Source: Candidatus Latescibacterota bacterium (GTDB taxonomy: Bacteria > Latescibacterota > UBA2968 > UBA8231). From it: 64,000 bases of DNA. A program made the translations under genes and the position numbers. The notes beneath the pieces were generated by a model. The model saw only the letters and a list, made by a program, of their open reading frames with translations. It made no database searches and was not told the origin of the DNA. Shown here in pieces: positions 1 to 64,000 of this stretch. Location of the stretch: positions 6,368,001 to 6,432,000 of the forward strand of contig OZ253462.1 in the NCBI GenBank assembly GCA_965261395.1, given 5' to 3'. How positions within the stretch are numbered: position 1 is the stretch's first letter; each line of letters starts with the position of its first letter.

Positions 1-845
1 GCGAAAACCGCGTCGCGCTTTTCCTTGAGAATGGCGTTGGTCTCGGCCAAGTGCTGCCACAGCCGGTCGCGGAACAAGGCCGCGCAGCTAGCGGCTGTCA
101 GCAAGCTGTTGCCCCCGTCGTAGCGGCGGTCGAGGATCCGCGCCAGCATGGGTGGCTGGGCCAACAAATAGCCCATCCGCACCCCAGGACCCAAAATTTT
201 GGACAGCGAGCCGATGTACAGGACGTTGGGGCTGTCGTCGAGCGCGTAGAGCGCCGGCTCTTGCGGCCCCTCAAAATGCACATCGCCGTAGCAGTTGTCT
301 TCCACCACTATGGTCTCGTAGTAGCGCGCCACTTCGAGCAGTTCGAGGCGGCGCTGCCGTGGCATGACCGAGCCGGTGGGGTTTTGGTAGGTCGCCAAGG
401 TATAAATAAAGCGCGGCCGGGTACCTTTGCGGCGCAAGTCCGCCAAAGTGTCGACCAGCGCATCGACGCGCATGCCCTGCTCGTCGAGCGGCACCCCGAC
501 CAGCTCGGCCCCCAACCGCTTGTACGCGGCAATCGTCCCGGAATACGTCAACTCTTCGGTGACGATCACATCCCCCGGACCTTCCATCAGCGCCTCGGCG
601 ACCAGCGTAACCGCCTGCATGGAGCCGTTCATCAGCGCGATGTGGTCGGCGGACACGTCCACGCCCTCGCGCCGCGACTCACGCAGGGCCATGACCTCGC
701 GCAACCCCTGATGGCCCATGTCACCGGGATAACGCACCAGCTCCGCACCCAGCTCGCGCACGGCCGCGCTAGCGGCCTCGGCCAACGCTTCCGTGGGAAA
801 CGAGCCGGGATCGGTGCGTCCACTGCCAAAATCGTATGTGCTCAT
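1..845 (-). CDS. PLP-dependent aminotransferase, class I/II (MocR/Aro8-like); 3' end runs off the window
   Basis: Manual translation from ATG at 845 (RBS AAGGAG upstream): MSTYDFGSGRTDPGSFP...YQNPTG...EDNCYG...GSLSKILGPGVRMGY, which contains the PLP-lysine motif. Not in the ORF track because there is no stop in the window. Confidence 0.9.
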   Translation of the reverse strand, partial: MSTYDFGSGRTDPGSFPTEALAEAASAAVRELGAELVRYPGDMGHQGLREVMALRESRREGVDVSADHIALMNGSMQAVTLVAEALMEGPGDVIVTEELTYSGTIAAYKRLGAELVGVPLDEQGMRVDALVDTLADLRRKGTRPRFIYTLATYQNPTGSVMPRQRRLELLEVARYYETIVVEDNCYGDVHFEGPQEPALYALDDSPNVLYIGSLSKILGPGVRMGYLLAQPPMLARILDRRYDGGNSLLTAASCAALFRDRLWQHLAETNAILKEKRDAVF

Positions 846-857
846 AACATTCTCCTT

Positions 858-1859
858 TTAGAGTTCCAATGGCTTGAGCCGGGGGTTTTCAGTAAGCCCC
901 GGTATCCGTCCCCGCTTGGCCACGGGCCGACCGTCTACTTCCTTGATGTCCGCAGTGAAATCTATCGCCGAGGCGGCACTAATCGCGCTGCCGACCCCAA
1001 AGGCATCCACCGGCGCTCTTGCCGCCCGGAAATAGCCAATCCGCTCGGCGTCCAAGCCGCCGGAGACCGCGATCTTTATATGGCTATGCCCGGCTTGGTC
1101 CAGTCGCGCGCGCACCTCCGCGACTAGCTCGGCTGTAACGCGACCGCGCTCGCTAGGGGTGTCCAGCCGCACGCCCCCCAGCTTATCGCCTAGGGCTTCT
1201 GCCAGCCGCAGGCTCTCTTCGGCTTCGTCCTTAAAGGTGTCAACCAGCGCGATGCGCTCAACCTTGGCGTCGATGTGGCGGTCAAATGCCTCGGCCGCCT
1301 TGAGCGTGTCGCCGAGGCACAGGATCAGGGCGTGGGGCATGGTCCCGGTTGCCTCAATGCCGGCGAGAGCGGCCCCTTGCGGAGTAGCGCATCCGACGCA
1401 CCCCCCGACGATGGCTGCGTATTCCATCCGGGCGCTGACCTCCGGGTGGATATGCCGAGCGCCGAAGCTGATGATCGGCACTCCGTCGGCTGCGGCCACG
1501 CACTCGGCTGCGGCCGTGGCCCACCCCGTCTCGCTGCTGAGCATTCCCAACAGCGCCGTCTCGTACAGCCCGAACTGCCGGTAGGGCGCACGGATCCGCA
1601 AGACGACCTCGCGCGGCTCGATCCAATCCCCTTCGTCCAAGCTCCACACCTCTGCCTCCTCGCCGAGTACCTGCCGCAAGAGGGCCTGCGCCTCGCGCAA
1701 GCCACAGAGCAGGGCGCGCCGCCGGGTAAACACCTCCATCGCCACGACCGGATTGAGCTGTTCGGCCGCGAGGATGTCGCAACTGCGGCGGAAGTAAATA
1801 TCCGCATTGTCGCCCGCCAGCGTCGCAGCCGAGGGCGCGTATGGGTCGCGCTCTGCCAT
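858..1859 (-). CDS. pncB: Nicotinate phosphoribosyltransferase
   Basis: Motifs FGARH, GTMPHA, LVDTF, GVRLDTPS, FGVGS. Likely start MAERDPY at 1859, overlapping the nicotinamidase stop. Confidence 0.88.
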   Translation of the reverse strand: MAERDPYAPSAATLAGDNADIYFRRSCDILAAEQLNPVVAMEVFTRRRALLCGLREAQALLRQVLGEEAEVWSLDEGDWIEPREVVLRIRAPYRQFGLYETALLGMLSSETGWATAAAECVAAADGVPIISFGARHIHPEVSARMEYAAIVGGCVGCATPQGAALAGIEATGTMPHALILCLGDTLKAAEAFDRHIDAKVERIALVDTFKDEAEESLRLAEALGDKLGGVRLDTPSERGRVTAELVAEVRARLDQAGHSHIKIAVSGGLDAERIGYFRAARAPVDAFGVGSAISAASAIDFTADIKEVDGRPVAKRGRIPGLTENPRLKPLEL

Positions 1860-2386
1860 CAGCGGTTGGTGACCTGTGCCCCGAGGATTTTTTCTATATG
1901 CCCCAAGGCCCATTCGTGTTGTTGGGGATCAAAACTGGCGACGCAATCGGCTGGCACCTCGACCGGATAGTCGCGGTTGCGCAGCCCGGCCACAGTGTGC
2001 AGGACGCAGATATCCGTGCAATCGCCCATCACCACGACCTTGTCCGGCGCTAGCTCCTCCAACATTGCGGCCAACTCGGTCTCGAAAAAGGCACTGTAGC
2101 GCCGCTTTTTGACAATCTGCGCGTCTTCGGCCAACGGTGCTAGCTCGGCGATGATGTGCTCTTCTTCGCTGCCTTCGATGCAGTGGGGAGGGAACATCTC
2201 GAACTCGCGGTCGTTTGCGCTGTGGCTGTCTTGGGTAAAAAACAGCGCGGCCCCAGCGGCTTTTTCGCGTTCGACCCGCGCGGCGATTCGCGGGATGATC
2301 TCCCGCGCGTGGTCCCCGCAGTAGAGCGTTCCGTCTGGGCGCATAAAGCCGTTCTGCATATCCACGACAATCACGGCATTAGCCAT
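1859..2386 (-). CDS. pncA: Nicotinamidase / isochorismatase-family cysteine hydrolase
   Basis: VVDMQNGF, DSH, PPHC, KRRYSAF, CTDICV catalytic motifs; translationally coupled to pncB. Confidence 0.85.
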   Translation of the reverse strand: MANAVIVVDMQNGFMRPDGTLYCGDHAREIIPRIAARVEREKAAGAALFFTQDSHSANDREFEMFPPHCIEGSEEEHIIAELAPLAEDAQIVKKRRYSAFFETELAAMLEELAPDKVVVMGDCTDICVLHTVAGLRNRDYPVEVPADCVASFDPQQHEWALGHIEKILGAQVTNR

Positions 2387-2431
2387 CGCCTAATCCTCCT
2401 ATCCGCAAAAATACAATCCGCACAGAGCAAT

Positions 2432-2857
2432 TCAAACCGGTTCGAGCCGATCCCCCACGAGCCTCCGGTAGTAACACCCCGACCGCGCCCGACCGGCAGC
2501 GTCCAAAGTGTGGCAGGCCCCCTCTCCTTTGAGCCGGACGCGATACAGCAGCGAATTTTGCTCGCAGTTGACGCGGATTTCTACCAGTTCGAGCACATTG
2601 CCCGAGGTCGCGCCTTTGACCCACAACTCGTTGCGCGATGTGCTCCAAAATGCGGCCACGCCCTCGCGCCGCGTATAGTCGACGGCCTCTTCATTGGCAT
2701 ACGCCAAGACCAGCACCTCGCCGCTATCCACGTCCTGCGCCGCCACCGGCACCAATCCCTCGCCACAGGCCGCAGCCCGCTGCAACTTGCCAAAATCCAA
2801 GGCCAACTGCTGCCCTTCCTCCACTTCCTCAAGTGTCATATTCGCTCGTTCAACCAC
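2432..2857 (-). CDS. hisI: Phosphoribosyl-AMP cyclohydrolase
   Basis: FWSTSRNELWVKGATSGN, NCEQNSLL, ACHT...CYYR metal motifs. Confidence 0.92.
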   Translation of the reverse strand: MVERANMTLEEVEEGQQLALDFGKLQRAAACGEGLVPVAAQDVDSGEVLVLAYANEEAVDYTRREGVAAFWSTSRNELWVKGATSGNVLELVEIRVNCEQNSLLYRVRLKGEGACHTLDAAGRARSGCYYRRLVGDRLEPV

Positions 2858-2948
2858 GACGATCTCCCATAGTCAAAGCCCTTTTAACTAGACCTTGCCT
2901 CCCTCTCCACGTCAAGCCTATATTCCCCGCCTAAAAGGACGACGCCCT

Positions 2949-4223
2949 ATGCTTCTCGACACTGCCTACGAAATCGCCACCTCCAACATCCGCTTCGGCC
3001 CAGGCACCACCAAGGAGATCGGTATGGATCTAAAGGACCTGGGGCTGCAGCGGGTCATGGTTTTGACCGACCCTAACTTGCGCGAGCAAGCGCCCGTGCA
3101 GACGGCCTTGGCGGCCATTGCAGAGGCGGGCGTCGAGTACGCGCTGTTCGACCAAGTGCGCGTCGAGCCGACCGACGCCTCGTTCAAGGCGGCGATTGCG
3201 TACGCCCAACAAGGGTTTGACGGGTTCGTCGCCGTCGGCGGGGGGTCGGTGATGGACACGGCCAAAGCGGCCAACGTGTACACCACTTACCCGGCCGATT
3301 TCCTCACCTACGTCAACGCGCCCATTGGCCGGGGTGAGCCAGTGCCCGGCCCGCTCAAGCCGCTGATCGCCGTTCCCACCACCGCTGGCACCGGCAGCGA
3401 GACCACGGGCGTGGCGATTTTCGATTTCGTCGAGATGAAGGCCAAGACCGGCATGGCCCACCGCTACATGCGCCCGACCTTGGGCATCGTCGATCCAGAC
3501 AACACGCGCTCCATGCCGCCGCAGGTGGCCGCTGCAACCGGCCTCGACGTGCTCTCACACGCCTTGGAGTCGTACACGGCCCTTCCGTTCGACCAGCGGC
3601 CCCGACCCGACCGGCCCCAACTGCGACCAGCCTACCAAGGCTCGAATCCCATCAGCGACTTGTGGGCGTTGCAGGCTTTGCGGTTAGTGGAGCAATTTCT
3701 GCCCCGCGCCGTGGCCGACCCCAGCGACGACGAGGCCCGCAGCGCGATGAGCTTGGCCGCGGCCCTCGCTGGCATTGGCTTTGGCAACGCGGGTGTCCAC
3801 TTGCCGCACGGCATGTCCTATCCGGTGGCCGGCATGGTGGAAAGCTATGTGCCCGAGGGATACGCCATCGATTACCCGCTGGTGCCGCACGGGTTTGCCG
3901 TGATCGTCAACTCGCCTGCGGTCTTCCGCTTCACCGCGCCAACTTGCCCCCAGCGGCATCTGCGGGCGGCTGCGGTCTTGGGGGCCGATTGCAGCGGGGC
4001 GCAAGACGAGGACGCAGGCCCGATCTTAGCCGACCGCATCGTCTCGCTGATGCGCCAACTCGGCGCACCCAACGGCCTCAGCGCCCTCGGCTACGGGAGC
4101 CAGCACATCCCGGCGCTAGTCGAGGGCACGCTGCCGCAGCACCGGGTGACCAAGCTCTCGCCGCGAGCGGCAGATGCTGAGGAACTGGCGGGGATTTTTG
4201 CGGACGCGCTGAGTTATTGGTAG
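2949..4223 (+). CDS. Hydroxyacid-oxoacid transhydrogenase (iron-containing alcohol dehydrogenase family)
   Basis: GGGSVMDTAK, PTTAGTGSETT, RPAYQGSNPISD, GVHLPHGMSYPV, PHG motifs; start MLLDT at 2949. Confidence 0.9.
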   Translation: MLLDTAYEIATSNIRFGPGTTKEIGMDLKDLGLQRVMVLTDPNLREQAPVQTALAAIAEAGVEYALFDQVRVEPTDASFKAAIAYAQQGFDGFVAVGGGSVMDTAKAANVYTTYPADFLTYVNAPIGRGEPVPGPLKPLIAVPTTAGTGSETTGVAIFDFVEMKAKTGMAHRYMRPTLGIVDPDNTRSMPPQVAAATGLDVLSHALESYTALPFDQRPRPDRPQLRPAYQGSNPISDLWALQALRLVEQFLPRAVADPSDDEARSAMSLAAALAGIGFGNAGVHLPHGMSYPVAGMVESYVPEGYAIDYPLVPHGFAVIVNSPAVFRFTAPTCPQRHLRAAAVLGADCSGAQDEDAGPILADRIVSLMRQLGAPNGLSALGYGSQHIPALVEGTLPQHRVTKLSPRAADAEELAGIFADALSYW

Positions 4224-4355
4224 GAAGCTGCCGCCAAGCAGAGAGTGGCGACCCTAGCTTTCCGCAGCGAAACCGCCACTAATCAACCTGAAAAATTCCA
4301 TCGCACAGATAGGCCAGACAGTATCGACGGTCAAATTGCGTTGCCTTGCGATTTA

Positions 4356-4433
4356 TTCAACAGATTTGTTGACAACGATTTCGTTGAATAATATCTTTTC
4401 AACAGATTTGTTGACAACGATTTCGTTGAATAA
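4356..4433. repeat. Tandem 36-bp direct repeat (42-bp period) containing four CAAC-N6-GTTG palindromes; putative operator array
   Basis: TTCAACAGATTTGTTGACAACGATTTCGTTGAATAA at 4356-4391 and 4398-4433, directly upstream of the RBS of the ATPase remnant. Confidence 0.85.
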
Positions 4434-4443
4434 GGGAGACGCC

Positions 4444-4593
4444 ATGAGATCATCGACCGGCCGCTGGGTAAGCGGCGGCGACTTTTTCAATCGCGAGCGC
4501 GAGTTGCGGATACTGGAGACGCTCGGCCGCGACCACCATAGACCCCTCGAAAGCCGCCGTTCTGAAGACGAATCACTGGGAGACGCGCAATGA
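4444..4593 (+). pseudogene. Internally deleted AAA/STAND ATPase remnant
   Basis: MRSSTGRWVSGGDFFNRERELRILE is a typical N-terminal F.gRe.El motif of AAA_16/STAND ATPases. The ORF ends after 49 aa without a Walker A; its stop overlaps the next ATG (ATGA). Confidence 0.65.
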
Positions 4594-6140
4594 ACAAATC
4601 TGATCGACCGATCCGCAAGTTCAATCCGGGAACGTTCCAATTCGACGAGGAGGTGAAAGAGCAGTTCGTGGTCAGAGAACGCGAACTCGACATCGTTCTT
4701 GAGGTCCTCCGTGGGAATATTGATTCTCCATCGTGCCAGCACGTTCTGGTCGTTGCGCCTCGCGGTCGGGGAAAGACTATGCTACTGGCTCGAGTCGCGG
4801 CGGAGTTGCGTACCGACCGTGAATTTTCTGGGGACCTGTTTCCGGTTCAGTTGATGGAAGAGAGTCACGAAATATTCAATCTCGCCGATTTCTGGCTCGA
4901 CATCTTGTTCTATCTTGCGCGGGAGAGCGCCAAGCACGATCCCACACTCGCTGGAGATTTGCGAGAGACGCACGCCGACCTGACCACTCGCTGGCAAGAA
5001 GAGGCTCTCGCGGACCGCGGCCGAGCCGCTGTCTTGGAGGCGGCGGCGCGGCTGGGCAAAAAACTCGTCCTCATGGTCGAGAACCTACAGGCGCTCTGCG
5101 GAAACGTGGACAAAAATTTCGGCTGGGAGTTGCGCGGCGCATTGCAATCGGAGCCCCAGATCATGCTGCTCGCCACCGCCACGAGTCGTTTCAAGAGTCT
5201 GGACGACGCGGAGCAGCCGTTCTTCGAGCTATTCCGGATAGTCTCTTTGGAGCCGCTAGCCACCGAAGAATGCCGTCGCCTGTGGCAGGTCGTCAGCGGC
5301 GACGCGGCGAGCGAGCACGAGATTAGGCCGCTCGAAATCCTGACCGGTGGCAGCCCTCGCCTTCTGGTCATAGTCGCCGAGTTCGCGCAGCACCGGTCGC
5401 TGCGCCAGTTGATGGAAGAACTGGTGATGCTGATCGACGACCATACCGAGTATTTCCGTGGTCACCTAGAGGTCTTACCCAAGGGCGAACGCCGCGTGTA
5501 TATCGCGGTGATCGACCTTTGGCAACCGTCGAGCACGGGCGAGATCGCGGCGCGGGCGCGCATGGATGTCCGACCCGTATCGACCCTGCTCGGCCGACTC
5601 GCCATCCGGGGTGTGGTCATCGTGGAGGGGAGCGGCAAGAAGCGGCTATACGCCGCAGCGGAACGTCTCTATAGCATCTACTACAAGCTACGGCGCGAGC
5701 GCGACGAGGCGGCCGTGGTAGAAAACCTGATCCGCTTTATGGTGGCGTTTTATGGGATGGGCGAATTGTACCATATGTCCGGGCGACTGACTTCGGAAGC
5801 AGCGGAGTCGAAAGTCATTCGCGAGGGAATAGAATATCCGGCCACCATGGAGGCGTTCCGCTCCGCGTATGCCGCGTTCCTACCTAACGACGAAATTACG
5901 ATGCACGAGATACTACGGCTTGTGCCTAACTTGATCGCAACCAGTGCGTCGGCGCATGAACTTGTCGATATCCTGTTGAGCGACAGGGACAAATCCGGCA
6001 CGTTAGTACCCCTCATCGTTGCCCTGCGCCAGCATACCGGCGAGGAGGTTCGTGCGCCTGTGGAAATCCTTGAGGTCGCGGCGGATATTCGCGAACGCAT
6101 CAAGGTAAGAGCGGCGAAAGATGCTCCCGTGCCTTCCTGA
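4590..6140 (+). CDS. STAND-like AAA ATPase with winged-HTH
   Basis: FVVRERE, Walker A APRGRGKT, Walker B LVLMVENL, GGSPR motif, wHTH STGEIAARARMDVRPVSTLLGRL. Confidence 0.75.
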   Translation: MNKSDRPIRKFNPGTFQFDEEVKEQFVVRERELDIVLEVLRGNIDSPSCQHVLVVAPRGRGKTMLLARVAAELRTDREFSGDLFPVQLMEESHEIFNLADFWLDILFYLARESAKHDPTLAGDLRETHADLTTRWQEEALADRGRAAVLEAAARLGKKLVLMVENLQALCGNVDKNFGWELRGALQSEPQIMLLATATSRFKSLDDAEQPFFELFRIVSLEPLATEECRRLWQVVSGDAASEHEIRPLEILTGGSPRLLVIVAEFAQHRSLRQLMEELVMLIDDHTEYFRGHLEVLPKGERRVYIAVIDLWQPSSTGEIAARARMDVRPVSTLLGRLAIRGVVIVEGSGKKRLYAAAERLYSIYYKLRRERDEAAVVENLIRFMVAFYGMGELYHMSGRLTSEAAESKVIREGIEYPATMEAFRSAYAAFLPNDEITMHEILRLVPNLIATSASAHELVDILLSDRDKSGTLVPLIVALRQHTGEEVRAPVEILEVAADIRERIKVRAAKDAPVPS

Positions 6141-6374
6141 CCACCGCAGCCGGACGGCCCCGTTGCGGATCAGCCAAAAGTAGGCAAGATGGGCCGCTCT
6201 GCGGAGAGGATCGGATGTCCGCGGCTTTTTACAACTAAGGGCTACTCGCCCAAGGGCAAATGAGCACAGAGGGTTTACGTTTGGCTCAGATAGTATATAA
6301 TTATTTGAAAAATCCCGATTTAGGGGTTTTTGAGTCTCTCTTAAGTTCACTTGGGTGCTAGGAGACAATCCGGC

Positions 6375-7001
6375 ATGAGCAGTGTTTTCATTTATTGGGA
6401 CAACTCCAACACCTTCCACGAGGCACAACGGCTGGCGGAAGAACGACGCGAAGGTGCCAATGCCCGTTACCGCGTGCGCGTCAACTTCGACAATATACTG
6501 CGCCTAGCGCACGCCGATCGCCCGCTAAAAAAGGCACTTGCCACCGGCTCGGTGCCGCCAGAAATGCGCCAGTTGTGGAATCGACTGGAAGGCAAGGGGG
6601 TGGAAGTTCAACTGTTTGACCGAGGCAGCTCCGGGCGCGGCGAACAGGAAATGCCCGACCGGGTATTGCAGTTGCGCATGCTGGAAGATGCGCTGGATTA
6701 CAACGGCACTCCCGGCATCGTAGTGTTGCTGACCGGCGACGGTGCTGGCTATCTCGAAGGCGCGGGTTTTCACAGCACTTTGGAGCGCATGCACAAGCGC
6801 GGGTGGCGGGTGGAAATCCTGTCATGGGCGCATTCTTGCAACCAGCGGATGCGCAAATGGGCGCAAGAAAACGGCATATTTGTCGCGTTAGACGACTTCT
6901 ACGAGGCCATTACGTTCATGGAACCGTCCAGGCCGGGAGCGGAGCTTGCGTCCGCACGCGATTCCGCGGAACTGGACCTGTCGCAGAGGCCGACGGCCTA
7001 A
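6375..7001 (+). CDS. NYN-domain (PIN-like) ribonuclease
   Basis: IYWDNSN, EQEMPD, VLLTGDG motifs; RBS GGAG upstream of ATG 6375. Confidence 0.85.
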   Translation: MSSVFIYWDNSNTFHEAQRLAEERREGANARYRVRVNFDNILRLAHADRPLKKALATGSVPPEMRQLWNRLEGKGVEVQLFDRGSSGRGEQEMPDRVLQLRMLEDALDYNGTPGIVVLLTGDGAGYLEGAGFHSTLERMHKRGWRVEILSWAHSCNQRMRKWAQENGIFVALDDFYEAITFMEPSRPGAELASARDSAELDLSQRPTA

Positions 7002-7042
7002 TTGGGGAAGCGATGGCGGCGTGAATCTTTTGCTCTATCCGT

Positions 7043-7684
7043 TCAGCTAGTTCGGGTCGGCGGCGATTCGGTTGCAGCTATTATCCGTAGAAAATCGCGG
7101 ACCGTGCTGAAGACGCTGTGGTCCAAATTCCAGTAGTCATTCTTTGCTGCCACACCTACGGAAAAATGAGGGTTGGGCTTTGTTGTCAGATAGGCATGGG
7201 CACGGGCCTTGTCGGATCTCTCGATGGACACGTCCGGCAAAGATTCGACACACTTGAAAAAGTCATCGATACACTCCTCCACCGGCGCAGCCGCAAAGCT
7301 CTCGCAAAGTAGCGTCTCAAGCATCCCTTGACGATTGTCACCGGGCAGTATCAGCACCGCCACCGCCGGGCTATCACCAGTGCGCTCTGTGGGGCTGTCC
7401 GGCACAGGCAGCTTGGCTCTCTCCAACGAAGACTGAACACTTTGGAACGCCCTCTCAGCGGATGTCTCCGCATCGCGAACGATGCCGATACTCTGGACGG
7501 TCTGAAACCCAGTCGCGCTTACGAGTCCCTCTAGGAAATCGCGCAGTTGGCTGACCCCGCCAAAGTCCTGAATCTGGACATTGGTAATCGAGAGATGACT
7601 AGTGAATGCCTCAAAGAAATTGCGCTGATCATTGCCCTCGACGATAAGCTGGATTGCCGATTTGATTTCTTTTGGCTTTGGCAT
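7043..7684 (-). CDS. DUF3226-like TOPRIM-fold protein
   Basis: LIVEGNDQ (TOPRIM glutamate), GIVRDAE, GMLETL, KARAHAYL motifs; immediately downstream of an ABC-type ATPase. Confidence 0.75.
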   Translation of the reverse strand: MPKPKEIKSAIQLIVEGNDQRNFFEAFTSHLSITNVQIQDFGGVSQLRDFLEGLVSATGFQTVQSIGIVRDAETSAERAFQSVQSSLERAKLPVPDSPTERTGDSPAVAVLILPGDNRQGMLETLLCESFAAAPVEECIDDFFKCVESLPDVSIERSDKARAHAYLTTKPNPHFSVGVAAKNDYWNLDHSVFSTVRDFLRIIAATESPPTRTS

Positions 7685-7686
7685 AC

Positions 7687-8736
7687 CTATCGAACCTCAA
7701 GCCCGTGCCGAATCGCGGCACTGATTCCATTTGGCTTAAAGGTAACACAGCGATTTTCCGCGTCGCTGGCTTCGAGCCGGTGTAGGAGAAAGCCGTCAGG
7801 GCCAAGGGCTTGATGCGCCGCTTCTATACATTCAAAACTATGCGTGGTCGCAAATATCTGCGTGCGGAACTGCTTGGCCGCTTCATCAATAGCTCGCCAG
7901 ACATCGGACAGTACCGAGTGGTGAATGCCGTTTTCAACCTCATCCACTAGCACGACACCATCCGGTACGGAAGCTATGGCCAAAACAAGCCGGGCAATTT
8001 GGGTCATGCCTTCGCCCATTGCTGACAGCGGCACCAGTTCTGATAACCCAATATCCCCCCAGATCATGGGTATGCCGCTAGAGGAATTTTCCTCAATGCT
8101 TTGCAATCTCGGCTCGACAATCTGTAGTGCTTTTAATAGTAGAGCTCCCTGTTTCTTACGTCTCAACATTCCCAGCCTTGTGGCATCTCTGCGGATATTC
8201 CTAGTTCGAGACAAGAGAATTATTACACCAAGCGAGGCATTTGTAGTAGGCTGATTGATTTCAAATTCCTGTCCCTTCACACGTATCTGACTTTCGACGC
8301 GCTTCCCCGAAGGATCGATATACTGGAATGAGAGTGAACGTTCGCTGAAATCTGGCACCGAAGTTTCTTCCATAAGATCAAGAGCAGTCTCAGGAGTGGC
8401 TTGTCGCTCCGATGTGATTTTCAAAGCCAATTGACCATGCGACGTATGCTCTCCCTCAATCTCAATGGCCCGTTCCATGTCCAGATCAGAGAAGAGCTGT
8501 TTCCACAAGGGCCCAATCATAGCTGGCGATACTCTATTATCTAGTTCCAGGCCGCGAATAATGTTGACATTTCTTGCTAGACGTGCGTCTCCGGCTCCAA
8601 CTAGCAGAGAAATTGCCTCAAGTAAACTGGTCTTGCCGGAATTATTCTTGCCAGCAATGAGGTTAATGCCGCTCAATTGGTCGATTTCAAGCGCGTTGAA
8701 GCCGCGGAAATTCCGTATCTGCAAGCGTTTCAACAT
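7687..8736 (-). CDS. AAA_15/AAA_21 ABC-type ATPase
   Basis: IRNFRGF, GKNNSGKT, signature LSAMGEGM, Walker B VLVDEVENGIH, FATTHS. Confidence 0.88.
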   Translation of the reverse strand: MLKRLQIRNFRGFNALEIDQLSGINLIAGKNNSGKTSLLEAISLLVGAGDARLARNVNIIRGLELDNRVSPAMIGPLWKQLFSDLDMERAIEIEGEHTSHGQLALKITSERQATPETALDLMEETSVPDFSERSLSFQYIDPSGKRVESQIRVKGQEFEINQPTTNASLGVIILLSRTRNIRRDATRLGMLRRKKQGALLLKALQIVEPRLQSIEENSSSGIPMIWGDIGLSELVPLSAMGEGMTQIARLVLAIASVPDGVVLVDEVENGIHHSVLSDVWRAIDEAAKQFRTQIFATTHSFECIEAAHQALGPDGFLLHRLEASDAENRCVTFKPNGISAAIRHGLEVR

Positions 8737-8805
8737 AGCCTTGGCTCCTCGCTTATATCTGATTCCCCGGATTACTTCTACGCTAATCTAGAATCTTGAG
8801 CATGT

Positions 8806-9003
8806 TTATACAGCCAGTTCGATTTCTCGGACTTCGGCATCCTCCAAAAGGTCTTCTACGACGCTGAGATATTCTCGGATAGCGGCTTCGATATTAACGA
8901 GGACCTCTTCTTCTGTTCTTCCTTCAGACCAACAACCTGGAAAGCCAGGGATCGAGACACTATAGCCCTCGTCAGATCGGTGAAGGGCAATTTTGTACCT
9001 CAT
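8806..9003 (-). CDS. hicB: HicB-family antitoxin (orphan)
   Basis: YSVSIPGFPGCWSEGRTEEEVLVNIEAAI motif; no adjacent hicA recognised. Confidence 0.8.
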   Translation of the reverse strand: MRYKIALHRSDEGYSVSIPGFPGCWSEGRTEEEVLVNIEAAIREYLSVVEDLLEDAEVREIELAV

Positions 9004-9098
9004 AATGGTCTCTTTGCGGTTATTCATTTGTCTCTACTTCTCATGCGTCATTGATTGGTGGCGAGCGGATGTGTCAGTCGTTTACGGAGTCCCATCCT

Positions 9099-9347
9099 TC
9101 ATCCACGGTTCGCCTCTTCCTCTATTTCGCCCATGTTGTACTGGAATAAGGAGACCTTGAACTAGCCTAGCGCCGAGATAAATTCGCTGCGGGATAAACC
9201 CGAAATTTCGGCCGCTCGGCTTTGGAAAACTATCCCCATCTCGCACCATCTCACAGCGGCCAAACGCAATTCTTGGGTGAAACGTTCGAGGGCTTTCTGT
9301 ACCGACGAAAACATATCTTCTGGCGGTTCGAAAGTAACCGTTACCAT
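9099..9347 (-). pseudogene. UPF0175-family antitoxin-like protein with premature stop
   Basis: ELRLAAVRW...SRAAEISGLSRSEFISALG*FKVSLFQYNMGEIEEEANRG: homology continues past an in-frame TAG at 9162-9164. Confidence 0.7.
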
Positions 9348-10086
9348 AGTGTACCTGTTAGTCAAAATTAAGCTCGTCGGCGATATCCTCGACGGTTGCT
9401 CTGTGTTTTTCTGCCTTCTCGCGTTGTCGCTCTTCATCTTGTCGCCTACTCTCTAGGATTCTAGCTTCTTCCTCGTTAGTCTTACTAACACACAAAATCA
9501 AGGTTTCCCTATGATATTTCTTCACTTCGTCAATCGTCGTACCATCCAAGATAATCTTAGAACCGACCACTCTTGCAATACCCGGCCTATGCATCGTGGT
9601 AAATCTTGGTGGTGCGTTCCAGGTACTTACAAAAACCTCGGACCAAAGTGAAGAAGGCTGTCTGCTCAGACGAAAAGGCACAGTGTATAGTGCCGATCCC
9701 GGTGTACCATCCATAGTTGGTTCGGTGACTTCGTCGACAATGACGCCAACAATTTTGAGCGCATCGCTCGGAGACGATTCCTTCGTTTGCGGCTCTGAGC
9801 TAGTTTGCGAAGATCTCCGTAAAGGAGGAGCGATCGGCCTTTCCCCTAGCAATGTAGTAATTAAGTCTGAATAGTTCTCTTCGTACTTATCGGGTGAACT
9901 TAAGTCAATATAGTACTTACCCTTCAACCGTGAAGGGGCAGCATCTTCCCATGTCCCCCGAGCTAGGATCGGAATGAATTTTCGGTGATTGCGCCGGGAG
10001 TAAACCTCTGCCGTCATTATGTCCCCTTCATATCCAACGCCGCCCCTGCGTCCATCGGACCTAAGCCGGTAGTTAGGAGTACAAAC

Positions 10087-11271
10087 GGCTTTGTTGCATG
10101 AAAACCGGTCGGGGCCGTGTTGGCTTCTTTCGCGTGTGATTTACGCTTTTTTGGTTAGCGGATAGGACTCAGGTTTCGCCAACGCCCGCATCCGGTTGAG
10201 CAAGGCACAGCCCAACCGCGCTTCGGTCTGTTGGTTGGTTAGGGTTCGGGTGCGCAAGGTGTCACCAAGTATCTGTTTGTAGCGGCCTATCTGCGTTTCG
10301 GCTACCGAGCGTCGATGATAGCCGCTCTCGTGTTTCCAACCTCGACGGCCCCGTTTGCGGATGGCTCGAATCGTCTCATCGCGGGGCAACGGCTCGGCGT
10401 TGGTGTTGCCATGTTGCTCGATTTTGGCGTCCTTGCGCGGCGGAATGATCGGATGAATAGGTGCCCCCTGCTCGGGCGCGGCCAACGCCTTGAACACCTT
10501 GCGTTTGTCATAGGCCCCATCGCCGCCCAACGCCTCCACGGGGGCCTCGATCTGTGCCAGCAACGGCTCCACCTGCCCCGCATCATCGTGGCTATTCGTC
10601 GTCAAGGTCTGCGCGACGATCTCGCCGGTGGCTTCATTAACCCCGAGGTGCAATTTGCGCCACGTGCGCCGCTTGCTCCAGCCGTGCTGACGCACCTTCC
10701 ATTCGCCTTCGCCATACACTTTCAGCCCGGTCGAATCCACCACCAAGTGCATCGGTTGGTCTCCCCGCTGGGGCGGCCACGCCACGGCTAAACCCGCCTG
10801 ACGGCGCGACAGGGTCGTGTGATCGGGCACCCGCAGATCCAAGCCCATCAGGGCCAACACCGAAGCGACAAACCCCTCGGTTTGGCGTAGGGGCAAGTGA
10901 TACAAAAGACGCAGCGTCAACGCCGTTTGGATGGCGACCTCCGAAAAGGTATATTGCGCCCCCCGCTGAGGCGGCCCTTGATAATACCAAGCTTCGACGG
11001 CCTGGGGCGTGAACCACACCGTCAGACTACCGCGCTGTTGCAGCCCGGCCTCATAGTCGGCCCAATTACGTACCCGGTACACGACGTTGGAGCGACGGCG
11101 AGGCGAGCGACCAGGCTTGACGGAAGAGGGGCAAGACGATAGGTTGGCCATGACAGGTTCCTTGGACGAGAAAGCATGGGTTTTTTGGCGAAAGTCGTGC
11201 TCAATCTACTGAGGAGCCTGTTTTTATTCAACCGATCAACCGAAAAAAACACCAATTCATGCACCAAAGCC
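10087..11271 (-). mobile_element. IS5-family (IS903-like) insertion sequence, 1185 bp, copy 1
   Basis: TIRs GGCTTTGTTGCATGAA / GGCTTTGGTGCATGAA; 9-bp TSD AGTACAAAC at 10078-10086 and 11272-11280. Confidence 0.95.
10141..11151 (-). CDS. IS5-family DDE transposase
   Basis: YRVRNWADYEAGLQQRGSLTVW, LVVDSTGLKVYGEGEW, GDGAYD, YHRRSVAET motifs. Confidence 0.95.
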   Translation of the reverse strand: MANLSSCPSSVKPGRSPRRRSNVVYRVRNWADYEAGLQQRGSLTVWFTPQAVEAWYYQGPPQRGAQYTFSEVAIQTALTLRLLYHLPLRQTEGFVASVLALMGLDLRVPDHTTLSRRQAGLAVAWPPQRGDQPMHLVVDSTGLKVYGEGEWKVRQHGWSKRRTWRKLHLGVNEATGEIVAQTLTTNSHDDAGQVEPLLAQIEAPVEALGGDGAYDKRKVFKALAAPEQGAPIHPIIPPRKDAKIEQHGNTNAEPLPRDETIRAIRKRGRRGWKHESGYHRRSVAETQIGRYKQILGDTLRTRTLTNQQTEARLGCALLNRMRALAKPESYPLTKKA

Positions 11272-13437
11272 AGTACAAACGATCAGTACATAGTCGTTCT
11301 CGCGGATATGTCTTTCCATAAACTCTGGTAGCTGATCTCCCGGTACGGCATGCCACTGATCGAGGATTGTTTCGACGCCGTCATCTCGAAGATTCGTCGC
11401 CAATTTTGCGACCCACTCCTTGTGCTGATCATCATCCCATGAGTATGACATAAAGGCTTTAGGGGCACTCATCTGCCTTTGCTCCTTTCCGTATCTGCTA
11501 ATAGTTGATCTGAAAAATGCAATCCCCGCCCACGCTTCGTCTATCATCCCCTGATACCCCTCAATCTTCGCCACAATCTCTCGCTGCACTTCCAGAGGCG
11601 GCAGGGGAATTTTCAGCTCACAAAATTTTGATTTGGAAATTTCTTTGAACGTGCCACTGGCCCAAGCATTCATAGTGGGCACGAGTTCCGTCATAGCGAG
11701 AGCAATATATTCAGGTATCGCCCGCGATGGGTTTTTGATAATAATATTTTTGAACCCCTGATTCGTAGCCAACGGTATTCGATTGATGCCAATTCGACCT
11801 ATAGTGGCACGAGTTGAAACAATAACGGAGTTTTCTGGAATCAGCTTCGCTGACGATTTAGCAAGGCCGATCTCGCTAATTGTGCGCTGCGTAGTTCTAA
11901 TCTCAGCGACAAGCTCAGTTGGCGGTAAATCGACTAATGTAGCCCACGGTACGCCCCCATCCCAGTATTCCTCTACCCTGGACTTCGGCGTACCACCGCT
12001 TTCAATGCAAAAAAGCTCTGAATCACCTAGAGAAACCAGAGGAAATGAATGTTCGCTACGCTCATTCTCCCGGTACCTTTCCCTACTCAGACTATACTCC
12101 CCTCCCTCCGCAATCTTCTCCTTCTCGGCAATCAGCCCAAGCGCGGTTGTGTAATCCACTTTAGGTTCCGCCACACCACCGGCTAGCACCGACTCGCCCG
12201 CCCGCAGCCGCCCCAGATATTCGCCAAGCTCCTCCCTCACCTTTGGCAAGTCATTCTCCGCAATCTCCCGCCGCTGCGCCCCCAAATCAAACCCATCGTT
12301 CTCCACCTTAAAAAAGGCAATGCTGTCCGTCTTTTGCGCCAGCGCCTTGTCCAGCAGCAGAATGGATGTCTTGACCCCCGAATAGGGCTGGAACACGCCC
12401 GCCGGCAGCGAGATAACAGCCACCAGATAATTCTCCACCAGCATCTTGCGTAGCTGCTTATAGGCGGTCTGGCTCTGAAAGACAATGCCCTCCGGCACAA
12501 TGATACCGGCGCGCCCCGTAGGCGTCAGATGCTCGGCCATGTAATCGACAAACAGCACCTCGCTGCGTTTGGATTGCACTGAAAAACGACGGTGCGGACG
12601 GATGCCACCCTTCGGCGACATAAACGGCGGATTGGCCAAAATCACGTCGGCATACTCGTTCCAGCGCTCCTCGCTGGTCAGGGTGTCGTATTCGGAGATA
12701 TGCGGCTCGACAAAGCCGTGCAGATACAGATTCACCAGCGACAACCGCACCATATCAGGCGAAATGTCATACCCCTTGAAGTTAGCCGCGAGGGTCCCTT
12801 TTTCGTCCGGCGTCAGCGTACTGTTACCCTCGTCGTCAATATTGGACTTGAGAATGTGCTTGTACGACGAAATCAGAAACCCGGCAGTACCGCAGGCCGG
12901 GTCGAGAATGGTTTCGTCTTTCTTCGGGTCAACGACGGAGACAATGAAGTCGATGATATGGCGCGGAGTGCGGAACTGCCCGGCATCCCCCTGCGAGCCA
13001 AGAACCGAGAGCAGATATTCAAAGGCATCGCCCAGCCGCTCGCTGTGATCGTACGTAAACTCGTCGATAACCTTGAGAAAGGCGCGCAAAGTCTCTGGGT
13101 CGCGGTAGGGCAAATAGGCGTTGTTGAAGATGTCGCGGAACAGCGGCGGAATGCCCGGATTTTCCGGCATCCGGGTGATCGCCTCGGCGTACAGACTCAA
13201 AGTCTCGTGGCCGCCCAAACCAGCGCGCACCAGTTGCGGCCAGCCATAGCGGGCAAAGTCGCCGGCAAAAAACGTGCGCTGCCCGCCCATCTCCTCGCTC
13301 GCGGCGTCAATATCATCCATAAACTTGTAGATGAGCGCGATGGTAATCTGCTCTACTTGGCTTTTGGGATCGGGTACCTTGCCGACGAGGATGTCGCGGG
13401 CCGTGTCAATGCGGCGTTTGGTAGCGGTGTCGAGCAT
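11257..13437 (-). CDS. Type I R-M HsdM-HsdS fusion, copy A: only one TRD, runs in frame into the SEFIR N-terminus
   Basis: GQFRTP, DPACGTAGFL, ILANPPF (N6-MTase), then TRD1 and IPLPPLEVQREIV; no stop before MSAPKAFMSYSW. True start MLDTATK at 13437 by comparison with copy B. Confidence 0.85.
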   Translation of the reverse strand: MLDTATKRRIDTARDILVGKVPDPKSQVEQITIALIYKFMDDIDAASEEMGGQRTFFAGDFARYGWPQLVRAGLGGHETLSLYAEAITRMPENPGIPPLFRDIFNNAYLPYRDPETLRAFLKVIDEFTYDHSERLGDAFEYLLSVLGSQGDAGQFRTPRHIIDFIVSVVDPKKDETILDPACGTAGFLISSYKHILKSNIDDEGNSTLTPDEKGTLAANFKGYDISPDMVRLSLVNLYLHGFVEPHISEYDTLTSEERWNEYADVILANPPFMSPKGGIRPHRRFSVQSKRSEVLFVDYMAEHLTPTGRAGIIVPEGIVFQSQTAYKQLRKMLVENYLVAVISLPAGVFQPYSGVKTSILLLDKALAQKTDSIAFFKVENDGFDLGAQRREIAENDLPKVREELGEYLGRLRAGESVLAGGVAEPKVDYTTALGLIAEKEKIAEGGEYSLSRERYRENERSEHSFPLVSLGDSELFCIESGGTPKSRVEEYWDGGVPWATLVDLPPTELVAEIRTTQRTISEIGLAKSSAKLIPENSVIVSTRATIGRIGINRIPLATNQGFKNIIIKNPSRAIPEYIALAMTELVPTMNAWASGTFKEISKSKFCELKIPLPPLEVQREIVAKIEGYQGMIDEAWAGIAFFRSTISRYGKEQRQMSAPKAFMSYSWDDDQHKEWVAKLATNLRDDGVETILDQWHAVPGDQLPEFMERHIRENDYVLIVCTGFGA

Positions 13438-13438
13438 A

Positions 13439-14329
13439 TTAGGTCCGGTAAACGAATCCCTCTCCGATCTTCCACACCCCCTTCTCGCGGAAAGCGGGAA
13501 TGGTCTGGCGACGGGCGGCGTTGGTGACCGCAGGTGCCGAGAGCCCATGCTGTTTGATATAATCCGACAGCCGGATAATGGCCTCCCCCTGTAAATAGCT
13601 CAGCCTCTTATGCAGCGACTCTACGAGCGCCAACGCCATAATATCTTCCATCGTCCTAGTCGTTTGGCGGTCCCCATAGTCCCTGAACGCCTGATAGTAC
13701 CGCTCCTTTTCCGAGTTGCGGACAATAAGGCGCGGCAGTCCGAGCTGGATAAGTTGAAAATTGATGAAAACCCGCCCCAAGCGGCCATTGCCGTCGCAAA
13801 AGGGATGGATGGTCTCAAAATCCAAGTGGAATCGGGCAATCTTATCGAGGAAGTAGGTGCCAAGGTCGCTGGAATACTCGACGAGGATGTCATCTATCAT
13901 GCGCTCCACATGCTCGGGTGCCGGCGCGATATGAGTCCCCACCCGCACGTATTCCCCCTGCTCGCGAAAGCGTCCGGCGATGGCATCATTAATGCCGTCG
14001 ATGAGCATCTGATGCAAGAGTAGTATCAGGTCTTTGTTCAGTTCACTGTCTTTAGCTTTGGTGCGTTTGTATTCCGTGACGCGGGCTAGATTTTTCGCCT
14101 CGAAGACTTCCCGCACAGACACGTTTCGGGACAACATCTGCTCCAACAGGATTTTCTCTGTCTCCTCAAGGGTAAGAGTTGAATTCTCAATCGCGTTCGA
14201 GTTGTACACGCTCTCGGGGATCTCCACTTCGTCGATCATCGACAGCAGCGATTCCTTGCCTTGGCGCAAGGTATCGTACGTTCGTTTCAAGTCTTGGATG
14301 CGGCTTTTTATCGGCTGTGTGGTCGCCAT
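13439..14329 (-). CDS. Fic-domain protein (AMPylase) with C-terminal HTH
   Basis: Canonical Fic motif HPFCDGNGRLGR; SNAIENSTLT. Confidence 0.92.
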   Translation of the reverse strand: MATTQPIKSRIQDLKRTYDTLRQGKESLLSMIDEVEIPESVYNSNAIENSTLTLEETEKILLEQMLSRNVSVREVFEAKNLARVTEYKRTKAKDSELNKDLILLLHQMLIDGINDAIAGRFREQGEYVRVGTHIAPAPEHVERMIDDILVEYSSDLGTYFLDKIARFHLDFETIHPFCDGNGRLGRVFINFQLIQLGLPRLIVRNSEKERYYQAFRDYGDRQTTRTMEDIMALALVESLHKRLSYLQGEAIIRLSDYIKQHGLSAPAVTNAARRQTIPAFREKGVWKIGEGFVYRT

Positions 14330-14335
14330 GTCGTT

Positions 14336-14364
14336 ATTGTATCGTATTCACTATATATTGTCAA
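14336..14364 (-). promoter_or_regulatory. Sigma70-type promoter of fic; probably a leaderless transcript
   Basis: Minus strand TTGACA-N17-TACAAT, with the ATG only 6 nt downstream of the -10 box. Confidence 0.7.
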
Positions 14365-14430
14365 ATATCCGTGAATGAACCGCGAAAAATGGGAGCTATT
14401 CACGGTCTTTTGGGATAAATGCATTAATCG
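14350..14430. repeat. Diverged duplicate of the region upstream of hsdMS copy B (18690-18770)
   Basis: Shared TATATTGTCAAATATCCGTGAATGAACCG...ATTCAC...GGATAAAT...TTAATCG. Confidence 0.85.
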
Positions 14431-14614
14431 TGGATGAGAAAACCGAGTTAGTAACTGACGTTACTACGCAGCTTTTGTCCCCAATCCCCCCATCCCTGTA
14501 TCCCTTCCGCGACACTCCAACGCCTCATATCCCCTCCGCCCCTCTGAACCGCCGCCGTGGCACGATTCTTGCCCGTTGCGGATACCACCCCATCCGCAAC
14601 CCAAGGCATGACTC

Positions 14615-15514
14615 ATGGCCGAATTCGACACCATCGCCAAACATCTCATCCACACCTACCCCCACGACTTCGCCCGCTTCGCCCTCCACCAAGACGACGT
14701 CGAAATCCTCGACGTCATCGACACCGAACAACCCACCGTCGAAGCCCACCGCACCGACAGCCTCATCCGCGTACAAGTCGGCGACGAGGAATCGCTAGTC
14801 CATCACGAGTTTCAAACCACCGACAGCAAACCGCCCATGCCGCAGCGCATGGCCGGCTATATCGGGCGCGGTATCGAACAACACGGCCTACCCATCTACT
14901 CCAACGTCATCTATCTGCGTCCCGACGCCGGCCGGAACGATCCGGGGCACTATCTCCAAGAGCGGCACGGCTACCGCGTCTTGGTGCAATACAAAGTGAT
15001 TCGGCTGAGTGAACTAGACGGCCAACGCATGCTCGACGCGGGGTATTCGGGCTTGCTTCCGTTTGCGCCGTTGATGCAGCGGCCAGTGGGGGTGGATGCC
15101 GAGGCATGGTTGCGCCAGTGTGTCAACCGGGCGCAAGAGGTGCCGATGGACGAGACCGTCAAGGCCAATTATTTGGCCGATCTTGCCATTTTGAGCGGTT
15201 TGGTGTATAGATTAGAAACGATTATGACCATCTTCTCGGAGGCGACCATGTACGAATCGTCGGTAGTGCAGTATTTCACAGAAAAGGCCCTTGAACAAGG
15301 CATTGAGCAAGGCATCGAGCGAGGAGGCCGAGAACGCGCGGTTGAAGATCTGCTCGACGTGCTGGAGATTCGCTTTGAACTAGCCGCGTCGGATCCGTTG
15401 GCCGCTCGCATTGGGGCCATTGACGATATGCAGCGCCTCAAGCAGTTGCATCGGGCGGCCATACAGGTGCCGAGCCTCGAAGCCTTTAGGCACCTGTTAG
15501 ATGAAGCCGAGTAG
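14615..15514 (+). CDS. Rpn-family (PD-(D/E)XK) recombination-promoting nuclease / putative transposase
   Basis: FDTIAKHL, RTDSL, HHEFQT, RMAGY motifs and C-terminal EQGIEQGIERG repeat. Confidence 0.8.
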   Translation: MAEFDTIAKHLIHTYPHDFARFALHQDDVEILDVIDTEQPTVEAHRTDSLIRVQVGDEESLVHHEFQTTDSKPPMPQRMAGYIGRGIEQHGLPIYSNVIYLRPDAGRNDPGHYLQERHGYRVLVQYKVIRLSELDGQRMLDAGYSGLLPFAPLMQRPVGVDAEAWLRQCVNRAQEVPMDETVKANYLADLAILSGLVYRLETIMTIFSEATMYESSVVQYFTEKALEQGIEQGIERGGRERAVEDLLDVLEIRFELAASDPLAARIGAIDDMQRLKQLHRAAIQVPSLEAFRHLLDEAE

Positions 15515-15515
15515 A

Positions 15516-15597
15516 TCACGGTTCACTTCCTCCACTATCCGCGTCTCTACCCCACACCCGCCCAATCGCCGCCCGAATCTTCCCCGCCATCCGCGCA
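15516..15597 (-). pseudogene. Remnant 3' end of an additional hsdS
   Basis: 15550-15595 closely matches 16166-16210 (C-terminus of copy B); reads RMAGKIRAAIGRVWG vs RMEGKIRVAIGRVWG. Confidence 0.7.
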
Positions 15598-15638
15598 TCA
15601 AGGACGAATTGTGCGCGGACAACGGCAAATGATGTACT

Positions 15639-15857
15639 TTACTCGAATAGTGATCTGGGCAGCCCCGATTGCCTAATAATTGACATCAGCGTTCCCATCC
15701 GCAGTTCCCTGTGGTCAGGAACTGGGATGGTAATAGTGCTGCTGGACTCGACTTTTTGCATGATTACATGGCTGCCCCTGCGCCGGACCTCGGTAAATCC
15801 GTGATTCGCAAGTATTCCACAGACTTCCCGGCCCGATAATACTCGCAGTCTAGCCAA
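15639..15857 (-). CDS. hicA: HicA-family mRNA interferase toxin
   Basis: GFTEVRRRGSHVIM...VPDHRELRMGTLMSIIRQSGL. Confidence 0.9.
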   Translation of the reverse strand: MARLRVLSGREVCGILANHGFTEVRRRGSHVIMQKVESSSTITIPVPDHRELRMGTLMSIIRQSGLPRSLFE

Positions 15858-16074
15858 TCGCGACCTCCACCTGCGTTACGTACACTTCCTCGTGCAGCCG
15901 ATGCTCAATCTCGGTGGCTGAAGCTGTCTCGAAAAACAACTCCAATGCCTCCTTCAAATTTTCCCGAGCCTCAGTCACGGTTGCGCCCTGACTAGCGATG
16001 TCCAACTCAGGGCAGAGGGCGACGTAGTCATCGCCCTCTCGTTCGATAATTGCTGTCCACTGTCTGGTCATCAT
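15850..16074 (-). CDS. hicB: HicB-family antitoxin
   Basis: YVALCPELDIASQGATVTEARENLKEALELF; overlaps hicA. Confidence 0.9.
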   Translation of the reverse strand: MMTRQWTAIIEREGDDYVALCPELDIASQGATVTEARENLKEALELFFETASATEIEHRLHEEVYVTQVEVAIG

Positions 16075-16131
16075 GACCTCCCGTCTTCTGGTTTGATGTG
16101 ATTCACATGGCTAGACAGGATTTTAGGGTTT

Positions 16132-18639
16132 TCAGGCCCCATCCCGTTTATCAATGTTACTCGTCCCCCACACTCGTCCAATCGCCACCCGAATCTTCCC
16201 CTCCATCCGCTCTACCAATTCCCGGTTAGCGGCGACAAGAGACTGCTCGGCTTCGATTTCGGCGACGATTTGATTCTGTTTGGTGATGGGCGGTAGGGGA
16301 ATGCGGTACGCAGCCAGTGATTTTGCGTTTATATTTGACTGACCGATGGAGCGGCTTGCATATTGCTTGATTCCAACCTGAAAGCGTTCAGTGTTCATGA
16401 AAGCATTTATGTAAAATGGATTCGCGCAGTCTTTGGATATAGAGAGTCGAATCAAATAGGACGCGAAACAGTATATTCCCTCCAAATCAAATATGCCTGT
16501 CCGTCCTACATGCTCGAAGCTGTTGGTGCGATTGAAAAGGATGTCACCTCGAATAAGCCGATATTTCTCAAACTCTTCAGCAGAAATATCGGCACATTTC
16601 ATATCCCCACAGTCAACACATTTCCCCTCCACAAGCTCATTCATGCGAAACGTTTTGTAGCCTGCCTTCTCTGTATTTAGTCGTACAGATAGACCATACT
16701 GAAGTCTTTCGCATACCTTCCCTAGCTTCACCATCGGCCACTCAGGATCAACCACAATCTGCGGCCGATAGTTGTCAATCACCGCCCGCGCCCCGTCTAT
16801 CACCCGCTGATACCCCTCTATCTCCGCTACAATCTCCCGCTGCACTTCCAGCGGCGGCAGGGGGATTTGGATACTCTTCAGCTTCGCTTGATTGAGCTTG
16901 GGTACCGTGACGCCAGTAATATACAGTGTCAAATCCAAAGAATTTATTATCTCAATCAGAAATCTGTCGAGAAGACGCTCTCGTTTAGGCCGCAAGACGT
17001 GTGCATGGTTATTAACCCAAACCTTGCCTTCAACAGCATAAGCGCTCTGTTCTCCAGATCCCCATTTTGCTCCATCTTCACCGACAAGTACTAAAGGTTC
17101 ATCGAATAGGTAATTATCAACATAATCAACGACTCCCGTCGCTCCGTAGTAAGGATACGGCCCCGGTCTTCTCTCGTGTTTGGTTATCGGTCGCCGCAGA
17201 GAATCCAAGATTTCTACAGTTTCACCCAACTCCACCATCGACCACTTCATACTGGCGTAATTAGTCGTTTCCCGATACCGTTCCCCACTCAGATTATACT
17301 CCCCACCCGCCGCAATCTTCTCCTTCTCGGCGATCAGCCCAAGCTCGGTTGTGTAATCCACTTTAGGTTCCGCCACCCCATCGCTCGTCACCGACTCCCC
17401 CACCCGCAGCCGCCCCAAATATTCGCCAAGCTCTTCCTTCACCTGCGGCAAGTCATTCTCCGCAATCTCCCGCCGCTGCGCCCCCAAATCAAACCCATCG
17501 TTCTCCACCTTAAAAAAGGCAATGCGATCCGTCTTGTTCGCCAGCGCCTTGTCCAGCAGCAGAATGGATGTCTTGACCCCCGAATAGGGCTGGAACACAC
17601 CCGCCGGCAGCGAGATGACAGCCACCAAATAATTCTCCACCAGCATCTTGCGTAGCTGCTTATAGGCGGTCTGGCTCTGAAAGACAATGCCCTCCGGCAC
17701 AATGATACCGGCGCGCCCCGTAGGCGTCAGATGCTCGGCCATGTAATCGACAAACAGCACCTCGCTCCGTTTGGATTGCACTGAAAAGCGGCGATGCGGG
17801 CGAATACCACCCTTCGGCGACATAAACGGCGGATTGGCCAAAATCACGTCGGCATACTCGTTCCAGCGCTCCTCGCTGGTCAGGGTGTCGTACTCGGAGA
17901 TATGCGGCTCGACAAAGCCGTGCAGATACAGATTCACCAGCGACAGCCGCACCATATCAGGCGAAATGTCATAGCCCCTAACGTTGGCCGCGAGTGTCCC
18001 TTTTTCGTCCGGCGTCAGCGTATTGTTACCCTCGTCGTCGGTATTGCCTTTGAGAATATGCTTGTACGACGAAATCAGGAACCCGGCAGTACCACAGGCC
18101 GGGTCGAGCACAGTTTCGTCTTTCTTCGGGTCAACGACGGCGACAATGAAGTCTATGATATGACGCGGAGTGCGGAACTGCCCGGCGTCCCCCTGCGAAC
18201 CGAGAACCGAGAGCAGATATTCAAAAGCATCGCCGAGCCGCTCGCTGTGATCGTACGTAAACTCGTCGATGACCTTGAGAAAGGCGCGCAAGGTCTCCGG
18301 GTCGCGGTAGGGTAAATAGGCGTTGTTGAAGATGTCGCGGAACAGCGGCGGAATGCCCGGATTTTCCGGCATCCGGGTGATCGCCTCAGCGTACAGATTC
18401 AAGGTCTCGTGGCCGCCCAAGCCAGCGCGCACCAGTTGAGGCCAGCCATAACGGGCAAAGTCGCCGGCAAAAAACGTGCGCTGCCCACCCAACTCCTCGC
18501 TCTCAGCGTCAATGTCGTCCATAAACTTGTAGATGAGCGCGATAGTAATCTGCTCTACTTGGCTTTTCGGATCGGGCACCTTGCCGACGAGGATGTCGCG
18601 GGCCGTGTCAATGCGGCGTTTGGTAGCGGTGTCGAGCAT
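16132..18639 (-). CDS. Type I R-M HsdM-HsdS fusion, copy B (complete, two TRDs)
   Basis: N6-MTase motifs DPACGTAGFL and NPPF, followed by two TRDs each ending in IPLPP..Q..IVAEIE. Confidence 0.9.
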   Translation of the reverse strand: MLDTATKRRIDTARDILVGKVPDPKSQVEQITIALIYKFMDDIDAESEELGGQRTFFAGDFARYGWPQLVRAGLGGHETLNLYAEAITRMPENPGIPPLFRDIFNNAYLPYRDPETLRAFLKVIDEFTYDHSERLGDAFEYLLSVLGSQGDAGQFRTPRHIIDFIVAVVDPKKDETVLDPACGTAGFLISSYKHILKGNTDDEGNNTLTPDEKGTLAANVRGYDISPDMVRLSLVNLYLHGFVEPHISEYDTLTSEERWNEYADVILANPPFMSPKGGIRPHRRFSVQSKRSEVLFVDYMAEHLTPTGRAGIIVPEGIVFQSQTAYKQLRKMLVENYLVAVISLPAGVFQPYSGVKTSILLLDKALANKTDRIAFFKVENDGFDLGAQRREIAENDLPQVKEELGEYLGRLRVGESVTSDGVAEPKVDYTTELGLIAEKEKIAAGGEYNLSGERYRETTNYASMKWSMVELGETVEILDSLRRPITKHERRPGPYPYYGATGVVDYVDNYLFDEPLVLVGEDGAKWGSGEQSAYAVEGKVWVNNHAHVLRPKRERLLDRFLIEIINSLDLTLYITGVTVPKLNQAKLKSIQIPLPPLEVQREIVAEIEGYQRVIDGARAVIDNYRPQIVVDPEWPMVKLGKVCERLQYGLSVRLNTEKAGYKTFRMNELVEGKCVDCGDMKCADISAEEFEKYRLIRGDILFNRTNSFEHVGRTGIFDLEGIYCFASYLIRLSISKDCANPFYINAFMNTERFQVGIKQYASRSIGQSNINAKSLAAYRIPLPPITKQNQIVAEIEAEQSLVAANRELVERMEGKIRVAIGRVWGTSNIDKRDGA

Positions 18640-18780
18640 ATTGTCCAGACTGTGAGTTACAGGATTTTGGGTAATCTGATTAATCCATTCACGCTATATT
18701 GTCAAATATCCGTGAATGAACCGAAAAAAATGGGTGCCATTCACTGTTTTTTCGGATAAATACGTTAATCGCGGGGCTTC

Positions 18781-21318
18781 CTAGGCGACGAACTGGTTCA
18801 AGGACACGTAATCCTTGACATACTCGGGAACGAGCCTGCGGTACGGCTCCGGCACCGCGCGAAAGTCGCGGGAGGAAAAGGCCGAATTGGTTGCCAGCTC
18901 GGCGAAGCTCCGATTCTCAATGATGTCTCGGGTCTGTCCACTGGTCAGGTACGCCTTAAAGTACGCCCTAATCGCCGCGATGGACTCGGCCTCGTCGGGC
19001 TTGTAATCAGCGACAAATTTGGCGAACTCCTCTTCAAGCAGCTCGTCCCTAGACTTAAAACGCGGGATGAGGTCAAAGACCTTCTCCAGTATCTCGCGCA
19101 AGGTTACGCGACGATCCACCGCAGCGGCTTGGCGCAGCTTGGCGAGGGAGTAGTACTCCTCGGGCTTGTCGAAGACTTCCTGATTCACATAGTCGATGGC
19201 GCGATCCCATTGCCCCGCCTCAATAGCTTGGGCAATGAAGTCGTTGTCGCGCACCTCGTCGGCAAAGCGGTCGAAGAACATCCGATCAATTCTCATCCCC
19301 TCGGAGCCGACCTGCTCTTGCTTGATCGTCGAGAGAAAGTCGCTTCCCAAGTGCTCGTAGGTGTCGGCATATACAACCGGCCTTGGATCGTCCCCGTCTT
19401 CTCTACCTCTATCTCGCAGCCGAGGCAATTCCAATATCTCGTCATAGTTGAACTCGTTCTCGAAGTATTGGCAGTTGCCGAAGAAGTCGAACAGCTTGAA
19501 GGTGGTCTTCTCCGGCTCGGCGTCATCGCCTGTGGAGCGGTGCCCTATCATCTGGTCGAGGAAGTTGTGCTTTCTGGTGCCGCGCCCCTTGATCTGGACG
19601 AAATCCGTCGGCGAGAATATCGGCCTAAACAGGCCCAAATTGAGAATGTCGGTGCAGTCGTAGCCAGTGGTCATCATGCCGACGGTTACGCATACTCGCG
19701 CCTTGCTCGTCCGGTACTCGCGCATAAAGTTGCCGGACCCCAAGAGATTGTTGTTGGCAAAGTTGACCGTGAATTGCTGGGCATCCCTCACATGCGACGT
19801 AACCTGAATCGCAAAATCCGACTGGTACTGGCCCGGAAACATGCGGTCGGCGATCTCGTTGAAGAACTGCGTTAGCTTAGCCGCGTGGTCTTGGCTCACC
19901 GCGAAGACGATGGACTTCCCAATCTCCCCGCTAATCGGATCGCGGAGCGCATTCTCCAAAAAGGTCCGGCAGAAGACCGCGTTGGTGGCTTCCGAGAAGA
20001 ACTCCCGCTCGAAATCGCGCTTTTTGAACGCTTCCTCCTGCTGTTCTCCTTCGTCATCGGTAAAAGACACCACAAAGCCCTTATCGGCGAGAAGCTGGGT
20101 AGTCACCTCCGTTCGTGCGTCAACGACCCGAGGATTGATCAGATACCCATCGCTCACCCCGTCGAGCAGCGAATAGCGGAACGTCGGCTCGCCACTCTCG
20201 CAGCCAAAAGTGCGGTAGGTGTCGAGCAACAACCGGCGCTCCACCTCGCGCGGGTCGCGCACATGCGGGCCGGTCACTTGGGTGCCTCTGAGGTAGTCTC
20301 GGGGCGTCGCAGTCAGTCCCAGCTTGTAGCCGACGAAGTAATCGAATACGGCGCGGGCGTTGCCGCTGATGGACCGGTGCGCCTCATCCGAAATCACCAA
20401 GTCGAAGTCCGTCGGCGAAAACAGCGACTGGTACTTGTTGTTGAACAGCAGCGACTGAACAGTCGTGACCACAATGTGCGCCCGCCGCCAGTCGTCGCGT
20501 TTCTCCTTGTAGATGACCGTGTCAACGTCGTTCGCCAAGTACGGGACGAAGGACTTGCTCGCCGCTTGGTCTTCTAACTCCAGCCGATCTACCAAAAAGA
20601 GGACGCGGCGGGCGTTGCCGGTGCGGAGAAACAGCTTGATGGCGGCGGCGGCCACTAGCGTCTTGCCGGTGCCAGTAGCCATCTCTAACAGGAACCGGTC
20701 GCGTCCATCTCGGACGGCTCGCTGCAAACGGTAGATCGCTCGTAGCTGATAGTCGCGCAAAAAGCGCAGACCGTGCGTCTGAATGTATCCGGAACGCTCG
20801 GCCTCGTTGCGCCATCCAGCCTCCGCCGCATAGCTAGGTCGCTGCGTGAGGACGATGTAGTCGTCGCCAACCCGTTCATCGATCAGGCGCTGTGAGTTAG
20901 GCTCGACCTGTTTGTACCCTTCCACCGAATCCGGCGATGGGAACGCCGTAATGATATGCGGATTACCGCGCTCTAGGTCCCAGAAGTAGTGCAGATTGCC
21001 GTTGGAGAGGATGACGAAGCGGCAGTTCAGCGAGCGGGCGTAGCGGCGGGCCTGCTCCTTACCGACCAACGGGTCTTTGTCCTCGGACTTGGCCTCCAAC
21101 ACGATCAACGGAAAACCCCGGTCGTCGATGAGCAGGAAATCGACAAATCCTCGACCGGAACGCTCAAAATTATCGCCTAAGCTGTCGAGGTCGTCGCGCT
21201 TGAGGGCGACATGCGCCTCCAAGCGGATATTGGCCCGTCCATTGTCGTCGTTGAAGAATCGCCAACCAGCGTTTTCGAGCAACTGGTCGATTTTATGCCG
21301 AGCAGCAGCCTCACTCAT
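18781..21318 (-). CDS. hsdR: Type I restriction enzyme R subunit (nuclease + DEAH translocase)
   Basis: VDFLL...VLEAK nuclease, MATGTGKT, DEAHRS, LTATP, TTGYD, QIKGRGTR. Confidence 0.9.
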   Translation of the reverse strand: MSEAAARHKIDQLLENAGWRFFNDDNGRANIRLEAHVALKRDDLDSLGDNFERSGRGFVDFLLIDDRGFPLIVLEAKSEDKDPLVGKEQARRYARSLNCRFVILSNGNLHYFWDLERGNPHIITAFPSPDSVEGYKQVEPNSQRLIDERVGDDYIVLTQRPSYAAEAGWRNEAERSGYIQTHGLRFLRDYQLRAIYRLQRAVRDGRDRFLLEMATGTGKTLVAAAAIKLFLRTGNARRVLFLVDRLELEDQAASKSFVPYLANDVDTVIYKEKRDDWRRAHIVVTTVQSLLFNNKYQSLFSPTDFDLVISDEAHRSISGNARAVFDYFVGYKLGLTATPRDYLRGTQVTGPHVRDPREVERRLLLDTYRTFGCESGEPTFRYSLLDGVSDGYLINPRVVDARTEVTTQLLADKGFVVSFTDDEGEQQEEAFKKRDFEREFFSEATNAVFCRTFLENALRDPISGEIGKSIVFAVSQDHAAKLTQFFNEIADRMFPGQYQSDFAIQVTSHVRDAQQFTVNFANNNLLGSGNFMREYRTSKARVCVTVGMMTTGYDCTDILNLGLFRPIFSPTDFVQIKGRGTRKHNFLDQMIGHRSTGDDAEPEKTTFKLFDFFGNCQYFENEFNYDEILELPRLRDRGREDGDDPRPVVYADTYEHLGSDFLSTIKQEQVGSEGMRIDRMFFDRFADEVRDNDFIAQAIEAGQWDRAIDYVNQEVFDKPEEYYSLAKLRQAAAVDRRVTLREILEKVFDLIPRFKSRDELLEEEFAKFVADYKPDEAESIAAIRAYFKAYLTSGQTRDIIENRSFAELATNSAFSSRDFRAVPEPYRRLVPEYVKDYVSLNQFVA

Positions 21319-22346
21319 CCCCCACCCTCCACCAACACCGGCTCCCGCTCCAAACGAATCCCAAAGGTCTGCTCCACCGCGTCCCGAATCTCACCGGCCA
21401 AAGCGAGAACTTCGCGGGTCGTGCCGCCGCGATTTACCAACGCCAGCGCGTGTCGCTCTGAGATGCCAACCCCGCCCCTTTGCAACCCCTTGTGAAATCC
21501 CGCTTGCTCGACGAGCCAAGCGGCGGGAACCTTGACGCCAGCCGAATCGGGAAAGTGCGGAACATTGGGATAGCGGTCCTTTAGCACAGCAAAAGCCTCG
21601 GCGTCAATGACTGGATTTAAAAAGAAGGAGCCGACTGAGCGGGAGTTGGGGTCTTGCGGGTCGATGACCATGGACTTGCCGCGACGGAGCCCAAGCACAG
21701 CGTCGCGCACAATAGCCAAGGTCGGGCGGCCGTCGTTCACGTGCCGGCGCAGCTCTGGGTAGCGGATTTGCGGCTGGCCGCTATCATCCAAGCGATACGT
21801 CACCGAGGTCACAATAAAGCGGTCGCGGTCGGCCCCTTTAAAGCGGCTCTGACGGTAGGCAAAGCCGCACTCGGCAGGGGCAAACGCGATTTCCTCCAAG
21901 GTCTGCCGGTCGAGCGCCCGCACCTCCACAATGGTGTCTTTTACTTCTTGGCCATACGCGCCCACGTTCTGGATGGGCGTCGCACCCACCGACCCAGGGA
22001 TGCCCGAAAGACACTCCACGCCGGCCAAGCCGCGCTCCACACAGCACTGCACAAAGCCATCCCAGTCCTCGCCAGCCGCTACCTCGACGGTTGCGCCATT
22101 GAACACCACGCCGCTAAGTCCCACTTTGAGCACTAAGCCGCTGTATCCCGCATCGGCAAAAAGCACGTTGCTGCCGCCGCCGAGCACTTGCACGGGCAAG
22201 CCCTCAGCCGCCGCCCACGTCAAGCAGGAGCGCATCTCGTCTAGGGAGGTACACTCGGCCAAGTAGCGCGCAGGGCCGCCGAGGCCCATAGTGGTGAGGG
22301 GAGCGAGTGGAGTATGCTCGCGGAGGATGTGGGACGGCTTTTCCAT
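21315..22346 (-). CDS. murB: UDP-N-acetylmuramate dehydrogenase
   Basis: LGGGSNVL, GIPGSVGATPIQNVGAYG, YRQSRFK, SVGSFFLNP, HALALVN; start MEKPS at 22346. Confidence 0.95.
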   Translation of the reverse strand: MEKPSHILREHTPLAPLTTMGLGGPARYLAECTSLDEMRSCLTWAAAEGLPVQVLGGGSNVLFADAGYSGLVLKVGLSGVVFNGATVEVAAGEDWDGFVQCCVERGLAGVECLSGIPGSVGATPIQNVGAYGQEVKDTIVEVRALDRQTLEEIAFAPAECGFAYRQSRFKGADRDRFIVTSVTYRLDDSGQPQIRYPELRRHVNDGRPTLAIVRDAVLGLRRGKSMVIDPQDPNSRSVGSFFLNPVIDAEAFAVLKDRYPNVPHFPDSAGVKVPAAWLVEQAGFHKGLQRGGVGISERHALALVNRGGTTREVLALAGEIRDAVEQTFGIRLEREPVLVEGGG

Positions 22347-22439
22347 GAAGAGACGCTTCGTTTCGCATGTATGAGCATTTGCGTTGCACTGCCTATATAC
22401 AGAATATAGGGCGCACACTGCACACCGTCGGAGCGTACG

Positions 22440-22910
22440 ATGAAAAAGACCCTCTATCTCGCCAGCCCGTATGGATTCTCGCTCCAGTGGAAGGAGCGGC
22501 TCCTGCCCCAGTTCGTCTCTGCATTAGAGGCGTTGGGAGCTGAGGTCTGGGAGCCTTTTGCCCGCAACAACCAAGTCGATTTTTCCGCGCCGGGCTGGGC
22601 CTACCAAGTCGGCCAAGCTGACTTGCGCGACGTGGTCGAGGCCGACGCGATCTTCGCCATTGTCAATGGGACGCCGCCGGATGAAGGGGTGATGGTCGAG
22701 TTGGGAGCGGCCATTGCCCTCGGCAAGCCGACCTTCCTCTTTCGCGATGACTTCCGCCGCTGCACGGATTCCGAGAACTACCCCCTGAACCTGATGCTGT
22801 TCACCGGCCTGCCAGAAGACGGCTGGGAAACCTACTACTACACATCGCTCGCGGAAGTTAGCGCGCCGGACAAGGCCCTAACGCGCTGGCTGCGGGACGA
22901 ACTGAGCTGA
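22440..22910 (+). CDS. Nucleoside 2-deoxyribosyltransferase family protein
   Basis: YLASPYGF, DEGVMVELGAA, YPLNLM motifs. Confidence 0.85.
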   Translation: MKKTLYLASPYGFSLQWKERLLPQFVSALEALGAEVWEPFARNNQVDFSAPGWAYQVGQADLRDVVEADAIFAIVNGTPPDEGVMVELGAAIALGKPTFLFRDDFRRCTDSENYPLNLMLFTGLPEDGWETYYYTSLAEVSAPDKALTRWLRDELS

Positions 22911-22913
22911 CCT

Positions 22914-24194
22914 ATGCGCACGACCATTCCCCCCCATCTGCTGCAAGACCCAGAGGTTGAAGCATCCGAAAAGGTCTTGCGCACCTGCGTCCACTGCGGC
23001 TTTTGCAATGCCACCTGCCCCACCTACCTGCTCACCGGCAACGAACTCGAAGGGCCGCGCGGCCGCATTTACCTCATCAAAAGCATGCTCGAAGAGGAAA
23101 TCCCCCCAAGCCGGCAGACGGTCGAACACATCGACAACTGCCTCGGCTGCCTCGCGTGCGAAACCACCTGCCCGAGCGGCGTAGATTATTCGCTCCTCTT
23201 GGAAATGGCCCGGCCACGGCTCGATCAGCTCGTCAAGCGGCCCTTGATGGACCGCCTGCTGCGCGCCCTGCTGACGCGGATGCTGCCCTACCCCGGCCGC
23301 ATGCGCTTGGCGCTCAAAATGTCTGGCGTGGGTCGCGCATTCTCCTTCCTGATGCCCCGCGCCATGCGGCCGCTGTTGGCTATGGCACCCAAGCGATTGC
23401 CGCGACCGGCCGCTGTAGCCCGGCCCGGAGTCGTGCCAGCCGAGGGCGCGACGCGGCTGCGCGTGGCCCTGCTCACCGGATGTGTCCAACAGGTGTTGGG
23501 ACCGCAGATCAACGACGCGACCGTGCGGCTGCTGACGCGGTTGGGGGCCGAGGTGGTCATTCCGCCGGATATGGGCTGTTGCGGCGCGCTGACTTTTCAC
23601 ATGGGAGAGCGCAAGCGCAGTCTGAAGCTAATGCAGCGCGCCATTGCGGTTTGGCATCGCGAGCTGGAAGCGGGCTTGGACGCGATTGTGCTCAACACGT
23701 CGGGGTGCGGCACGGCCATCAAAGAATACGATCACATCTTTCGCCACGATCCCCAGTGGGCCGACAAGGCCAAGGCGGTAGTGGAGCGGGTGCGGGACGT
23801 TTCCGAGGTGGTGGCGCAATTGGGGTTGGGCGCGGCCAATCACGCGCCGGCCCTGAAGGTGGCGTATCACGACGCCTGTTCCCTCCAACACGGCCAGCAC
23901 GTCACCGAGCCGCCGAGGCAACTGCTGAAGGCCGCGGGCTTTGAGGTCGTCGAGGTACCCGAGGGTCATATCTGCTGCGGCAGCGCGGGCACGTACAACA
24001 TGCTGCGCCCCCAGTTGGCACAACAGCTACAAGCGCGCAAAGTAGAGCACATCGCCAGCGTTGCGCCGCAGATAGTGGCGGCGGGCAACATCGGCTGCAT
24101 GGAACAAATTGCCGCCGGCGCCGAGGTCCCGGTCGTCCACACCGTCGAGCTGTTGGATTGGGCGACGGGCGGGCCGCGGCCGATGGGGGTGTAG
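22914..24194 (+). CDS. glcF: Glycolate oxidase iron-sulfur subunit
   Basis: CVHCGFCNATCP, CLGCLACETTCP and two CCG domains. Confidence 0.92.
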   Translation: MRTTIPPHLLQDPEVEASEKVLRTCVHCGFCNATCPTYLLTGNELEGPRGRIYLIKSMLEEEIPPSRQTVEHIDNCLGCLACETTCPSGVDYSLLLEMARPRLDQLVKRPLMDRLLRALLTRMLPYPGRMRLALKMSGVGRAFSFLMPRAMRPLLAMAPKRLPRPAAVARPGVVPAEGATRLRVALLTGCVQQVLGPQINDATVRLLTRLGAEVVIPPDMGCCGALTFHMGERKRSLKLMQRAIAVWHRELEAGLDAIVLNTSGCGTAIKEYDHIFRHDPQWADKAKAVVERVRDVSEVVAQLGLGAANHAPALKVAYHDACSLQHGQHVTEPPRQLLKAAGFEVVEVPEGHICCGSAGTYNMLRPQLAQQLQARKVEHIASVAPQIVAAGNIGCMEQIAAGAEVPVVHTVELLDWATGGPRPMGV

Positions 24195-24244
24195 CGGGGC
24201 GCTCAGGAGGCGTTTTTCTGACTATGGAGGATAGAGGCGGGCGC

Positions 24245-24709
24245 TCACACCGCCAAGGCTGCCAGTATCTCTTCCGGCGTTCGGTCCGGCGAGGCAAACG
24301 GATTGACCACCTGAACCGCGCCGAACTCTTGGCCGTGTTGCAGGTCCTCGGTCAGCAGAACCTTGCACTCGCAAGTCTGCGCGGCGGCGATGATGAGCGC
24401 ATCCCACCAAGACAAGGGAAAGCGGTCCTGCAAGACCCAAGCTCGTTCCAGCATCGCTATGTCAATGGCTATCGGTTGCCACACCACCAGTTCCCGTACG
24501 ATTAATCGGGCCTCTGCCACATCGACCTTCAGCCGCCGCTTGCTTGTGAGGGTGGAGTAGAGTTCCTGCAGAACCTGAAAACTCACGCGACCAGAGCGGC
24601 CACGTACGAGCAGCGAGATCCACTCGTCCGCGCGAGTTTTCTTTTGGGGTTCCGAGTCGTCGTGCAGATAGACGAATACGTTGGTGTCAACGAAGACCGG
24701 GCCGGTCAT
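24245..24709 (-). CDS. PIN-domain (VapC-like) toxin
   Basis: VFVDTNVFVY, QVLQE, SWWDALI, LLTEDLQHG. Confidence 0.9.
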   Translation of the reverse strand: MTGPVFVDTNVFVYLHDDSEPQKKTRADEWISLLVRGRSGRVSFQVLQELYSTLTSKRRLKVDVAEARLIVRELVVWQPIAIDIAMLERAWVLQDRFPLSWWDALIIAAAQTCECKVLLTEDLQHGQEFGAVQVVNPFASPDRTPEEILAALAV

Positions 24710-24935
24710 ACAGTTCCTCCCGCGTCGGCTTGCGCCCGTCGATCCACTCGATTTTTCGGGGTTTCCGCGCCCGCGTCAAAAAGCGTTCCATTGCGACCTC
24801 GTACTCGTCTTCTTGGCGCTGCATGCTTTCCAGCAGTTCGGCCAGCCATTTGGAGACGCTGCGCTCGTTTTCGGCAGCCTTGACCCGCAGCCACCGGGCG
24901 ACATCCTCCGGTAGGGTGATAGTGATGTTCTTCAT
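24687..24935 (-). CDS. Ribbon-helix-helix antitoxin (VapB-like)
   Basis: MKNITITLPEDVARWLRVKAA...SVS, C-terminal TREELYDR; overlaps the PIN gene. Confidence 0.85.
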   Translation of the reverse strand: MKNITITLPEDVARWLRVKAAENERSVSKWLAELLESMQRQEDEYEVAMERFLTRARKPRKIEWIDGRKPTREELYDRPGLR

Positions 24936-24974
24936 CCTAAGACCTCCAATATCCGCAAAATATAGGTGCCAACG

Positions 24975-25040
24975 AGGACCGGGAACGGTCCGTGACGATC
25001 TCTATAACGCAAGAATAGTGGAACACGGAAATTGTGTCAA
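24975..25040 (-). promoter_or_regulatory. Sigma70 promoter module, copy 1 (repeated at 30996-31060)
   Basis: Minus strand TTGACA-CAATTTCCGTGTTCCAC-TATTCT (17-nt spacer). Confidence 0.75.
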
Positions 25041-25054
25041 TAAAGCGGAGATTG

Positions 25055-25109
25055 TTGACAATAAGAGGTGTACGGCTTAATATGGTCATATAAAATGACT
25101 ATATAGTCA
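25055..25109 (+). promoter_or_regulatory. Promoter and palindromic operator of the phd-vapC operon
   Basis: TTGACA-N17-TAATAT (25055-25083), then perfect palindrome TGACTATATAGTCA (25096-25109). Confidence 0.7.
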
Positions 25110-25121
25110 GGAGTTGAGACC

Positions 25122-25361
25122 ATGCAGATGTCCATCAGTGAGTTCAAAGCCAAATGCACCCAAGTCGTGCGCGAAGTCGGCACCAAATACAAGACCGTGG
25201 AGTTGACCAATCGCGGCAAGGTCGTAGCGCGCATCGTCCCCCCTGAGCCAGAGACCAAACCCGACCCCCAATCCTTCTTCGGCTCGCTCCGAGGTACGGT
25301 CGCGTACCAGCCCGGTTGGGATGAGCCGCTCGGCGAGGATGATTGGGAAGCTTGCCAGTGA
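25122..25361 (+). CDS. Phd/YefM-family antitoxin
   Basis: MSISEFKAKCTQVVREV...LTNRGKVVARIVP. Confidence 0.88.
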   Translation: MQMSISEFKAKCTQVVREVGTKYKTVELTNRGKVVARIVPPEPETKPDPQSFFGSLRGTVAYQPGWDEPLGEDDWEACQ

Positions 25362-25756
25362 AGTACTTGCTCGACACTAATGCGTGGATCTGGGCCTTGG
25401 AGGCACCGGAAAAACTGCCCGATCCTATAAGAACGGTGCTGATGGAGCCGGATCACCTGCCCTTTGGGCTAGCGGCGATCAGTCCTTGGGAAGTGGCAAA
25501 AAAAGAGTCCAAGGGGCTCTTGCATTTATCTATGCCTGTGCGCCAGTGGGTAGAGCGCGCCACCCAAGCCCCGTTTATAGAGCTTCTGCCTCTTTCGGTG
25601 GATATAGCCCTCGAATCGGCGCATTTGCCTGGTTCCTTCCACAAAGACCCGGCCGACCAAATGATCGTCGCCACAGCGCGAGTGCACAGTCTGGTGCTGA
25701 TCAGTGCCGACCAACGGCTGCGCGCCTATCCACACGTGCAAACAAAGTGGGAATAG
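25358..25756 (+). CDS. VapC-family PIN toxin
   Basis: GTG start overlapping the antitoxin stop; LLDTNAWIW, ISPWE, HKDPADQMI, LISAD. Confidence 0.9.
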   Translation: MKYLLDTNAWIWALEAPEKLPDPIRTVLMEPDHLPFGLAAISPWEVAKKESKGLLHLSMPVRQWVERATQAPFIELLPLSVDIALESAHLPGSFHKDPADQMIVATARVHSLVLISADQRLRAYPHVQTKWE

Positions 25757-25866
25757 TAAATCAATCTATTCGGCGAACTTGCCCTTGAGTACTCCCCAGC
25801 TCTCGGCAGCAACCGCGCTGGCCGGGCTGGATATTTCGGTGAGGCGAGCGATTTGTATTGCTTGCG

Positions 25867-26940
25867 TCAATTGTCGATTGGCACCTTTGCGCCCGTTTCC
25901 GCGCTCGCGTAAATCGCGTCCAGCAACTTCATGAAGGTCAGCGCCTCAGCGGGAGAGACATCGGGCGGCTGGGCACCGCGAATCGCGCCGGCAAAATCGC
26001 GGATCTCCGCGTTGAAATCACCGTCGCCGTGTTCCACAAATTCACCAGCGGAATCGTCGCCTTCCGTGTAGATGGCACCCAGCAACCGGCGCGTCCCCGA
26101 ACGTCTCTTGCCCTCGGGCAGCGAAGTGGATTCCATCTCAATGGTGCCATCCGTCCCTAGGATGCGCAAGCGCAAATCCCACACCCGGTCCGCCCAGGTG
26201 GGAATGACCGCGGAAGTATCCATCTGAATGGTCATACCGCCGGCGCAGCCCACCAGAAAACTCATGTAATCCTCGGAGTGACGCTCCACTTCGAGGGTCG
26301 TTGGAAACGCGCTATGGCTGATGGCAAAGGCCCATTCGGGTTGCGGACAACCCAGTAAAAACCAGGCCTGATCGAGATAGTGCGAACCGTGTTGGCCCAA
26401 TGCACCGCCCTTAAAACCCCACCGATATAGCCAGCTCCTGCCCGGCGGCGGCTCATAATTGACTCCACGCTCGCGATAGTGGTAGTGGACGCGCGCGTGG
26501 TACACGCGCCCAATCCTGCCAGCGGCGATGATTTGACGGTTCTCTTTGTTCTCCGCTTGGTGCCGCATGAAGTAGGAGTACACGAGCATTTTTCCAGTGC
26601 TTGCTGCAACGGCGTTGATCTCCGCGACATCGGCGGCATTGCGACCGTGCGGCTTCTGCACCAACACGTGCTTTCCCGCCTCCAGCGCCTCAATGACCAT
26701 CGGCTTCCGCACATCGGGTGCGGTGGCGACTCCAACGGCTTCAACCTCGTCATCGGCGAGCAGCTCTCGATAGTCGCCATAGACTTTGGCGACATCGTGC
26801 TCCTCGGCGACCCGTCGAGCCAAATCTCGATCCAGATCGGCGACCGCCCAGGCGATGGTATCTTCGCCGGCTCGGGCACCTGCCACCCAAGCCCTGCCAA
26901 CTCGGCAACCGATTACGCCCATTTTAATTTTGTCTATCAT
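25867..26940 (-). CDS. Gfo/Idh/MocA-family oxidoreductase
   Basis: GVIGC, AGKHVLVQKP, GGALGQHGSHYLD; start MIDKIK at 26940 with GGAGG RBS. Confidence 0.88.
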   Translation of the reverse strand: MIDKIKMGVIGCRVGRAWVAGARAGEDTIAWAVADLDRDLARRVAEEHDVAKVYGDYRELLADDEVEAVGVATAPDVRKPMVIEALEAGKHVLVQKPHGRNAADVAEINAVAASTGKMLVYSYFMRHQAENKENRQIIAAGRIGRVYHARVHYHYRERGVNYEPPPGRSWLYRWGFKGGALGQHGSHYLDQAWFLLGCPQPEWAFAISHSAFPTTLEVERHSEDYMSFLVGCAGGMTIQMDTSAVIPTWADRVWDLRLRILGTDGTIEMESTSLPEGKRRSGTRRLLGAIYTEGDDSAGEFVEHGDGDFNAEIRDFAGAIRGAQPPDVSPAEALTFMKLLDAIYASAETGAKVPIDN

Positions 26941-26942
26941 AA

Positions 26943-27980
26943 TCACCTCCTTTGCAACCGCTCGAGTTTTGCCCGCAATCCGGGCTTTTCCAGCACCTCT
27001 CTGTTGACCACGTGCTCGGGGATTTCGCCGCGCCCAATTCGCGCCACCTGCCCGAGTCTGCCCCCCCAGGCCTGCATGTAGTACTCGTCGGTGTGGCACA
27101 GGGAGTGCGGCGAAACCACGACATGGTCCATTTTGAGGAGGGGATTGTCCGCAGCGACGGGCTCCTGCTCAAATACATCCAGCCCAGCGCCGCGGATGCG
27201 CCCGCTCTGCAGGACCCGTATCAGGGCTTGCTCATCGACGACGGGGCCCCGCGAAGTATTGATCAGGTACGCCGTCTGCTTCATCAAGTTCAGTTCCCGC
27301 TCGCCGATCAGATGGCGAGTCTGCTCGCTGAGCGGGACGCTGATGCTAACGAAGTCGGCCTCGGCCAGCAGGGTATCCATAGCGACCAGTTCCACGTCCA
27401 CATCGGCCACATCCTCCTCGCTCAGCTTGGGATCGCAGCCCAAATGCCGCATGCCAAAGGGCTTGGCCAGCAGAAACAGCTCGTGCCCGATATTGCCCAC
27501 GCCAATGGAACCGAGCGTCTTGCCGGTCAGCCCTTCGCCGCGGTAGAGGCGCTGATCGGCCCAGCGCCCCTCGCGGGTGATCCGATCCTTGTTGAGCAGG
27601 CGCGTGGCCAGGGCCAGCATAAAGGTGATGATGGTGCAGGCCATGGGCCGGCGCACGGCGTCGGGAGCCAAGCAGAGCATGGCATTGGCCCGGGTCAGGG
27701 CCCCGACATCGATGTGGTCGTACCCGACGCCGGTGAGGAGCACGGCCACGAGTTGGTCGTTGCCAACCAAGGAGCGCTCGCTCCAGCGGGACGCGCCCGA
27801 GATGACCGCGTCGCAGCCGCGCACTTGCTCGGGGGCGATTTCCGCGCGCTGCTCGGCCAATATTCGGTACTGGATCCCGGGCATTTCAGCGAATAATTCC
27901 AAGCCGGGGCCGGGCAGGTTGAAGTTCCCCTCCGCGTCGAAGAAATCCCGGGTGAGGCCAACCGTAACTTTAGCGGTCAT
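26943..27980 (-). CDS. D-isomer-specific 2-hydroxyacid dehydrogenase
   Basis: GVGYDHID, GVGNIG, INTSRG, GAGLDVFEQEP, SPH. Confidence 0.9.
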   Translation of the reverse strand: MTAKVTVGLTRDFFDAEGNFNLPGPGLELFAEMPGIQYRILAEQRAEIAPEQVRGCDAVISGASRWSERSLVGNDQLVAVLLTGVGYDHIDVGALTRANAMLCLAPDAVRRPMACTIITFMLALATRLLNKDRITREGRWADQRLYRGEGLTGKTLGSIGVGNIGHELFLLAKPFGMRHLGCDPKLSEEDVADVDVELVAMDTLLAEADFVSISVPLSEQTRHLIGERELNLMKQTAYLINTSRGPVVDEQALIRVLQSGRIRGAGLDVFEQEPVAADNPLLKMDHVVVSPHSLCHTDEYYMQAWGGRLGQVARIGRGEIPEHVVNREVLEKPGLRAKLERLQRR

Positions 27981-28779
27981 CTGCATCCTCTCGGTATATG
28001 GAAAAAGCTTGCACCGCACCGTCGCGGAGCAGGTCGTATTCGCTGTGGCGGAAGCGTCCCACTAGCTGGATACCGGCCCGGCGCTGGTCTAGGTACTCCT
28101 GGCGGTTATGCGGATAAATCGCCGGCTCGGTGGCGATTCCCCTAGCCAGGGCGATCTCGATGACGCGCTCCATGGCCCGCACCACTTCCGGGTGTTGCCA
28201 ATCGCCGTGAAAACCCATGGTCGCCGCCAGATCGCCGGGGCCAAATACTACGGCGTCCACCCATTCGTTGTCGAGCATGGCCTCGGCGTTTTCGACGCCG
28301 CGCCAGGACTCGATTTTGAGGATGAGCATCGTGGCCTCGTTGGCCTCGCGGCAATAGCGGGCCGCCTCGACCGCGGCGTACTCCGCATTGGCACCCATGG
28401 CCAGCCCCCGCTCCCCGTCCGGCGCGTATTTCATCCAGCGCGCCAGTGCCGCCACTTGCTCGGGCTCTTCGGCGTGGGAGAGGCAGACCCCCAGCGCGCC
28501 AGCATCGAGCAGCCGCGATACAAAGGGCCGCTCGGGCACCAGGACCGTCACCGCCGGACAAAGGCCGTTGTCCCGGGCCATGACCAGGAAGTTGGTCAGG
28601 GTTTCGTCGTTGTGGATCACGTGCTCGTTTTCGACCAGCAGCATATTGTACCCCGCCTGAGCCGCGATCTTGATCACCGAAGGACGTAGCGACTCGAAGA
28701 CATTGAAGCCAAAGAGCGGACCACCGCTGCGGAGAATTTCCTTGGCCGGGTTGCGGATGAGGGGACCTGCTACCGCCAT
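27970..28779 (-). CDS. HpcH/HpaI-family aldolase
   Basis: VENEH, LLDAGALG, KIES, FGPGDL; start MAVAGP at 28779. Confidence 0.85.
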   Translation of the reverse strand: MAVAGPLIRNPAKEILRSGGPLFGFNVFESLRPSVIKIAAQAGYNMLLVENEHVIHNDETLTNFLVMARDNGLCPAVTVLVPERPFVSRLLDAGALGVCLSHAEEPEQVAALARWMKYAPDGERGLAMGANAEYAAVEAARYCREANEATMLILKIESWRGVENAEAMLDNEWVDAVVFGPGDLAATMGFHGDWQHPEVVRAMERVIEIALARGIATEPAIYPHNRQEYLDQRRAGIQLVGRFRHSEYDLLRDGAVQAFSIYREDADDR

Positions 28780-28780
28780 A

Positions 28781-30952
28781 TCAATCCATTTCTGCAAAGC
28801 GGCGCAACACGTTCTCAGTGATGCGGGAGACATTGTTGTCGCCGCAGTTGTACGAAAGGCAACTGCACCAGCTAATAGAACCCACCGAGAACACCGCGCC
28901 ACCCTTGGGGCCTTCAAAGTACACCATGTCGGACCGCACCAGAGGGTTCTGGCTGCCGCCGGTATTGGGGGCCGAGACCAACTGGTCCTCAATGGCCACC
29001 TGGTACAGGTCGGTGAAGCCCTCGGCCGCAGCGAGCAACAGGGCGTGGTCGGGCGTACCCTGGCCGCGGTCGATCCGGTCGATTTCAAAGCCGCCAGCGC
29101 CGTGTTCCAAGACCAAGGCGGGAAAGTCGCCGATCAATTCCCCGGGGGCCAGGCCCGCAAAGATAAAGGCCGCCTTCGGGTCCAAACTGTCCGGCTGCCG
29201 TCTATAGGGGCGGTTGCGGCCTCCGCCCTGGGAGGTAAAACCAACGCCGACCATTTTTTGCGGTGCCCGGTTGCGAAAGCGCCAGAGGCCACCCATCTCG
29301 CCCGTGGTGCTGTGAAAGCACTCGCCGGGGGCGGCCTCCCAGGCGCGCGAGCCTCGCCAGCGCCTGACTTCGACGATGTGCGGACGCCGGGGATCGAAGG
29401 AGGCGATCCAGTAGAAGCCGTTGCCGCCCAGGTACATCAGGCGGCCGCCGCCCGCCTGGTACGATTCCAGCCCTTTGAGCATGGACGCCGTCCAGTACTC
29501 TGGATGCGTGCCGGTGAGGATCACCTGGTACGGCTCCAACAACTCGCTGCCTTCGCAGTGCAACTCGTCGTCGGTGATCACATCGTAGGCAAAGCCCTTG
29601 GTGTCCAGCCAGTCGAGCAGATGGAGATCGGCGTTGAGCAGGCGGGGCCAGTCCGCGGCCAAGGAGCGAGAGGGCATGCGGTACAGGGGACGAAAATTGA
29701 CGATCGGCCGCCGGCGCGACGAATAGCAGACACCCGTGCCGTCGCTGTGCAGGTCGTAACAACTCAAGAGCCGCTGGTCCTGCATGTACTGGTCTTGCGG
29801 GGTGGTGTCGCTGCTTGCGCGCAGGTCCAGCATGGCGCGGATCGGATCGTTAAAGCGCTGGTTGGCATAGACCAGGTACGTGAGGGTGGGCGCGAGGAAG
29901 GCGATGCGGGCCTGGGCCTTTGCGGGGACGACGATAAAGGGCAGGTAATCCTCGGCGTCGGCGCTGGTCAAGTGGGCCGCGTACACGCCGCTCGGCCAGT
30001 CTGAGGGCACGGTCCACTCAAAGGCGGCATCCCACTGGGCGTCTTCGAGATCGTCGTCGTGGAAGTGAATGGCCCCGTACTGGCTGGGGGCGACTTTGAA
30101 ATCCGCCTCGTCGCCGGTCCAGTTGTGCCCGGTCACGGCCCGGGTCGGCAGGTTGACCGTGTGGCCGTGGAGTTGGTTGGCCTCGGTGTCGCGCACTATT
30201 TCCGCGCCGATATCTAGGGAAAAGTCCCAGCTAGCGATCGGGGTGTCGGCGTCGGCCTCCACCATGGAGAGAGCGCGTCCGTAGAGCTGCGGATTGTCGA
30301 TCTTGCCATTGAAGTGGTGGGTGGCCACCGGCCCCGCTGCAGCGCAGGCCATCAGCAAATCTTCCTCATTCTCTCCCACAGCCAAGGGGCGGATGGTTTT
30401 GCAGACCCTTGCTCGGGCACGGGCCACCGGCCAGTTGGACTGCAACTCCTCGTAGAGGCAGACTGCGCCAGTGGCCGCGTCGTAGCTGGCGGCGATATAG
30501 TGCCATTGAGCTGGGTGCAAGGCCACGCCGGTGCTCACTTTTTCCAGCCGCGTCCCATCACCGACCCACAGGGCCAGCGACCCGTCCTCATCGATAAAGA
30601 GGCCATAGCCCGATTGGCCGGACAACTTGGTCAACAGCCCTTGCAGGCCCTTTTGCGGCGTGGTGGGGTAGATCCACGCCCGCAGGGTAAACCCATTGGG
30701 GCAATTCAACAAAGGGTGGTGCAGCACGGCCGCGTACGAGCCGCTGTGGATGGCCTGGTACCGGCCCGGGTACTCACCGCTGATCGAGGATGCGAGCGCT
30801 TCGATTTTGCAGCCGGGACCCTCGGGATTGGCGTCCGTATGCCGCAGGCGCACGAGTTGGGCGCGGTACGCGGGCGCTTCGCTGCTGACCATAAAGCGTA
30901 TAGTCTGCCCGGGCCGCACACTGAAACGGTCGCTGTACCCGACGATTTTCAT
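28781..30952 (-). CDS. N,N-dimethylformamidase large (beta) subunit family protein, with LamG-like insert
   Basis: YGAIHFHDDDLEDAQW, TYLVYAN, HPEYWT, YLGGNGFYW motifs. Confidence 0.85.
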   Translation of the reverse strand: MKIVGYSDRFSVRPGQTIRFMVSSEAPAYRAQLVRLRHTDANPEGPGCKIEALASSISGEYPGRYQAIHSGSYAAVLHHPLLNCPNGFTLRAWIYPTTPQKGLQGLLTKLSGQSGYGLFIDEDGSLALWVGDGTRLEKVSTGVALHPAQWHYIAASYDAATGAVCLYEELQSNWPVARARARVCKTIRPLAVGENEEDLLMACAAAGPVATHHFNGKIDNPQLYGRALSMVEADADTPIASWDFSLDIGAEIVRDTEANQLHGHTVNLPTRAVTGHNWTGDEADFKVAPSQYGAIHFHDDDLEDAQWDAAFEWTVPSDWPSGVYAAHLTSADAEDYLPFIVVPAKAQARIAFLAPTLTYLVYANQRFNDPIRAMLDLRASSDTTPQDQYMQDQRLLSCYDLHSDGTGVCYSSRRRPIVNFRPLYRMPSRSLAADWPRLLNADLHLLDWLDTKGFAYDVITDDELHCEGSELLEPYQVILTGTHPEYWTASMLKGLESYQAGGGRLMYLGGNGFYWIASFDPRRPHIVEVRRWRGSRAWEAAPGECFHSTTGEMGGLWRFRNRAPQKMVGVGFTSQGGGRNRPYRRQPDSLDPKAAFIFAGLAPGELIGDFPALVLEHGAGGFEIDRIDRGQGTPDHALLLAAAEGFTDLYQVAIEDQLVSAPNTGGSQNPLVRSDMVYFEGPKGGAVFSVGSISWCSCLSYNCGDNNVSRITENVLRRFAEMD

Positions 30953-30995
30953 TTATTTCTCCGCGGCACTAGGGCCGTGCAACGCCCCTGCAACC

Positions 30996-31060
30996 AAGAC
31001 CGGGGACCGTCCCGATGGTCTCTAGCGCGCAAGAATAGTGGAACGCGGAAATTGTGTCAA
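30996..31060 (-). promoter_or_regulatory. Sigma70 promoter module, copy 2
   Basis: Minus strand TTGACA-CAATTTCCGCGTTCCAC-TATTCT; near-identical to 25009-25040. Confidence 0.75.
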
Positions 31061-31096
31061 TTTCAGGTAGTGGGCTATTTTGAAATTATCGCGAGG

Positions 31097-32161
31097 TTAT
31101 CTACCTAGCGGTCCAAACGGCCCAACATCTTCCCTTCTGAGTGCTCGGTAGACTCGTCCATCCTCGCCGGTCATCGTTGGTCTTTTCGCTTGGGGCTTTT
31201 CAACGATCTGATTGCCTCCCCATTGACAACAGGTGCCATACGGGTCTGTGAGGGCGCGGCCAGAAAGCGCCTCGAAATAGTTATTGGACACGCGATGGCC
31301 TTTACCCAGTGCTCTGACGCCCCTTGTTTTGGGCTTACCATAGCCTAAGAAGAAATTGCCCTCGACGATGCTGTTGTCGCCTTTGCGCAGTGTTAGGTAT
31401 CCCATAGACCGCACAAAGGTATTGCCCCGAAAAATATTCTCGCTGGATTTATTGCTGATAATCTCGGCGTCTTCTCCATCGCATTCCTCGAACATATTGT
31501 ACTCAACAACCGTCCGTGAGGGCGCATGGCGCAGTGAGTCGGTGGCTATAATGCGGATCGTCTCCGCCCCATTTATTCTGATTAATTCAAATTGCCCGAA
31601 ATAGTTGTGGTCGATGCGATGGTACTCCGGGTTTTCTTGCGACGCGACCCGCATCAATGCGGTCTTGGCGCGCCGGCCAGTAAATGAGCAGTGGTCAATC
31701 CGGTGGTGAGTACCCTTGACTGAAACCCACGTGGGAGGATCTGGATGGGCAGGGACTGCATTGTAGTCTACAATCGCACAGTTGGTGATACGGCAATGCG
31801 TAGTGCCTGCGCGGAGTACGATAGGTATGGAAGAAGGAAACCCGTCCGTAAACGTTAAACCATCCACGACGACCCAACTGCCGTGGATGTCCAGCTTCGA
31901 GTTTCCTACCAATCTCACCTTCCCCCGCTCTTGGGCGCGGATCGTTATCGGATTTCCCTGCCCCCCTGAGCGCGTGACCTTTAACCTGAGATCCGTCCAG
32001 TCGCGGGCTACCATGATGATCGTGTCACCTGGACGAGCATGATTAAGCGCCCGTTGCAAGGCCGTTCGATCTGAGGCTGGCTTCTCGATAGCATTACTTT
32101 GGTCTGCCACGAAAAAGGATAGTGCCAGACAGAATGGTATAATCATTGCGACATCCCTCAT
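31097..32161 (-). CDS. Polysaccharide lyase family 6 (chondroitinase B / alginate lyase-like beta-helix), compact, secreted
   Basis: Signal peptide; HRIDHNYF, NGAETIRI, EIISNKSSENIFRGNTF, LTLRKG, C-terminal EDVGP. Confidence 0.8.
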   Translation of the reverse strand: MRDVAMIIPFCLALSFFVADQSNAIEKPASDRTALQRALNHARPGDTIIMVARDWTDLRLKVTRSGGQGNPITIRAQERGKVRLVGNSKLDIHGSWVVVDGLTFTDGFPSSIPIVLRAGTTHCRITNCAIVDYNAVPAHPDPPTWVSVKGTHHRIDHCSFTGRRAKTALMRVASQENPEYHRIDHNYFGQFELIRINGAETIRIIATDSLRHAPSRTVVEYNMFEECDGEDAEIISNKSSENIFRGNTFVRSMGYLTLRKGDNSIVEGNFFLGYGKPKTRGVRALGKGHRVSNNYFEALSGRALTDPYGTCCQWGGNQIVEKPQAKRPTMTGEDGRVYRALRREDVGPFGPLGR

Positions 32162-32505
32162 TCCTTGCAGATTTGATGACCTATGCTGAGTTGTGGTGTC
32201 TTTTCTGCACCAGTGGTTTGTCTTTTCCTATCAGCCCGTATCGGGGGCGACGGGATGGGCCTGCTCTCAAACCCAACCTAAGCCGCCCACGCCGTCGCAC
32301 AAAGCGCCAAGCACCCGGGGGGGCCGCCGTCGATTCGCGCTTGAACGCCCTTAACCTGCTATCCTATGGGAACAAGCGAGTGTAGCGGCTCCTCGACGAC
32401 ACATATAGCACCAACCCGTGCCGCGAGTTGGCCGCCTCTCTTGAACCGCTACGCTCTGGTTGTTGCCCGCGCCGAGTTGGTGCGCTTTAGAGCGGAGCTT
32501 TAACC

Positions 32506-34394
32506 ATGCAGCAAAAGCCCCCCTTTTGGAACGAATTGACCAAGACCAAGCGCGAGGCTTGGGACGCCCTCGAGAGGGCCAGCCGCGACAACTTGACCGA
32601 GATATATCAAGCCAACTATGACCAGCACGGCCCCGACCGCGCCCTCGAGGTCGTGCGCAAAGCCCTCGACAACAACACCACCCCCGGCACTGAAACAGCC
32701 CGAACCGACGCCCGGGCCCACCAAGAACGGCCTACTACTGACGAGCAGCTTGAGCAGTACCAACAGGAGCGCGAGCACGAGCGCGAAGCCAGAAAGCAAG
32801 ACGTGTCCCGCCGATCAAAGGGTTGGGGCGAGGAAATCCCCACCCAGCGTGAGGAACGCTTGAGGCGTGAAGCCAAAGCCTCGACCGCCGATCGACACCA
32901 TCCCAAGCCCGCCAACAAACCCAAGCCCTCGACAAGGCCCTGCTCGAAGCCACCAGCCCCACCGACGTGCTCGAAGCCCTTGCCCGTGTAGCTTGGGCCG
33001 AAGCGCACAACGCCGAGTGTCCCAACGAGCAGATACCCACCGAGGCCGACCTGTGCGGCTGGACTTGGAAGATACCCGAGGAGGACAAAGCCAAGGCCGC
33101 CGACCACGTGGCCGCTTTCTTGCCCCCTCTCGATAGCTACGACTATCACGACGGCGACCCGAGGGCCAACCGCTGGCAGTGGATACAGGTCGCAGACCCG
33201 GCTGGGCCAACCGAACCGAACCGCCTAGTCGTGGCCCTGATCGACGGCAATGGCGTAACGGGACGAGTAGCGTTTACCGCCTCGATCCTTGACGAAAAGA
33301 CCGGCGAGTTGGTCGAAGCACCCTTGATCCTCAGCTTGGAGCAGATGCAAACCACTTGGTGCAAGGTTCACCGCGATCGACTACCGCCTCACCCACTCGC
33401 GCCACTGGTCAGGGCATGGCAAGCACGGCCCAAGCCTGCCGATCCGTTCCGCCCGAAGAACAAGGCCAGCTTACCCGCGCTCCAACGTAAACCGAAGGAG
33501 CCCGACCAGCTCCAGCTTATCGAAACGCCCTATCTGATAGGACCACCGCCCGGCCAGCAGTTGGCCCTTGGCTGGCTACTCAACACCTACCGACGAGCTG
33601 GAGGGCCTGACAAGCGCCCAGGCCGAGGCGGTCAATGGGACTTGCACCTGATGGTTGGCGTACTCCTGTACACGGACATAGCCGACCGCGACGGCCAATG
33701 GCACAGTTTCGAGATACCGACTGAGGAGCTGATCCAATGGCTACACCCCCACCCCAACGGCTGGACCAACCGCGGCCGCGACTGGGAACGCCTTCCTGCA
33801 GCCCTGTACGAACTCAACAAGCTGGGCTGGATCGAGATTGAGGGGGTCGGGCTGGTACAGGTGGTCAATGCCAGTGTAATCCCCCTCACTCCCAAGGACC
33901 CATACGCTCAGTTTATAGTCCGGATCCCGAGCGCGGCCGCACACGGCGCACGGATCGACTAGCAAACCCTTTGCCACTATCGGTGTATATCCGGCCCGAT
34001 CTACCGTGCCTACCTGTCCGCTTGCGACCTCATGCACCAATCCGCGCGGGACGGCCAGCCCATCACTCGATTAATCGGCCAAGTGCTGACGGCCGAAGAT
34101 GGGACGTTTCGCCGCGGCAAAGGAGGCAAGCCCATACGGTCTAAAACCAAGATGGTGGACAATCCCGCCACTCGCTATGTGCGAGGATTGAGCAAATACC
34201 AGCTTGCTCAACTGATCGGAATCAATCCGGAGCCGCGAGAAAATCGCAGGAATGCGCTGGCAGCCTTCGAGCAGCTCGACGCGGACGGGATAATCGAGCT
34301 GCACAGGGACGGCCGAGGAAAGAACGAGCAATACCACATCTTTGGCCGGAACGTCCTGGTCGATGCCCAAGCGGACGAATTCATCAACCACTGA
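32506..34394 (+). pseudogene. Degenerate plasmid-type replication (Rep-like) protein with C-terminal wHTH
   Basis: Three consecutive ORFs can be joined by a frameshift near 32877 and an in-frame TAG at 33960-33962 (RID*QTLCHY...). C-terminal LSKYQLAQLIG...LDADGII is wHTH-like. The gene ends inside an iteron array. Confidence 0.55.
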
Positions 34395-34468
34395 CGCTTT
34401 GCTCACCAACCACTGACGCTTTGCTCATCAACCACTGACACTTTACTCATCAACCACTGACGCTTTGC
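34381..34468 (+). repeat. Four tandem 22-bp direct repeats (iteron-like; putative replication origin)
   Basis: TCATCAACCACTGACGCTTTGC x4 with 0-2 substitutions and no spacers. Confidence 0.85.
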
Positions 34469-35274
34469 ACCCTGCATTTTTGCCGCAACCTCAGTGAAGG
34501 CAAGCAGTTAGGGGAAAAGTCCGATTGTCGCCCCTTAATTACCCTTTCTTTCCCTTAACTACCCAAAGGTTAAGGGGAAGGAAGGAAGGGCTTGCGCTTG
34601 GGCCGTGGAGCGGCCCGCGCTGCCCTCTTCCTTGTCCCGATACCGCCCCGCCAGCACCACTCGCCGCCCTGCTCGCTTGCCCCACCCCGTCGAAGTCGTT
34701 CTCGACCTACCGAGCGCAGCCCGTCCGTCCGGTAGTCCGTCATTGACCCGCCGCGGCCGTGCTACCGTAGTGCCGTTGCGCGGCCGCGCTGTCGTTCGAC
34801 GTTCCCTGTCCGTTGCCCCGACTGGTTCCGACCAGCTCCAGGGCTTTTTGTGTGCTGAACGCGCTGGACGCGCTCAAACGCCGTCGAAGCGTTTTCACCA
34901 GCAACAGGCTCCGAACCAACCCGCCGCCGTCCGTTGAGCCTTGCCCCGAAAGAACCAGCCCGTCGAAGCCCAAACAACGCTGCTCAAACTATCTTCAGTA
35001 CTTCGCCGCGGCCGGCCTCTCAGGGGCCTTGATCCGCGCGCGAAAATTTTGGGGAATTCCTATTTGCCAGACCAGACCAGAGCTTCTAGAAAAAACTAGG
35101 GGCTGCCAGAACGCCAGCAACTCCCCCGGATACTCCTCATAAACGGCGTTATCGGGAGTATCCTAACGGCGGCCGCGTCAGGATTGGTCAGAGAGCGCCT
35201 GTATAGTCCACACCTCCAGGCGGCCCGTTGACCTGTTTTAACTAGTTATCTATTTTGAAGATAAGCAGCAAGAC

Positions 35275-35301
35275 GCCCCGGCTAGAAGGCTTTAGCCGGG
35301 G
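35275..35301. terminator. GC-rich hairpin (possible terminator)
   Basis: GCCCCGGCTA-GAAGGCTT-TAGCCGGGGC inverted repeat; no clear U-tract. Confidence 0.4.
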
Positions 35302-35846
35302 CATCAACGGTCCCACTCGCGTTTGAGCGAACGCGACGGGCATCGACCACAGAAAGAATGGGGCTTTCAATGGCCAAATTTCCCCCAATATACCCGCGCA
35401 GTACCCCCATTGCAACTATGAGCTTGAGTAGCTTCGCCGTGGGAATGCCGTCCAATCTTCGTCGGCACCATCCTATGCACAATGGCTGGATCAGTTCCTG
35501 GCCGATTACTACCACTGAGGAGGGAGATAATGGAAAAAAAATGCAAGAATTAATGAACTTGGCGAGGCGAGACTAACGCGATAGGTTTTATTCAAAGAGG
35601 ACTCCACACGGGAGACCTCATAAAAGTAGGGGTGTCTATCCCCGAGTCAACCACTCATCTTCAGAAGGCCCTGCAGTGCAAAGAAGGCCCGACGAGGCGC
35701 CCGAAGAGGCCGCGAGACACCGCCTGGCCGAGGACTATCCTGGTGTGTTTTTTTAACTTGCTCGAAGGAAAGCCGTATTGTCCCCAGACAAAAGGGTGGG
35801 ATATTGAGTTCTGGGAAGGGCCTATAGTCTTCGTTGAGGATTGTGA

Positions 35847-36200
35847 TTGAGACTACCCAATGCACAACAGGCTCGCGTTGCTCCAGCGAAGATTACCGAC
35901 TATTTGCTTTCAGCAAGTCATCCAAAGGGTCGAGAAAAGGCTAACTTCTTTTCCCGCTTCGGCTTTCGCTCAGAACAATGGCAAATCTTTTCGAAGGCAT
36001 TACGAGTTCACGGAGAGAGCCATGAAGTTGTCGAGATTGAAGAAGGTAGCCACGGTATAATGTATGCTATAGAGGGATCGCTTGAGACTCCCAATGGACG
36101 CAACCCATATGTGCGGACTGTCTGGCAGATCGACAAGGGATGCGACCATCCTAGGTTCATTACGGCATATCCGGAGAGACAGATATGTTCAAGGAACTAG
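35847..36200 (+). CDS. DUF6883-like protein (predicted toxin/nuclease)
   Basis: KITDYLLSASHPKGREKANFFSRFGF...TPNGR...RTVW...PRFITAYP pattern. Confidence 0.75.
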   Translation: MRLPNAQQARVAPAKITDYLLSASHPKGREKANFFSRFGFRSEQWQIFSKALRVHGESHEVVEIEEGSHGIMYAIEGSLETPNGRNPYVRTVWQIDKGCDHPRFITAYPERQICSRN

Positions 36201-39200
36201 ACGTTATAGCGCTTACAACCGAAATTCCGCCTGATCGCATTTGGGATATCCCACCTAGCAGCCCGCTGAGCGAGAATCGCAATCTGGGGGAAGGGCTGAA
36301 AGTCGGCGACACCGGCACGATTGTATATATACAGGGTAATGAGGAAGCCCTCGAGGTTGAATTTCTGGGCCCAGACGGTAACACAGTAGCCATTGCCACG
36401 GTCTTGCCATCGCAGGCCCGCCTAGCAGAGCAAGAAGACCTCACTAAACGATCTCCTCAGAAAGAAGCCGGGGACGACCACAGGAACTACAACGAGCAGG
36501 ATATACGGGTCGGGGCCCTCGTTCAGTGGACAAGTCGCCCGGAAGCGTATGGCGTCGTAGCAAAAATTGAGGCCGGCCGGATCCATGTCCGATGGGATGA
36601 CGACGAGAATATCCCCACCCAATTTGTAGAATCAGGCCCGCCGCTTACTAGAGTGAAGCTCCAAAGAAAAACCCTTCAACGGCGGTCAACAGGCGAAAAG
36701 GCCACCGTGCTAGCCCCATTGCAGGCCGAGAAACCGGCTTGGGAGTGCTTTGTCGAGGGAGGGGAAACCATTAACGTCCCGGAGGCCGACCTAAGGCCCC
36801 TGCGTATCACTAACCCAGTTGAACGACTTAAGGTCGGCGAGATCGGCTCACTCCAACAGTACCGGCTTCAGCAAGTGACTAGGTCGTACCAGACGCTCCA
36901 TCTCTACGACGACCTGATTTCTCTAGGGCAGGTTGGAGTAGATATCAAGCCACACCAAGTGTCTGTGGTTCACAAGGTGATTAGCAACTATCCACACCGT
37001 TTTCTGTTGTGTGATGAGGTTGGCCTCGGGAAGACAATCGAGGCGGGAATGATCCTAAAGGAACTGCGGGCAAGAGGTGGTGCTCGGAGAGTCTTGATAA
37101 TTGTACCTCCCAGCCTAGTTCGCCAATGGCAGTTCGAAATGAAGACAAAGTTCAATGAGATTTTCGCCGTACTAAACAGAGATACTGTTAAATTCTTGGA
37201 GAACCAAGGTGACACAGGTAATCCCTTCCTGCACAGAGATAGCATTCTGTGTTCATCGGGATGGATTGTCAATGACAGCTGGGCGAAGGCCTGTACCGAG
37301 GTGGACTGGGATCTTATCATCGTGGACGAGGCTCATCATGCGCGACGGCAAGCCTCAGGCGAAATGGTCCGACTCTATCGACTCGTCCGAGACCTCGCGG
37401 ATCCGGAACATTGTACCAGCCGCGGGGTACTTCTTCTCACGGCAACGCCGATGCAACTCCACCCTTATGAGCTCTATTCACTCATAGAACTCCTCGACCC
37501 TGCTCTCTTCCCATCAGAAGAGCACTTTGAAAAACATCGTCAAGAGATGCCCGGCCTTTCCCAGTTTGTCGAAGACCTAAACCGCCATGAATTTAGGTTG
37601 CCGACCGAAAGCCTCAACGGGACGACCGAGAAGGTAGCAAACTGGCTTGACTCTGATGTCGAAGTGGTACGTAAACGACTCTCCGCCGGCATAGAAGAAC
37701 AGAAAAAAATCGCGAACGAACTCGCCGACCGACACCTCCTCAGCGAAGTGTTGATTCGGAATCGAAAGAGCGTGGTTGGCGGGTTCATGCCTCGCGTCGC
37801 CAACCGCTGGGAGGTTGAGTTAACAACGGAAGAACGCACAGCCCTGCAAGCCGTGGAAGAGTATGTCCAATACGGCTTTCAACTCGCCGATTTACATAGT
37901 GATAGGTCTGCTGGTTTTGTGATGGTTGTATATCAGAAGATGATGGCCTCCAGCATCGCCGCCATCCGAGAGTCGTTGAGTAGGCGTCGAGAGAAAATCG
38001 AAGCTGGCATCAAAGCCTCTTGGTCTTCCACCGATGTTACCGAGCTTGAAGAAAGACTAGATGCTGATGAGGACGCGAGTGATGTCGCTGGATCTGCCGG
38101 CATCGCGACGAAAGCTGAACTATCTCTCCTTGACAAAGCTATCAGGGCACTAGGACAAGTGAAAAGCGATTCAAAGTCGCGCGTACTGGTCGAACGGCTC
38201 ACCGAATTGTTTGATGATAGCCCGAATGGAGAGAAAGTGCTCGTATTCACTCAGTTCCGAGAAACCCAGCGGCACCTTGAAGACCTGATCAAAGATCAGG
38301 GTTGGGGTGTCAATATTTTTCATGGGGGGATGAAACCAGAAGAAAAGGATCGTGCCGTAGAACTTTTTAAAAACGATACCGGGCCCCAAGTCCTCATTAG
38401 CACCGAGGCCGGAGGCGAAGGCCGGAACTTTCAATTCTGCCATCTGCTTGTCAACTACGATCTACCTTGGAACCCGATGAAGGTCGAGCAGCGCATCGGC
38501 CGGGTCGATCGCATCGGCCAAGAGCATACAGTTAAAATCTTCAATCTCTGGGCCAAAGACACAATCGAAGAACGCGTCCTGGATGTACTCGAAAACCGCA
38601 TCAAAGTATTCGAGGAGACTGTGGGCGGACTTGATCCTATCCTCGGCGGGACTGAGGGTGACATCAAGAAAATCATGCGGCTGGCGATGGAAAAGCGGGA
38701 ATCTGCTCATAAAGAGTTTGGCAAACGAGTAGAGGGCGATGTCCGCCGCGCCCGAGAAGCCGAGGGGAAACTGGGCGACTTCATCATGGACACAAAGTCC
38801 TTCCGACGAGAGATCGCCGAACGAATCGCCGGGAAGCCCTCGCCGATAACCGATGATGCTCTCGATCTATTCATCGGTCAACTCCTCTCCGACAAGCGCA
38901 CATACATCAAACCTCGGGGAAATATCTATGAACTGACTTTTCGTGGTGAATTCGTCGAGACTCACAAAGATTTATTCCCCGTAGGATTGAAACAGAAAGT
39001 AGTATTCCGCCCGGATCAAAGACCCGACGCCGAGGATGTTGAGTTCATGACTTTCGGTCACCCAATAGTAGATGCAATTGTTGCATCAGTCCTCAGCGAA
39101 AGCTACGGGGGCACAACCGGCACTCGTCGTATTCCCGCCAGCGATGATCTCTCACCCACTTCCGGGTGGCTCTTCAACTACCAGCTCAAGGTTCCTGGAC

Positions 39201-40015
39201 CTCAACCCATAGAACATTTCGTGCCAGTTTTTATAAGTGACGCTGGGGAAGTAGACGAGGAGATTGGTCGCAACTTGGTCCGGCGAGCGTGTCGATTCGA
39301 GGACGTAGAACAGGGGATAGAACCGGCTGACATTCCCGATAATCTTGGCCAGATATCTGAGCTTGCCGACCAGTTCATTAACTCCAAGCAGGAGACACTC
39401 CAACAGCAGGCTGAGAGTCAAGCCACTGAGCGAATTGATAGGGAAGTCGCTAGACTAGAGAAATGGTTCGACTATAGAGAAACCTCCGCCAGGGACAAAG
39501 TAGAAGCGACTCATTCCACAGTAAGCCGCTTTCAAGAGAGCCACGAAGCGGCGCATCGCCAAATCTTGCCCGCCTGGGAAGACAGGCTCAGACGAGACGA
39601 GGAACTGCTCAGCAACTTACCAAAAGATCGCCAACGCCGGATCGACGAGTTGGAAAAATATCGGTATCCACAAGTCGCTTGGGCCCTTAACTCCCTCGGT
39701 CGCATTGAAGTAATCGCTGGTGGCGAGGACTGTACCCAAACGACGGAGGATAAGCCGATGGCTACTCAAGACCAAATAGATAATCACCGAAGGGAGTTAA
39801 TCAACGAATTTTGTGGTTTGTTGACGCAACACAAAGATTTTGTCAATACGACCACGGATGAGATTAAGGATATTCTAATACATAAAAGAGACAAAGATCG
39901 TTTCTCAGAGGAGGATATGACCAGAGCGCTTAAAACTTTTTTGAGGAAGCAAAAAGGAGTAAGTCCTCTCCGTGTGAGGGATATGTGGGAAATTAAGCCG
40001 CCGTTGAATCCATGA
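36185..40015 (+). CDS. DUF4926::SNF2-family (RapA/DrmD-like) helicase fusion
   Basis: N-terminal ELDVIAL...GLKVGDTGTIV...EVEF (DUF4926-like), then DEVGLGKT, DEAH, TATP, EGRNFQ, QRIGRVDRIGQ. Confidence 0.85.
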   Translation: MFKELDVIALTTEIPPDRIWDIPPSSPLSENRNLGEGLKVGDTGTIVYIQGNEEALEVEFLGPDGNTVAIATVLPSQARLAEQEDLTKRSPQKEAGDDHRNYNEQDIRVGALVQWTSRPEAYGVVAKIEAGRIHVRWDDDENIPTQFVESGPPLTRVKLQRKTLQRRSTGEKATVLAPLQAEKPAWECFVEGGETINVPEADLRPLRITNPVERLKVGEIGSLQQYRLQQVTRSYQTLHLYDDLISLGQVGVDIKPHQVSVVHKVISNYPHRFLLCDEVGLGKTIEAGMILKELRARGGARRVLIIVPPSLVRQWQFEMKTKFNEIFAVLNRDTVKFLENQGDTGNPFLHRDSILCSSGWIVNDSWAKACTEVDWDLIIVDEAHHARRQASGEMVRLYRLVRDLADPEHCTSRGVLLLTATPMQLHPYELYSLIELLDPALFPSEEHFEKHRQEMPGLSQFVEDLNRHEFRLPTESLNGTTEKVANWLDSDVEVVRKRLSAGIEEQKKIANELADRHLLSEVLIRNRKSVVGGFMPRVANRWEVELTTEERTALQAVEEYVQYGFQLADLHSDRSAGFVMVVYQKMMASSIAAIRESLSRRREKIEAGIKASWSSTDVTELEERLDADEDASDVAGSAGIATKAELSLLDKAIRALGQVKSDSKSRVLVERLTELFDDSPNGEKVLVFTQFRETQRHLEDLIKDQGWGVNIFHGGMKPEEKDRAVELFKNDTGPQVLISTEAGGEGRNFQFCHLLVNYDLPWNPMKVEQRIGRVDRIGQEHTVKIFNLWAKDTIEERVLDVLENRIKVFEETVGGLDPILGGTEGDIKKIMRLAMEKRESAHKEFGKRVEGDVRRAREAEGKLGDFIMDTKSFRREIAERIAGKPSPITDDALDLFIGQLLSDKRTYIKPRGNIYELTFRGEFVETHKDLFPVGLKQKVVFRPDQRPDAEDVEFMTFGHPIVDAIVASVLSESYGGTTGTRRIPASDDLSPTSGWLFNYQLKVPGPQPIEHFVPVFISDAGEVDEEIGRNLVRRACRFEDVEQGIEPADIPDNLGQISELADQFINSKQETLQQQAESQATERIDREVARLEKWFDYRETSARDKVEATHSTVSRFQESHEAAHRQILPAWEDRLRRDEELLSNLPKDRQRRIDELEKYRYPQVAWALNSLGRIEVIAGGEDCTQTTEDKPMATQDQIDNHRRELINEFCGLLTQHKDFVNTTTDEIKDILIHKRDKDRFSEEDMTRALKTFLRKQKGVSPLRVRDMWEIKPPLNP

Positions 40016-40346
40016 GCGCCACTTGGTTGCACTGATGGTATTACTGTCGCCTGCCTCTGTTCAGTATAATCCCCCCGCGTTACAAGCAACGGCTGCTGGC
40101 TGCCGGTCGCCGTGATCGCGGCCGCTGAAAGGCAAAGGAAGACACTACCTCGTCCGCTGATCGCCCGATGGCCTATCCAGCGGCACGCCCCATAGGAAGG
40201 ATCGGTAATTTGTCACTTATCGTAGTCGTATGCCTGACGGCTCTCGTAGCAACCGCGCCGCTTTTTGCCCAGGAGAGGGAAGAGTCCGCCGCCGGTATCG
40301 AAGTTTCCCAGTGAAGCACTGTCCATTGGCCCGGAATTCAGTCTTA

Positions 40347-41432
40347 TTGACCTCTGCATTTTTAAAGGAATAGTTTATATTCATTTATATGAGACCTAAA
40401 GGTAGTGCCGATCGGCTGGAATATCGTCGTCAATGGGCGGCTCAGTTGCTTGATGCCGGCAAAGGCGTCAACGAAGTAGCTCGTCTGGTCCAAGTCTCCC
40501 CTTCCTCGGTGTCTCGTTGGAAGTCGATGAAAGCGCAAGCCGGCGAGGCGGGACTCAAAGCCAAACCGCATCCGGGTCGGGGCTGTCAGTTGAGTCCCCA
40601 AGACAAGGATCAGTTGAAACAGCTTCTACTCCAAGGTCCCCAGGCGGCTGGCTTTGATAGCGCGCTGTGGACCTGTCGGCGTGTCGCGCAGGTGATGGCC
40701 CAAACGTTTGGGGTGTCCTATCATCCCGATCACGTGGGTCGTCTGCTGCATGGGTTGGGTTTTTCATGCCAGTATCCCCAGCACCGGGCGCGCGAACGGG
40801 AGGAGGAGGCCATCCGCCAATGGCGCTTAGTGGAGTGGCCGCGGATTAAAAAAAAGCCCGGCACCAGGGGGCGACCATCGCCTTGATGGATCAGAGCGGC
40901 TTCATGCTGCAACCCACCCGTCGTAGGACGTGGGCTTTGTCGGGTCACACGCCCATACACAAGGTGTGGGATCGCCACGATCGCTTGTCGGTTCAGGCCG
41001 CCGTTACCTTGCCGCCTCGGCGCCAGCGGTTGGGCGTTTATTTCCGAATGTATGAGCATAATATCGACCGGCAGGATGTGGTATCCTTTGTCGGTCATCT
41101 GCTGCGTATGATACGACGCAAGGTCGTGCTCATTTTGGATCGGTGGAGTGTCCATCGCGCCGCGGTGGCGGTATTGCACAAAAGGTATCCGGATCGACTC
41201 ACCATCGAATGGTTGCCCGCCTATGCACCCGAATTGAATCCGGCTGAACAGGTCTGGAATCATACTAAGTATGGCGATCTAGCCAACTTCATTCCAGACC
41301 ACATCGACGACGTAGCAGATGCGGTCTGCATGTCAATCACCGCCCAGCATCACGATAACGACCTGATTCGAGGCTTCTTCAAGTATGCACAACTTAAACT
41401 GTAAAACATTCCTTTATATTTGCAGGACTCAA
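40347..41432 (+). mobile_element. IS630-family insertion sequence
   Basis: TA target duplication (40345-46, 41433-34); imperfect TIRs TTGACCTCTGCATTTTTAAAGGAAT / TTGAGTCCTGCAAATATAAAGGAAT. Confidence 0.88.
40389..41404 (+). CDS. IS630 transposase (HTH ORF 40389-40886 + DDE ORF, joined by a -1 frameshift)
   Basis: A8G slippery run at 40848-40856; DQSGF, ILDRWSVH, LPAYAPELNPAE motifs. Confidence 0.88.
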
Positions 41433-41621
41433 TAGTAGAGCTTCATCGAAGAATGGATTCGCCTTCAACACCCTTTATCTAGGCGGTCGGGGTGCCTTCT
41501 CTCTGCGGGTCAACACGATGTCCGGGGCCTATGTCCTTGTACAGGGGGCTCTTTCGGTTGTAAACAATGGGGCCAGTACCGCTATATAATTGCTAATAAG
41601 CCCCTACCAGGAGAAATATAG

Positions 41622-41816
41622 ATGGAATGGTTAAAGAATATAGCTATTAATCTAAGAGCCACTGGCCCTGCTGCTGTAATAATAGTATGGCTTATATGCT
41701 CCACTGTATTAGGAATATGGGGTAATGGACCGCAAGCAAAAAACGCTATGCTGCTTATGTTTTTTGCGGGGGGTGGAATTATTATATCCCTATCTAGGAA
41801 AGTCAAGGATAGCTAG
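41622..41816 (+). CDS. Small two-TM membrane protein
   Basis: AGGAG RBS; two hydrophobic segments; AT-rich. Confidence 0.6.
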   Translation: MEWLKNIAINLRATGPAAVIIVWLICSTVLGIWGNGPQAKNAMLLMFFAGGGIIISLSRKVKDS

Positions 41817-41939
41817 AGGCGGCATGTTTGTGTGCGCTGGTCTCCTTGGCAAAAACCGTGCCAACCACCCCTTATTTTTCGTACTCACCCACTACCCGAA
41901 ATTCAGCCGACACATCTAACCTAAAAAGGAGATTATCTC

Positions 41940-42416
41940 ATGGCACTCAGATTCAATACGTTGGTTCGGCACGACCGACCCGATATCACCGGCCTAGAGG
42001 AGGCCGCTGATTTCGTGCGCACAAAGACGGCTGATTTAGAGTCGATGGTGTTCATGTCTCACAAGACTGGCGACATCCATGCGGAGATAGAGGCAATGCG
42101 CATCGCTGAAAAGCACCACGTGCGGGTATATATGGCCGAATGGGACGAAAATGTAGTTGGCGACACAGACGAACTGCCCGACCAAATTATGGACGCTATT
42201 CAGGAAAGCGACGCATTCTTGGTCCATGTAATAGCTCAGATCAAAAACTCGATGTGGATTGGGTACGAAATTGGTGGGGCACACGCTATGAGCAAGGAGC
42301 GGGCCAGGATCATGCACACCAAGATAGATGATGATGATCTGATCTCCGTCGTGAGAGCCTTAGATCCCTTGGGTACTCCGTTTGAAGTGGACTCTTGGAT
42401 CAGACGCAACGCATAA
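41940..42416 (+). CDS. Stand-alone TIR-domain protein
   Basis: VFMSHKTGD, IQESDAFLV, SMWIGYEIG (catalytic Glu of the WxxxE motif); AAGGAG RBS. Confidence 0.8.
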   Translation: MALRFNTLVRHDRPDITGLEEAADFVRTKTADLESMVFMSHKTGDIHAEIEAMRIAEKHHVRVYMAEWDENVVGDTDELPDQIMDAIQESDAFLVHVIAQIKNSMWIGYEIGGAHAMSKERARIMHTKIDDDDLISVVRALDPLGTPFEVDSWIRRNA

Positions 42417-42433
42417 TTGAGAGGTGGAATAGG

Positions 42434-42892
42434 ATGTGTTCCAACAACATCGACATCCAGTTCGAGACGTACAAGCTTCACGCCGAGCTTGCAGAGCGGG
42501 TAGCCCATATCAGAGAGAGCCTGAACAGGTTGTATTCGGGCATGGTCGTCGGTCTCGTTGCAGCGATGGTCCTCGTGAACCGACTCGCTACAGGAACGGA
42601 GAACCGACTCGCTATAGAGACGGATATAACTTGGTTGTTTTACGCACTTGGTGCTGTGATATCTATAACGTGGATGCTCTCGATACATTCGGTGAGGGGC
42701 CGGCTGAAGGCAAAGCACGCCGTTTTGGTGGCCCTGGAGGATAAGCTACCATTCAAATTTCTGCGCCAAGAAGAAGAGGAGTACAACAAGGGGTGTTTGG
42801 TCTTGAGAAGGTCGTGGTCAGGGGTGGTGATGCCGTCGCTCTTATTAATCTATTGCATCGTGCAGCTAATTCAATATTTTTTCTGCGGCTGA
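42434..42892 (+). CDS. Multi-TM membrane protein resembling RipA/8xMP- or Pycsar-TM-type pore-forming effectors
   Basis: FETYKLHAELAERV...NRLY-TM-TM-W...KAKHAVLVALEDKLP...TM pattern; GAGG RBS; starts 17 nt after the TIR stop. Confidence 0.65.
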   Translation: MCSNNIDIQFETYKLHAELAERVAHIRESLNRLYSGMVVGLVAAMVLVNRLATGTENRLAIETDITWLFYALGAVISITWMLSIHSVRGRLKAKHAVLVALEDKLPFKFLRQEEEEYNKGCLVLRRSWSGVVMPSLLLIYCIVQLIQYFFCG

Positions 42893-43411
42893 GGCGAGAA
42901 GCACCCACACAGGCACAAAACAGCAAAAATCGCGGTCGGGGGCCGTCGATTGGGACATGCCCCCCCTCGATTTCCTACCCGCGCTCCATCCTCTGCCCTG
43001 CCGCTGGCCGCGCCCCAGGCCCTACCGCCGCCGTCCCGACCACTCACCGACCCCACCAGCCCACCGCCCCACGCCGCGCTAGCTAGCCGAGGCCGTCCCC
43101 GCGCTGTCCGCGCCGCTCCCACCAACCCCATGCACCGCACCGGCCCAACCCTCGCCAGTGCCGCCGATCCGCGCCGAGGTCGCCCACCGTGCCCCCGTCG
43201 AGGCCGTCCGCCGCTGGCCGTCCGCCGCCGTCCCGATCCCGACCGCCCCGCTTCGCCCCCCATCAAGCCCGTCGAACCGGCCCGCAAAGAAAGTTCTTGA
43301 CTTGCTCAAATCACTCCATATATCCCAAAGTATCCGCCCTGTTGGTGGTGTGCCTGATCGCGTTTAACGAGCCTGCACCGCGTTGGATCCACCCCGAACC
43401 CCGAGAGCCGC

Positions 43412-43684
43412 TGTAACGCCGTCTAATCGACGAGCGGCCCAAGACGCCCGAACACACCGGCCAGCCCGAGGACGTGGGCGAGCGACGCAAAAGCGCGACG
43501 GGATTGGGTAAAGTTGCCGCTCAGAGCGTTTCCGCCGGCGTCCGCGATCGGCCGCAGCTCGGGGCCCAGCTCGTAACCTGCTTATTCCCGCCGATCCACC
43601 GCCCCAGACGCCGCCAGACGTAGCCGGCCGCCTCGATGCCAGCGACACCCCCGGACGCCGGCGCACGGCTCAGACGGCGTTACA
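43412..43684. mobile_element. Possible MITE / IS-end remnant bounded by 13-bp inverted repeats
   Basis: TGTAACGCCGTCT (43412-43424) and AGACGGCGTTACA (43672-43684); TG...CA ends; no TSD seen. Confidence 0.45.
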
Positions 43685-46152
43685 TCACCCCAAGGTCGCT
43701 TCAACTCTGTGCCGCACGGTACGATCAACGCAGTAGGGTGAGCTTGCGCGTCAGGACGCCCTCGGTCGTTACCAGCCTATATAGGTAGATGCCGCTGGCC
43801 AGGGGGCGGCCCTCCTCGTCCTGGGCATTCCAGTGGAGGCGGTGATAGCCGGCCTGCTGCGGTCCTTGGCGTAAGACCGCCACCCGCTGCCCGATCACCG
43901 AGAACAGTTCTAGGCGCGTCGGCCCCGATTTCGGCAGGAAGTAGGAGAGGACCGTCTCGCTGTTGAACGGGTTGGGCACGTTCTGCTCAAGCTGCACCGT
44001 AGTTGGCTGGGCGGCTAGCGGCTTGGCACTGCCTTGTTCGATCTCGAAACGAAGGATCTCGGTAAAGTCCGCCAAGAACTTGTTTTGAGCTTTGTCCCAT
44101 ACCGTCATCTCAGCCAGCCCCCAAGTTCCAGGGACACTGCCTACCGGCAAGGTGATGGTGTACTCATACGTCTCGTACACCGTCGGATCGCCTTCAAAAT
44201 AGACCTTGTAATAGTCGTGCCGGTGATGCCTAAAAAAATGCTCTACGCCTTGGGGATCGCGTAAGTACATGTCGGTAGACCGATAGCCGCTGATATTGTC
44301 TTTGACTTTGAAGGTGATATCGACCCTCGTCTCTCCATTGGGAGTCTCCTTGTTAGTCGGTTCAGCCTCAATCGTGATGTTGTTTAGGTCGAGTGTGGGC
44401 CGTTGAGTATCCGGAGTGGTCGTCTGGATAGTGATAGAGGCCGGTTCTTCGTCAATGACTCGTTGCTCTTCTCTTAGCCCGTGTCCTGGATGGGTGAAGT
44501 ACACGCCACGGCCGTTGAGTGCAATATCTTCCATTATTATATAGTTGAGTTTCCACACGCCGCTGGGGAAGTAATCAGGAACCACCATATCAACAGAAGC
44601 GATCCCCGTTGCATGATCATAATCGCCCCAATTTTCTGAACGACGAGAAGCGGTCTCGGCGTCCCCATCGTTGAGCTGAGCCAACACTCCGTTTATGCCA
44701 TTGGCCTCAAAAAGCTTCCATTGAGCGGTCAATATCTGATACGGCCTCCCCGCTTCGGTGGCATCCCTGAGAGATAGCTCCATCGAATTCTTGACATAGA
44801 CCGGGGGGTCGGTGTCGGCGAGTGGATTGTCAATATACAACTTCCAACCAAAATCGGCCTGCGATTCGTGTCGTTCGTTGCCATGTCGGTCTGTAAGCGT
44901 GATCTGATCGGGTCGCCAGTAGCCATCAGCGATATACTTGGAAAGCGTGATCCTCCCGCGCAAGATATAGCCTATTTCAATGCGCCGGCCGTTGGTATCA
45001 ACAGGATCAAGCCAAAGATCAAAGAAGGTGCCTTTATCGCTGAAGATCCTCAGTTGAGACGCATCGACCAAGTCCAAGTCGCCCTCTTGGTGAAGCTCAA
45101 TTTCTATCGTTATCTCTTTATCTTCCTCCGGCTCGCCCTCGACTTGTATATCAACGCGCACGATTCGCCCCGGGTACACCACATCGGGATACAGATTGTA
45201 CACCTCAAAGGTCAGATCCTCACGAATCCGTGAGATATAGCGCGTCCCATGCATGATCCTGTTCTGTATGAACTCATACTTGGCGGGCGCTCTTGAGCGC
45301 AGCTTATCCGGCGTTACGATATAATAGCTGATGCTCTCGGCCATGTCCTCATCGGGATTTTTTGCATGGGCATAGGCAGAGACAAACTCGGTCTGCTTGG
45401 TCGTAGACCATCCCTCCTGGTCGCGCGAGCTGGCGAAACTTGCAGGGCCACCGGCTGAGGGTGCACAGCCTTGCTCAAGGACATCGAACAAGGATCCCGA
45501 TAAGAGGACCTCTTGACAGCGAGTGTCCTCTTCTTGCCCCTGGTCGGCTATGTTGCCATCGCTTTTATACCACCCTCCTAATTCGATCCAGTCTTGCTTG
45601 AGCTGCTCATCAAACAGATGCTCCCAGAGAAAGTGTGCCTTCTCGTGAAGGATCAAGCGGTGCATATAGGCTGGCCCAGACTCTTTGAAAGCTGATTCCA
45701 TGAACTCGATATAGCCTTCGGTTGTCCATGCCACCGCCGGCGCAGCGGGATAAAGAGGATGGGGTGTCCCATCTAGCCGGCGAACCAAGTAATTCAGACC
45801 GGCCGTATGACGCATTCCACTGGGAAACTCTTCCAGCATGGAGGCAATCGAAATCAGCTCTTCATTCTTGAATTCGGCGAAACGGCTCGAAGACTCCTTT
45901 GTCGTATTCTTTGTCAGCTCACGATAGTCCGGCACGTTCAAGCTGATGGCATAGCGCTCTTGCAATATACGTTCCAGCGCATGTCGATCGGAGCCATTAT
46001 CCGTTACAAACCGGACTACAGCACGATGGAGTCTTTTAGAAAAGAAACGCCCACGAACCCCTTCTATTTCAGCTAAAAGAGGTTCGGCGTAGGTGAAAGC
46101 CTCTCGGGCAACCGTTACGCGCCGTTGCCCATCCTCTACTGTGATCTGAATA

Positions 46153-47337
46153 GGCTTTGGTGCATGAATTGGTGTTTTTTTCGGTTGATCGGTTGAATAA
46201 AAACAGGCTCCTCAGTAGATTGAGCACGACTTTCGCCAAAAAACCCATGCTTTCTCGTCCAAGGAACCTGTCATGGCCAACCTATCGTCTTGCCCCTCTT
46301 CCGTCAAGCCTGGTCGCTCGCCTCGCCGTCGCTCCAACGTCGTGTACCGGGTACGTAATTGGGCCGACTATGAGGCCGGGCTGCAACAGCGCGGTAGTCT
46401 GACGGTGTGGTTCACGCCCCAGGCCGTCGAAGCTTGGTATTATCAAGGGCCGCCTCAGCGGGGGGCGCAATATACCTTTTCGGAGGTCGCCATCCAAACG
46501 GCGTTGACGCTGCGTCTTTTGTATCACTTGCCCCTACGCCAAACCGAGGGGTTTGTCGCTTCGGTGTTGGCCCTGATGGGCTTGGATCTGCGGGTGCCCG
46601 ATCACACGACCCTGTCGCGCCGTCAGGCGGGTTTAGCCGTGGCGTGGCCGCCCCAGCGGGGAGACCAACCGATGCACTTGGTGGTGGATTCGACCGGGCT
46701 GAAAGTGTATGGCGAAGGCGAATGGAAGGTGCGTCAGCACGGCTGGAGCAAGCGGCGCACGTGGCGCAAATTGCACCTCGGGGTTAATGAAGCCACCGGC
46801 GAGATCGTCGCGCAGACCTTGACGACGAATAGCCACGATGATGCGGGGCAGGTGGAGCCGTTGCTGGCACAGATCGAGGCCCCCGTGGAGGCGTTGGGCG
46901 GCGATGGGGCCTATGACAAACGCAAGGTGTTCAAGGCGTTGGCCGCGCCCGAGCAGGGGGCACCTATTCATCCGATCATTCCGCCGCGCAAGGACGCCAA
47001 AATCGAGCAACATGGCAACACCAACGCCGAGCCGTTGCCCCGCGATGAGACGATTCGAGCCATCCGCAAACGGGGCCGTCGAGGTTGGAAACACGAGAGC
47101 GGCTATCATCGACGCTCGGTAGCCGAAACGCAGATAGGCCGCTACAAACAGATACTTGGTGACACCTTGCGCACCCGAACCCTAACCAACCAACAGACCG
47201 AAGCGCGGTTGGGCTGTGCCTTGCTCAACCGGATGCGGGCGTTGGCGAAACCTGAGTCCTATCCGCTAACCAAAAAAGCGTAAATCACACGCGAAAGAAG
47301 CCAACACGGCCCCGACCGGTTTTCATGCAACAAAGCC
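46153..47337 (+). mobile_element. IS5-family (IS903-like) insertion sequence, 1185 bp, copy 2
   Basis: Same TIRs and length as copy 1, opposite orientation; 9-bp TSD ATCTGAATA at 46144-46152 and 47338-47346. Confidence 0.95.
46273..47283 (+). CDS. IS5-family DDE transposase
   Basis: Protein identical to 10141-11151. Confidence 0.95.
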   Translation: MANLSSCPSSVKPGRSPRRRSNVVYRVRNWADYEAGLQQRGSLTVWFTPQAVEAWYYQGPPQRGAQYTFSEVAIQTALTLRLLYHLPLRQTEGFVASVLALMGLDLRVPDHTTLSRRQAGLAVAWPPQRGDQPMHLVVDSTGLKVYGEGEWKVRQHGWSKRRTWRKLHLGVNEATGEIVAQTLTTNSHDDAGQVEPLLAQIEAPVEALGGDGAYDKRKVFKALAAPEQGAPIHPIIPPRKDAKIEQHGNTNAEPLPRDETIRAIRKRGRRGWKHESGYHRRSVAETQIGRYKQILGDTLRTRTLTNQQTEARLGCALLNRMRALAKPESYPLTKKA

Positions 47338-47774
47338 ATCTGAATATCATGCTCTATATGGTCATCGCTTAATTCCCAAAAGGAAGGGACTACTTGGGGT
47401 TCATCCTCGTAAGAATCATTAGTATCCTGTGGTATAGATTCAAAAGTTCGCATCAAGCTATAGGCTTCTTGGGCCGTCCATGCGGTATCAAGATGGACAG
47501 AGTATTCCATCCTTAATTGCAAGGATGCACTGTGCGAAGTAACGTCCACGACTTCATCTAAAAGCTCTACCTGTACCGGCTCGATAAGGCTTGCGCTTTC
47601 AGTGCCGGAGATCGTCTCATCTATCTCCCAATGGTACGTATAGGCTTCGCTTTGGGAGGCTAAGACGCCAGACGCCAACGAGAAAACAACTGCGAGAGTG
47701 CGTATCATACTCAACCTGCTGTGTGATGGGTGATTAGCATGGACTTCTTGCCAAGATAGGAGATTCCCCTGTTA

Positions 47775-48018
47775 AGAAGCTGTCTGAAAACCCCTAGTGG
47801 CTTCGCGCGGCTGCAAAGCGGTGGTCGGAACACGCCCGGAATTCCCAGACAGCTTCCTAACAGACACAAGTCAAAAAGAAAAACGTGTGCAAAATACATA
47901 GAAAAACGTGTGCATACAAACATATAAGCTTAGGAACTCCGAAAAACAAGAACGCTCCATTCTAGGGATTCTCGACCACTGCTCAACACGGTCCGCCGGG
48001 AGTTTTCAGACAGCTTCT
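47775..48018. mobile_element. MITE-like element with 17-bp terminal inverted repeats
   Basis: AGAAGCTGTCTGAAAAC (47775-47791) / GTTTTCAGACAGCTTCT (48002-48018); extra internal CAGACAGCTTC and a duplicated GAAAAACGTGTGCA. Confidence 0.55.
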
Positions 48019-48413
48019 AAGACAACGGCCAACCCAAAATAATTCATAGACCCATATTTATCCCAATGAACAGAAAGCCCCAAAGGGGCCGGGCCTGTTC
48101 ACGTTCCCACAGAGTTGTCAAGGAAAGTCTGCCTATTTACCTAGACAAAGGGAGCTACCCTCGTCGGATTCAAGGCTCTTGTATTTAGCAGAGGACCCGA
48201 CGAATCGGGACTCTGTGAGGAACATGAACGTGTTAAGGGTACTAGCCGTTGTACAAAAAATCAAGTTCTAACACACTTACTCTAAATTTCAAAATAGCCC
48301 ACTACCCAATTTCACTATAGCAACCCTGAAAGACTTGAACGATTCGAGATGCGGAGCGTCTTGTTTCTACTATTCTGCGTCCATCTGCGTCCATCTGCGG
48401 ATACAAAACGCAA

Positions 48414-49094
48414 CTACGCCAGCTTCTCGTCAGAAGCAATGCGCCCGTCGTGGATGCGGATCAGCCGCTTGGCCTGTAGGGCAATGACGGGATCGTGGGT
48501 CACCAACAGCACGGTGTTGCCCTCGTCTTGCAAGGTATCGAAGAGAATCATGATCTCCTCGCCGGTGCTAGAGTCGAGGTTGCCAGTCGGCTCGTCGGCC
48601 AACAGCAGCGAAGGTCCGTTGGCTAAGGCGCGGGCAATGGCCACCCGCTGACATTGGCCGCCGGACAGCTCAGTCGGGCGGTGCGTCATGCGGTCGGCCA
48701 AACCAACCCGCTCCAGCGCCTGCATCGCCCGTTCACGGCGCACCTTGCGGCGTTGGCCATTGTAAATCAGCGGCAGCTCGACGTTTTGCAGGGCCGATGC
48801 GCGCGGCAGCAAATTGAAGGTCTGGAAGATGAAGCCAACGCGGCTGTTGCGCACTTCGGCCAGCTCGTTGGCATTCATCCGCGACACATCCGTGCCGTCC
48901 ATGCGATACGTCCCATCCGTGGGCGAGTCCAAGCAGCCGAGGATGTTCATCAGCGTGGATTTGCCCGAGCCAGAAGGCCCCATCAGCGCGACGTATTCAT
49001 TGTCCCCAATCGCCAAATCCACCTCCCGCAAGGCATGGACCTCTTCGGTTCCACGCACGTAAACCTTGCTAATGCCATTCAGTTCGATCAGCAC
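48414..49094 (-). CDS. MacB/LolD-type ABC transporter ATP-binding protein
   Basis: [35 protein letters not shown]; GTG start. Confidence 0.92.
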
Positions 49095-49098
49095 GAGA

Positions 49099-50322
49099 TC
49101 ACTCCGAGCGCAAAGCATCCACCGGATCGAGCCGCGAGGCGCGGGCCGCCGGATAGATGCCAAAGAAAAGGCCAATCGCAATGGACAGGGCCAGCACCAG
49201 CAGCGTGGCCTCTGGCGAAACAATGCTGGGAAAGTTCAATTCGCTGTAATGGGAAATGACGCGCGCAATGCCCTCGCCCAACCCGTATCCCGCAGCCACC
49301 CCCAGCGCTCCCCCCGTCAAGCTCAAGGCCATCGCCTCGATCACGAATTGCCACAGCAGCGTCACCGGCTTGGCACCGAGGGCCTTGCGGATGCCAATCT
49401 CGCGGGTGCGCTCGGCCACCGACACCAGCAAGATGTTCATAATGCCAATGCCCCCGACCAAAAGCGAAATCCCCGCAATCCCACCCACGACCAACTTCAA
49501 CAGCAAAATGGTCTGCTCGACCTGCTCGAGGATGCTGCGGCCGCTGATGATCTGATAGCTAGCCTCTGGGCCGTGGCGCTTTTTGAGCGCCTTTTCAATG
49601 GCAGTGGTAATGTGGGGAACGTCTTCTTGCTCCTTGGCGTGAGCTACCAAGCCTTGGATGAACTTGTTGCCGGCGAGGCGTCGCTGGGCCGTCGTCACCG
49701 GCACCAGCACTTGGTCTCCCCAATCCTCGCCAAAGGTCAGGCGATCCTCCATGAGGCCGACGACCGTAAAGCGCTGGCCGTTGAGCTTGAGCTCGCGGCC
49801 CAAAAAGGGAGCCAAGCCAAACACCTCCTCGCGCACCTTTTGCCCAATCACGCAGACCCGGCGCAGCTTGTCCAAGTCGGCGTTGATCAGGAAGCGACCC
49901 TCGGCCACCTGCCAGTTGTACACCTCGGCGAACTTGGGCAAGGTCCCGGCCGCCCTGCTCTGGTAGCTGGCCTTGCGATAGCGCAGATTGGCCCCATGCG
50001 TCATAGAGGGCAGGACCGCGGCTAAGCGGTCGGAGGACTGCTCGACTACGCGCAGGTCGTCCAAGGTCAAGGGCTTATAGCGGGGGTTGGGCACCCAGCG
50101 GCCGTCCTTGAGCTGCATGTATTGCGGCGTAATCATCACGAACTGCGCCCCGCCCAGCTTGCCAAACTCGTCAATGACAAACTGCCGCATCCCCTCGCCA
50201 ATGGACACGATGCCGACGACCGCGCCGACCCCAATCATCATGCCCAGCAAGGTCAGCGCCGTGCGCAGCTTGTTGACCCATATTTGCCCGAGGGCAATGC
50301 GGATGGCTTCGAGGAAGATCAC
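49099..50322 (-). CDS. MacB/FtsX-type ABC permease
   Basis: [42 protein letters not shown]. Confidence 0.92.
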
Positions 50323-51548
50323 GAGCGGCGCAGCGCTTCTACCGGATCGAGCCGGGCAGCGCGAAAAGCGGGATAGACGCCAAAGAAGATGCCCACCGCC
50401 GATGAAAAGCCGACGGCCCAGAGCACGGACTCAGCCGAGACAATGCTGGTAAAAGGCGCACCGGGCGCGAGCTGCTGAATGACGAAGGCCGCTCCCAAGC
50501 CAAAGCCGAAGCCGGTGAGGATGCCCAACAGACCGCCGACCATGCTCAAGACTACGGCCTCGGCGAGGAACTGGCCGAGGATGTGGCGCGGCTTGGCACC
50601 GAGAGCTTTGCGGATGCCAATCTCGCGGGTGCGCTCGGCCACCGACACCAGCAAGATGTTCATAATGCCAATGCCGCCGACCAACAGCGAAATCCCCGCA
50701 ATCCCACCGCCCACTTGCTGCAGGACGCGGAAGAACTCATTGGCGTCGTCTATCTGCCCCTCGCTGGTTTCCACCTCAAAGGCGTCGCCGTGCTCGTGGT
50801 GCCGCCGGAGGACGCGGCGCACCGCAGCGACGACCCGCGCAACGGCATCCAAATCCTCGACGAAAAGCGTGAGTTCCGAAAAGTGATCCACGCCTTGCAG
50901 CCGCTTTTGGGCCGTGGTGTACGGGACCAATACGATATTGCCCTCACTTCTGCCAAAGCGGACGCGCTCGTCGAGCACGCCAACGACCACGTAGCGGTCG
51001 CCGTTGAGTAGGATCTCCTTACCCAGCGGGTTGGCCCCCTGAAAGAGGCTTCCATACACATCGTCACCGAGCAGGCAGACCTTGCGGGCGAGGCGCAAGT
51101 CGTCCGCGCTCAGCGGCCGGCCACCGAGCACGGGCCAGTTGAAGCCCTCGTTGAACGCAGCGGATGTGCCTGTATAGCTCGCATCCACGGTGGTTTTGCC
51201 GCGCTGTAGCGCGGCACTGCCTTGAATCACGGGCACGAGCGCGTGCAACCCGTCGATTTCCCGCTGCATGGCCGCCATGTCGGCCTCGGTCAAGTACTCC
51301 TGCCAAGGCCGTCGCACCCAGCGGCCATCCTTGCGCACCCACTGGCGCGGCGGCTCCACCTGGATCATGCCCGCCCCGCCGCTGAAGATAAACTGCGAGA
51401 TCACTTGGCGGCGCAGCCCCTCCCCGAGCGACACCACCGCAATAATAGCCGCCACGCCAATGACAATGCCCAACAGCGTCAACAGCGAACGCAACTTATG
51501 CGCCCGGAGCTGGCCCAAGCCAGCGAAGAGGGGTTCGAGAACGGTCAT
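50319..51548 (-). CDS. MacB/FtsX-type ABC permease (paralog)
   Basis: Same MacB permease motifs. Confidence 0.92.
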   Translation of the reverse strand: MTVLEPLFAGLGQLRAHKLRSLLTLLGIVIGVAAIIAVVSLGEGLRRQVISQFIFSGGAGMIQVEPPRQWVRKDGRWVRRPWQEYLTEADMAAMQREIDGLHALVPVIQGSAALQRGKTTVDASYTGTSAAFNEGFNWPVLGGRPLSADDLRLARKVCLLGDDVYGSLFQGANPLGKEILLNGDRYVVVGVLDERVRFGRSEGNIVLVPYTTAQKRLQGVDHFSELTLFVEDLDAVARVVAAVRRVLRRHHEHGDAFEVETSEGQIDDANEFFRVLQQVGGGIAGISLLVGGIGIMNILLVSVAERTREIGIRKALGAKPRHILGQFLAEAVVLSMVGGLLGILTGFGFGLGAAFVIQQLAPGAPFTSIVSAESVLWAVGFSSAVGIFFGVYPAFRAARLDPVEALRRS

Positions 51549-52837
51549 TAGCGTTCCTCGTCCTGCTCCTGCTCCTCGTCCTCGTCCTCGTCCTTCTGCT
51601 CCAGTTTGCTGCGAATGACGCTTGGGTCTTCAGCGACGCGGTCGCCACTGGCTAGGCCGGAGAGGATTTCGAGGCGGGTTGAGGTCTCAATGCCGATGGC
51701 TAGTTCCACCTCGGCGAAGGCGCTGAGAGGTAGTTGAAACGCGCTGTCTGGACGCGTGCTGTCCGGAACGGCGGCTAGCGAATCCGGCGACTGAGCGAGA
51801 TACGCGACAAAGCGGCCGCTCGTGCCCTCGCGCTCGTCTTCTTTGTCCTCGTCGTCAAAAACCTCCAGCACCCGCTCAACCGGCAGGTACACCGCGCTGT
51901 CGCGCCGCGCAAAGAGAATGTCGATGTCGCAGGACATGCCCTGGCGCAGGCGCGGCGCGTTGTCGGTAATCTCGATCTCGGTGTCAAAGGTGACGATGGT
52001 ACTGCCCTGCTTCTGCTGGCCCACGGGCGCAATCCAGCGCACCCGGCCGCTATACGCGGTGTCGGGATACGCATCCACGACAATGTCCACGTCTTGGCCG
52101 ACCTGCACCCGGCCAATGTCGATTTCCGCGATGTCGCCGCGCACGATCATCTGGCTGGGATCGCCGATTTCAAAGAGTACCGTTCCGCCCGAATACGACG
52201 AAAGCCCAGAGGCCACCACCTCGCCCACCTCTACGTCGCGGCGGATGACGATGCCGTCGATCGGGGCGAGGATGCGCACCTCGTCGAGCGCGACTTGGTC
52301 TGGCCCGAGTTGGTCGCTGTGCAGGTTGGCCTTGGCTTCGAGCATGTCGAGTTCGAGCTGGGCCAAGCGCAGGCTGGTGCGCACGCGCGTCAGACGCACC
52401 TCGGCTTCCTCAAATTGCTTGGCCGGCACCATCTTGCTGTCGAAGAGGGCCTTCTGGCGCGCGAAGTTGCGCTCCTCTTCCGCCAAGTTGATCTTGCCCT
52501 GCTCCACGTTCGAGCGCTTCTGATATAATTGCAGCGATTGATTGGGGTCTGGCTCGATGACCACCATCAGCTCACCCGTCTCCACCCACGCGCCGGCCTC
52601 TATGGGCAGGTCGCGGATTTCGCCGGCAATCGTCGATTTGACCTCCACGGTCCGCACCAACTCAATGCGACCCGTTTCGGCTAGCTTATCGACGACCGCG
52701 CCCCGCTCGACTAGCTCCGTGGCATAGGTCTCTTCGGTCTTCTCCTGCCGTAAGTTGAAATAGACCGCGGCCCCAACTGAGCCGGCCAAGAGCAAGAAGA
52801 CGAGGAGCTTCAAGAGGCCGCGCTTCTTGGTCGCCAC
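51548..52837 (-). CDS. Periplasmic adaptor / membrane fusion protein (MacA-like)
   Basis: N-terminal TM, VEVKSTIAGEI, ILAPIDGIV, LRQGMS; GTG start with GGAGG RBS. Confidence 0.88.
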   Translation of the reverse strand: MATKKRGLLKLLVFLLLAGSVGAAVYFNLRQEKTEETYATELVERGAVVDKLAETGRIELVRTVEVKSTIAGEIRDLPIEAGAWVETGELMVVIEPDPNQSLQLYQKRSNVEQGKINLAEEERNFARQKALFDSKMVPAKQFEEAEVRLTRVRTSLRLAQLELDMLEAKANLHSDQLGPDQVALDEVRILAPIDGIVIRRDVEVGEVVASGLSSYSGGTVLFEIGDPSQMIVRGDIAEIDIGRVQVGQDVDIVVDAYPDTAYSGRVRWIAPVGQQKQGSTIVTFDTEIEITDNAPRLRQGMSCDIDILFARRDSAVYLPVERVLEVFDDEDKEDEREGTSGRFVAYLAQSPDSLAAVPDSTRPDSAFQLPLSAFAEVELAIGIETSTRLEILSGLASGDRVAEDPSVIRSKLEQKDEDEDEEQEQDEER

Positions 52838-52838
52838 A

Positions 52839-53510
52839 TCAACCTCCAGGTCCGAGGGTGCTGAAGAATGCGCCGACGGCGAGGAAGATAAGCGTGATGG
52901 CCGCAACGCCTGCATAGGCGCGGCTGCGCTCTACCTGCCCGATGATAGCTAGCCCGAGGCCAGCGATGACCACCATCCAGATGCCAAAGGGATCAATGGA
53001 ACTCAATAAAGCTCCCCCGAAACTTTTTCGGGCCTCCTCGGAGAGAAACATCCCCAGCCCTATTTGTACCTTCATCGTCTCATTGGCTAAGACCAGCGGC
53101 GTCTTGACAATATGCTGGAGAATGGCAATCAGCGACGTGTACGCGACGATGACCAAGCACTGACCATAGCCGAGCAGGCCGCCGAGTAATCTACCTACCA
53201 AGAGGTAGATCGCAGCACCAATAAAGAGCATGACAAACGTCATAATCGGCGCGGCAATTAGCGAACTGACCTTTATGGCGGTTTGAGCTCCCTCCCGCTG
53301 GTCTGCGGGCATCTGCTGCGTCATCTCGGCCAATTGGACAGGTATGGTTAAATACGTGGAGATGAAGATCACCACCGCGACTAGCGCGGTCGGCACCAGC
53401 CAGTCGGCAGCACTGCGCTGCTCGCTTACGGCCTCAAAGGTCTCGGATGGAGCGTAGAAGACGCGCAACATGCGGCCGACGACGCTCATTTCTGCTTGGG
53501 GAGCTTCCAT
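52839..53510 (-). CDS. Yip1-domain membrane protein (YknW-like)
   Basis: VFYAPSETFE, IDPFGIW and about five TM helices. Confidence 0.82.
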   Translation of the reverse strand: MEAPQAEMSVVGRMLRVFYAPSETFEAVSEQRSAADWLVPTALVAVVIFISTYLTIPVQLAEMTQQMPADQREGAQTAIKVSSLIAAPIMTFVMLFIGAAIYLLVGRLLGGLLGYGQCLVIVAYTSLIAILQHIVKTPLVLANETMKVQIGLGMFLSEEARKSFGGALLSSIDPFGIWMVVIAGLGLAIIGQVERSRAYAGVAAITLIFLAVGAFFSTLGPGG

Positions 53511-53700
53511 GGCGGTTCCTTTGTGTTAGGGGTGAGGTCTTTCGCCGACAGCGGCGAATGCTCCGTCCATGGAAGCAAATTAAGGGTTGCCTAGGACCTT
53601 TCCAAACAAATTCCCACAGGGTAATCACAAGGATTATCCCCACCCAATCGCCGTAGGAGCCGCTCTTGTGGCGACCCTCCGATCGTCCCCAACGGATCCG

Positions 53701-54690
53701 CTACAACCACTGTAACAAGAACCGAGCCTGTGCCTCCTCTAAGCTTAGCAAGCCCTGGACGTACTCGCGGATGCGCTTCAGCATGGCCGCCGGATCGTTG
53801 CACGCTCCCTTGAAGAACAAGACGCGCGTCGCTTCCCAACGCCGGCCTATGTCCCCAAAGGTATCGGCCGCAGCCGACAGGGCACCTAAGCCGGTTGCAG
53901 CCGCCAGCCGCCGCAGGTTGTCGTCCATCCGTCGGCGCTGAGGGCCGAGTAGGGATATCTGGCAGAACACCTCCCGCATCCAAACGCGCAGGCTCTCTTC
54001 GTCCTGCTCAGTCTGACGCTCTATCTCCTCGACAAAGCGCTGCGCGGCCGGCAGGCCCGTCTCTACCCGGCCGACCTTGTTGCCCGCGAGCATCTCCCGC
54101 ACATCCGCCAAGAGGACCTGCCCCATTTTTTTAACTGGATAAGGGTCGAGATCCTCGGGTACCGCGTAGTCGTACACCACCAGCTCGGGCAACATCTCGG
54201 ACAGACAAGAGAGCGGCACCCGCCCTACAAAGCCCTGTGGATTGACTAAGACCATCAACATATCCGCCGCTTGATCGTACCCGTAGATGAGCATGGCTTC
54301 GCTCGCGCCGGGGGTGCGATTGTAGCGAAAGGCCGCATCGCTTACATCGCGGGCATCCACCCAAGCGAGCAGCACCCGGTCTGCGGCAATTGACTCCTCA
54401 ATGGCCTGCCACAGGTCGGCAAAATTGTCGCGGCGCACCTCGCGGCGCTCAATTCCGTGGAGATAGTACAAATTGCGATGGATAAGCTCGTTGGCGGGCA
54501 GGCCGACTGGCATTCTCTCCTCGGCGTCAAAAAAGAACGACCAGCTCATCAAGGCCCCGTAGTACGCTCGCTCGTCGGCGAGCTGGGGGCTATGGTATTG
54601 GAGCGCGGCCATAATAGTCTCCCCAGGGGCGAACAACATAGGATCCCTCTCGACTCGGTATAGATTAACAGGGCGACGTACCTTTTTCAC
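53701..54690 (-). CDS. BtrH_N-like (papain-fold) protein
   Basis: IEESIAADRVLLAWVD, MLIYGYD motifs and helical C-terminal region. Confidence 0.5.
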   Translation of the reverse strand: MKKVRRPVNLYRVERDPMLFAPGETIMAALQYHSPQLADERAYYGALMSWSFFFDAEERMPVGLPANELIHRNLYYLHGIERREVRRDNFADLWQAIEESIAADRVLLAWVDARDVSDAAFRYNRTPGASEAMLIYGYDQAADMLMVLVNPQGFVGRVPLSCLSEMLPELVVYDYAVPEDLDPYPVKKMGQVLLADVREMLAGNKVGRVETGLPAAQRFVEEIERQTEQDEESLRVWMREVFCQISLLGPQRRRMDDNLRRLAAATGLGALSAAADTFGDIGRRWEATRVLFFKGACNDPAAMLKRIREYVQGLLSLEEAQARFLLQWL

Positions 54691-54879
54691 GGTATCCTCA
54701 ATCGGTTAGGGTGAGTTGCCAAAGTCAGGGCAAGGCGCACATATAGAGTGGTCTAAAAAGGACTTCTGCTCTAGACAGCGGATGGGATGGTAATGAGCAA
54801 GTCGCCTTGGGCCGAGGCGGGCTTTCACCGCGCCTTCAGGCGTGAACATGACCCATCTCCTTTGGAGAAGGGAACAGGA

Positions 54880-55040
54880 GGCCCCCGAAGGGGCCGGGCC
54901 GTGTCCAACATTCCCTGCAGAATGCAGCGATGTCTCTACCTATTCACCAAGGCGGAGGGAGCGACCCTTCGCCGGGTTTCGGCTATTGTATTAAGCAGAT
55001 AACCCGACTAAGGCGGGATCTGCAAGGAATGATGGACAGC
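54880..55040 (-). ncRNA. Candidate structured non-coding RNA / leader (unassigned)
   Basis: 20-bp closing inverted repeat (54902-54921 / 55019-55038), internal hairpins, and a following cUUCGg hairpin on the minus strand. Confidence 0.35.
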
Positions 55041-55096
55041 CTGAAGATAGGGGGAGATGGTCACTGGCGACAAGGCAAACTTGTTTGGTGATGGGC

Positions 55097-55126
55097 AAAA
55101 AAAACCAGCCCCTTGGCGGGGCTGGT
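55097..55126 (-). terminator. Rho-independent terminator after the DUF1854 gene
   Basis: ACCAGCCCC-GCCAA-GGGGCTGGT stem followed by a T-run on the minus strand. Confidence 0.85.
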
Positions 55127-55152
55127 CGGCACGTTGCAACGGCGAGCGCTGG

Positions 55153-55683
55153 TCAGACGACCTGCTCAACCGCGGCCAAACTCTTCTTGTCCAGTTCGTC
55201 GAGGCGCGGAATTTCAAAGCGGTTGCCGTCCACGTCGGTGATCAGCAGCCGGTGGTCGCCGAGCCACTGGGCGTTTTCCGAGACGTTCTGGACGACGAAC
55301 TCGCGCGGGCCGCGATCGGTCTGCACATCCCAATAAGAGGTGCCGTATTCGTTGCGCACCGCATTGACCTGCTGAATCGCCGCGGTCAAATAGCGGCGGT
55401 CCAACTCCTCCTCAATCAAGGCGCGCGCCTCTAAGTCGAGCTGTGTGAGTTCGTCGATCATACAGATCTCCTCATCTTTGGCGTCGAGGAAGCAGATATG
55501 GCGGGTCGGGTGGGACAGCGGCGCGGCGCGGACGACCTTTACCTTCAGGTACGAGCGGTCGCCGTCAATGGTCAAGCGCAAGATCCAAGCCGGCTCGCGG
55601 AACAGGCGCAGCTTGCCAATTTCTACGTGCTCGGGATGAGTCACGGAAATCGGGGTGATCGCTGGTTTTTCGTTATCTGCCAT
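55153..55683 (-). CDS. DUF1854-domain protein
   Basis: VVRAAPLSHP, IEEELDRRY, YWDVQTDRG, LITDVDGNRFEI; this family commonly follows paired ABC exporters. Confidence 0.82.
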   Translation of the reverse strand: MADNEKPAITPISVTHPEHVEIGKLRLFREPAWILRLTIDGDRSYLKVKVVRAAPLSHPTRHICFLDAKDEEICMIDELTQLDLEARALIEEELDRRYLTAAIQQVNAVRNEYGTSYWDVQTDRGPREFVVQNVSENAQWLGDHRLLITDVDGNRFEIPRLDELDKKSLAAVEQVV

Positions 55684-55697
55684 TGCGTCGTTCCTCA

Positions 55698-56011
55698 CTA
55701 GCCGCTGGTGGCCATAACCGCCGAAGTCTCGCGTTGGGTGTTTACCAGGTTGTAGAAAATGCCCTCGCGCGCCATCAGTTCCTCGTGCGTGCCAACCTCG
55801 GCTATTTTGCCCGCGTCGAGGACCACGAGGCGATCCGCGCTGCGCAGCGTCGAGAGCCGGTGGGCAATGGCAAAAGTCGTGCGGCCTTTGACGAGCCGCT
55901 GAATAGCCTCCTGGATCTTCTTCTCGGTCGGCGTGTCGAGCGACGAAGTCGCCTCGTCTAAGATCAGGATCCTCGGGTCGTGGAGAATGGCCCGCGCAAT
56001 GGAGATGCGCT
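55698..56011 (-). repeat. Duplicated 3' end of the ABC transporter gene (left direct repeat of the RiPP island)
   Basis: 55720-56011 matches 60249-60540 over 292 bp with about four substitutions; encodes ...[11 protein letters not shown] vs ...[11 protein letters not shown]. Confidence 0.92.
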
Positions 56012-56065
56012 ATCGGCCGTATATGAGTATGCTCAGACTTATGAAGAAATCTGCTTCATTGGAAC

Positions 56066-57121
56066 TTACTCAGCGCCCTCGCACCAAGAGAAGTTTATGC
56101 TGAACCGGTCAGCACCAAGGACTTCAGTAACCAAGTGGTTGGAATTCGTTGATACGCGGAAGAAGAATAGTCTATTGTGGGTAGGGGTAACTGCCTCAAC
56201 AACTTCTGTTGGATCAGACCCCATTGCTACTAATACACCATCATTCGGTGCCCGATACTCGGTATCGAGAAAGAGTACGCCCCGGAGTCGCTCGCCATTG
56301 GGATGACAATCGTTGTGGAAGCCTATATAATCGCCTAAGCGCATTTTGTGAGCTACCACTTCGGGGTTGTGCAAGGCGACATGACCGGTAGCGGTTGCGA
56401 GCCAAGAAAGCATAGCATCGGAACACAAGGCTGCCGTCAAATTGCCAATCGCTGGCCCGAGGCCAGGATCGCCAGTTTGAAAAATAAACTCATCCTGTAG
56501 GTAGAAGTCGGTTTCTGCACGGAACCAGCCTTGAAGTGTTTTCAACTCCTGTAAACACTGTTCTGCGATATCTCTTTGTAGAAAGTTATCAAAGATCGCA
56601 TGGGGAAAACCTTCGGCTCCCCAGAAGCGTCCTTGGTGGCACACCAATGTTTCTACGGTCATCCATTCGGGTGACAACACCGGGCTCAGCGCATTGAGAG
56701 ATTCGGAACTCGGAAGTGGTGTCATTGGGTGCTGCGTGAAATCAATTGCTGGACATGAACTGCGACCAACAATTGCATAGGCAGCTAGACGATGCAGCCC
56801 ATCCCAAAGTGTGCCATCCAAGCCAATCACAATCGGAGGTGGTTCGAAGCCTGTCCGGAGCCTTGCGGCTAGTTGCTGTATGTACTCGACGTGTTCTTTC
56901 TGTTCCGCCGGAAGTTGGGATATCTCAGCGTCGTGCTGGGCAAGTTGAATCGCTTGGCGAAGCGTACCAACATGCTCGCCCCACCTTTCGGCATCCAACA
57001 AGTATGCTAGCTGATCCTGGACGCCTACGATCCGGACGCAACGAGGGTGATAGGACGCCAGCAGTTCTCCGATATGCCAACGGTTCCCCTGTCCGTCGTC
57101 ATAGATGCTCTCGGATTTCAC
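56066..57121 (-). CDS. ParB/sulfiredoxin-like N-terminal domain fused to a 2OG-Fe(II) oxygenase (YhhC-like)
   Basis: PPPIVI...LWDGLHRL (ParB/Srx DGxHR); HNDC...NHLV...RFS facial triad and 2OG-binding Arg; GTG start overlapping the upstream stop. Confidence 0.75.
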   Translation of the reverse strand: MKSESIYDDGQGNRWHIGELLASYHPRCVRIVGVQDQLAYLLDAERWGEHVGTLRQAIQLAQHDAEISQLPAEQKEHVEYIQQLAARLRTGFEPPPIVIGLDGTLWDGLHRLAAYAIVGRSSCPAIDFTQHPMTPLPSSESLNALSPVLSPEWMTVETLVCHQGRFWGAEGFPHAIFDNFLQRDIAEQCLQELKTLQGWFRAETDFYLQDEFIFQTGDPGLGPAIGNLTAALCSDAMLSWLATATGHVALHNPEVVAHKMRLGDYIGFHNDCHPNGERLRGVLFLDTEYRAPNDGVLVAMGSDPTEVVEAVTPTHNRLFFFRVSTNSNHLVTEVLGADRFSINFSWCEGAE

Positions 57122-58356
57122 AGAGCGGCCTCTAGCTTGGCCATGGAGTGGAATACGTCGCCGCCAGCTTGGGTGAATGGGCAATGAATGGCTAGTAGGT
57201 TATGCACTTGGCTGAGTTGCTCAGACACTTCTTCAACACGGCGTGAGGCATATCGGGATAGCTGATGCTCTCCCATTGCTACGCGCCGCCAAAACGCCCC
57301 TACAATGGCAAACACGAAGTACCCGTGCAGCAACCCGCTCAAAGGACGTGGCTCCCCCTTCCAAGGCGATGGATAACATATGATATGCGCGGAGGAGTCA
57401 TACAGAGGTATCTGGCTCTCAAGTAAGTACAGCTTTTGATGGCTGTGTTCGTGTATCAGCGAGTCCAACAGATCGCCTAGGCCGATGGGTTTGCCAGCGA
57501 CTATGGGACATAAGAACACGGCACCCGGCACACTGTTATTGCTAAAGCTGCTGACAGTGTTCTGGTTGACCAGATCGCTATAGAACACTACATGGCGGTT
57601 GATGAGCAGGAGTTCATCCCATAGTTCGGGCCACTGACCGCGGAGTATCTCCAATGCTTCCCTTAGTACGCGGTCCGTAGCGGAAGCCTCGGCCACCATC
57701 GGTATGCCGAAGTCACAGCCGGACTCAAACGGCTTCGTGAGATACGGGCTTCTAGCATCAATTTCGACATGGCCTTCGTACAACGGTGTAGCCAATGCTC
57801 GCCAGCACTCCTCGGTGGCAATTTCGGTCCAGACGGGAAGTTGTGAATCGGCAGTCAACTCCACGAGCAGGCCGTCCACCAACAGACCAGACTTCTCCAC
57901 GCTGCAATGAACGGGTCTGCCGCCACTAAGTAGAGTACCTCCGGTCCCCGCGAGTGTGAACGCAACTTGAGGATGTAGCGTCGCCTCGTGACCGACGGTG
58001 CCTGACGCGAGTCCTGCCGCTAAGGCAAAGGGGTAGAAGTCCCGGTGATCGAAGCCGCGCTGGCGGCAGGCTTGGATCTCATCCTCGTCACCGTATATGA
58101 GTACCTCGGCCATAAGTTGCCACGAAACGAACGACGGATCGGATACTAGCAAGTCGCGTCCCTTAGAATTCAGACTTTCCAACACTGACAGTGCCGAGGC
58201 TGCCCAAGCACGGTAATCATCCACCTCATGGAGCATGGTGAGGATCGCGACGAGGTCTTCCCATTGCTGGCACATCCAAGCTAGCCTCACGCACTTAAGT
58301 GTCTGCTTAGATGCGGACGGGTCGGCGAACGACGAGCAGTCGTAACCGGTACTCAT
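57118..58356 (-). CDS. aKG-HExxH-type peptide modification protein
   Basis: SSFS...PGAVFL, LIHEHSHQKL, YPSPWKGEPRPLSGLLHGYFVF. Confidence 0.85.
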   Translation of the reverse strand: MSTGYDCSSFADPSASKQTLKCVRLAWMCQQWEDLVAILTMLHEVDDYRAWAASALSVLESLNSKGRDLLVSDPSFVSWQLMAEVLIYGDEDEIQACRQRGFDHRDFYPFALAAGLASGTVGHEATLHPQVAFTLAGTGGTLLSGGRPVHCSVEKSGLLVDGLLVELTADSQLPVWTEIATEECWRALATPLYEGHVEIDARSPYLTKPFESGCDFGIPMVAEASATDRVLREALEILRGQWPELWDELLLINRHVVFYSDLVNQNTVSSFSNNSVPGAVFLCPIVAGKPIGLGDLLDSLIHEHSHQKLYLLESQIPLYDSSAHIICYPSPWKGEPRPLSGLLHGYFVFAIVGAFWRRVAMGEHQLSRYASRRVEEVSEQLSQVHNLLAIHCPFTQAGGDVFHSMAKLEAAL

Positions 58357-59549
58357 GAATCAACCGGTGTCGCTACCAGTCCCAAGTCCTGACGAACCAC
58401 CCTATTCACATGGCGTATCAGGTGCGCGAGGTCTCCGCAGTATATCGAAGGGTTGGCGAATCCATTCGCTTTCGAGTAACGATGCGGCAAATGTCCTGCG
58501 CCACATACCGGCGCAAGTGAACAGCTAGTGCAGGACGGTGGAAGTTGCTGATGGAGTTCCATGCGCTGACGGACGAAATCCGAGGACAGAACTTCCGCGA
58601 ATGAGGAGGAGACGACGTTCCACTTTCGACCCAGAATGGGCACCCCATGGTCAGTGATCTTCATCACGTCCACGTCTTGGATCTCGCCGTTAGTTTCAAC
58701 AGTGAGGATGGAAAAGTATCCGGGACCGATTCCCTCGGTGCGGCTCTCTCCGCCGAGTGTCAGGTCAAGGACATTCTCGAAAAGTCGAACACGGAGGTCG
58801 CCCTTTGATGCGTACCAAGAGTCAAACGCTCGTTGAAGCCACTTCCCGTAAACGGCAGCGTTGTCTCGTATTCCCGGCTCAGCAATTCCCGGGGGGATAT
58901 TCTCGTATGTTCCATCCGGCAACAAGAAGTCTATGCTGGGAATTCCCATCCGTTGTGCCCAAGTCAGGGTTTCCACGGGGTCTGCCGCAAGATCAACAAC
59001 CGCAAGGACACCCCTGAACATATCCGCGTACCTTGGTTGGCTAGTCATCAACCGGATCGCTCCCTCAACAGCCTGAAAGGTAGGCCGCCCCTGGTGGTCA
59101 ATACGGTGTACGTCATGGGATTGAGGGCCATCGGCACTCACAGCAACCGTCATGTCGTAACTAGCGAAAAGATCAAGCCAAGCAGCGTCAAGCAGTACGC
59201 CGTTGGTTTGAAGGGACATGGAAAGCTGTCGGGATGCGTTGGGGAGTTCATTTCGGACTGCTTCAATGAGCGCCCTGAACCGCTGCTTGCCGAGGAGCAA
59301 AGGCTCCCCGCCATGAAAAACTACTGTAACTTCGTCAAAGCCAGTGTCATCCAGATACTCGGCGAGGCGGCGACCAAAGGCGGTCGCAGTACCAAGCGAC
59401 ATCAGCTTGGGTTGCTCTCGCCATGATTGGTCAGGATGCTCATAGACATAACAATAGTCGCAAGCCAGATTGCACCGGCTTGCGACTTTCAGTAGGAAGC
59501 TCGTCACAAACGGGGATCGCTCGCTCCCTTCAGGCACAGCCCCATTCAT
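58353..59549 (-). CDS. Cyclophane-forming radical SAM/SPASM peptide maturase (FxsB/YhhB-like)
   Basis: LLKVASRCNLACDYCYVY, FHGGEPLL, QTNG, C-terminal CTSC...CGAGHLPHRY...NPSIYC. Confidence 0.9.
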   Translation of the reverse strand: MNGAVPEGSERSPFVTSFLLKVASRCNLACDYCYVYEHPDQSWREQPKLMSLGTATAFGRRLAEYLDDTGFDEVTVVFHGGEPLLLGKQRFRALIEAVRNELPNASRQLSMSLQTNGVLLDAAWLDLFASYDMTVAVSADGPQSHDVHRIDHQGRPTFQAVEGAIRLMTSQPRYADMFRGVLAVVDLAADPVETLTWAQRMGIPSIDFLLPDGTYENIPPGIAEPGIRDNAAVYGKWLQRAFDSWYASKGDLRVRLFENVLDLTLGGESRTEGIGPGYFSILTVETNGEIQDVDVMKITDHGVPILGRKWNVVSSSFAEVLSSDFVRQRMELHQQLPPSCTSCSLAPVCGAGHLPHRYSKANGFANPSIYCGDLAHLIRHVNRVVRQDLGLVATPVDS

Positions 59550-59555
59550 TCGCTA

Positions 59556-59726
59556 CTAGCTCTTGTTGTGCTTATGGTGCTGCCTGTCGTAGCGAACAGC
59601 TACTGCGCTACCCTTGCCTCCGCGCTCTATGACCCGCGCTACTGCGGCTTGGAGTCTATGATTCTCAATAAGAGAGTTGTCCAAGGTCTTGGGATCGATG
59701 TTCGGGAGGGTGGTTTTCTGGCTCAT
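59556..59726 (-). CDS. RiPP precursor peptide, 56 aa (YhhA-like triceptide)
   Basis: Manual translation MSQKTTLPNIDPKTLDNSLIENHRLQAAVARVIERGGKGSAVAVRYDRQHHKHNKS*; AAGGAG RBS; stop 6 nt before the rSAM start; below the ORF-track size cut-off. Confidence 0.88.
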   Translation of the reverse strand: MSQKTTLPNIDPKTLDNSLIENHRLQAAVARVIERGGKGSAVAVRYDRQHHKHNKS

Positions 59727-60226
59727 TTACTAGCTCCTTTCTTTGCGTTCGTTGCTAAAATAAATGGCACCAAGAATTTATTTAGAGCGAATAAATATAT
59801 CTCGTCGGCGTCCTAAGGTCAAGAGCTACTAGTGGGTAGTGACTCAGTTTGAAATCCAGCTTCCGAGAGCCGAAATCAGGCCCGGAACTTGCATAGGCGC
59901 AAAAAGGCGAGGGGAGTAGTGGATCGCCCTACCAGCCTACCGAGGCCGAGGATAACCGAGCGCTAGGGAAAACCCGTGGCGTCCTATCCGTCGAACTTGC
60001 TGATCGGAGTCAAGCCTTTAGTCGATGATCTTCATCGTCTTTTTGTACAACTTCGTCCACTTGTGGAAATGTTCCGCCTTGTGGAGATGTCTAAAAGGAA
60101 ATATCAGTGCTCGGTCGAAAAGTTCCTGAGTTTCATATCTCTCAAACGTTTTTCCGGCCATTATCTTTTTACTTGTGTGGCCAGAAATCGCTCACTGTAG
60201 ATTTTGGGTCATTCAGCCTCCGCAAA

Positions 60227-62446
60227 TTACCCTCCCGTAGCCATGACAGCCGAAGTCTCGCGTTGGGTGTTTACCAGATTGTAGAAAATGCCCTCGCGCG
60301 CCATCAGTTCCTCGTGCGTGCCAACCTCGGCTATTTTGCCCGCGTCGAGGACCACGAGGCGATCCGCGCTGCGCAGCGTCGAGAGCCGGTGGGCAATGGC
60401 AAAAGTCGTGCGGCCTTTGACGAGCCGCTGAATAGCCTCCTGGATCTTCTTCTCGGTCGGCGTGTCGAGCGACGAGGTCGCCTCGTCTAAGATTAGTATC
60501 CTCGGGTCGTGGAGAATGGCCCGCGCAATGGAGATGCGCTGCTTCTCACCGCCGGCCAGCTTGTTGCCCTGCTCCCCGACGACCATGTCGTACCCGTCCG
60601 GCTGTTTGACGATGAACTCGTGGGCGTTGGCCGCGCGGGCCGCGCGCAAAATCTCGTCGAAAGTGGCACCGGGCTTGCCGTAGGCGATGTTTTCGGCAAT
60701 CGTGCCGTTGAACAAAAACGACTGCTGGGCCACCATGCCGATCTGCGAGCGCAGGTCGCGCAGGCGAATGTTGCGGATATCGACCCCGTCGATGGCGAGG
60801 CGGCCATGCGAGACATCGTAAAAGCGCGTGATTAGGTTGATCAGCGTACTCTTGCCCGTCCCAGACTTGCCGACTAGACCGATCATCTCGCCCGGCTGCA
60901 CCACCAAATCGATGTCGCGCAGGACGATTTTGCCTGGGTCGTAGCCAAAGGCCGCGTTCTCAAAGGCGACTTGACCCTCAATCGTGGGGATGCGCTGGGC
61001 ACTGGGATTGTCAAAAGGCTCGGAGGGCGCATCGACGATTTCAAAGATGCGCTCAGCACCGGCAAAGGCCCGCACCATGAAACTGTAGAAGTCGCCAAAC
61101 CACTTGAGCGGGTGGTAGAGCATCCACAGATAGGCGATAAAGGCCATCAACTCCCCTAGCGACAGGTCGCCCTCAACGATCTGCTGACCGCCGAAATACC
61201 ACACGAAGAACCCGCCAAAGCTCATAAAGAAATTGGTCACCATAAAGAAGACCAACCAAGCGCGCTCCGCGCTGACGCTGATTTGGCGCAAGGCGTGGTT
61301 GCGCTGATCAAAGCGCTCGGACTCGCGGTGCTCTTGCGCGAAAGCCTTGACCACGCGGATGCCGGAGATCGACTCGTTGAGATGAGTCGTCAGCCGCGAC
61401 CAGCGCACCGACCAACGGCCCCAGAAGCGTTGCAGGCGATTCCAGATGAGGCTCGAGCCAATGATGATCGGCGGCACCGGGGCCAGCACGTAGAGGGTCA
61501 GCTCCCAGTTCATGTAGAACAGCAGCCCCAAGATGCCGACGATCATCGCGGCATTGGAGACGATGTAGGGCATGTCAAAGAGCAGAAAGTCTTCGACCAT
61601 CTCCGAGTCGTTGTTCATGCGGGAGATCAAAGCGCCGACCTTGCGCTTGTCGTAAAAGCGCAGGGGCAGGTACTGGAGCGCCTTGAACAAGTCCGTGCGC
61701 AAGTGCTCGATGGCGCGGAAGCCGACCCGGGTGTTGAGCCAGCGGCGCACCACGCCGATGCACCACTCGACGACGCCGATGACAAAAAGGCCGCCGACCA
61801 GCCAGTAGAGTAGGTTGATATTAGCGGCGGCACCGGGGACGAGAACGTCGTCGATGAGATGCTTAACGATATAGGGCGGTGCCAGCTCCAGCAGCGAGGA
61901 TAACACGGTCAGACCCAGTAGCAACGCTAGCTGGAGGCGATAGGGCAGCATGTAGCCGATCAGGCGCTTAAAGGTATCGAATTTGGCGATGCAGACCGGG
62001 CATATCCCACCCACCTCGGGCAGGCGGCGCTGGCATTGCTCGCAGTGCGTGCGGTCCAGCTCGTGGGGCAGGTTGAGGTCTTGACCCTCTTTGAGCTGCT
62101 CAATGCCCTCGGCGACCTCGGCGAATTTGGCCGCCAGTGAGTTGGAGTAATACAAATGAGCGGGTGCACCCGCCTCGCGCTCCAGTTCCAAGCGCCCGCC
62201 GCCGACTAGCGCCTCAATGCGGGCAGACTTGACCGCTTGCAGCGCAAACTCCACTTCACCGCTCGCGCCGTTGGGCACGAGGACCATCAGGCGCTCCGAC
62301 GTCACGACCAACCAGCGTTGCTCGAAGCGGTCCTCGCCGGCCATATCCGTGGCGACCTGGATCAAGACTTTTTCCTCGCGGCCCTTGCGCGAGCGAACTT
62401 TGGCTTCGACGGTGTGCGGCAGATTTTCCAAAAAGAAGGTGGACAT
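60227..62446 (-). CDS. ABC exporter, permease + ATP-binding, with N-terminal extension containing CxxC..CxxC
   Basis: [25 protein letters not shown]; CEQC...CPVC. Confidence 0.92.
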   Translation of the reverse strand: MSTFFLENLPHTVEAKVRSRKGREEKVLIQVATDMAGEDRFEQRWLVVTSERLMVLVPNGASGEVEFALQAVKSARIEALVGGGRLELEREAGAPAHLYYSNSLAAKFAEVAEGIEQLKEGQDLNLPHELDRTHCEQCQRRLPEVGGICPVCIAKFDTFKRLIGYMLPYRLQLALLLGLTVLSSLLELAPPYIVKHLIDDVLVPGAAANINLLYWLVGGLFVIGVVEWCIGVVRRWLNTRVGFRAIEHLRTDLFKALQYLPLRFYDKRKVGALISRMNNDSEMVEDFLLFDMPYIVSNAAMIVGILGLLFYMNWELTLYVLAPVPPIIIGSSLIWNRLQRFWGRWSVRWSRLTTHLNESISGIRVVKAFAQEHRESERFDQRNHALRQISVSAERAWLVFFMVTNFFMSFGGFFVWYFGGQQIVEGDLSLGELMAFIAYLWMLYHPLKWFGDFYSFMVRAFAGAERIFEIVDAPSEPFDNPSAQRIPTIEGQVAFENAAFGYDPGKIVLRDIDLVVQPGEMIGLVGKSGTGKSTLINLITRFYDVSHGRLAIDGVDIRNIRLRDLRSQIGMVAQQSFLFNGTIAENIAYGKPGATFDEILRAARAANAHEFIVKQPDGYDMVVGEQGNKLAGGEKQRISIARAILHDPRILILDEATSSLDTPTEKKIQEAIQRLVKGRTTFAIAHRLSTLRSADRLVVLDAGKIAEVGTHEELMAREGIFYNLVNTQRETSAVMATGG

Positions 62447-62455
62447 GGATGATCT

Positions 62456-64000
62456 CTATTCCTTAATGGCGATGATCTCGGCCACTTCTTTTTGCAAATT
62501 GACCAACTCGTAAAAGGTCCCCTGCTTCGCCATAAGTTCCGCGTGCGTCCCCGATTCGACGATGCGACCGTCGTCGAGGACCATCAGCCGGTCGGCGTTG
62601 CGCAACGTCGAAAGCCGGTGGGCAATGGCCACGGTGGTGCGGCCCTCGACGAGCCGCTGAATCGCCTCCTGGATCTGCAACTCGGTCTCCACATCGACCG
62701 AGGCAGTGGCTTCGTCGAGGATCAGTACGCGGGGGTTGTGGAGGATGGCGCGGGCAATGGAGACGCGCTGGCGCTCTCCCCCCGAAAGCCCGGCCCCCTT
62801 CTCTCCGACTTGGGTCTCATAGCCATCGAGCTTGGCCATGATGAAGTTGTGGGCGTTGGCCGCGCGGGCGGCTGCCATGATGTCCGCAAAGGAGGAGCCG
62901 GGCCGGCCGTAGCCGATGTTCTCGGCAATGGTGCCGGAAAAAAGCACCGGCTCCTGCAGCACGATGCCGATCTGCGAGCGCAAGTCGCGCAGGGCGATGC
63001 CGCGGATGTCGATCCCGTCGATCTCAATGGCCCCGTAGTCGACGTCGTAGAAGCGGGCGATGAGGTTGACGGTCGTCGTCTTGCCGACTCCGGATTTGCC
63101 CACGAGGCCGATCATCTCGCCCGGCTGGATGTCCAAGTCAAAGTCCTTCAGCACCGGCTTGCTCTTGTCGTAGCCAAAGGTGACGCCCCGGAAGCGAATG
63201 GCTCCCTGCATCCTCGGCACCCGTTGCGCGGTCGGGTCCTCGTATGCCTCGGGCTGGGTGTCGATGACCTCGAAGATGCGCTCGGCCCCGGCAAAGGCCC
63301 GCGACATCCAGGCGTTGACTTGGCCGAACCACTCCAAGGGGCCGTAAAACAGCCACATATACGAGTAAAAGGCCAACAGCGTGCCCAAGGTCATCTTGCC
63401 TCCGAGGACCTGCTGTCCGCCGAGCAGCCAGACGACCAAGACCCCCAAACCCGTCAAGAACGTGATGGTAGCGAAGAACACGCCGCGATTTATCGCGGTC
63501 TTTTCGGCGACTTCGCGCAGCCTAGCATTGGGCTTGGCAAAGGCCGCTATTTCCCGGTCCTCTTGGGCAAACGCCTTGACCACGCGGATGCCGGCCAGCG
63601 TCTCTACCGTGCGCTCGGTCAGGCCAGACCAGACCTCGCCCCACTTGACGAAGTACCCGCGCAGCCGCTTCCAAAAGATCACCCCCCACAGCATGATCAG
63701 CGGCACGGGCACCAACACGTATAGGCTCAACGACCAACTCATCCAGAACAAAAACCCGAGGATGCCGAAGACCATCAGGCCGTTGATGACGATATAGGGC
63801 AAGCCATCGACGAGGAAGTCCTGCAACATCCCGGCGTCGCGGGTGGCCCGCGAGATGAGAGAGCCGACCTTGCGCTTGTCGTAAAACTGCAAGGACAGCA
63901 TTTCCAACCGGCGATAGAGGAGCGAGCGAATATCCGCGGTGAGCTGCGCGCCGAGCCAAGTCGCAATCCAGCCGTGGGCCCATTCAGCGACCCAAGCAAA
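62456..64000 (-). CDS. ABC exporter, permease + ATP-binding (5' end beyond the window)
   Basis: GKSGVGKT, LSGGERQR, LILDEATA; frame open to the window edge. Confidence 0.92.
   Translation of the reverse strand, partial: FAWVAEWAHGWIATWLGAQLTADIRSLLYRRLEMLSLQFYDKRKVGSLISRATRDAGMLQDFLVDGLPYIVINGLMVFGILGFLFWMSWSLSLYVLVPVPLIMLWGVIFWKRLRGYFVKWGEVWSGLTERTVETLAGIRVVKAFAQEDREIAAFAKPNARLREVAEKTAINRGVFFATITFLTGLGVLVVWLLGGQQVLGGKMTLGTLLAFYSYMWLFYGPLEWFGQVNAWMSRAFAGAERIFEVIDTQPEAYEDPTAQRVPRMQGAIRFRGVTFGYDKSKPVLKDFDLDIQPGEMIGLVGKSGVGKTTTVNLIARFYDVDYGAIEIDGIDIRGIALRDLRSQIGIVLQEPVLFSGTIAENIGYGRPGSSFADIMAAARAANAHNFIMAKLDGYETQVGEKGAGLSGGERQRVSIARAILHNPRVLILDEATASVDVETELQIQEAIQRLVEGRTTVAIAHRLSTLRNADRLMVLDDGRIVESGTHAELMAKQGTFYELVNLQKEVAEIIAIKE

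Follow-up and report, generated by a model that had tools for sequence, protein, structure and literature searches.

The window, the 64,000-nucleotide stretch of DNA analysed here, carries two small adjoining genes on the forward strand: a thsB-like TIR gene (41940..42416, 158 aa) and a gene encoding a three-transmembrane (TM) protein of 152 aa (42434..42892), which belongs to Pfam family 8xMP (PF24838) and is the proposed membrane effector. A 64-aa hydrophobic ORF (41622..41816) lies upstream on the same strand. A sequence-only reading had presented these three ORFs as a co-oriented cassette with good ribosome-binding sites inside a plasmid-like element. Orientation and signals were found as described, since all three ORFs lie on the forward strand with AGGAG- or GAGG-like sites upstream. 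The setting proved to be different. The region is an insertion-sequence (IS)-rich stretch of a single contig of 6,549,484 bases (a 6.55-Mb chromosome), the window also contains murB and other housekeeping genes, and tblastn of the window TIR and 8xMP proteins against 72,556 plasmid records gave no match for either.

The left border of the cassette is formed by an IS630-family element (40345..41434, forward strand; Pfam HTH_33 and DDE_3), whose transposase is split over two frames (40389-40886 and 40883-41404). This element is where contigs assembled in four other runs break off, leaving loose ends at ~40341-40344 and 41434-41436, and its depth is much higher. A helicase resembling BrxHI/DrmD is encoded just left of the cassette, and identical inverted IS5 copies bound a 34.9-kb region. 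The sole promoter-like site on the forward strand ahead of the TIR gene, a consensus match of the form TAAACA-18-TATAAT (41561..41590), is located upstream of the 64-aa ORF; the consensus scan returned 3 sites versus 1.8 expected by chance. An Rfam scan of 40000-46200 yielded a sub-threshold sR36 match alone (25 bits versus 55).

The 64-aa ORF is probably a real small gene, and it is not part of the system. It had been read as a two-TM member of the cassette; the ORF exists, with two hydrophobic stretches of which one is strong and the other weaker, but its membership did not survive comparison. A single relative (53% identical) was found among 5.8 billion proteins, its composition deviates (GC 40%; GC3 34% versus 61-65% in the two core genes), tblastn detected it in none of the other fetched loci, and no small hydrophobic ORF precedes the TIR gene in 6 related loci. 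What remains of the three-gene cassette is the TIR-8xMP pair, with the 64-aa ORF as an unlinked orphan.

The TIR protein and the 8xMP protein

The TIR protein matches Pfam TIR_2 at 27.8 bits (E = 3.8e-6), 0.2 bits under the cut-off of 28, and its strongest family matches are ThsB models (PADLOC PDLC00436, E = 6.5e-11). PADLOC-DB 2.0.0 recognises the TIR protein alone, as ThsB, and this library would therefore call no complete system. The AlphaFold2 model (pLDDT 86.6) has a TIR fold: a structure search returned 26 chains at E <= 1e-3, with resemblance to the TIR domains of SARM1, SPARTA, BcThsB, and TLRs, the best matches being the NADases SARM1 and SPARTA. The model also matches DNPH1 and nucleoside 2-deoxyribosyltransferase. 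Against PDB sequences, a TIR profile gave 0 matches and the single TIR sequence gave one chance match (IsdH, E = 0.77).

We found 175 relatives of the TIR protein of ~156 aa each; an alignment of 39 of them shows no variation at F38, S40, H41, W106, G108, Y109, or E110. Glu110 lies within SMWIGYEIGGAH and is what we take to be the catalytic glutamate of the TIR motif; fold, invariance, and motif together make it a candidate catalytic residue. The stand-alone 158-aa TIR protein with its glutamate, as first read from the letters, was thus borne out as a real ThsB-like ORF, with the catalytic role kept at candidate level. The window protein departs from its relatives in that Ile replaces the nearly invariant Pro135 and in a 3-residue Asp insertion. 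By Pfam, TIR domains occur at only about 6 places in the 6.55-Mb genome.

The 8xMP gene begins with an ATG at 42434, 17 nt after the end of the TIR stop codon (42416), and this start fits the N-termini of 16 relatives; a TTG start at 42395 was rejected on the same N-termini. The protein matches PF24838 over profile positions 1-130 of 136 (E = 2.1e-12; 47.5 bits versus a cut-off of 30), and in the ESM Atlas, too, it falls among 8xMP clusters. It belongs to a divergent branch, and other members from the host phylum score 108-139 bits. Hydrophobic segments lie at residues ~33-55, 65-84, and 127-152, and the monomer model is all-helical (pLDDT 74.7). The gap, the length, the three membrane segments, and the resemblance to 8xMP had all been anticipated by the sequence-only reading. 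Its remark that the protein lacks a Macro, SLOG, or SAVED domain agrees with our Pfam search; at 152 aa, the protein is too short to hold a Macro domain, and it has no recognisable ligand-binding domain.

Structural comparisons of 8xMP returned little: the monomer model had 0 Foldseek matches in the PDB at E <= 1e-3, and a profile search of PDB sequences found a sole match, GldL, at E = 0.64. The term "octameric" derives solely from how Pfam names the family (Octameric membrane protein family, 8xMP), and a four-copy complex prediction (score 0.10, mark 0.42) counts neither for nor against assembly. Conserved residues are concentrated on the predicted cytoplasmic face: 29 of 37 invariant residues belong either to the N-terminal helix or to the TM2-TM3 linker, both predicted to be cytosolic. 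Y13, K14, R27, K94, E102, and E113 stay conserved across 60 distant members. In the loop between TM1 and TM2, the gene contains an in-frame 24-nt tandem duplication (42577..42624, forward strand), for which Tandem Repeats Finder gives 2.0 copies with 87% matches; in the alignment it shows up as an insertion that most homologues lack.

One possibility is that the window copy is an inactive remnant between insertion sequences, or that the two genes do not cooperate here. The IS630 element abutting the cassette and the inverted IS5 copies around it would fit such a history, as would the change at Pro135, the Asp-repeat insertion, the 24-nt duplication, and the lack of a promoter-like site directly ahead of the TIR gene. 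However, both frames are intact and have ribosome-binding sites, the remaining invariant residues are all kept, the duplication is in frame and falls in a loop whose length also varies among relatives, and the cassette recurs with 0 differences on contigs from four runs belonging to four studies. We regard decay of this copy, or a lack of cooperation between its two genes, as quite improbable.

Recurrence of the pair in other genomes

TIR and 8xMP form a gene pair that is conserved across phyla. Starting from the 8xMP side, we located 20 genome loci with close 8xMP relatives, drawn from at least 8 phylum-level labels; at 16 of them a TIR gene lies within ~2.3 kb on the same strand, upstream in some and downstream in others. 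Starting from the TIR side, an 8xMP gene was directly downstream in all six metagenome loci found (3 distinct sequences). In the host phylum, 24 8xMP genes score above the Pfam cut-off, and at 16 of them a TIR gene lies no more than 1.5 kb away. Among 11 inspected plasmid records, all annotated and stemming from cultured bacteria or an archaeon, the TIR gene is directly upstream of 8xMP in 7 and within 2.6 kb in one more; plasmids of Polaromonas, Novosphingobium, and Synechococcus are among those that carry the pair. The co-occurrence on which the first reading had staked its neighborhood check was thus found in each of these samples (16/20, 6/6, 16/24, and 8/11). A TIR gene is absent at 4/20, 8/24, and 3/11 of the 8xMP loci, and a gammaproteobacterial sample had one at just 1 of 11 scanned 8xMP loci.

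Several different TIR families accompany a single 8xMP gene, and six loci of the host phylum (L031-L034, L037, and L042) have 2-4 TIR genes per 8xMP gene. The genome from which the window comes contains a second 8xMP gene that likewise has a ThsB-like neighbor; this paralogous locus also encodes a protein resembling nucleoside 2-deoxyribosyltransferase. At locus L056, a ThsB_TIR-SLATT pair adjoins a ThsB_TIR-8xMP pair, an arrangement in which 8xMP stands where SLATT, a known Thoeris effector, stands in the other pair.

The distribution of the pair is patchy and mobile. Of 168 genomes from the host phylum, 21 encode 8xMP proteins over the cut-off, and none of 30 other congeneric genomes was found to carry this type of TIR. 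A canonical 8xMP protein from L031 matched 36 plasmid records and 1 phage-collection record by tblastn, the latter sharing its accession with one of the matched plasmids. None of 134 pattern matches among viral contigs scanned with the 8xMP alignment encodes a relative.

Could the pair have a function outside defense, with 8xMP as a general membrane protein with a housekeeping role and the TIR-like protein as an enzyme of that fold superfamily that processes nucleotides or nucleosides? Two gammaproteobacterial genomes have 8xMP in a housekeeping-like S1 - Sua5/YciO - 8xMP context, and both the DNPH1 and nucleoside 2-deoxyribosyltransferase matches of the TIR model and the similar protein at the paralogous locus point in that direction. 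On the other hand, the distribution is that of mobile genes, the neighbors at related loci include type I restriction-modification subunits and Mrr, HNH, caspase-family, and toxin-antitoxin genes, and ThsB models match the TIR protein best. A role apart from defense is very improbable on these grounds.

Comparison with known signaling systems

The Thoeris survey of Yirmiya et al. (2025; December 2025 preprint, 10.64898/2025.12.03.692087) scanned ~600 million proteins for genes adjoining TIR genes and, in its text, reports 29 putative Thoeris types and 11 verified ones. The locus shares with Thoeris in general a ThsB-like TIR gene, an adjoining conserved candidate effector, and often several TIR genes per effector. 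Unlike type I Thoeris, it has no SIR2-SLOG ThsA: SIR2, SLOG, and ThsA gave 0 matches in the three ORFs and the 16 neighboring ORFs (31.1 to 52.9 kb). As described in the preprint, type II combines a TIR protein with a Macro-TM effector and uses His-ADPR as a signal (10.64898/2025.12.03.692087); the role proposed for 8xMP resembles that of this signal-activated, membrane-disrupting effector, but the 8xMP protein has no Macro match at E <= 1.

The closest parallels are found among Thoeris types with small membrane-only effectors, ThsF (DUF2270) and ThsH (SLATT), to which the preprint text already extends the system. ThsF is described there as a 3-TM ring-forming effector triggered by 3'cADPR and modelled as a heptamer ring with charged pockets between protomers (10.64898/2025.12.03.692087). 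Type V (ThsB and ThsF) is similar to the window pair in combining a small TIR gene with a small three-TM protein lacking a soluble sensor domain, whereas the window 8xMP gives no match to DUF2270 (PF10028) at E <= 1. Comparison by hhalign of the 8xMP alignment with one of just 2 DUF2270 sequences gave a probability of 7%, and none of the 168 host-phylum genomes was found to encode DUF2270. Type VII (ThsB and ThsH), as described in the preprint, likewise joins a TIR protein to a membrane-only effector, but the window 8xMP has no SLATT match at E <= 1, and hhalign against one protein, the SLATT/DUF4231 protein of L056, gave a probability of 0.4%. At the level of sequence, 8xMP matches none of the effector families compared (SIR2-SLOG, Macro, DUF2270, and SLATT).

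Outside Thoeris, CBASS and Pycsar with TM effectors differ from the locus, since no CD-NTase or Pycsar cyclase gene is present among the three ORFs and 16 neighbors. A likeness by description is seen with MisC of type II Metis, a 3-TM protein whose predicted assembly is an octameric ring pore, gated by nucleotide binding to its intracellular part (10.1101/2025.11.05.686725): 8xMP shares the three-TM architecture, the lack of an annotated functional domain, and, by its Pfam name, the "octameric" label. MisC is paired with the HAD phosphatase MisB and senses m6dAMP (10.1101/2025.11.05.686725), whereas 8xMP adjoins a TIR gene; no HAD family was found among the 16 window neighbors, and no HAD gene lies next to 8xMP in the related loci scanned or the plasmid records annotated.

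The description of the locus as a non-canonical Thoeris-like system is accordingly upheld in one part only. A TIR gene with an effector-like 8xMP partner is present, but the principle of a TIR protein acting with a membrane-only effector is already known, since ThsF and ThsH are described in the preprint (10.64898/2025.12.03.692087). The TIR-8xMP pair itself may already be catalogued there, by the same mechanism, among the 29 putative or 11 verified types. It could correspond to the type IX effector ThsJ, whose family is unnamed in the text (ThsK is an ion channel and ThsL a hydrolase), or to the "variety of proteins with TM-spanning helices" (Figure 1C). The survey took its Pfam annotations from IMG and pfam_v32 (10.64898/2025.12.03.692087). 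A pair this frequent and widespread would be hard to miss in a scan of that size. These annotations probably predate PF24838, in which case an 8xMP protein would show there as an unnamed TM protein. Against this stand the main text of the survey, in which neither "8xMP" nor "PF24838" occurs, and our literature searches on the family, which found nothing relevant. Taken together, we give prior cataloguing close to an even chance.

Proposed mechanism and wider reach of 8xMP

Recurrence of the pairing in distant bacteria and an archaeon suggests that it is probably a Thoeris-type anti-phage suicide switch. Our favored reading, held with moderate confidence, is an abortive-infection module of two genes that resembles Thoeris, with 8xMP as its signal-gated membrane effector. 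Infection would be sensed by the 158-aa ThsB-like TIR protein, whose Glu110 would turn NAD+ into an ADP-ribose-derived signal. The 152-aa 8xMP protein would reside in the inner membrane, N-terminus inward, and both the conserved amphipathic helix at that end and the TM2-TM3 linker are predicted to face the cytoplasm. As a putative ring oligomer, it would bind the signal on its cytoplasmic face and then breach or depolarise the membrane, such that phage growth would be halted and the cell sacrificed.

The roles could also be reversed, with the TIR protein as a toxic, NAD+-depleting effector, 8xMP as a sensor, anchor, or regulator, and no diffusible signal. According to the preprint, CBASS, Pycsar, SPARTA, and other systems employ TIR domains as effectors with NADase activity, and its authors caution that in unverified Thoeris types the TIR protein may itself deplete NAD+ (10.64898/2025.12.03.692087). 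The ranking of the NADases SARM1 and SPARTA at the top of our structure search is in line with this idea. However, several TIR families and genes per 8xMP gene fit many sensors feeding one effector, 8xMP occupies the effector position of SLATT in L056, and the strongest family matches of the TIR protein are ThsB models. We consider the reversed arrangement rather unlikely.

Under the favored reading, in which 8xMP is the effector, confirmation would add one more effector family to TIR-based immune signaling. The gain is incremental, since the literature already contains the principle of pairing a TIR protein with a small membrane effector. A more far-reaching version, which we advance tentatively as a possibility and hold to be less probable than the module itself, makes 8xMP a minimal signal-gated pore of ~150 residues. 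It would read a TIR-made nucleotide via Y13, K14, R27, K94, E102, and E113 and kill via a membrane ring; together with the TIR protein it would constitute an uncharacterised Thoeris type, possibly with a new signal, and it might be related to MisC. If true, 8xMP would read a nucleotide signal and breach the membrane with only ~150 residues, which would place it among the smallest receptor-effectors known, and it would be a simple model of signal recognition without a dedicated sensor domain.

This version would also have the pore reused with other sensors in bacteria and archaea. One 8xMP protein is fused to an AAA ATPase and another is encoded after an NB-ARC protein, which indicates that the family works with other partners too. 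The family comprises ~1,000 representative clusters at 50% identity, with members in uncultured lineages associated with sponges, cyanobacteria, actinomycetes, clostridial plasmids, and haloarchaea.

The TIR and 8xMP proteins

The first gene of the pair (41940-42416, + strand) is co-oriented with a 64-aa ORF and with the 8xMP ORF, and its 158-aa product is a TIR protein. The Pfam TIR_2 match reaches E 3.8e-6 (27.8 bits versus a cut-off of 28), and the match to ThsB_TIR is weak. Seven PADLOC ThsB models match this protein, the top one being PDLC00436 (6.5e-11). An AlphaFold2 model computed from 39 relatives (pLDDT 86.6, pTM 0.85) revealed similarity to 26 solved chains at E <= 1e-3, almost all of them TIR domains (SARM1, SPARTA, BcThsB 8btn_B, and TLRs); the remainder are the related folds of DNPH1 and nucleoside 2-deoxyribosyltransferase. 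A search of 5.8 billion proteins returned 175 relatives, nearly all ~156 aa long. Across the 39 aligned relatives, the stretches VFMSHKTGD and SMWIGYEIGGAH are almost constant and Glu110 is invariant. On the basis of the fold, this invariance, and a TIR motif, we infer that Glu110 is the catalytic residue; sequence searches gave no alignment to solved structures with which to check it. The protein also carries a run of Asp residues (DDDD, ~42327-42340) that derives from a GAT-repeat stretch, a 3-residue insertion relative to homologues, just ahead of the site that is Pro135 in nearly all other sequences.

The co-oriented second gene (42434-42892, + strand) encodes a 152-aa protein of Pfam family PF24838, "Octameric membrane protein family (8xMP)" (47.5 bits versus a cut-off of 30). 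It has three hydrophobic segments (~33-55, ~65-84, and ~127-152) and no separate sensor domain. The predicted model is all-helical (helices 2-54, 58-102, 109-119, and 126-151; pLDDT 74.7). No PADLOC or NCBIfam family fits the protein, and neither its sequence nor its fold is matched by any solved structure. Among 37 subfamily-invariant residues, 29 sit in the N-terminal helix (1-32) and the TM2-TM3 linker (85-126), two regions whose many Lys and Arg residues argue for a cytoplasmic location. W80 and E102 are fully conserved over 60 distant members, with near-complete conservation of Y13, K14, R27, K94, E113, and P134. The gene's TM1-TM2 loop contains an in-frame 24-nt tandem duplication (42577-42624).

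Conservation of the TIR-8xMP pairing

The sequence-only reading had proposed a Thoeris-like cassette of a TIR protein and a membrane protein, and its core idea holds. We scanned one genome per prokaryotic species from the 8xMP side and obtained 20 loci with close relatives (28 to 53% identity), labeled Latescibacterota, Pseudomonadales, Binatia, Thermodesulfobacteriota, Terriglobia, Alphaproteobacteria, Spirochaetia, Gemmatimonadota, and others. A same-strand TIR gene lies within ~2.3 kb in 16 of them, with L007 counted solely by a weak match to a custom TIR profile (E 1.5e-3); TIR was undetected in L004, L010, L015, and L020. Close relatives of the window's TIR stand upstream of 8xMP in three loci (L003, in two tandem copies, L016, and L017). 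The remaining TIR-positive loci carry different ThsB_TIR or TIR_2 proteins upstream or downstream of 8xMP, and in L014 a transposase-like ORF (UPF0236 family) separates the two genes. When scanned from the TIR side, all six metagenome loci (three distinct sequences) had the 8xMP gene directly downstream.

Within the host phylum, 21 of 168 genomes score above the PF24838 cut-off, and six of 30 other genomes of the window's genus have a match at E <= 0.001. Counting within 1.5 kb on either side of 24 host-phylum 8xMP genes over cut-off whose loci were retrieved, we found a TIR gene in 16 loci and none in eight (L036, L039, L040, L045, L046, L048, L049, and L057). Typical layouts include ThsB_TIR-8xMP-TIR_2-TIR_2 (L031-L034), two ThsB_TIR genes followed by one 8xMP gene (L037 and L042), and two ThsB_TIR-8xMP pairs in tandem (L035/L058). 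In L056, a ThsB_TIR-SLATT/DUF4231 pair precedes a ThsB_TIR-8xMP pair. The canonical 8xMP of L031 also matched 36 plasmid records, 11 of which were inspected from their annotation. A TIR gene is annotated directly upstream in seven (Synechococcus, Paenarthrobacter, Clostridium perfringens, Halorubrum, Novosphingobium, Haematospirillum, and Polaromonas) and within 2.6 kb in an Acaryochloris plasmid, bringing the plasmid count to 8/11. The other three have no annotated TIR gene; in one of these, from Rhizobium, an NB-ARC protein is directly upstream instead.

A second 8xMP gene lies in the same genome as the window, 4.9 Mb from the cassette. In this locus (L001, G000:C1:1488444-1491917), the genes after a 202-aa 8xMP (1462-2070) encode a 129-aa protein similar to nucleoside 2-deoxyribosyltransferase (2070-2459) and a 195-aa ThsB-like TIR (2491-3078). 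The locus adjoins a DDE transposase, and its gene order is unlike that of the cassette. Because the whole genome has only about six Pfam TIR places, two chance TIR-8xMP adjacencies are very unlikely. The window's pair is a real, conserved two-gene module.

The TIR link is strong in the window gene's 8xMP branch, in the host phylum, and on plasmids. Among 400 sampled gammaproteobacterial genomes, 14 have an 8xMP over cut-off; of the 11 loci scanned (three fragments, L087-L089, were left out), just one, L078, has TIR neighbors. Two others (L082 and L084) share an S1-domain-Sua5/YciO/YrdC-8xMP context with no TIR gene, which looks like a housekeeping one; non-defense roles may exist for some 8xMP members. 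One 859-aa family member, P0202, combines an 8xMP domain (10-147) with an AAA_21/AAA_15 ATPase in a single chain, so the membrane module also has a partner other than TIR. Together, the fusion and the gammaproteobacterial loci indicate that the 8xMP family overall is not bound to TIR.

Genomic setting and the 64-aa ORF

A plasmid-like element had been proposed as the setting of the cassette. We rejected this: the whole window falls within one 6.55-Mb contig, on which murB and other housekeeping genes are also found. Membership of a third gene, the co-oriented 64-aa ORF (41622-41816, + strand), likewise did not survive. The search of 5.8 billion proteins gave a single relative (81 aa, 53% identity), and base composition deviates (GC 40%; GC3 34% versus 61% and 65% in the two core genes). 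The ORF was found by tblastn in none of the other fetched loci, and upstream of the TIR gene in six related loci there is no small hydrophobic ORF. It may be co-transcribed with the pair at this locus: upstream of the TIR gene, the + strand has a single promoter-like site, a weak consensus match, and this precedes the 64-aa ORF.

An IS630 copy (~40345-41434) abuts the cassette. On contigs of four metagenome runs, its depth (40324-41439) is 6- to 600-fold above that of the flanks; variants are numerous, and within those communities the element is high-copy. Contigs from four runs in four studies carry the sequence from 41407 without a single difference, extending to between 42072 and 43741 according to the run. 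Two identical, inverted IS5-family copies of 1,190 nt each (10082-11271 and 46153-47342; 100% identity) flank a 34.9-kb segment with a type I R-M system, housekeeping genes, an SNF2 helicase, and the cassette. Directly left of the cassette (35847-40015, + strand), a DUF6883 gene overlaps the start of this 1,276-aa DUF4926-SNF2 helicase, whose PADLOC scores are 1.3e-109 against BrxHI and 1.4e-85 against DrmD; no further BREX or DISARM genes were seen nearby. Elsewhere in the phylum, the window's TIR type occurs only in genome G053, with the same two tandem copies as L003, and as two weak matches in G082 (E about 4.5e-12); it occurs in 0 of 30 other genomes of the genus. This sparse distribution points to horizontal acquisition.

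Other features of the window were also recorded. In a 763-aa fusion (11257-13548, - strand), N6 DNA methylase and type I specificity domains are followed at the C-terminus by a TIR/SEFIR domain of which only profile positions 2-59 of 122 are left; the ORF terminates inside an IS5 arm, and the insertion seems to have truncated its TIR. Between the 8xMP gene and the next gene, 830 nt (42893-43724; 65 to 71% GC) hold short GC-rich repeats and only low-complexity ORFs, with no Rfam match at gathering score. More defense-like genes lie at 4590-8736: an AAA_16 ATPase, an NYN-domain protein, and a DUF3226 gene paired with an AAA_15/AAA_21 ATPase.

Relation to Thoeris and a possible mechanism

As far as sequence can tell, the pair fits the generic Thoeris definition. 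Its effector differs from the known ones: tests for the SIR2-SLOG effector of type I and the Macro effector of type II were negative, and 8xMP gives no match to the DUF2270 effector of type V (hhalign 7%) or to the SLATT effector of type VII (hhalign 0.4%). DUF2270 is absent from the 168 host-phylum genomes searched. Type II Metis has an HAD phosphatase, whereas none was seen adjoining any 8xMP gene examined. The module is most probably a Thoeris variant with an uncharacterized membrane effector family. The pair may already be listed without a family name in a recent preprint (10.64898/2025.12.03.692087), whose main text leaves the family of ThsJ unnamed and mentions neither 8xMP nor PF24838. 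The underlying principle has already been published.

A Thoeris-like design is suggested by the small ThsB-like TIR, the interchange of several TIR families beside 8xMP, often with more than one TIR gene for each 8xMP gene, the occupation by 8xMP of the SLATT effector's place, and the defense-island neighbors. In such a design, TIR sensors with enzyme activity would produce a diffusible signal from NAD+, and this would trigger a single membrane effector, 8xMP. The nucleotide signal would be read at the conserved residues of the N-terminal helix and TM2-TM3 linker; 8xMP would presumably oligomerize and form a pore, and the system would protect against phage. Two three-TM proteins described in preprints offer precedents. 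Type V Thoeris ThsF (DUF2270), triggered by 3'cADPR, is modeled as a ring whose protomers have charged pockets between them (10.64898/2025.12.03.692087). Type II Metis MisC, with no annotated domain, binds m6dAMP in its intracellular portion and is modeled as a pore of eight subunits (10.1101/2025.11.05.686725).

Two plasmids place a caspase near the pair. The order in L069 (Clostridium perfringens plasmid NZ_CP065633.1) is caspase-TIR-8xMP-TIR, and the pair on the Paenarthrobacter plasmid (L068) has a caspase-family gene three genes upstream; the arrangement resembles a type IV Thoeris effector and 8xMP with common TIR sensors. A block of 8xMP, ThsB_TIR, and Nmad2 (PF18753) recurs across distant phyla in seven loci (L005-L009, L013, and L022); in L004/L086, Nmad2 is present and TIR was undetected. 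A MazG_C gene (PF18722) comes next in the three loci with the following ORF scanned (L005, L006, and L008); these genes may form one unit of four or represent two systems that are linked.

Follow-up and report, generated by a model that had tools for sequence, protein, structure and literature searches.

This locus raises the question of what four adjacent genes of a Candidatus Latescibacterota bacterium make together, and how they came to lie between two host genes that are neighbours in related genomes. The window is the whole stretch of DNA that was analysed (64,000 nt), and positions are counted from its first nucleotide. The reading proposed here is that the genes probably form a horizontally acquired cassette for a YhhA-type triceptide, i.e. 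a ribosomally made peptide carrying cyclophane rings of three residues each, the chemistry of the product being predicted. Some 3900 pathways have been predicted for triceptides, an established class (PMC11499958). Observed directly were the order and coupling of the genes, their scores against protein families, the catalytic motifs, the conserved core motifs, the lack of the cassette in relatives and the structure of the insertion.

All four genes are on the minus strand, in the order precursor, radical SAM/SPASM enzyme, aKG-HExxH protein and 2OG oxygenase; the ORF listing bears out the positions and strand given in the preliminary description, with the oxygenase stop at 56066. The tight coupling and strong ribosome-binding site claimed there were also found: the precursor stop is followed after 6 nt by the ATG of the radical SAM gene, the next two junctions are an ATGA overlap (radical SAM/HExxH) and a GTGA overlap (HExxH/oxygenase), and a Shine-Dalgarno box AAGGAG (59734..59739, minus strand) stands 7 nt before the precursor ATG. 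The lack of a protease or exporter holds for the whole 4.2-kb island according to the ORF listing, since the pair of ABC exporter genes immediately upstream of the cassette belongs to the host. One start was revised: the longest ORF opens with a TTG at 57184, but the oxygenase most likely begins at GTG 57121, because of a GAGG box 7 nt upstream, the overlap with the HExxH stop and a database cluster of 351-aa proteins. A promoter-like site TTGACC-17-TATATT (59794..59822, minus strand), some 68 nt ahead of the precursor start codon, matches 10/12 positions, and is kept as a candidate only because the region holds 4 such sites when 3.2 are expected. The single RNA run (n=1) covers only the flanks and comes from a relative without the island.

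The precursor gene (59556..59726, minus strand) is single-copy in the genome and encodes 56 aa ending in VRYDRQHHKHNKS, with a leader of approximately residues 1-45 and a core of residues 46-56. Its best-scoring model is YhhA (NF041705; E 9.2e-5, 22.5 bits, under the 36-bit cut-off), and a search of 5.8 billion sequences returned three other 56-aa proteins (80-88% identity); the YhhA match and these conserved homologues indicate that the small ORF is no chance reading frame. With 56 aa it is shorter than a 60-aa default for listing ORFs, which bears on the earlier remark that the ORF track lacks it. The three homologues keep Y46, H50, H51, H53, N54 and S56, and their core changes are limited to D/N47, R/K48, Q/A49, K/R52 and K/R55, so that the core consensus of the four precursors is Y-[DN]-[RK]-x-H-H-[KR]-H-N-[KR]-S, with only K/R swaps at the third position of each of three motifs. 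The core YDRQHHKHNKS (59559..59591, minus strand) can thus be read as three aromatic-X-[K/R] motifs, Y46-D47-R48, H50-H51-K52 and H53-N54-K55. It lines up with YDR/HHR/HSR of YhhA peptides and with YDR/HNR/HNR of Vibrio YhhA, and Y46, H50, H51 and H53 are invariant in an alignment of 11 peptides. Peptides of the form ...SYDR[ML]HHRH[SN]R[SHQ] are encoded in 7/160 related loci, and the five of these seven that were scanned all pass the YhhA cut-off (39-52 bits). The aromatic-X-X triplets pointed out earlier are therefore kept as motifs, both in the homologues and in alignment with the YDR/HxR/HxR of true YhhA peptides, and this conservation fits three rings (YDR, HHK, HNK). The accompanying proposal of Lys acceptors stands for predicted rings 2 and 3 (Lys52, Lys55); by the core sequence, the acceptor of ring 1 would be Arg48.

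The radical SAM/SPASM enzyme (58353..59549, minus strand; 398 aa) is a putative three-residue cyclophane synthase with the CX3CX2C motif (CNLACDYC at residue 26) and CTSCSLAPVC at residue 340. An HMM search of the four proteins came out as the preliminary description had predicted: the radical SAM enzyme passes FxsB (TIGR04269; 384.3 bits, cut-off 370), the HExxH protein passes TIGR04267, and YhhA, YhhB and YhhC are the best models for the peptide, the radical SAM enzyme (410.9 bits, under the cut-off of 445) and the oxygenase. It is very improbable that the enzyme is some other SPASM protein, for instance an anaerobic sulfatase maturase, beside a spurious small ORF. SPASM families do cross-match, and the maturase model TIGR03942 is hit at E 1.1e-41, but its 143 bits fall far short of the cut-off of 349; furthermore the island holds no sulfatase gene in the ORF listing, and the small ORF matches YhhA and varies in ways that preserve its motifs. 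The clustering with maturases that the earlier description had named as one of the outcomes that would count against it was not borne out, and the maturase/spurious-ORF reading is largely refuted by the HMM scores, the precursor homologues and the YhhA match. The genome also carries a separate 448-aa SPASM radical SAM protein, conserved across the genus, which likewise speaks against a maturase role for the cassette enzyme. To return to the cyclophane synthase, its tree branch is long (1.1 changes per column) and joins midway on the branch between YhhA-linked radical SAM enzymes and the rest, and the tree thus places it inside neither group. Because peptide, radical SAM enzyme and oxygenase each stay under their Yhh equivalog cut-off (22.5/36, 410.9/445 and 77.2/150 bits, respectively), the cassette resembles Yhh but does not count as a member.

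Two putative peptide beta-hydroxylases follow. The stand-alone aKG-HExxH-type protein (57118..58356, minus strand; 412 aa) scores 106.6 bits against TIGR04267 (cut-off 40) over residues 231-401 and has HEHSH at residue 302. Over residues 216-366 it shares 36% identity with the HExxH portion of a fused YhhB-HExxH protein; the first 215 residues, which match no assigned family, do not resemble the fused proteins, and no Pfam family was found for residues 1-230. In five stand-alone homologues (410-414 aa) the split from the radical SAM enzyme is kept. The two-domain 2OG/Fe(II) oxygenase (56066..57121, minus strand; 351 aa) ends in a YhhC-like double-stranded beta-helix domain (approximately residues 183-351; 56069..56575, minus strand). 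YhhC is its best model (77.2 bits, E 1.2e-21, under the cut-off of 150), the catalytic residues H269, D271, H329 and R339 are present, and the top Foldseek matches are PolD, OGFOD1/Tpa1 and PHD2 (E 1.7e-9 and weaker). As the cluster encodes both a YhhC-type and an aKG-HExxH-type putative hydroxylase, the earlier suggestion of two hydroxylation chemistries is well founded.

A complex model of the oxygenase with the precursor scored 0.77, compared with 0.06 for the best of three controls; that mark was reached by 116/157 solved complexes and 2/215 mismatched pairs, counts that apply only approximately because custom alignments were supplied to the model. The runs share at least 35% of contacts and place leader residues 7-40 on the 2OG domain. 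No confident contact was found on oxygenase residues 1-200 (residues outside the named contacts are uncertain), and the partner pLDDT of at least 47 leaves the partner's own fold uncertain.

The closest characterised system is YhhABC (NCBIfam NF041705/NF041707/NF041706; Vibrio echinoideorum plasmid p1, NZ_AP025485.1, locus L189), which has the same order of short precursor, SPASM radical SAM enzyme and 2OG oxygenase and a common Tyr-His-His core layout (YDR-T-HNR-HNR in Vibrio, YDR-Q-HHK-HNK in the window). The window radical SAM enzyme is 35% identical to the annotated Vibrio YhhB over 377 residues, and the oxygenase C-domain is 30% identical to the annotated YhhC over 178 residues. The systems differ in that the three window proteins stay under the equivalog cut-offs, that Lys replaces Arg as predicted acceptor in rings 2 and 3, and that the Vibrio cluster has neither an HExxH gene nor the N-terminal domain on its 196-aa YhhC. 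YhhB joins Tyr-C3 and His-C2 to Arg-C-beta (PMC11002830), and YhhC acting on YhhB-modified YhhA gives erythro-beta-hydroxy-Asp (PMC12186529); an HNR ring is also made by YhhB (PMC11499958). The pairing of a cyclophane synthase with an aKG-HExxH beta-hydroxylase recalls ChlB-type fused maturases; the HExxH domain of ChlB, whose native motif includes YDR (PMC11499958), is described in PMC12636437 (citing Morishita 2024) as hydroxylating Asp and His once the cyclophane has formed, and not before. Such radical SAM-HExxH fusions (696-730 aa) were found at three scanned YhhA-type loci of Actinomycetota/metagenome origin (L001, L026, L104), and at another (L063) the radical SAM ORF continues for >200 codons beyond its domain, up to the contig end. 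In the window, the two are separate genes joined by the ATGA overlap, with a YhhC-like hydroxylase in addition; it therefore joins both putative hydroxylase types, which the comparison clusters carry separately (YhhC in Vibrio, HExxH fused at three loci). As to the acceptor, HtkB joins His-C2 to Lys-C-beta (PMC11499958), and HtkB and MicB show that Lys is usable as the acceptor at C-beta and that a single enzyme is able to form three rings on Tyr/His motifs (PMC11499958, PMC12912966); HtkB (His-Thr-Lys) and MicB (YSK, HAS, FTK) are likened here from published descriptions, and belong to other radical SAM subfamilies with other precursors and tailoring.

By its sequence, the cluster is a divergent YhhA-type triceptide cluster, of a class that is already known. 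In the proposed pathway, the 56-aa precursor would be bound via its leader, and the radical SAM/SPASM enzyme would join the aromatic ring of motif residue 1 to the C-beta of residue 3, at Tyr46-Arg48, His50-Lys52 and His53-Lys55 (three rings, -6 Da). The two Fe(II)/2-oxoglutarate enzymes would then beta-hydroxylate middle ring residues, the YhhC-like domain most likely acting on Asp47 (Asn in one homologue) and the aKG-HExxH protein most likely on His51, possibly on Asp47 or Asn54; this assignment is a guess, and both enzymes could act on Asp47. We infer the linked atoms and hydroxylated residues from characterised relatives. The cassette has no genes of its own for leader removal and export. 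In diverged copies (two sequencing runs), indels inside the radical SAM gene are only compensating and further indels are confined to non-coding DNA, which was counted towards this explanation as a sign of selection on the cassette.

The cassette lies in an inserted island of 4225 nt (56012..60236; four genes and a 510-nt 5' spacer), a feature that the preliminary description does not mention. At 9/9 same-genus loci the site is empty, the ABC and DUF1854 genes being contiguous there. The island has a low GC of 0.533; its GC3 is 0.51-0.67, whereas the host genes on either side have 0.74-0.86. No cassette orthologues were found in 24 same-genus genomes (best match 28% identical), and among the 168 phylum genomes searched, the YhhC-like oxygenase family was found in one, the genome described here, and an FxsB protein above cut-off likewise in one. 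The island parts a host DUF1854 gene (55153..55698, minus strand; PF08909, 143.8 bits), followed by a terminator-like hairpin (55103-55127), from its partner, a host cyanophycin-metabolism-associated ABC transporter gene (60227..62446, minus strand; 739 aa; NF052233, 647.8 bits, under the cut-off of 880) that is present in relatives and is context outside the cassette.

Direct repeats border the island: copy A (55699..56011, minus strand), adjoining DUF1854, is an orphan second copy of the final 313 nt of that ABC gene, and copy B (60228..60540, minus strand) is the 3' end of the intact gene. They differ at 11/313 positions, the middle 197 nt being identical. The stop-proximal tip of copy A is as in relatives, its distal end is an allele unlike the nearest relative, and each of its three distal differences matches an allele that segregates within the genus; the last ~20 nt of copy B, which cover the five terminal sense codons and the stop, differ from those of every one of the nine relatives. 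These alleles fit a single-crossover (Campbell-type) integration of a circle carrying the end of an ABC gene, on 11 informative positions only. It is less probable, though still worth weighing, that the island entered as a site-specific element whose integrase was later lost, or that the ABC end was first duplicated in tandem in situ and the island then inserted between the two copies. No circular form or circle-type joint was seen in the sequencing runs examined, integrative elements commonly aim at gene 3' ends and bring a replacement end, and the identical middle 197 nt would be expected after recent duplication or gene conversion. However, neither an integrase nor a transposase nor inverted terminal repeats were found within the island, usual attachment-site cores are far shorter than 313 nt, and in-situ duplication is disfavoured because later random mutation would not yield such repeat alleles.

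An unusual part of the cassette, which the preliminary description does not mention, is the N-domain of the oxygenase (residues 1-135; 56717..57121, minus strand), which is ParB/sulfiredoxin-like and rare; a limited literature search found no paper describing such a domain fused to a peptide 2OG hydroxylase. Its fold model has a pLDDT of 79, and all of 12 homologues, the most distant at 22% identity, share P96, D107, G108, H110 and R111. In a VIA search with the predicted fold of residues 22-135, ParB/Srx-fold proteins took 10 of the 11 best rows (Z 4.4-7.2, graded middling by VIA), including the kinases SerK (Z 5.8) and SbnI (Z 5.1). The likeness to sulfiredoxin, SerK, SbnI, ParB, KorB and Osa consists in this predicted fold and in the alignment of DGLHR (DGxHR) with the sulfiredoxin GGCHR (E 0.017); it differs from them in that it has no catalytic Cys (Leu at the position of the sulfiredoxin Cys), gives no family match in Pfam, ParB_N included, and is fused to a peptide 2OG hydroxylase.

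There is about an even chance that the domain is a non-catalytic accessory: it may recognise the substrate or dock a partner in place of a RiPP recognition element, or be left over as a structural remnant. HMM/Pfam searches of the four proteins detected neither an RRE nor a PqqD family, so that a module binding the leader or the core is to be expected, and the canonical YhhC works without the domain, which would thus not be needed for hydroxylation as such (PMC12186529). The invariant nucleotide-site-like motif and the bare residues 1-200 of the complex model sit less easily with this role, and both turn up on the side of a second catalytic module, an unlikely alternative. Such a module would use a nucleotide, as do sulfiredoxin, the serine kinase SerK and SbnI, and would phosphorylate or otherwise activate a peptide hydroxyl, candidate targets being the newly made beta-hydroxyl or the invariant C-terminal Ser56. 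Such invariance suits an active site better than a docking surface, DGLHR falls on the active-site stretch of sulfiredoxin, kinases are among the fold matches, the leader is modelled on the 2OG domain, and fusion to 2OG oxygenases recurs in 4/17 homologues scanned, once with a protein kinase domain too. Against it, the ParB/Srx support is marginal throughout (Foldseek E of 0.07 or weaker beside the missing Pfam match and the middling Z), the catalytic Cys is replaced, and the core peptide, another protein or nothing could equally be bound there. If the N-domain were catalytic, the product would bear a modification not yet known in triceptides.

The cassette is interpreted as a divergent triceptide cluster of the YhhA type, its chemistry being predicted from that of its relatives. 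It consists of four head-to-tail ORFs on the minus strand: a 56-aa precursor (59556-59726) with the C-terminal end VRYDRQHHKHNKS, a radical SAM (rSAM) enzyme of 398 aa (58353-59549), an HExxH protein of 412 aa (57118-58356) and an oxygenase. The precursor has an AAGGAG box 7 nt ahead of its ATG; the rSAM gene begins after a gap of 6 nt, and its stop codon overlaps the HExxH start in the sequence ATGA. The longest oxygenase ORF runs from a TTG at 57184 to 56066; since a GTG at 57121, with a GAGG upstream, forms a GTGA overlap with the HExxH stop codon, and since the database cluster containing this oxygenase is 351 aa long, the gene was placed at 56066-57121.

The core motifs YDR, HHK and HNK occupy precursor residues 46-55, adjacent to the rSAM gene. 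A search of 5.8 billion proteins retrieved three further 56-aa proteins (88, 86 and 80% identical to the precursor), with the cores YNRAHHRHNRS, YDKQHHRHNKS and YDRQHHKHNKS. Across the window precursor and these three, Y46, H50, H51, H53, N54 and S56 are constant, and the third motif positions (48, 52 and 55) show K/R swaps only. The YhhA model (NF041705, equivalog) gave 22.5 bits for the precursor, below its cut-off of 36, and 19.7-29.2 bits for the three close homologues. Among the 160 loci fetched with the window rSAM, seven encode peptides ending in ...SYDR[ML]HHRH[SN]R[SHQ], and all five of these that were scanned pass the YhhA cut-off (39-52 bits); the remaining rows of the core-motif search were rejected as random hits in incorrect reading frames of GC-rich DNA. 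When 11 peptides were aligned, residues A28, R31, Y46, H50, H51 and H53 were the same in all. The annotated YhhA of a Vibrio plasmid ends in AYDRTHNRHNRGQ, and comparison of the cores indicates a layout common to it and the window precursor, namely Tyr-x-[R/K], His-x-[R/K], His-x-[R/K]. The precursor is present in one copy in the genome, and tblastn searches with the window precursor and with the window oxygenase against the first 80 of the 160 loci gave no match at E 1e-3 or better. It may be speculated that the His-rich core, with its Tyr and Asp, binds metal ions.

The rSAM enzyme carries the motifs CNLACDYC (CX3CX2C) at residue 26 and CTSCSLAPVC at residue 340, Pfam adds Radical_SAM, and the protein belongs to the SPASM radical SAM enzymes of the 3-CyFE family (FxsB/XyeB/GrrM group). 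It passes the FxsB model (TIGR04269, 384.3 bits for a cut-off of 370); the best-scoring model is YhhB (NF041707, equivalog domain), at 410.9 bits below its cut-off of 445, and XyeB gave 165 bits, below 450. The preliminary description had proposed a triceptide cluster with an unannotated 56-aa precursor and three aromatic-X-X triplets, and had named kinship of the rSAM with anaerobic sulfatase maturases as one outcome that would speak against it. That was not the outcome (TIGR03942, 143.1 bits vs a cut-off of 349), and the cluster assignment stands on the FxsB match together with an adjacent precursor bearing an aromatic-X-X core. The precursor is likewise upheld as a real gene by its three homologues of equal length with K/R-only change at the third positions, and the triplets by their invariant aromatic residues and the layout of Vibrio YhhA.

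Among 185,579 species genomes, identity to the closest rSAM relatives is 36-43%, and Actinomycetota supply 79 of the top 80; metagenome relatives share 37-46% identity. Phylogenies were built with FastTree on 142 rows (short or interrupted matches led to the omission of 18 of the 160 loci) and with IQ-TREE on 42 rows, comprising the window, all YhhA-linked and fused rows, and 24 randomly drawn stand-alone ("solo") rows; two loci named for inclusion (L009 and L012) were already within the random draw. The split grouping the window with the five YhhA-linked rSAMs against the 36 others received an SH-aLRT of 100 in IQ-TREE, and the same split an SH-like support of 99 in FastTree. The window branch is long (1.1) and attaches about midway between both groups (at distances of 0.70 to the YhhA-linked rSAMs and 0.79 to the rest) in an unrooted tree; the placement is therefore compatible with, and not proof of, the window rSAM being a deep sister of the YhhB group.

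A further SPASM rSAM encoded outside the window (G000:C1:2712289-2713320; 448-aa frame) is 28% identical to the window rSAM and scores 110 bits with the FxsB model; of the 24 same-genus genomes searched, 22 have counterparts of 445-451 aa, and it is a native enzyme with no relation to the island. A 687-aa frame in another genus of the same family (G123:C515:1726-2706; FxsB model 158 bits, well under the cut-off) may represent a further rSAM peptide maturase of the fused kind within the phylum.

The HExxH protein matches TIGR04267 over residues 231-401 (106.6 bits for a cut-off of 40) and contains HEHSH at residue 302, as in the aKG-HExxH peptide beta-hydroxylases. Five stand-alone homologues of 410-414 aa were found (92, 89, 47, 43 and 41% identical); the closest fused protein (716 aa) shares only 34% identity, so that the division of rSAM and HExxH into two ORFs, in place of a fused rSAM-HExxH protein, is real and no artefact. 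An HExxH relative occurs somewhere in the locus in 58 of the first 80 loci. Gene order in the sister clusters (P0002-P0010 and P0032-P0036) was inferred only from matching protein sets; the longest contig is 42665 for both P0005 and P0036.

Residues 191-367 of the long oxygenase ORF match the YhhC model (NF041706, equivalog) over profile positions 5-180 with 77.2 bits, below the cut-off of 150; YhhC proteins have a single domain of about 180-200 aa, and the 351-aa oxygenase has an extra N-terminal domain. Pfam PF13661 and PF13640 (2OG-FeII_Oxy_3/4) score above their cut-offs, the HxD...H triad and the 2OG-binding Arg of the 2OG/Fe(II) superfamily are present on a double-stranded beta-helix, and six homologues all retain H269, D271, H329 and R339. 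The top Foldseek matches of the C-terminal half were PolD, OGFOD1/Tpa1 and PHD2; the model of the whole oxygenase is weaker (pLDDT 64.8), and a metagenome scan with the oxygenase alignment gave no relative. A modelled complex of oxygenase and precursor scored 0.77 (best control 0.06), a value expressing model confidence for an enzyme-substrate pair and no measurement; of 157 solved complexes 116 attained it, as did 2 of 215 mismatched pairs, counts that are rough owing to the use of our own alignments. Contacts agreed between model runs at 35% at least and join leader residues 7-40 to oxygenase residues 205-208, 264-270, 291-310 and 328-333, which all belong to the 2OG domain; the fold of the precursor in the complex is uncertain because its pLDDT is at least 47. 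The proposal of possibly two hydroxylation chemistries is supported by the gene content, a TIGR04267 protein and a YhhC-like oxygenase both being present, and the HMM search suggested with it came out as anticipated: FxsB and TIGR04267 were passed, and YhhA, YhhB and YhhC matched below their equivalog cut-offs.

Relatives provide precedents for the predicted chemistry, which in triceptides consists of aryl to C-beta links joining residue i to residue i+2. YhhB joins Tyr-C3 and His-C2 to Arg-C-beta (PMC11002830); it also makes an HNR ring, and HtkB joins His-C2 to Lys-C-beta (PMC11499958). MicB rings are YSK, HAS and FTK (PMC12912966), so that Lys acceptors are precedented by both HtkB and MicB. 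The YhhC product is L-erythro-beta-hydroxy-Asp on YhhB-modified YhhA (PMC12186529). For ChlB, PMC12636437 describes the HExxH domain as an aKG/Fe enzyme, with Asp and His beta-hydroxylated after the cyclophanes are in place, and the native ChlB motif includes YDR (PMC11499958).

The Vibrio plasmid cluster comprises yhhA-yhhB-yhhC only and has no HExxH gene, in contrast to the window; its YhhB is stand-alone (378 aa, 35% identical to the window rSAM) and its YhhC (196 aa) is 30% identical to window oxygenase residues 184-350. In three scanned YhhA loci from Actinomycetota and metagenomes (L001, L026 and L104), the rSAM is fused to HExxH (696-730 aa; YhhB 462-487 bits), unlike in the window, and no YhhC was found among the neighbouring ORFs scanned; in a further locus (L063) the rSAM ORF continues for more than 200 codons beyond the rSAM domain, up to the contig end. 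The window cassette unites in one operon the YhhC-like and HExxH hydroxylase types, which are separate in the comparison clusters seen, with HExxH as a separate gene. The yhhABC genes of locus L189 (NZ_AP025485.1 12137-14796) lie on a conjugative Vibrio echinoideorum plasmid with a recombinase-family gene directly after them, another sign that small cassettes travel. In L104 (5277-7376) and L026 (8001-10091), the fused rSAM-HExxH gene is followed by genes for an approximately 353-aa familyless protein (weak peptide-arginase match in L104), a GNAT acetyltransferase and an approximately 200-aa protein of no confident family (one sub-threshold DUF483 match in L104), which looks like a conserved tailoring set.

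The N-terminal domain of the oxygenase is rare and conserved, and we read it as a putative, remote ParB/Srx-like domain; members of that superfamily share the ParB_N/Srx fold and a conserved phosphate-binding motif of the GxxHR type. Residues 1-169 match no Pfam family. A full HMMER pass over 1.84 billion representative proteins returned 23 relatives of the domain at E 0.001 or better, 17 of which were scanned with Pfam: a 2OG domain follows in four, ParB_N falls on the matching stretch in one, and 12 have no family. Residues P96, D107, G108, H110 and R111 are invariant in 12 homologues. The fold model (21 rows) has a mean pLDDT of 79.2; Foldseek gave a best E of 0.07, the top rows being ParB-N, sulfiredoxin, Osa, Noc and SbnI, and VIA-align (48,161 chains) placed sulfiredoxin first (Z 7.2, rmsd 3.8, 78 aligned), with the ParB/Srx fold in 10 of the top 11 rows (Z 4.4-7.2, a range graded middling by the tool). 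The domain profile aligns DGLHRL-A with sulfiredoxin GGCHRYAA (E 0.017), and a protein atlas returned small, mostly viral ParB-named clusters at 0.93, taken as a lead only. A literature search gave no relevant ParB-like domain in RiPP tailoring among the matches listed, judged by their titles. In P0029 (898 aa), a distant relative of the oxygenase, the N-domain and 2OG domain are followed by DUF3109 and a protein kinase domain, an order suggesting reuse of the ParB/Srx-2OG module in other architectures.

The cassette lies in an island of 4225 nt (56012-60236) flanked by a direct repeat of 313 nt with 11 differences. Copy B (60228-60540) is the 3' end of an intact ABC gene, and copy A (55699-56011) is an orphan fragment adjoining a DUF1854 gene. 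In all nine same-genus loci examined, the ABC gene adjoins the DUF1854 gene and the intervening 4225 nt are absent, window segments 54500-56011 and 60237-62046 matching adjoining stretches that overlap by 304 nt. The GC content of the island is 0.533 (flanking host genes 0.57-0.62) and its GC3 0.51-0.67 (ABC1, ABC2, DUF1854 and orf329 0.74-0.86; orf223 0.68). No rSAM orthologue was found in 24 same-genus genomes (best match 28% identical), and this genome alone of 168 phylum genomes has the YhhC-like family or an FxsB match above cut-off. In five same-genus genomes (G011, G012, G001, G013 and G041), about 90-100 nt at the ABC/DUF1854 junction are unlike the window (about 35 query nt unmatched); this junction is variable within the genus. 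Downstream of DUF1854, a 329-aa host protein (53701-54690, minus strand) has a weak BtrH_N-like match (E 8e-4, below cut-off), and at least its 5' end (54500-54690) is found in relatives.

The 11 repeat differences are concentrated at both repeat ends. At the stop-proximal tip, copy A has the sequence of the relatives and copy B matches none of the nine, encoding near-identical last residues (ATGG against ATSG) with other codons and another stop. The distal end of copy B has the allele found in the nearest relative (flanks 95% identical), that of copy A an allele common in other relatives. Such a mosaic is the expected trace of a single crossover joining the host gene end to a homologous segment of 313 nt, and we give a somewhat better than even chance to entry by a single crossover of a circular molecule carrying the cassette and the 313-nt gene-end segment. 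On this model the incoming element would itself contain the junction of cassette and segment (56011/56012); consistent with this, contigs from two other runs contain an island copy diverged by 7-12% that spans the junction (55971-56821). No integrase, transposase or terminal inverted repeat was found within the island, no excised or circular form was observed, PLSDB gave no plasmid DNA match to the island, and spacer 59727-60236 has no second copy in the genome. Two joints in sequencing runs X6/X7 (56011->60605 and 55970->60611) were considered as excision products and attributed instead to other organisms, whose intact ABC genes would map onto the duplicated segment. A bolder joint reading, which we regard as improbable taken as a whole, would have the oxygenase act bifunctionally, YhhC-like hydroxylation being followed by nucleotide-using transfer of a phosphate or other group by the ParB/Srx-like domain to a peptide hydroxyl (the new beta-hydroxyl or the invariant Ser56), and would have the cassette spread by popping out and in between related strains through its 313-nt copy of the target gene end, with no integrase.

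An identical island is present on a 4297-nt contig of run X2, and runs X6 and X7 hold diverged copies. The sole indels of the rSAM gene in the latter are a compensating +1/-1 pair 3 nt apart, the others being non-coding (56054-56057 and 59781-59917). The best island holders may include the sample from which the genome originates and so lend no independent support. A 47-aa ORF in the 5' spacer (60018-60161, minus strand; rich in His, Lys and aromatic residues, ...FRHLHKAEHFHKWTKLYKK...) contains no listed indel in the diverged copies; it matches no Pfam or NCBIfam family, lacks a clear ribosome-binding site, and could be a second substrate peptide or nothing. RNA run X18 has no cover on the island and contains a contig from an empty-site relative: this metatranscriptome contig (1041 nt, 4-5% diverged) joins window 55400-55710 to 60240-60686 in an island-free ABC-DUF1854 junction. 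A promoter-like site at 59794-59822 lies 68 nt upstream of the precursor, such sites being no commoner here than in shuffled sequence. No terminator-like site was found after the oxygenase and a strong one follows DUF1854, which suggests that DUF1854 is now probably co-transcribed with the cassette. Rfam gave no credible RNA family over 55000-61000 (one miRNA model at E 0.43).

As triceptides form an established RiPP class that is growing fast, one additional cluster is unsurprising per se. Distinctive here are the pairing of a stand-alone HExxH protein with a YhhC-like oxygenase, the ParB/Srx-like domain on the latter, and the clean, integrase-free insertion. With both hydroxylase types in one operon, the cassette is a natural system for studying how YhhC-type and HExxH-type enzymes divide work on a tricyclic core. 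Were the bifunctional reading true, triceptides would gain a novel post-translational step and the ParB/Srx fold a first peptide-modifying role. The anatomy of the insertion is unusually clean: relatives have the empty site, the target duplication of 313 nt has mosaic alleles, and an integrase is lacking. The island can serve as a concrete example of how a small biosynthetic cassette may move between related genomes.
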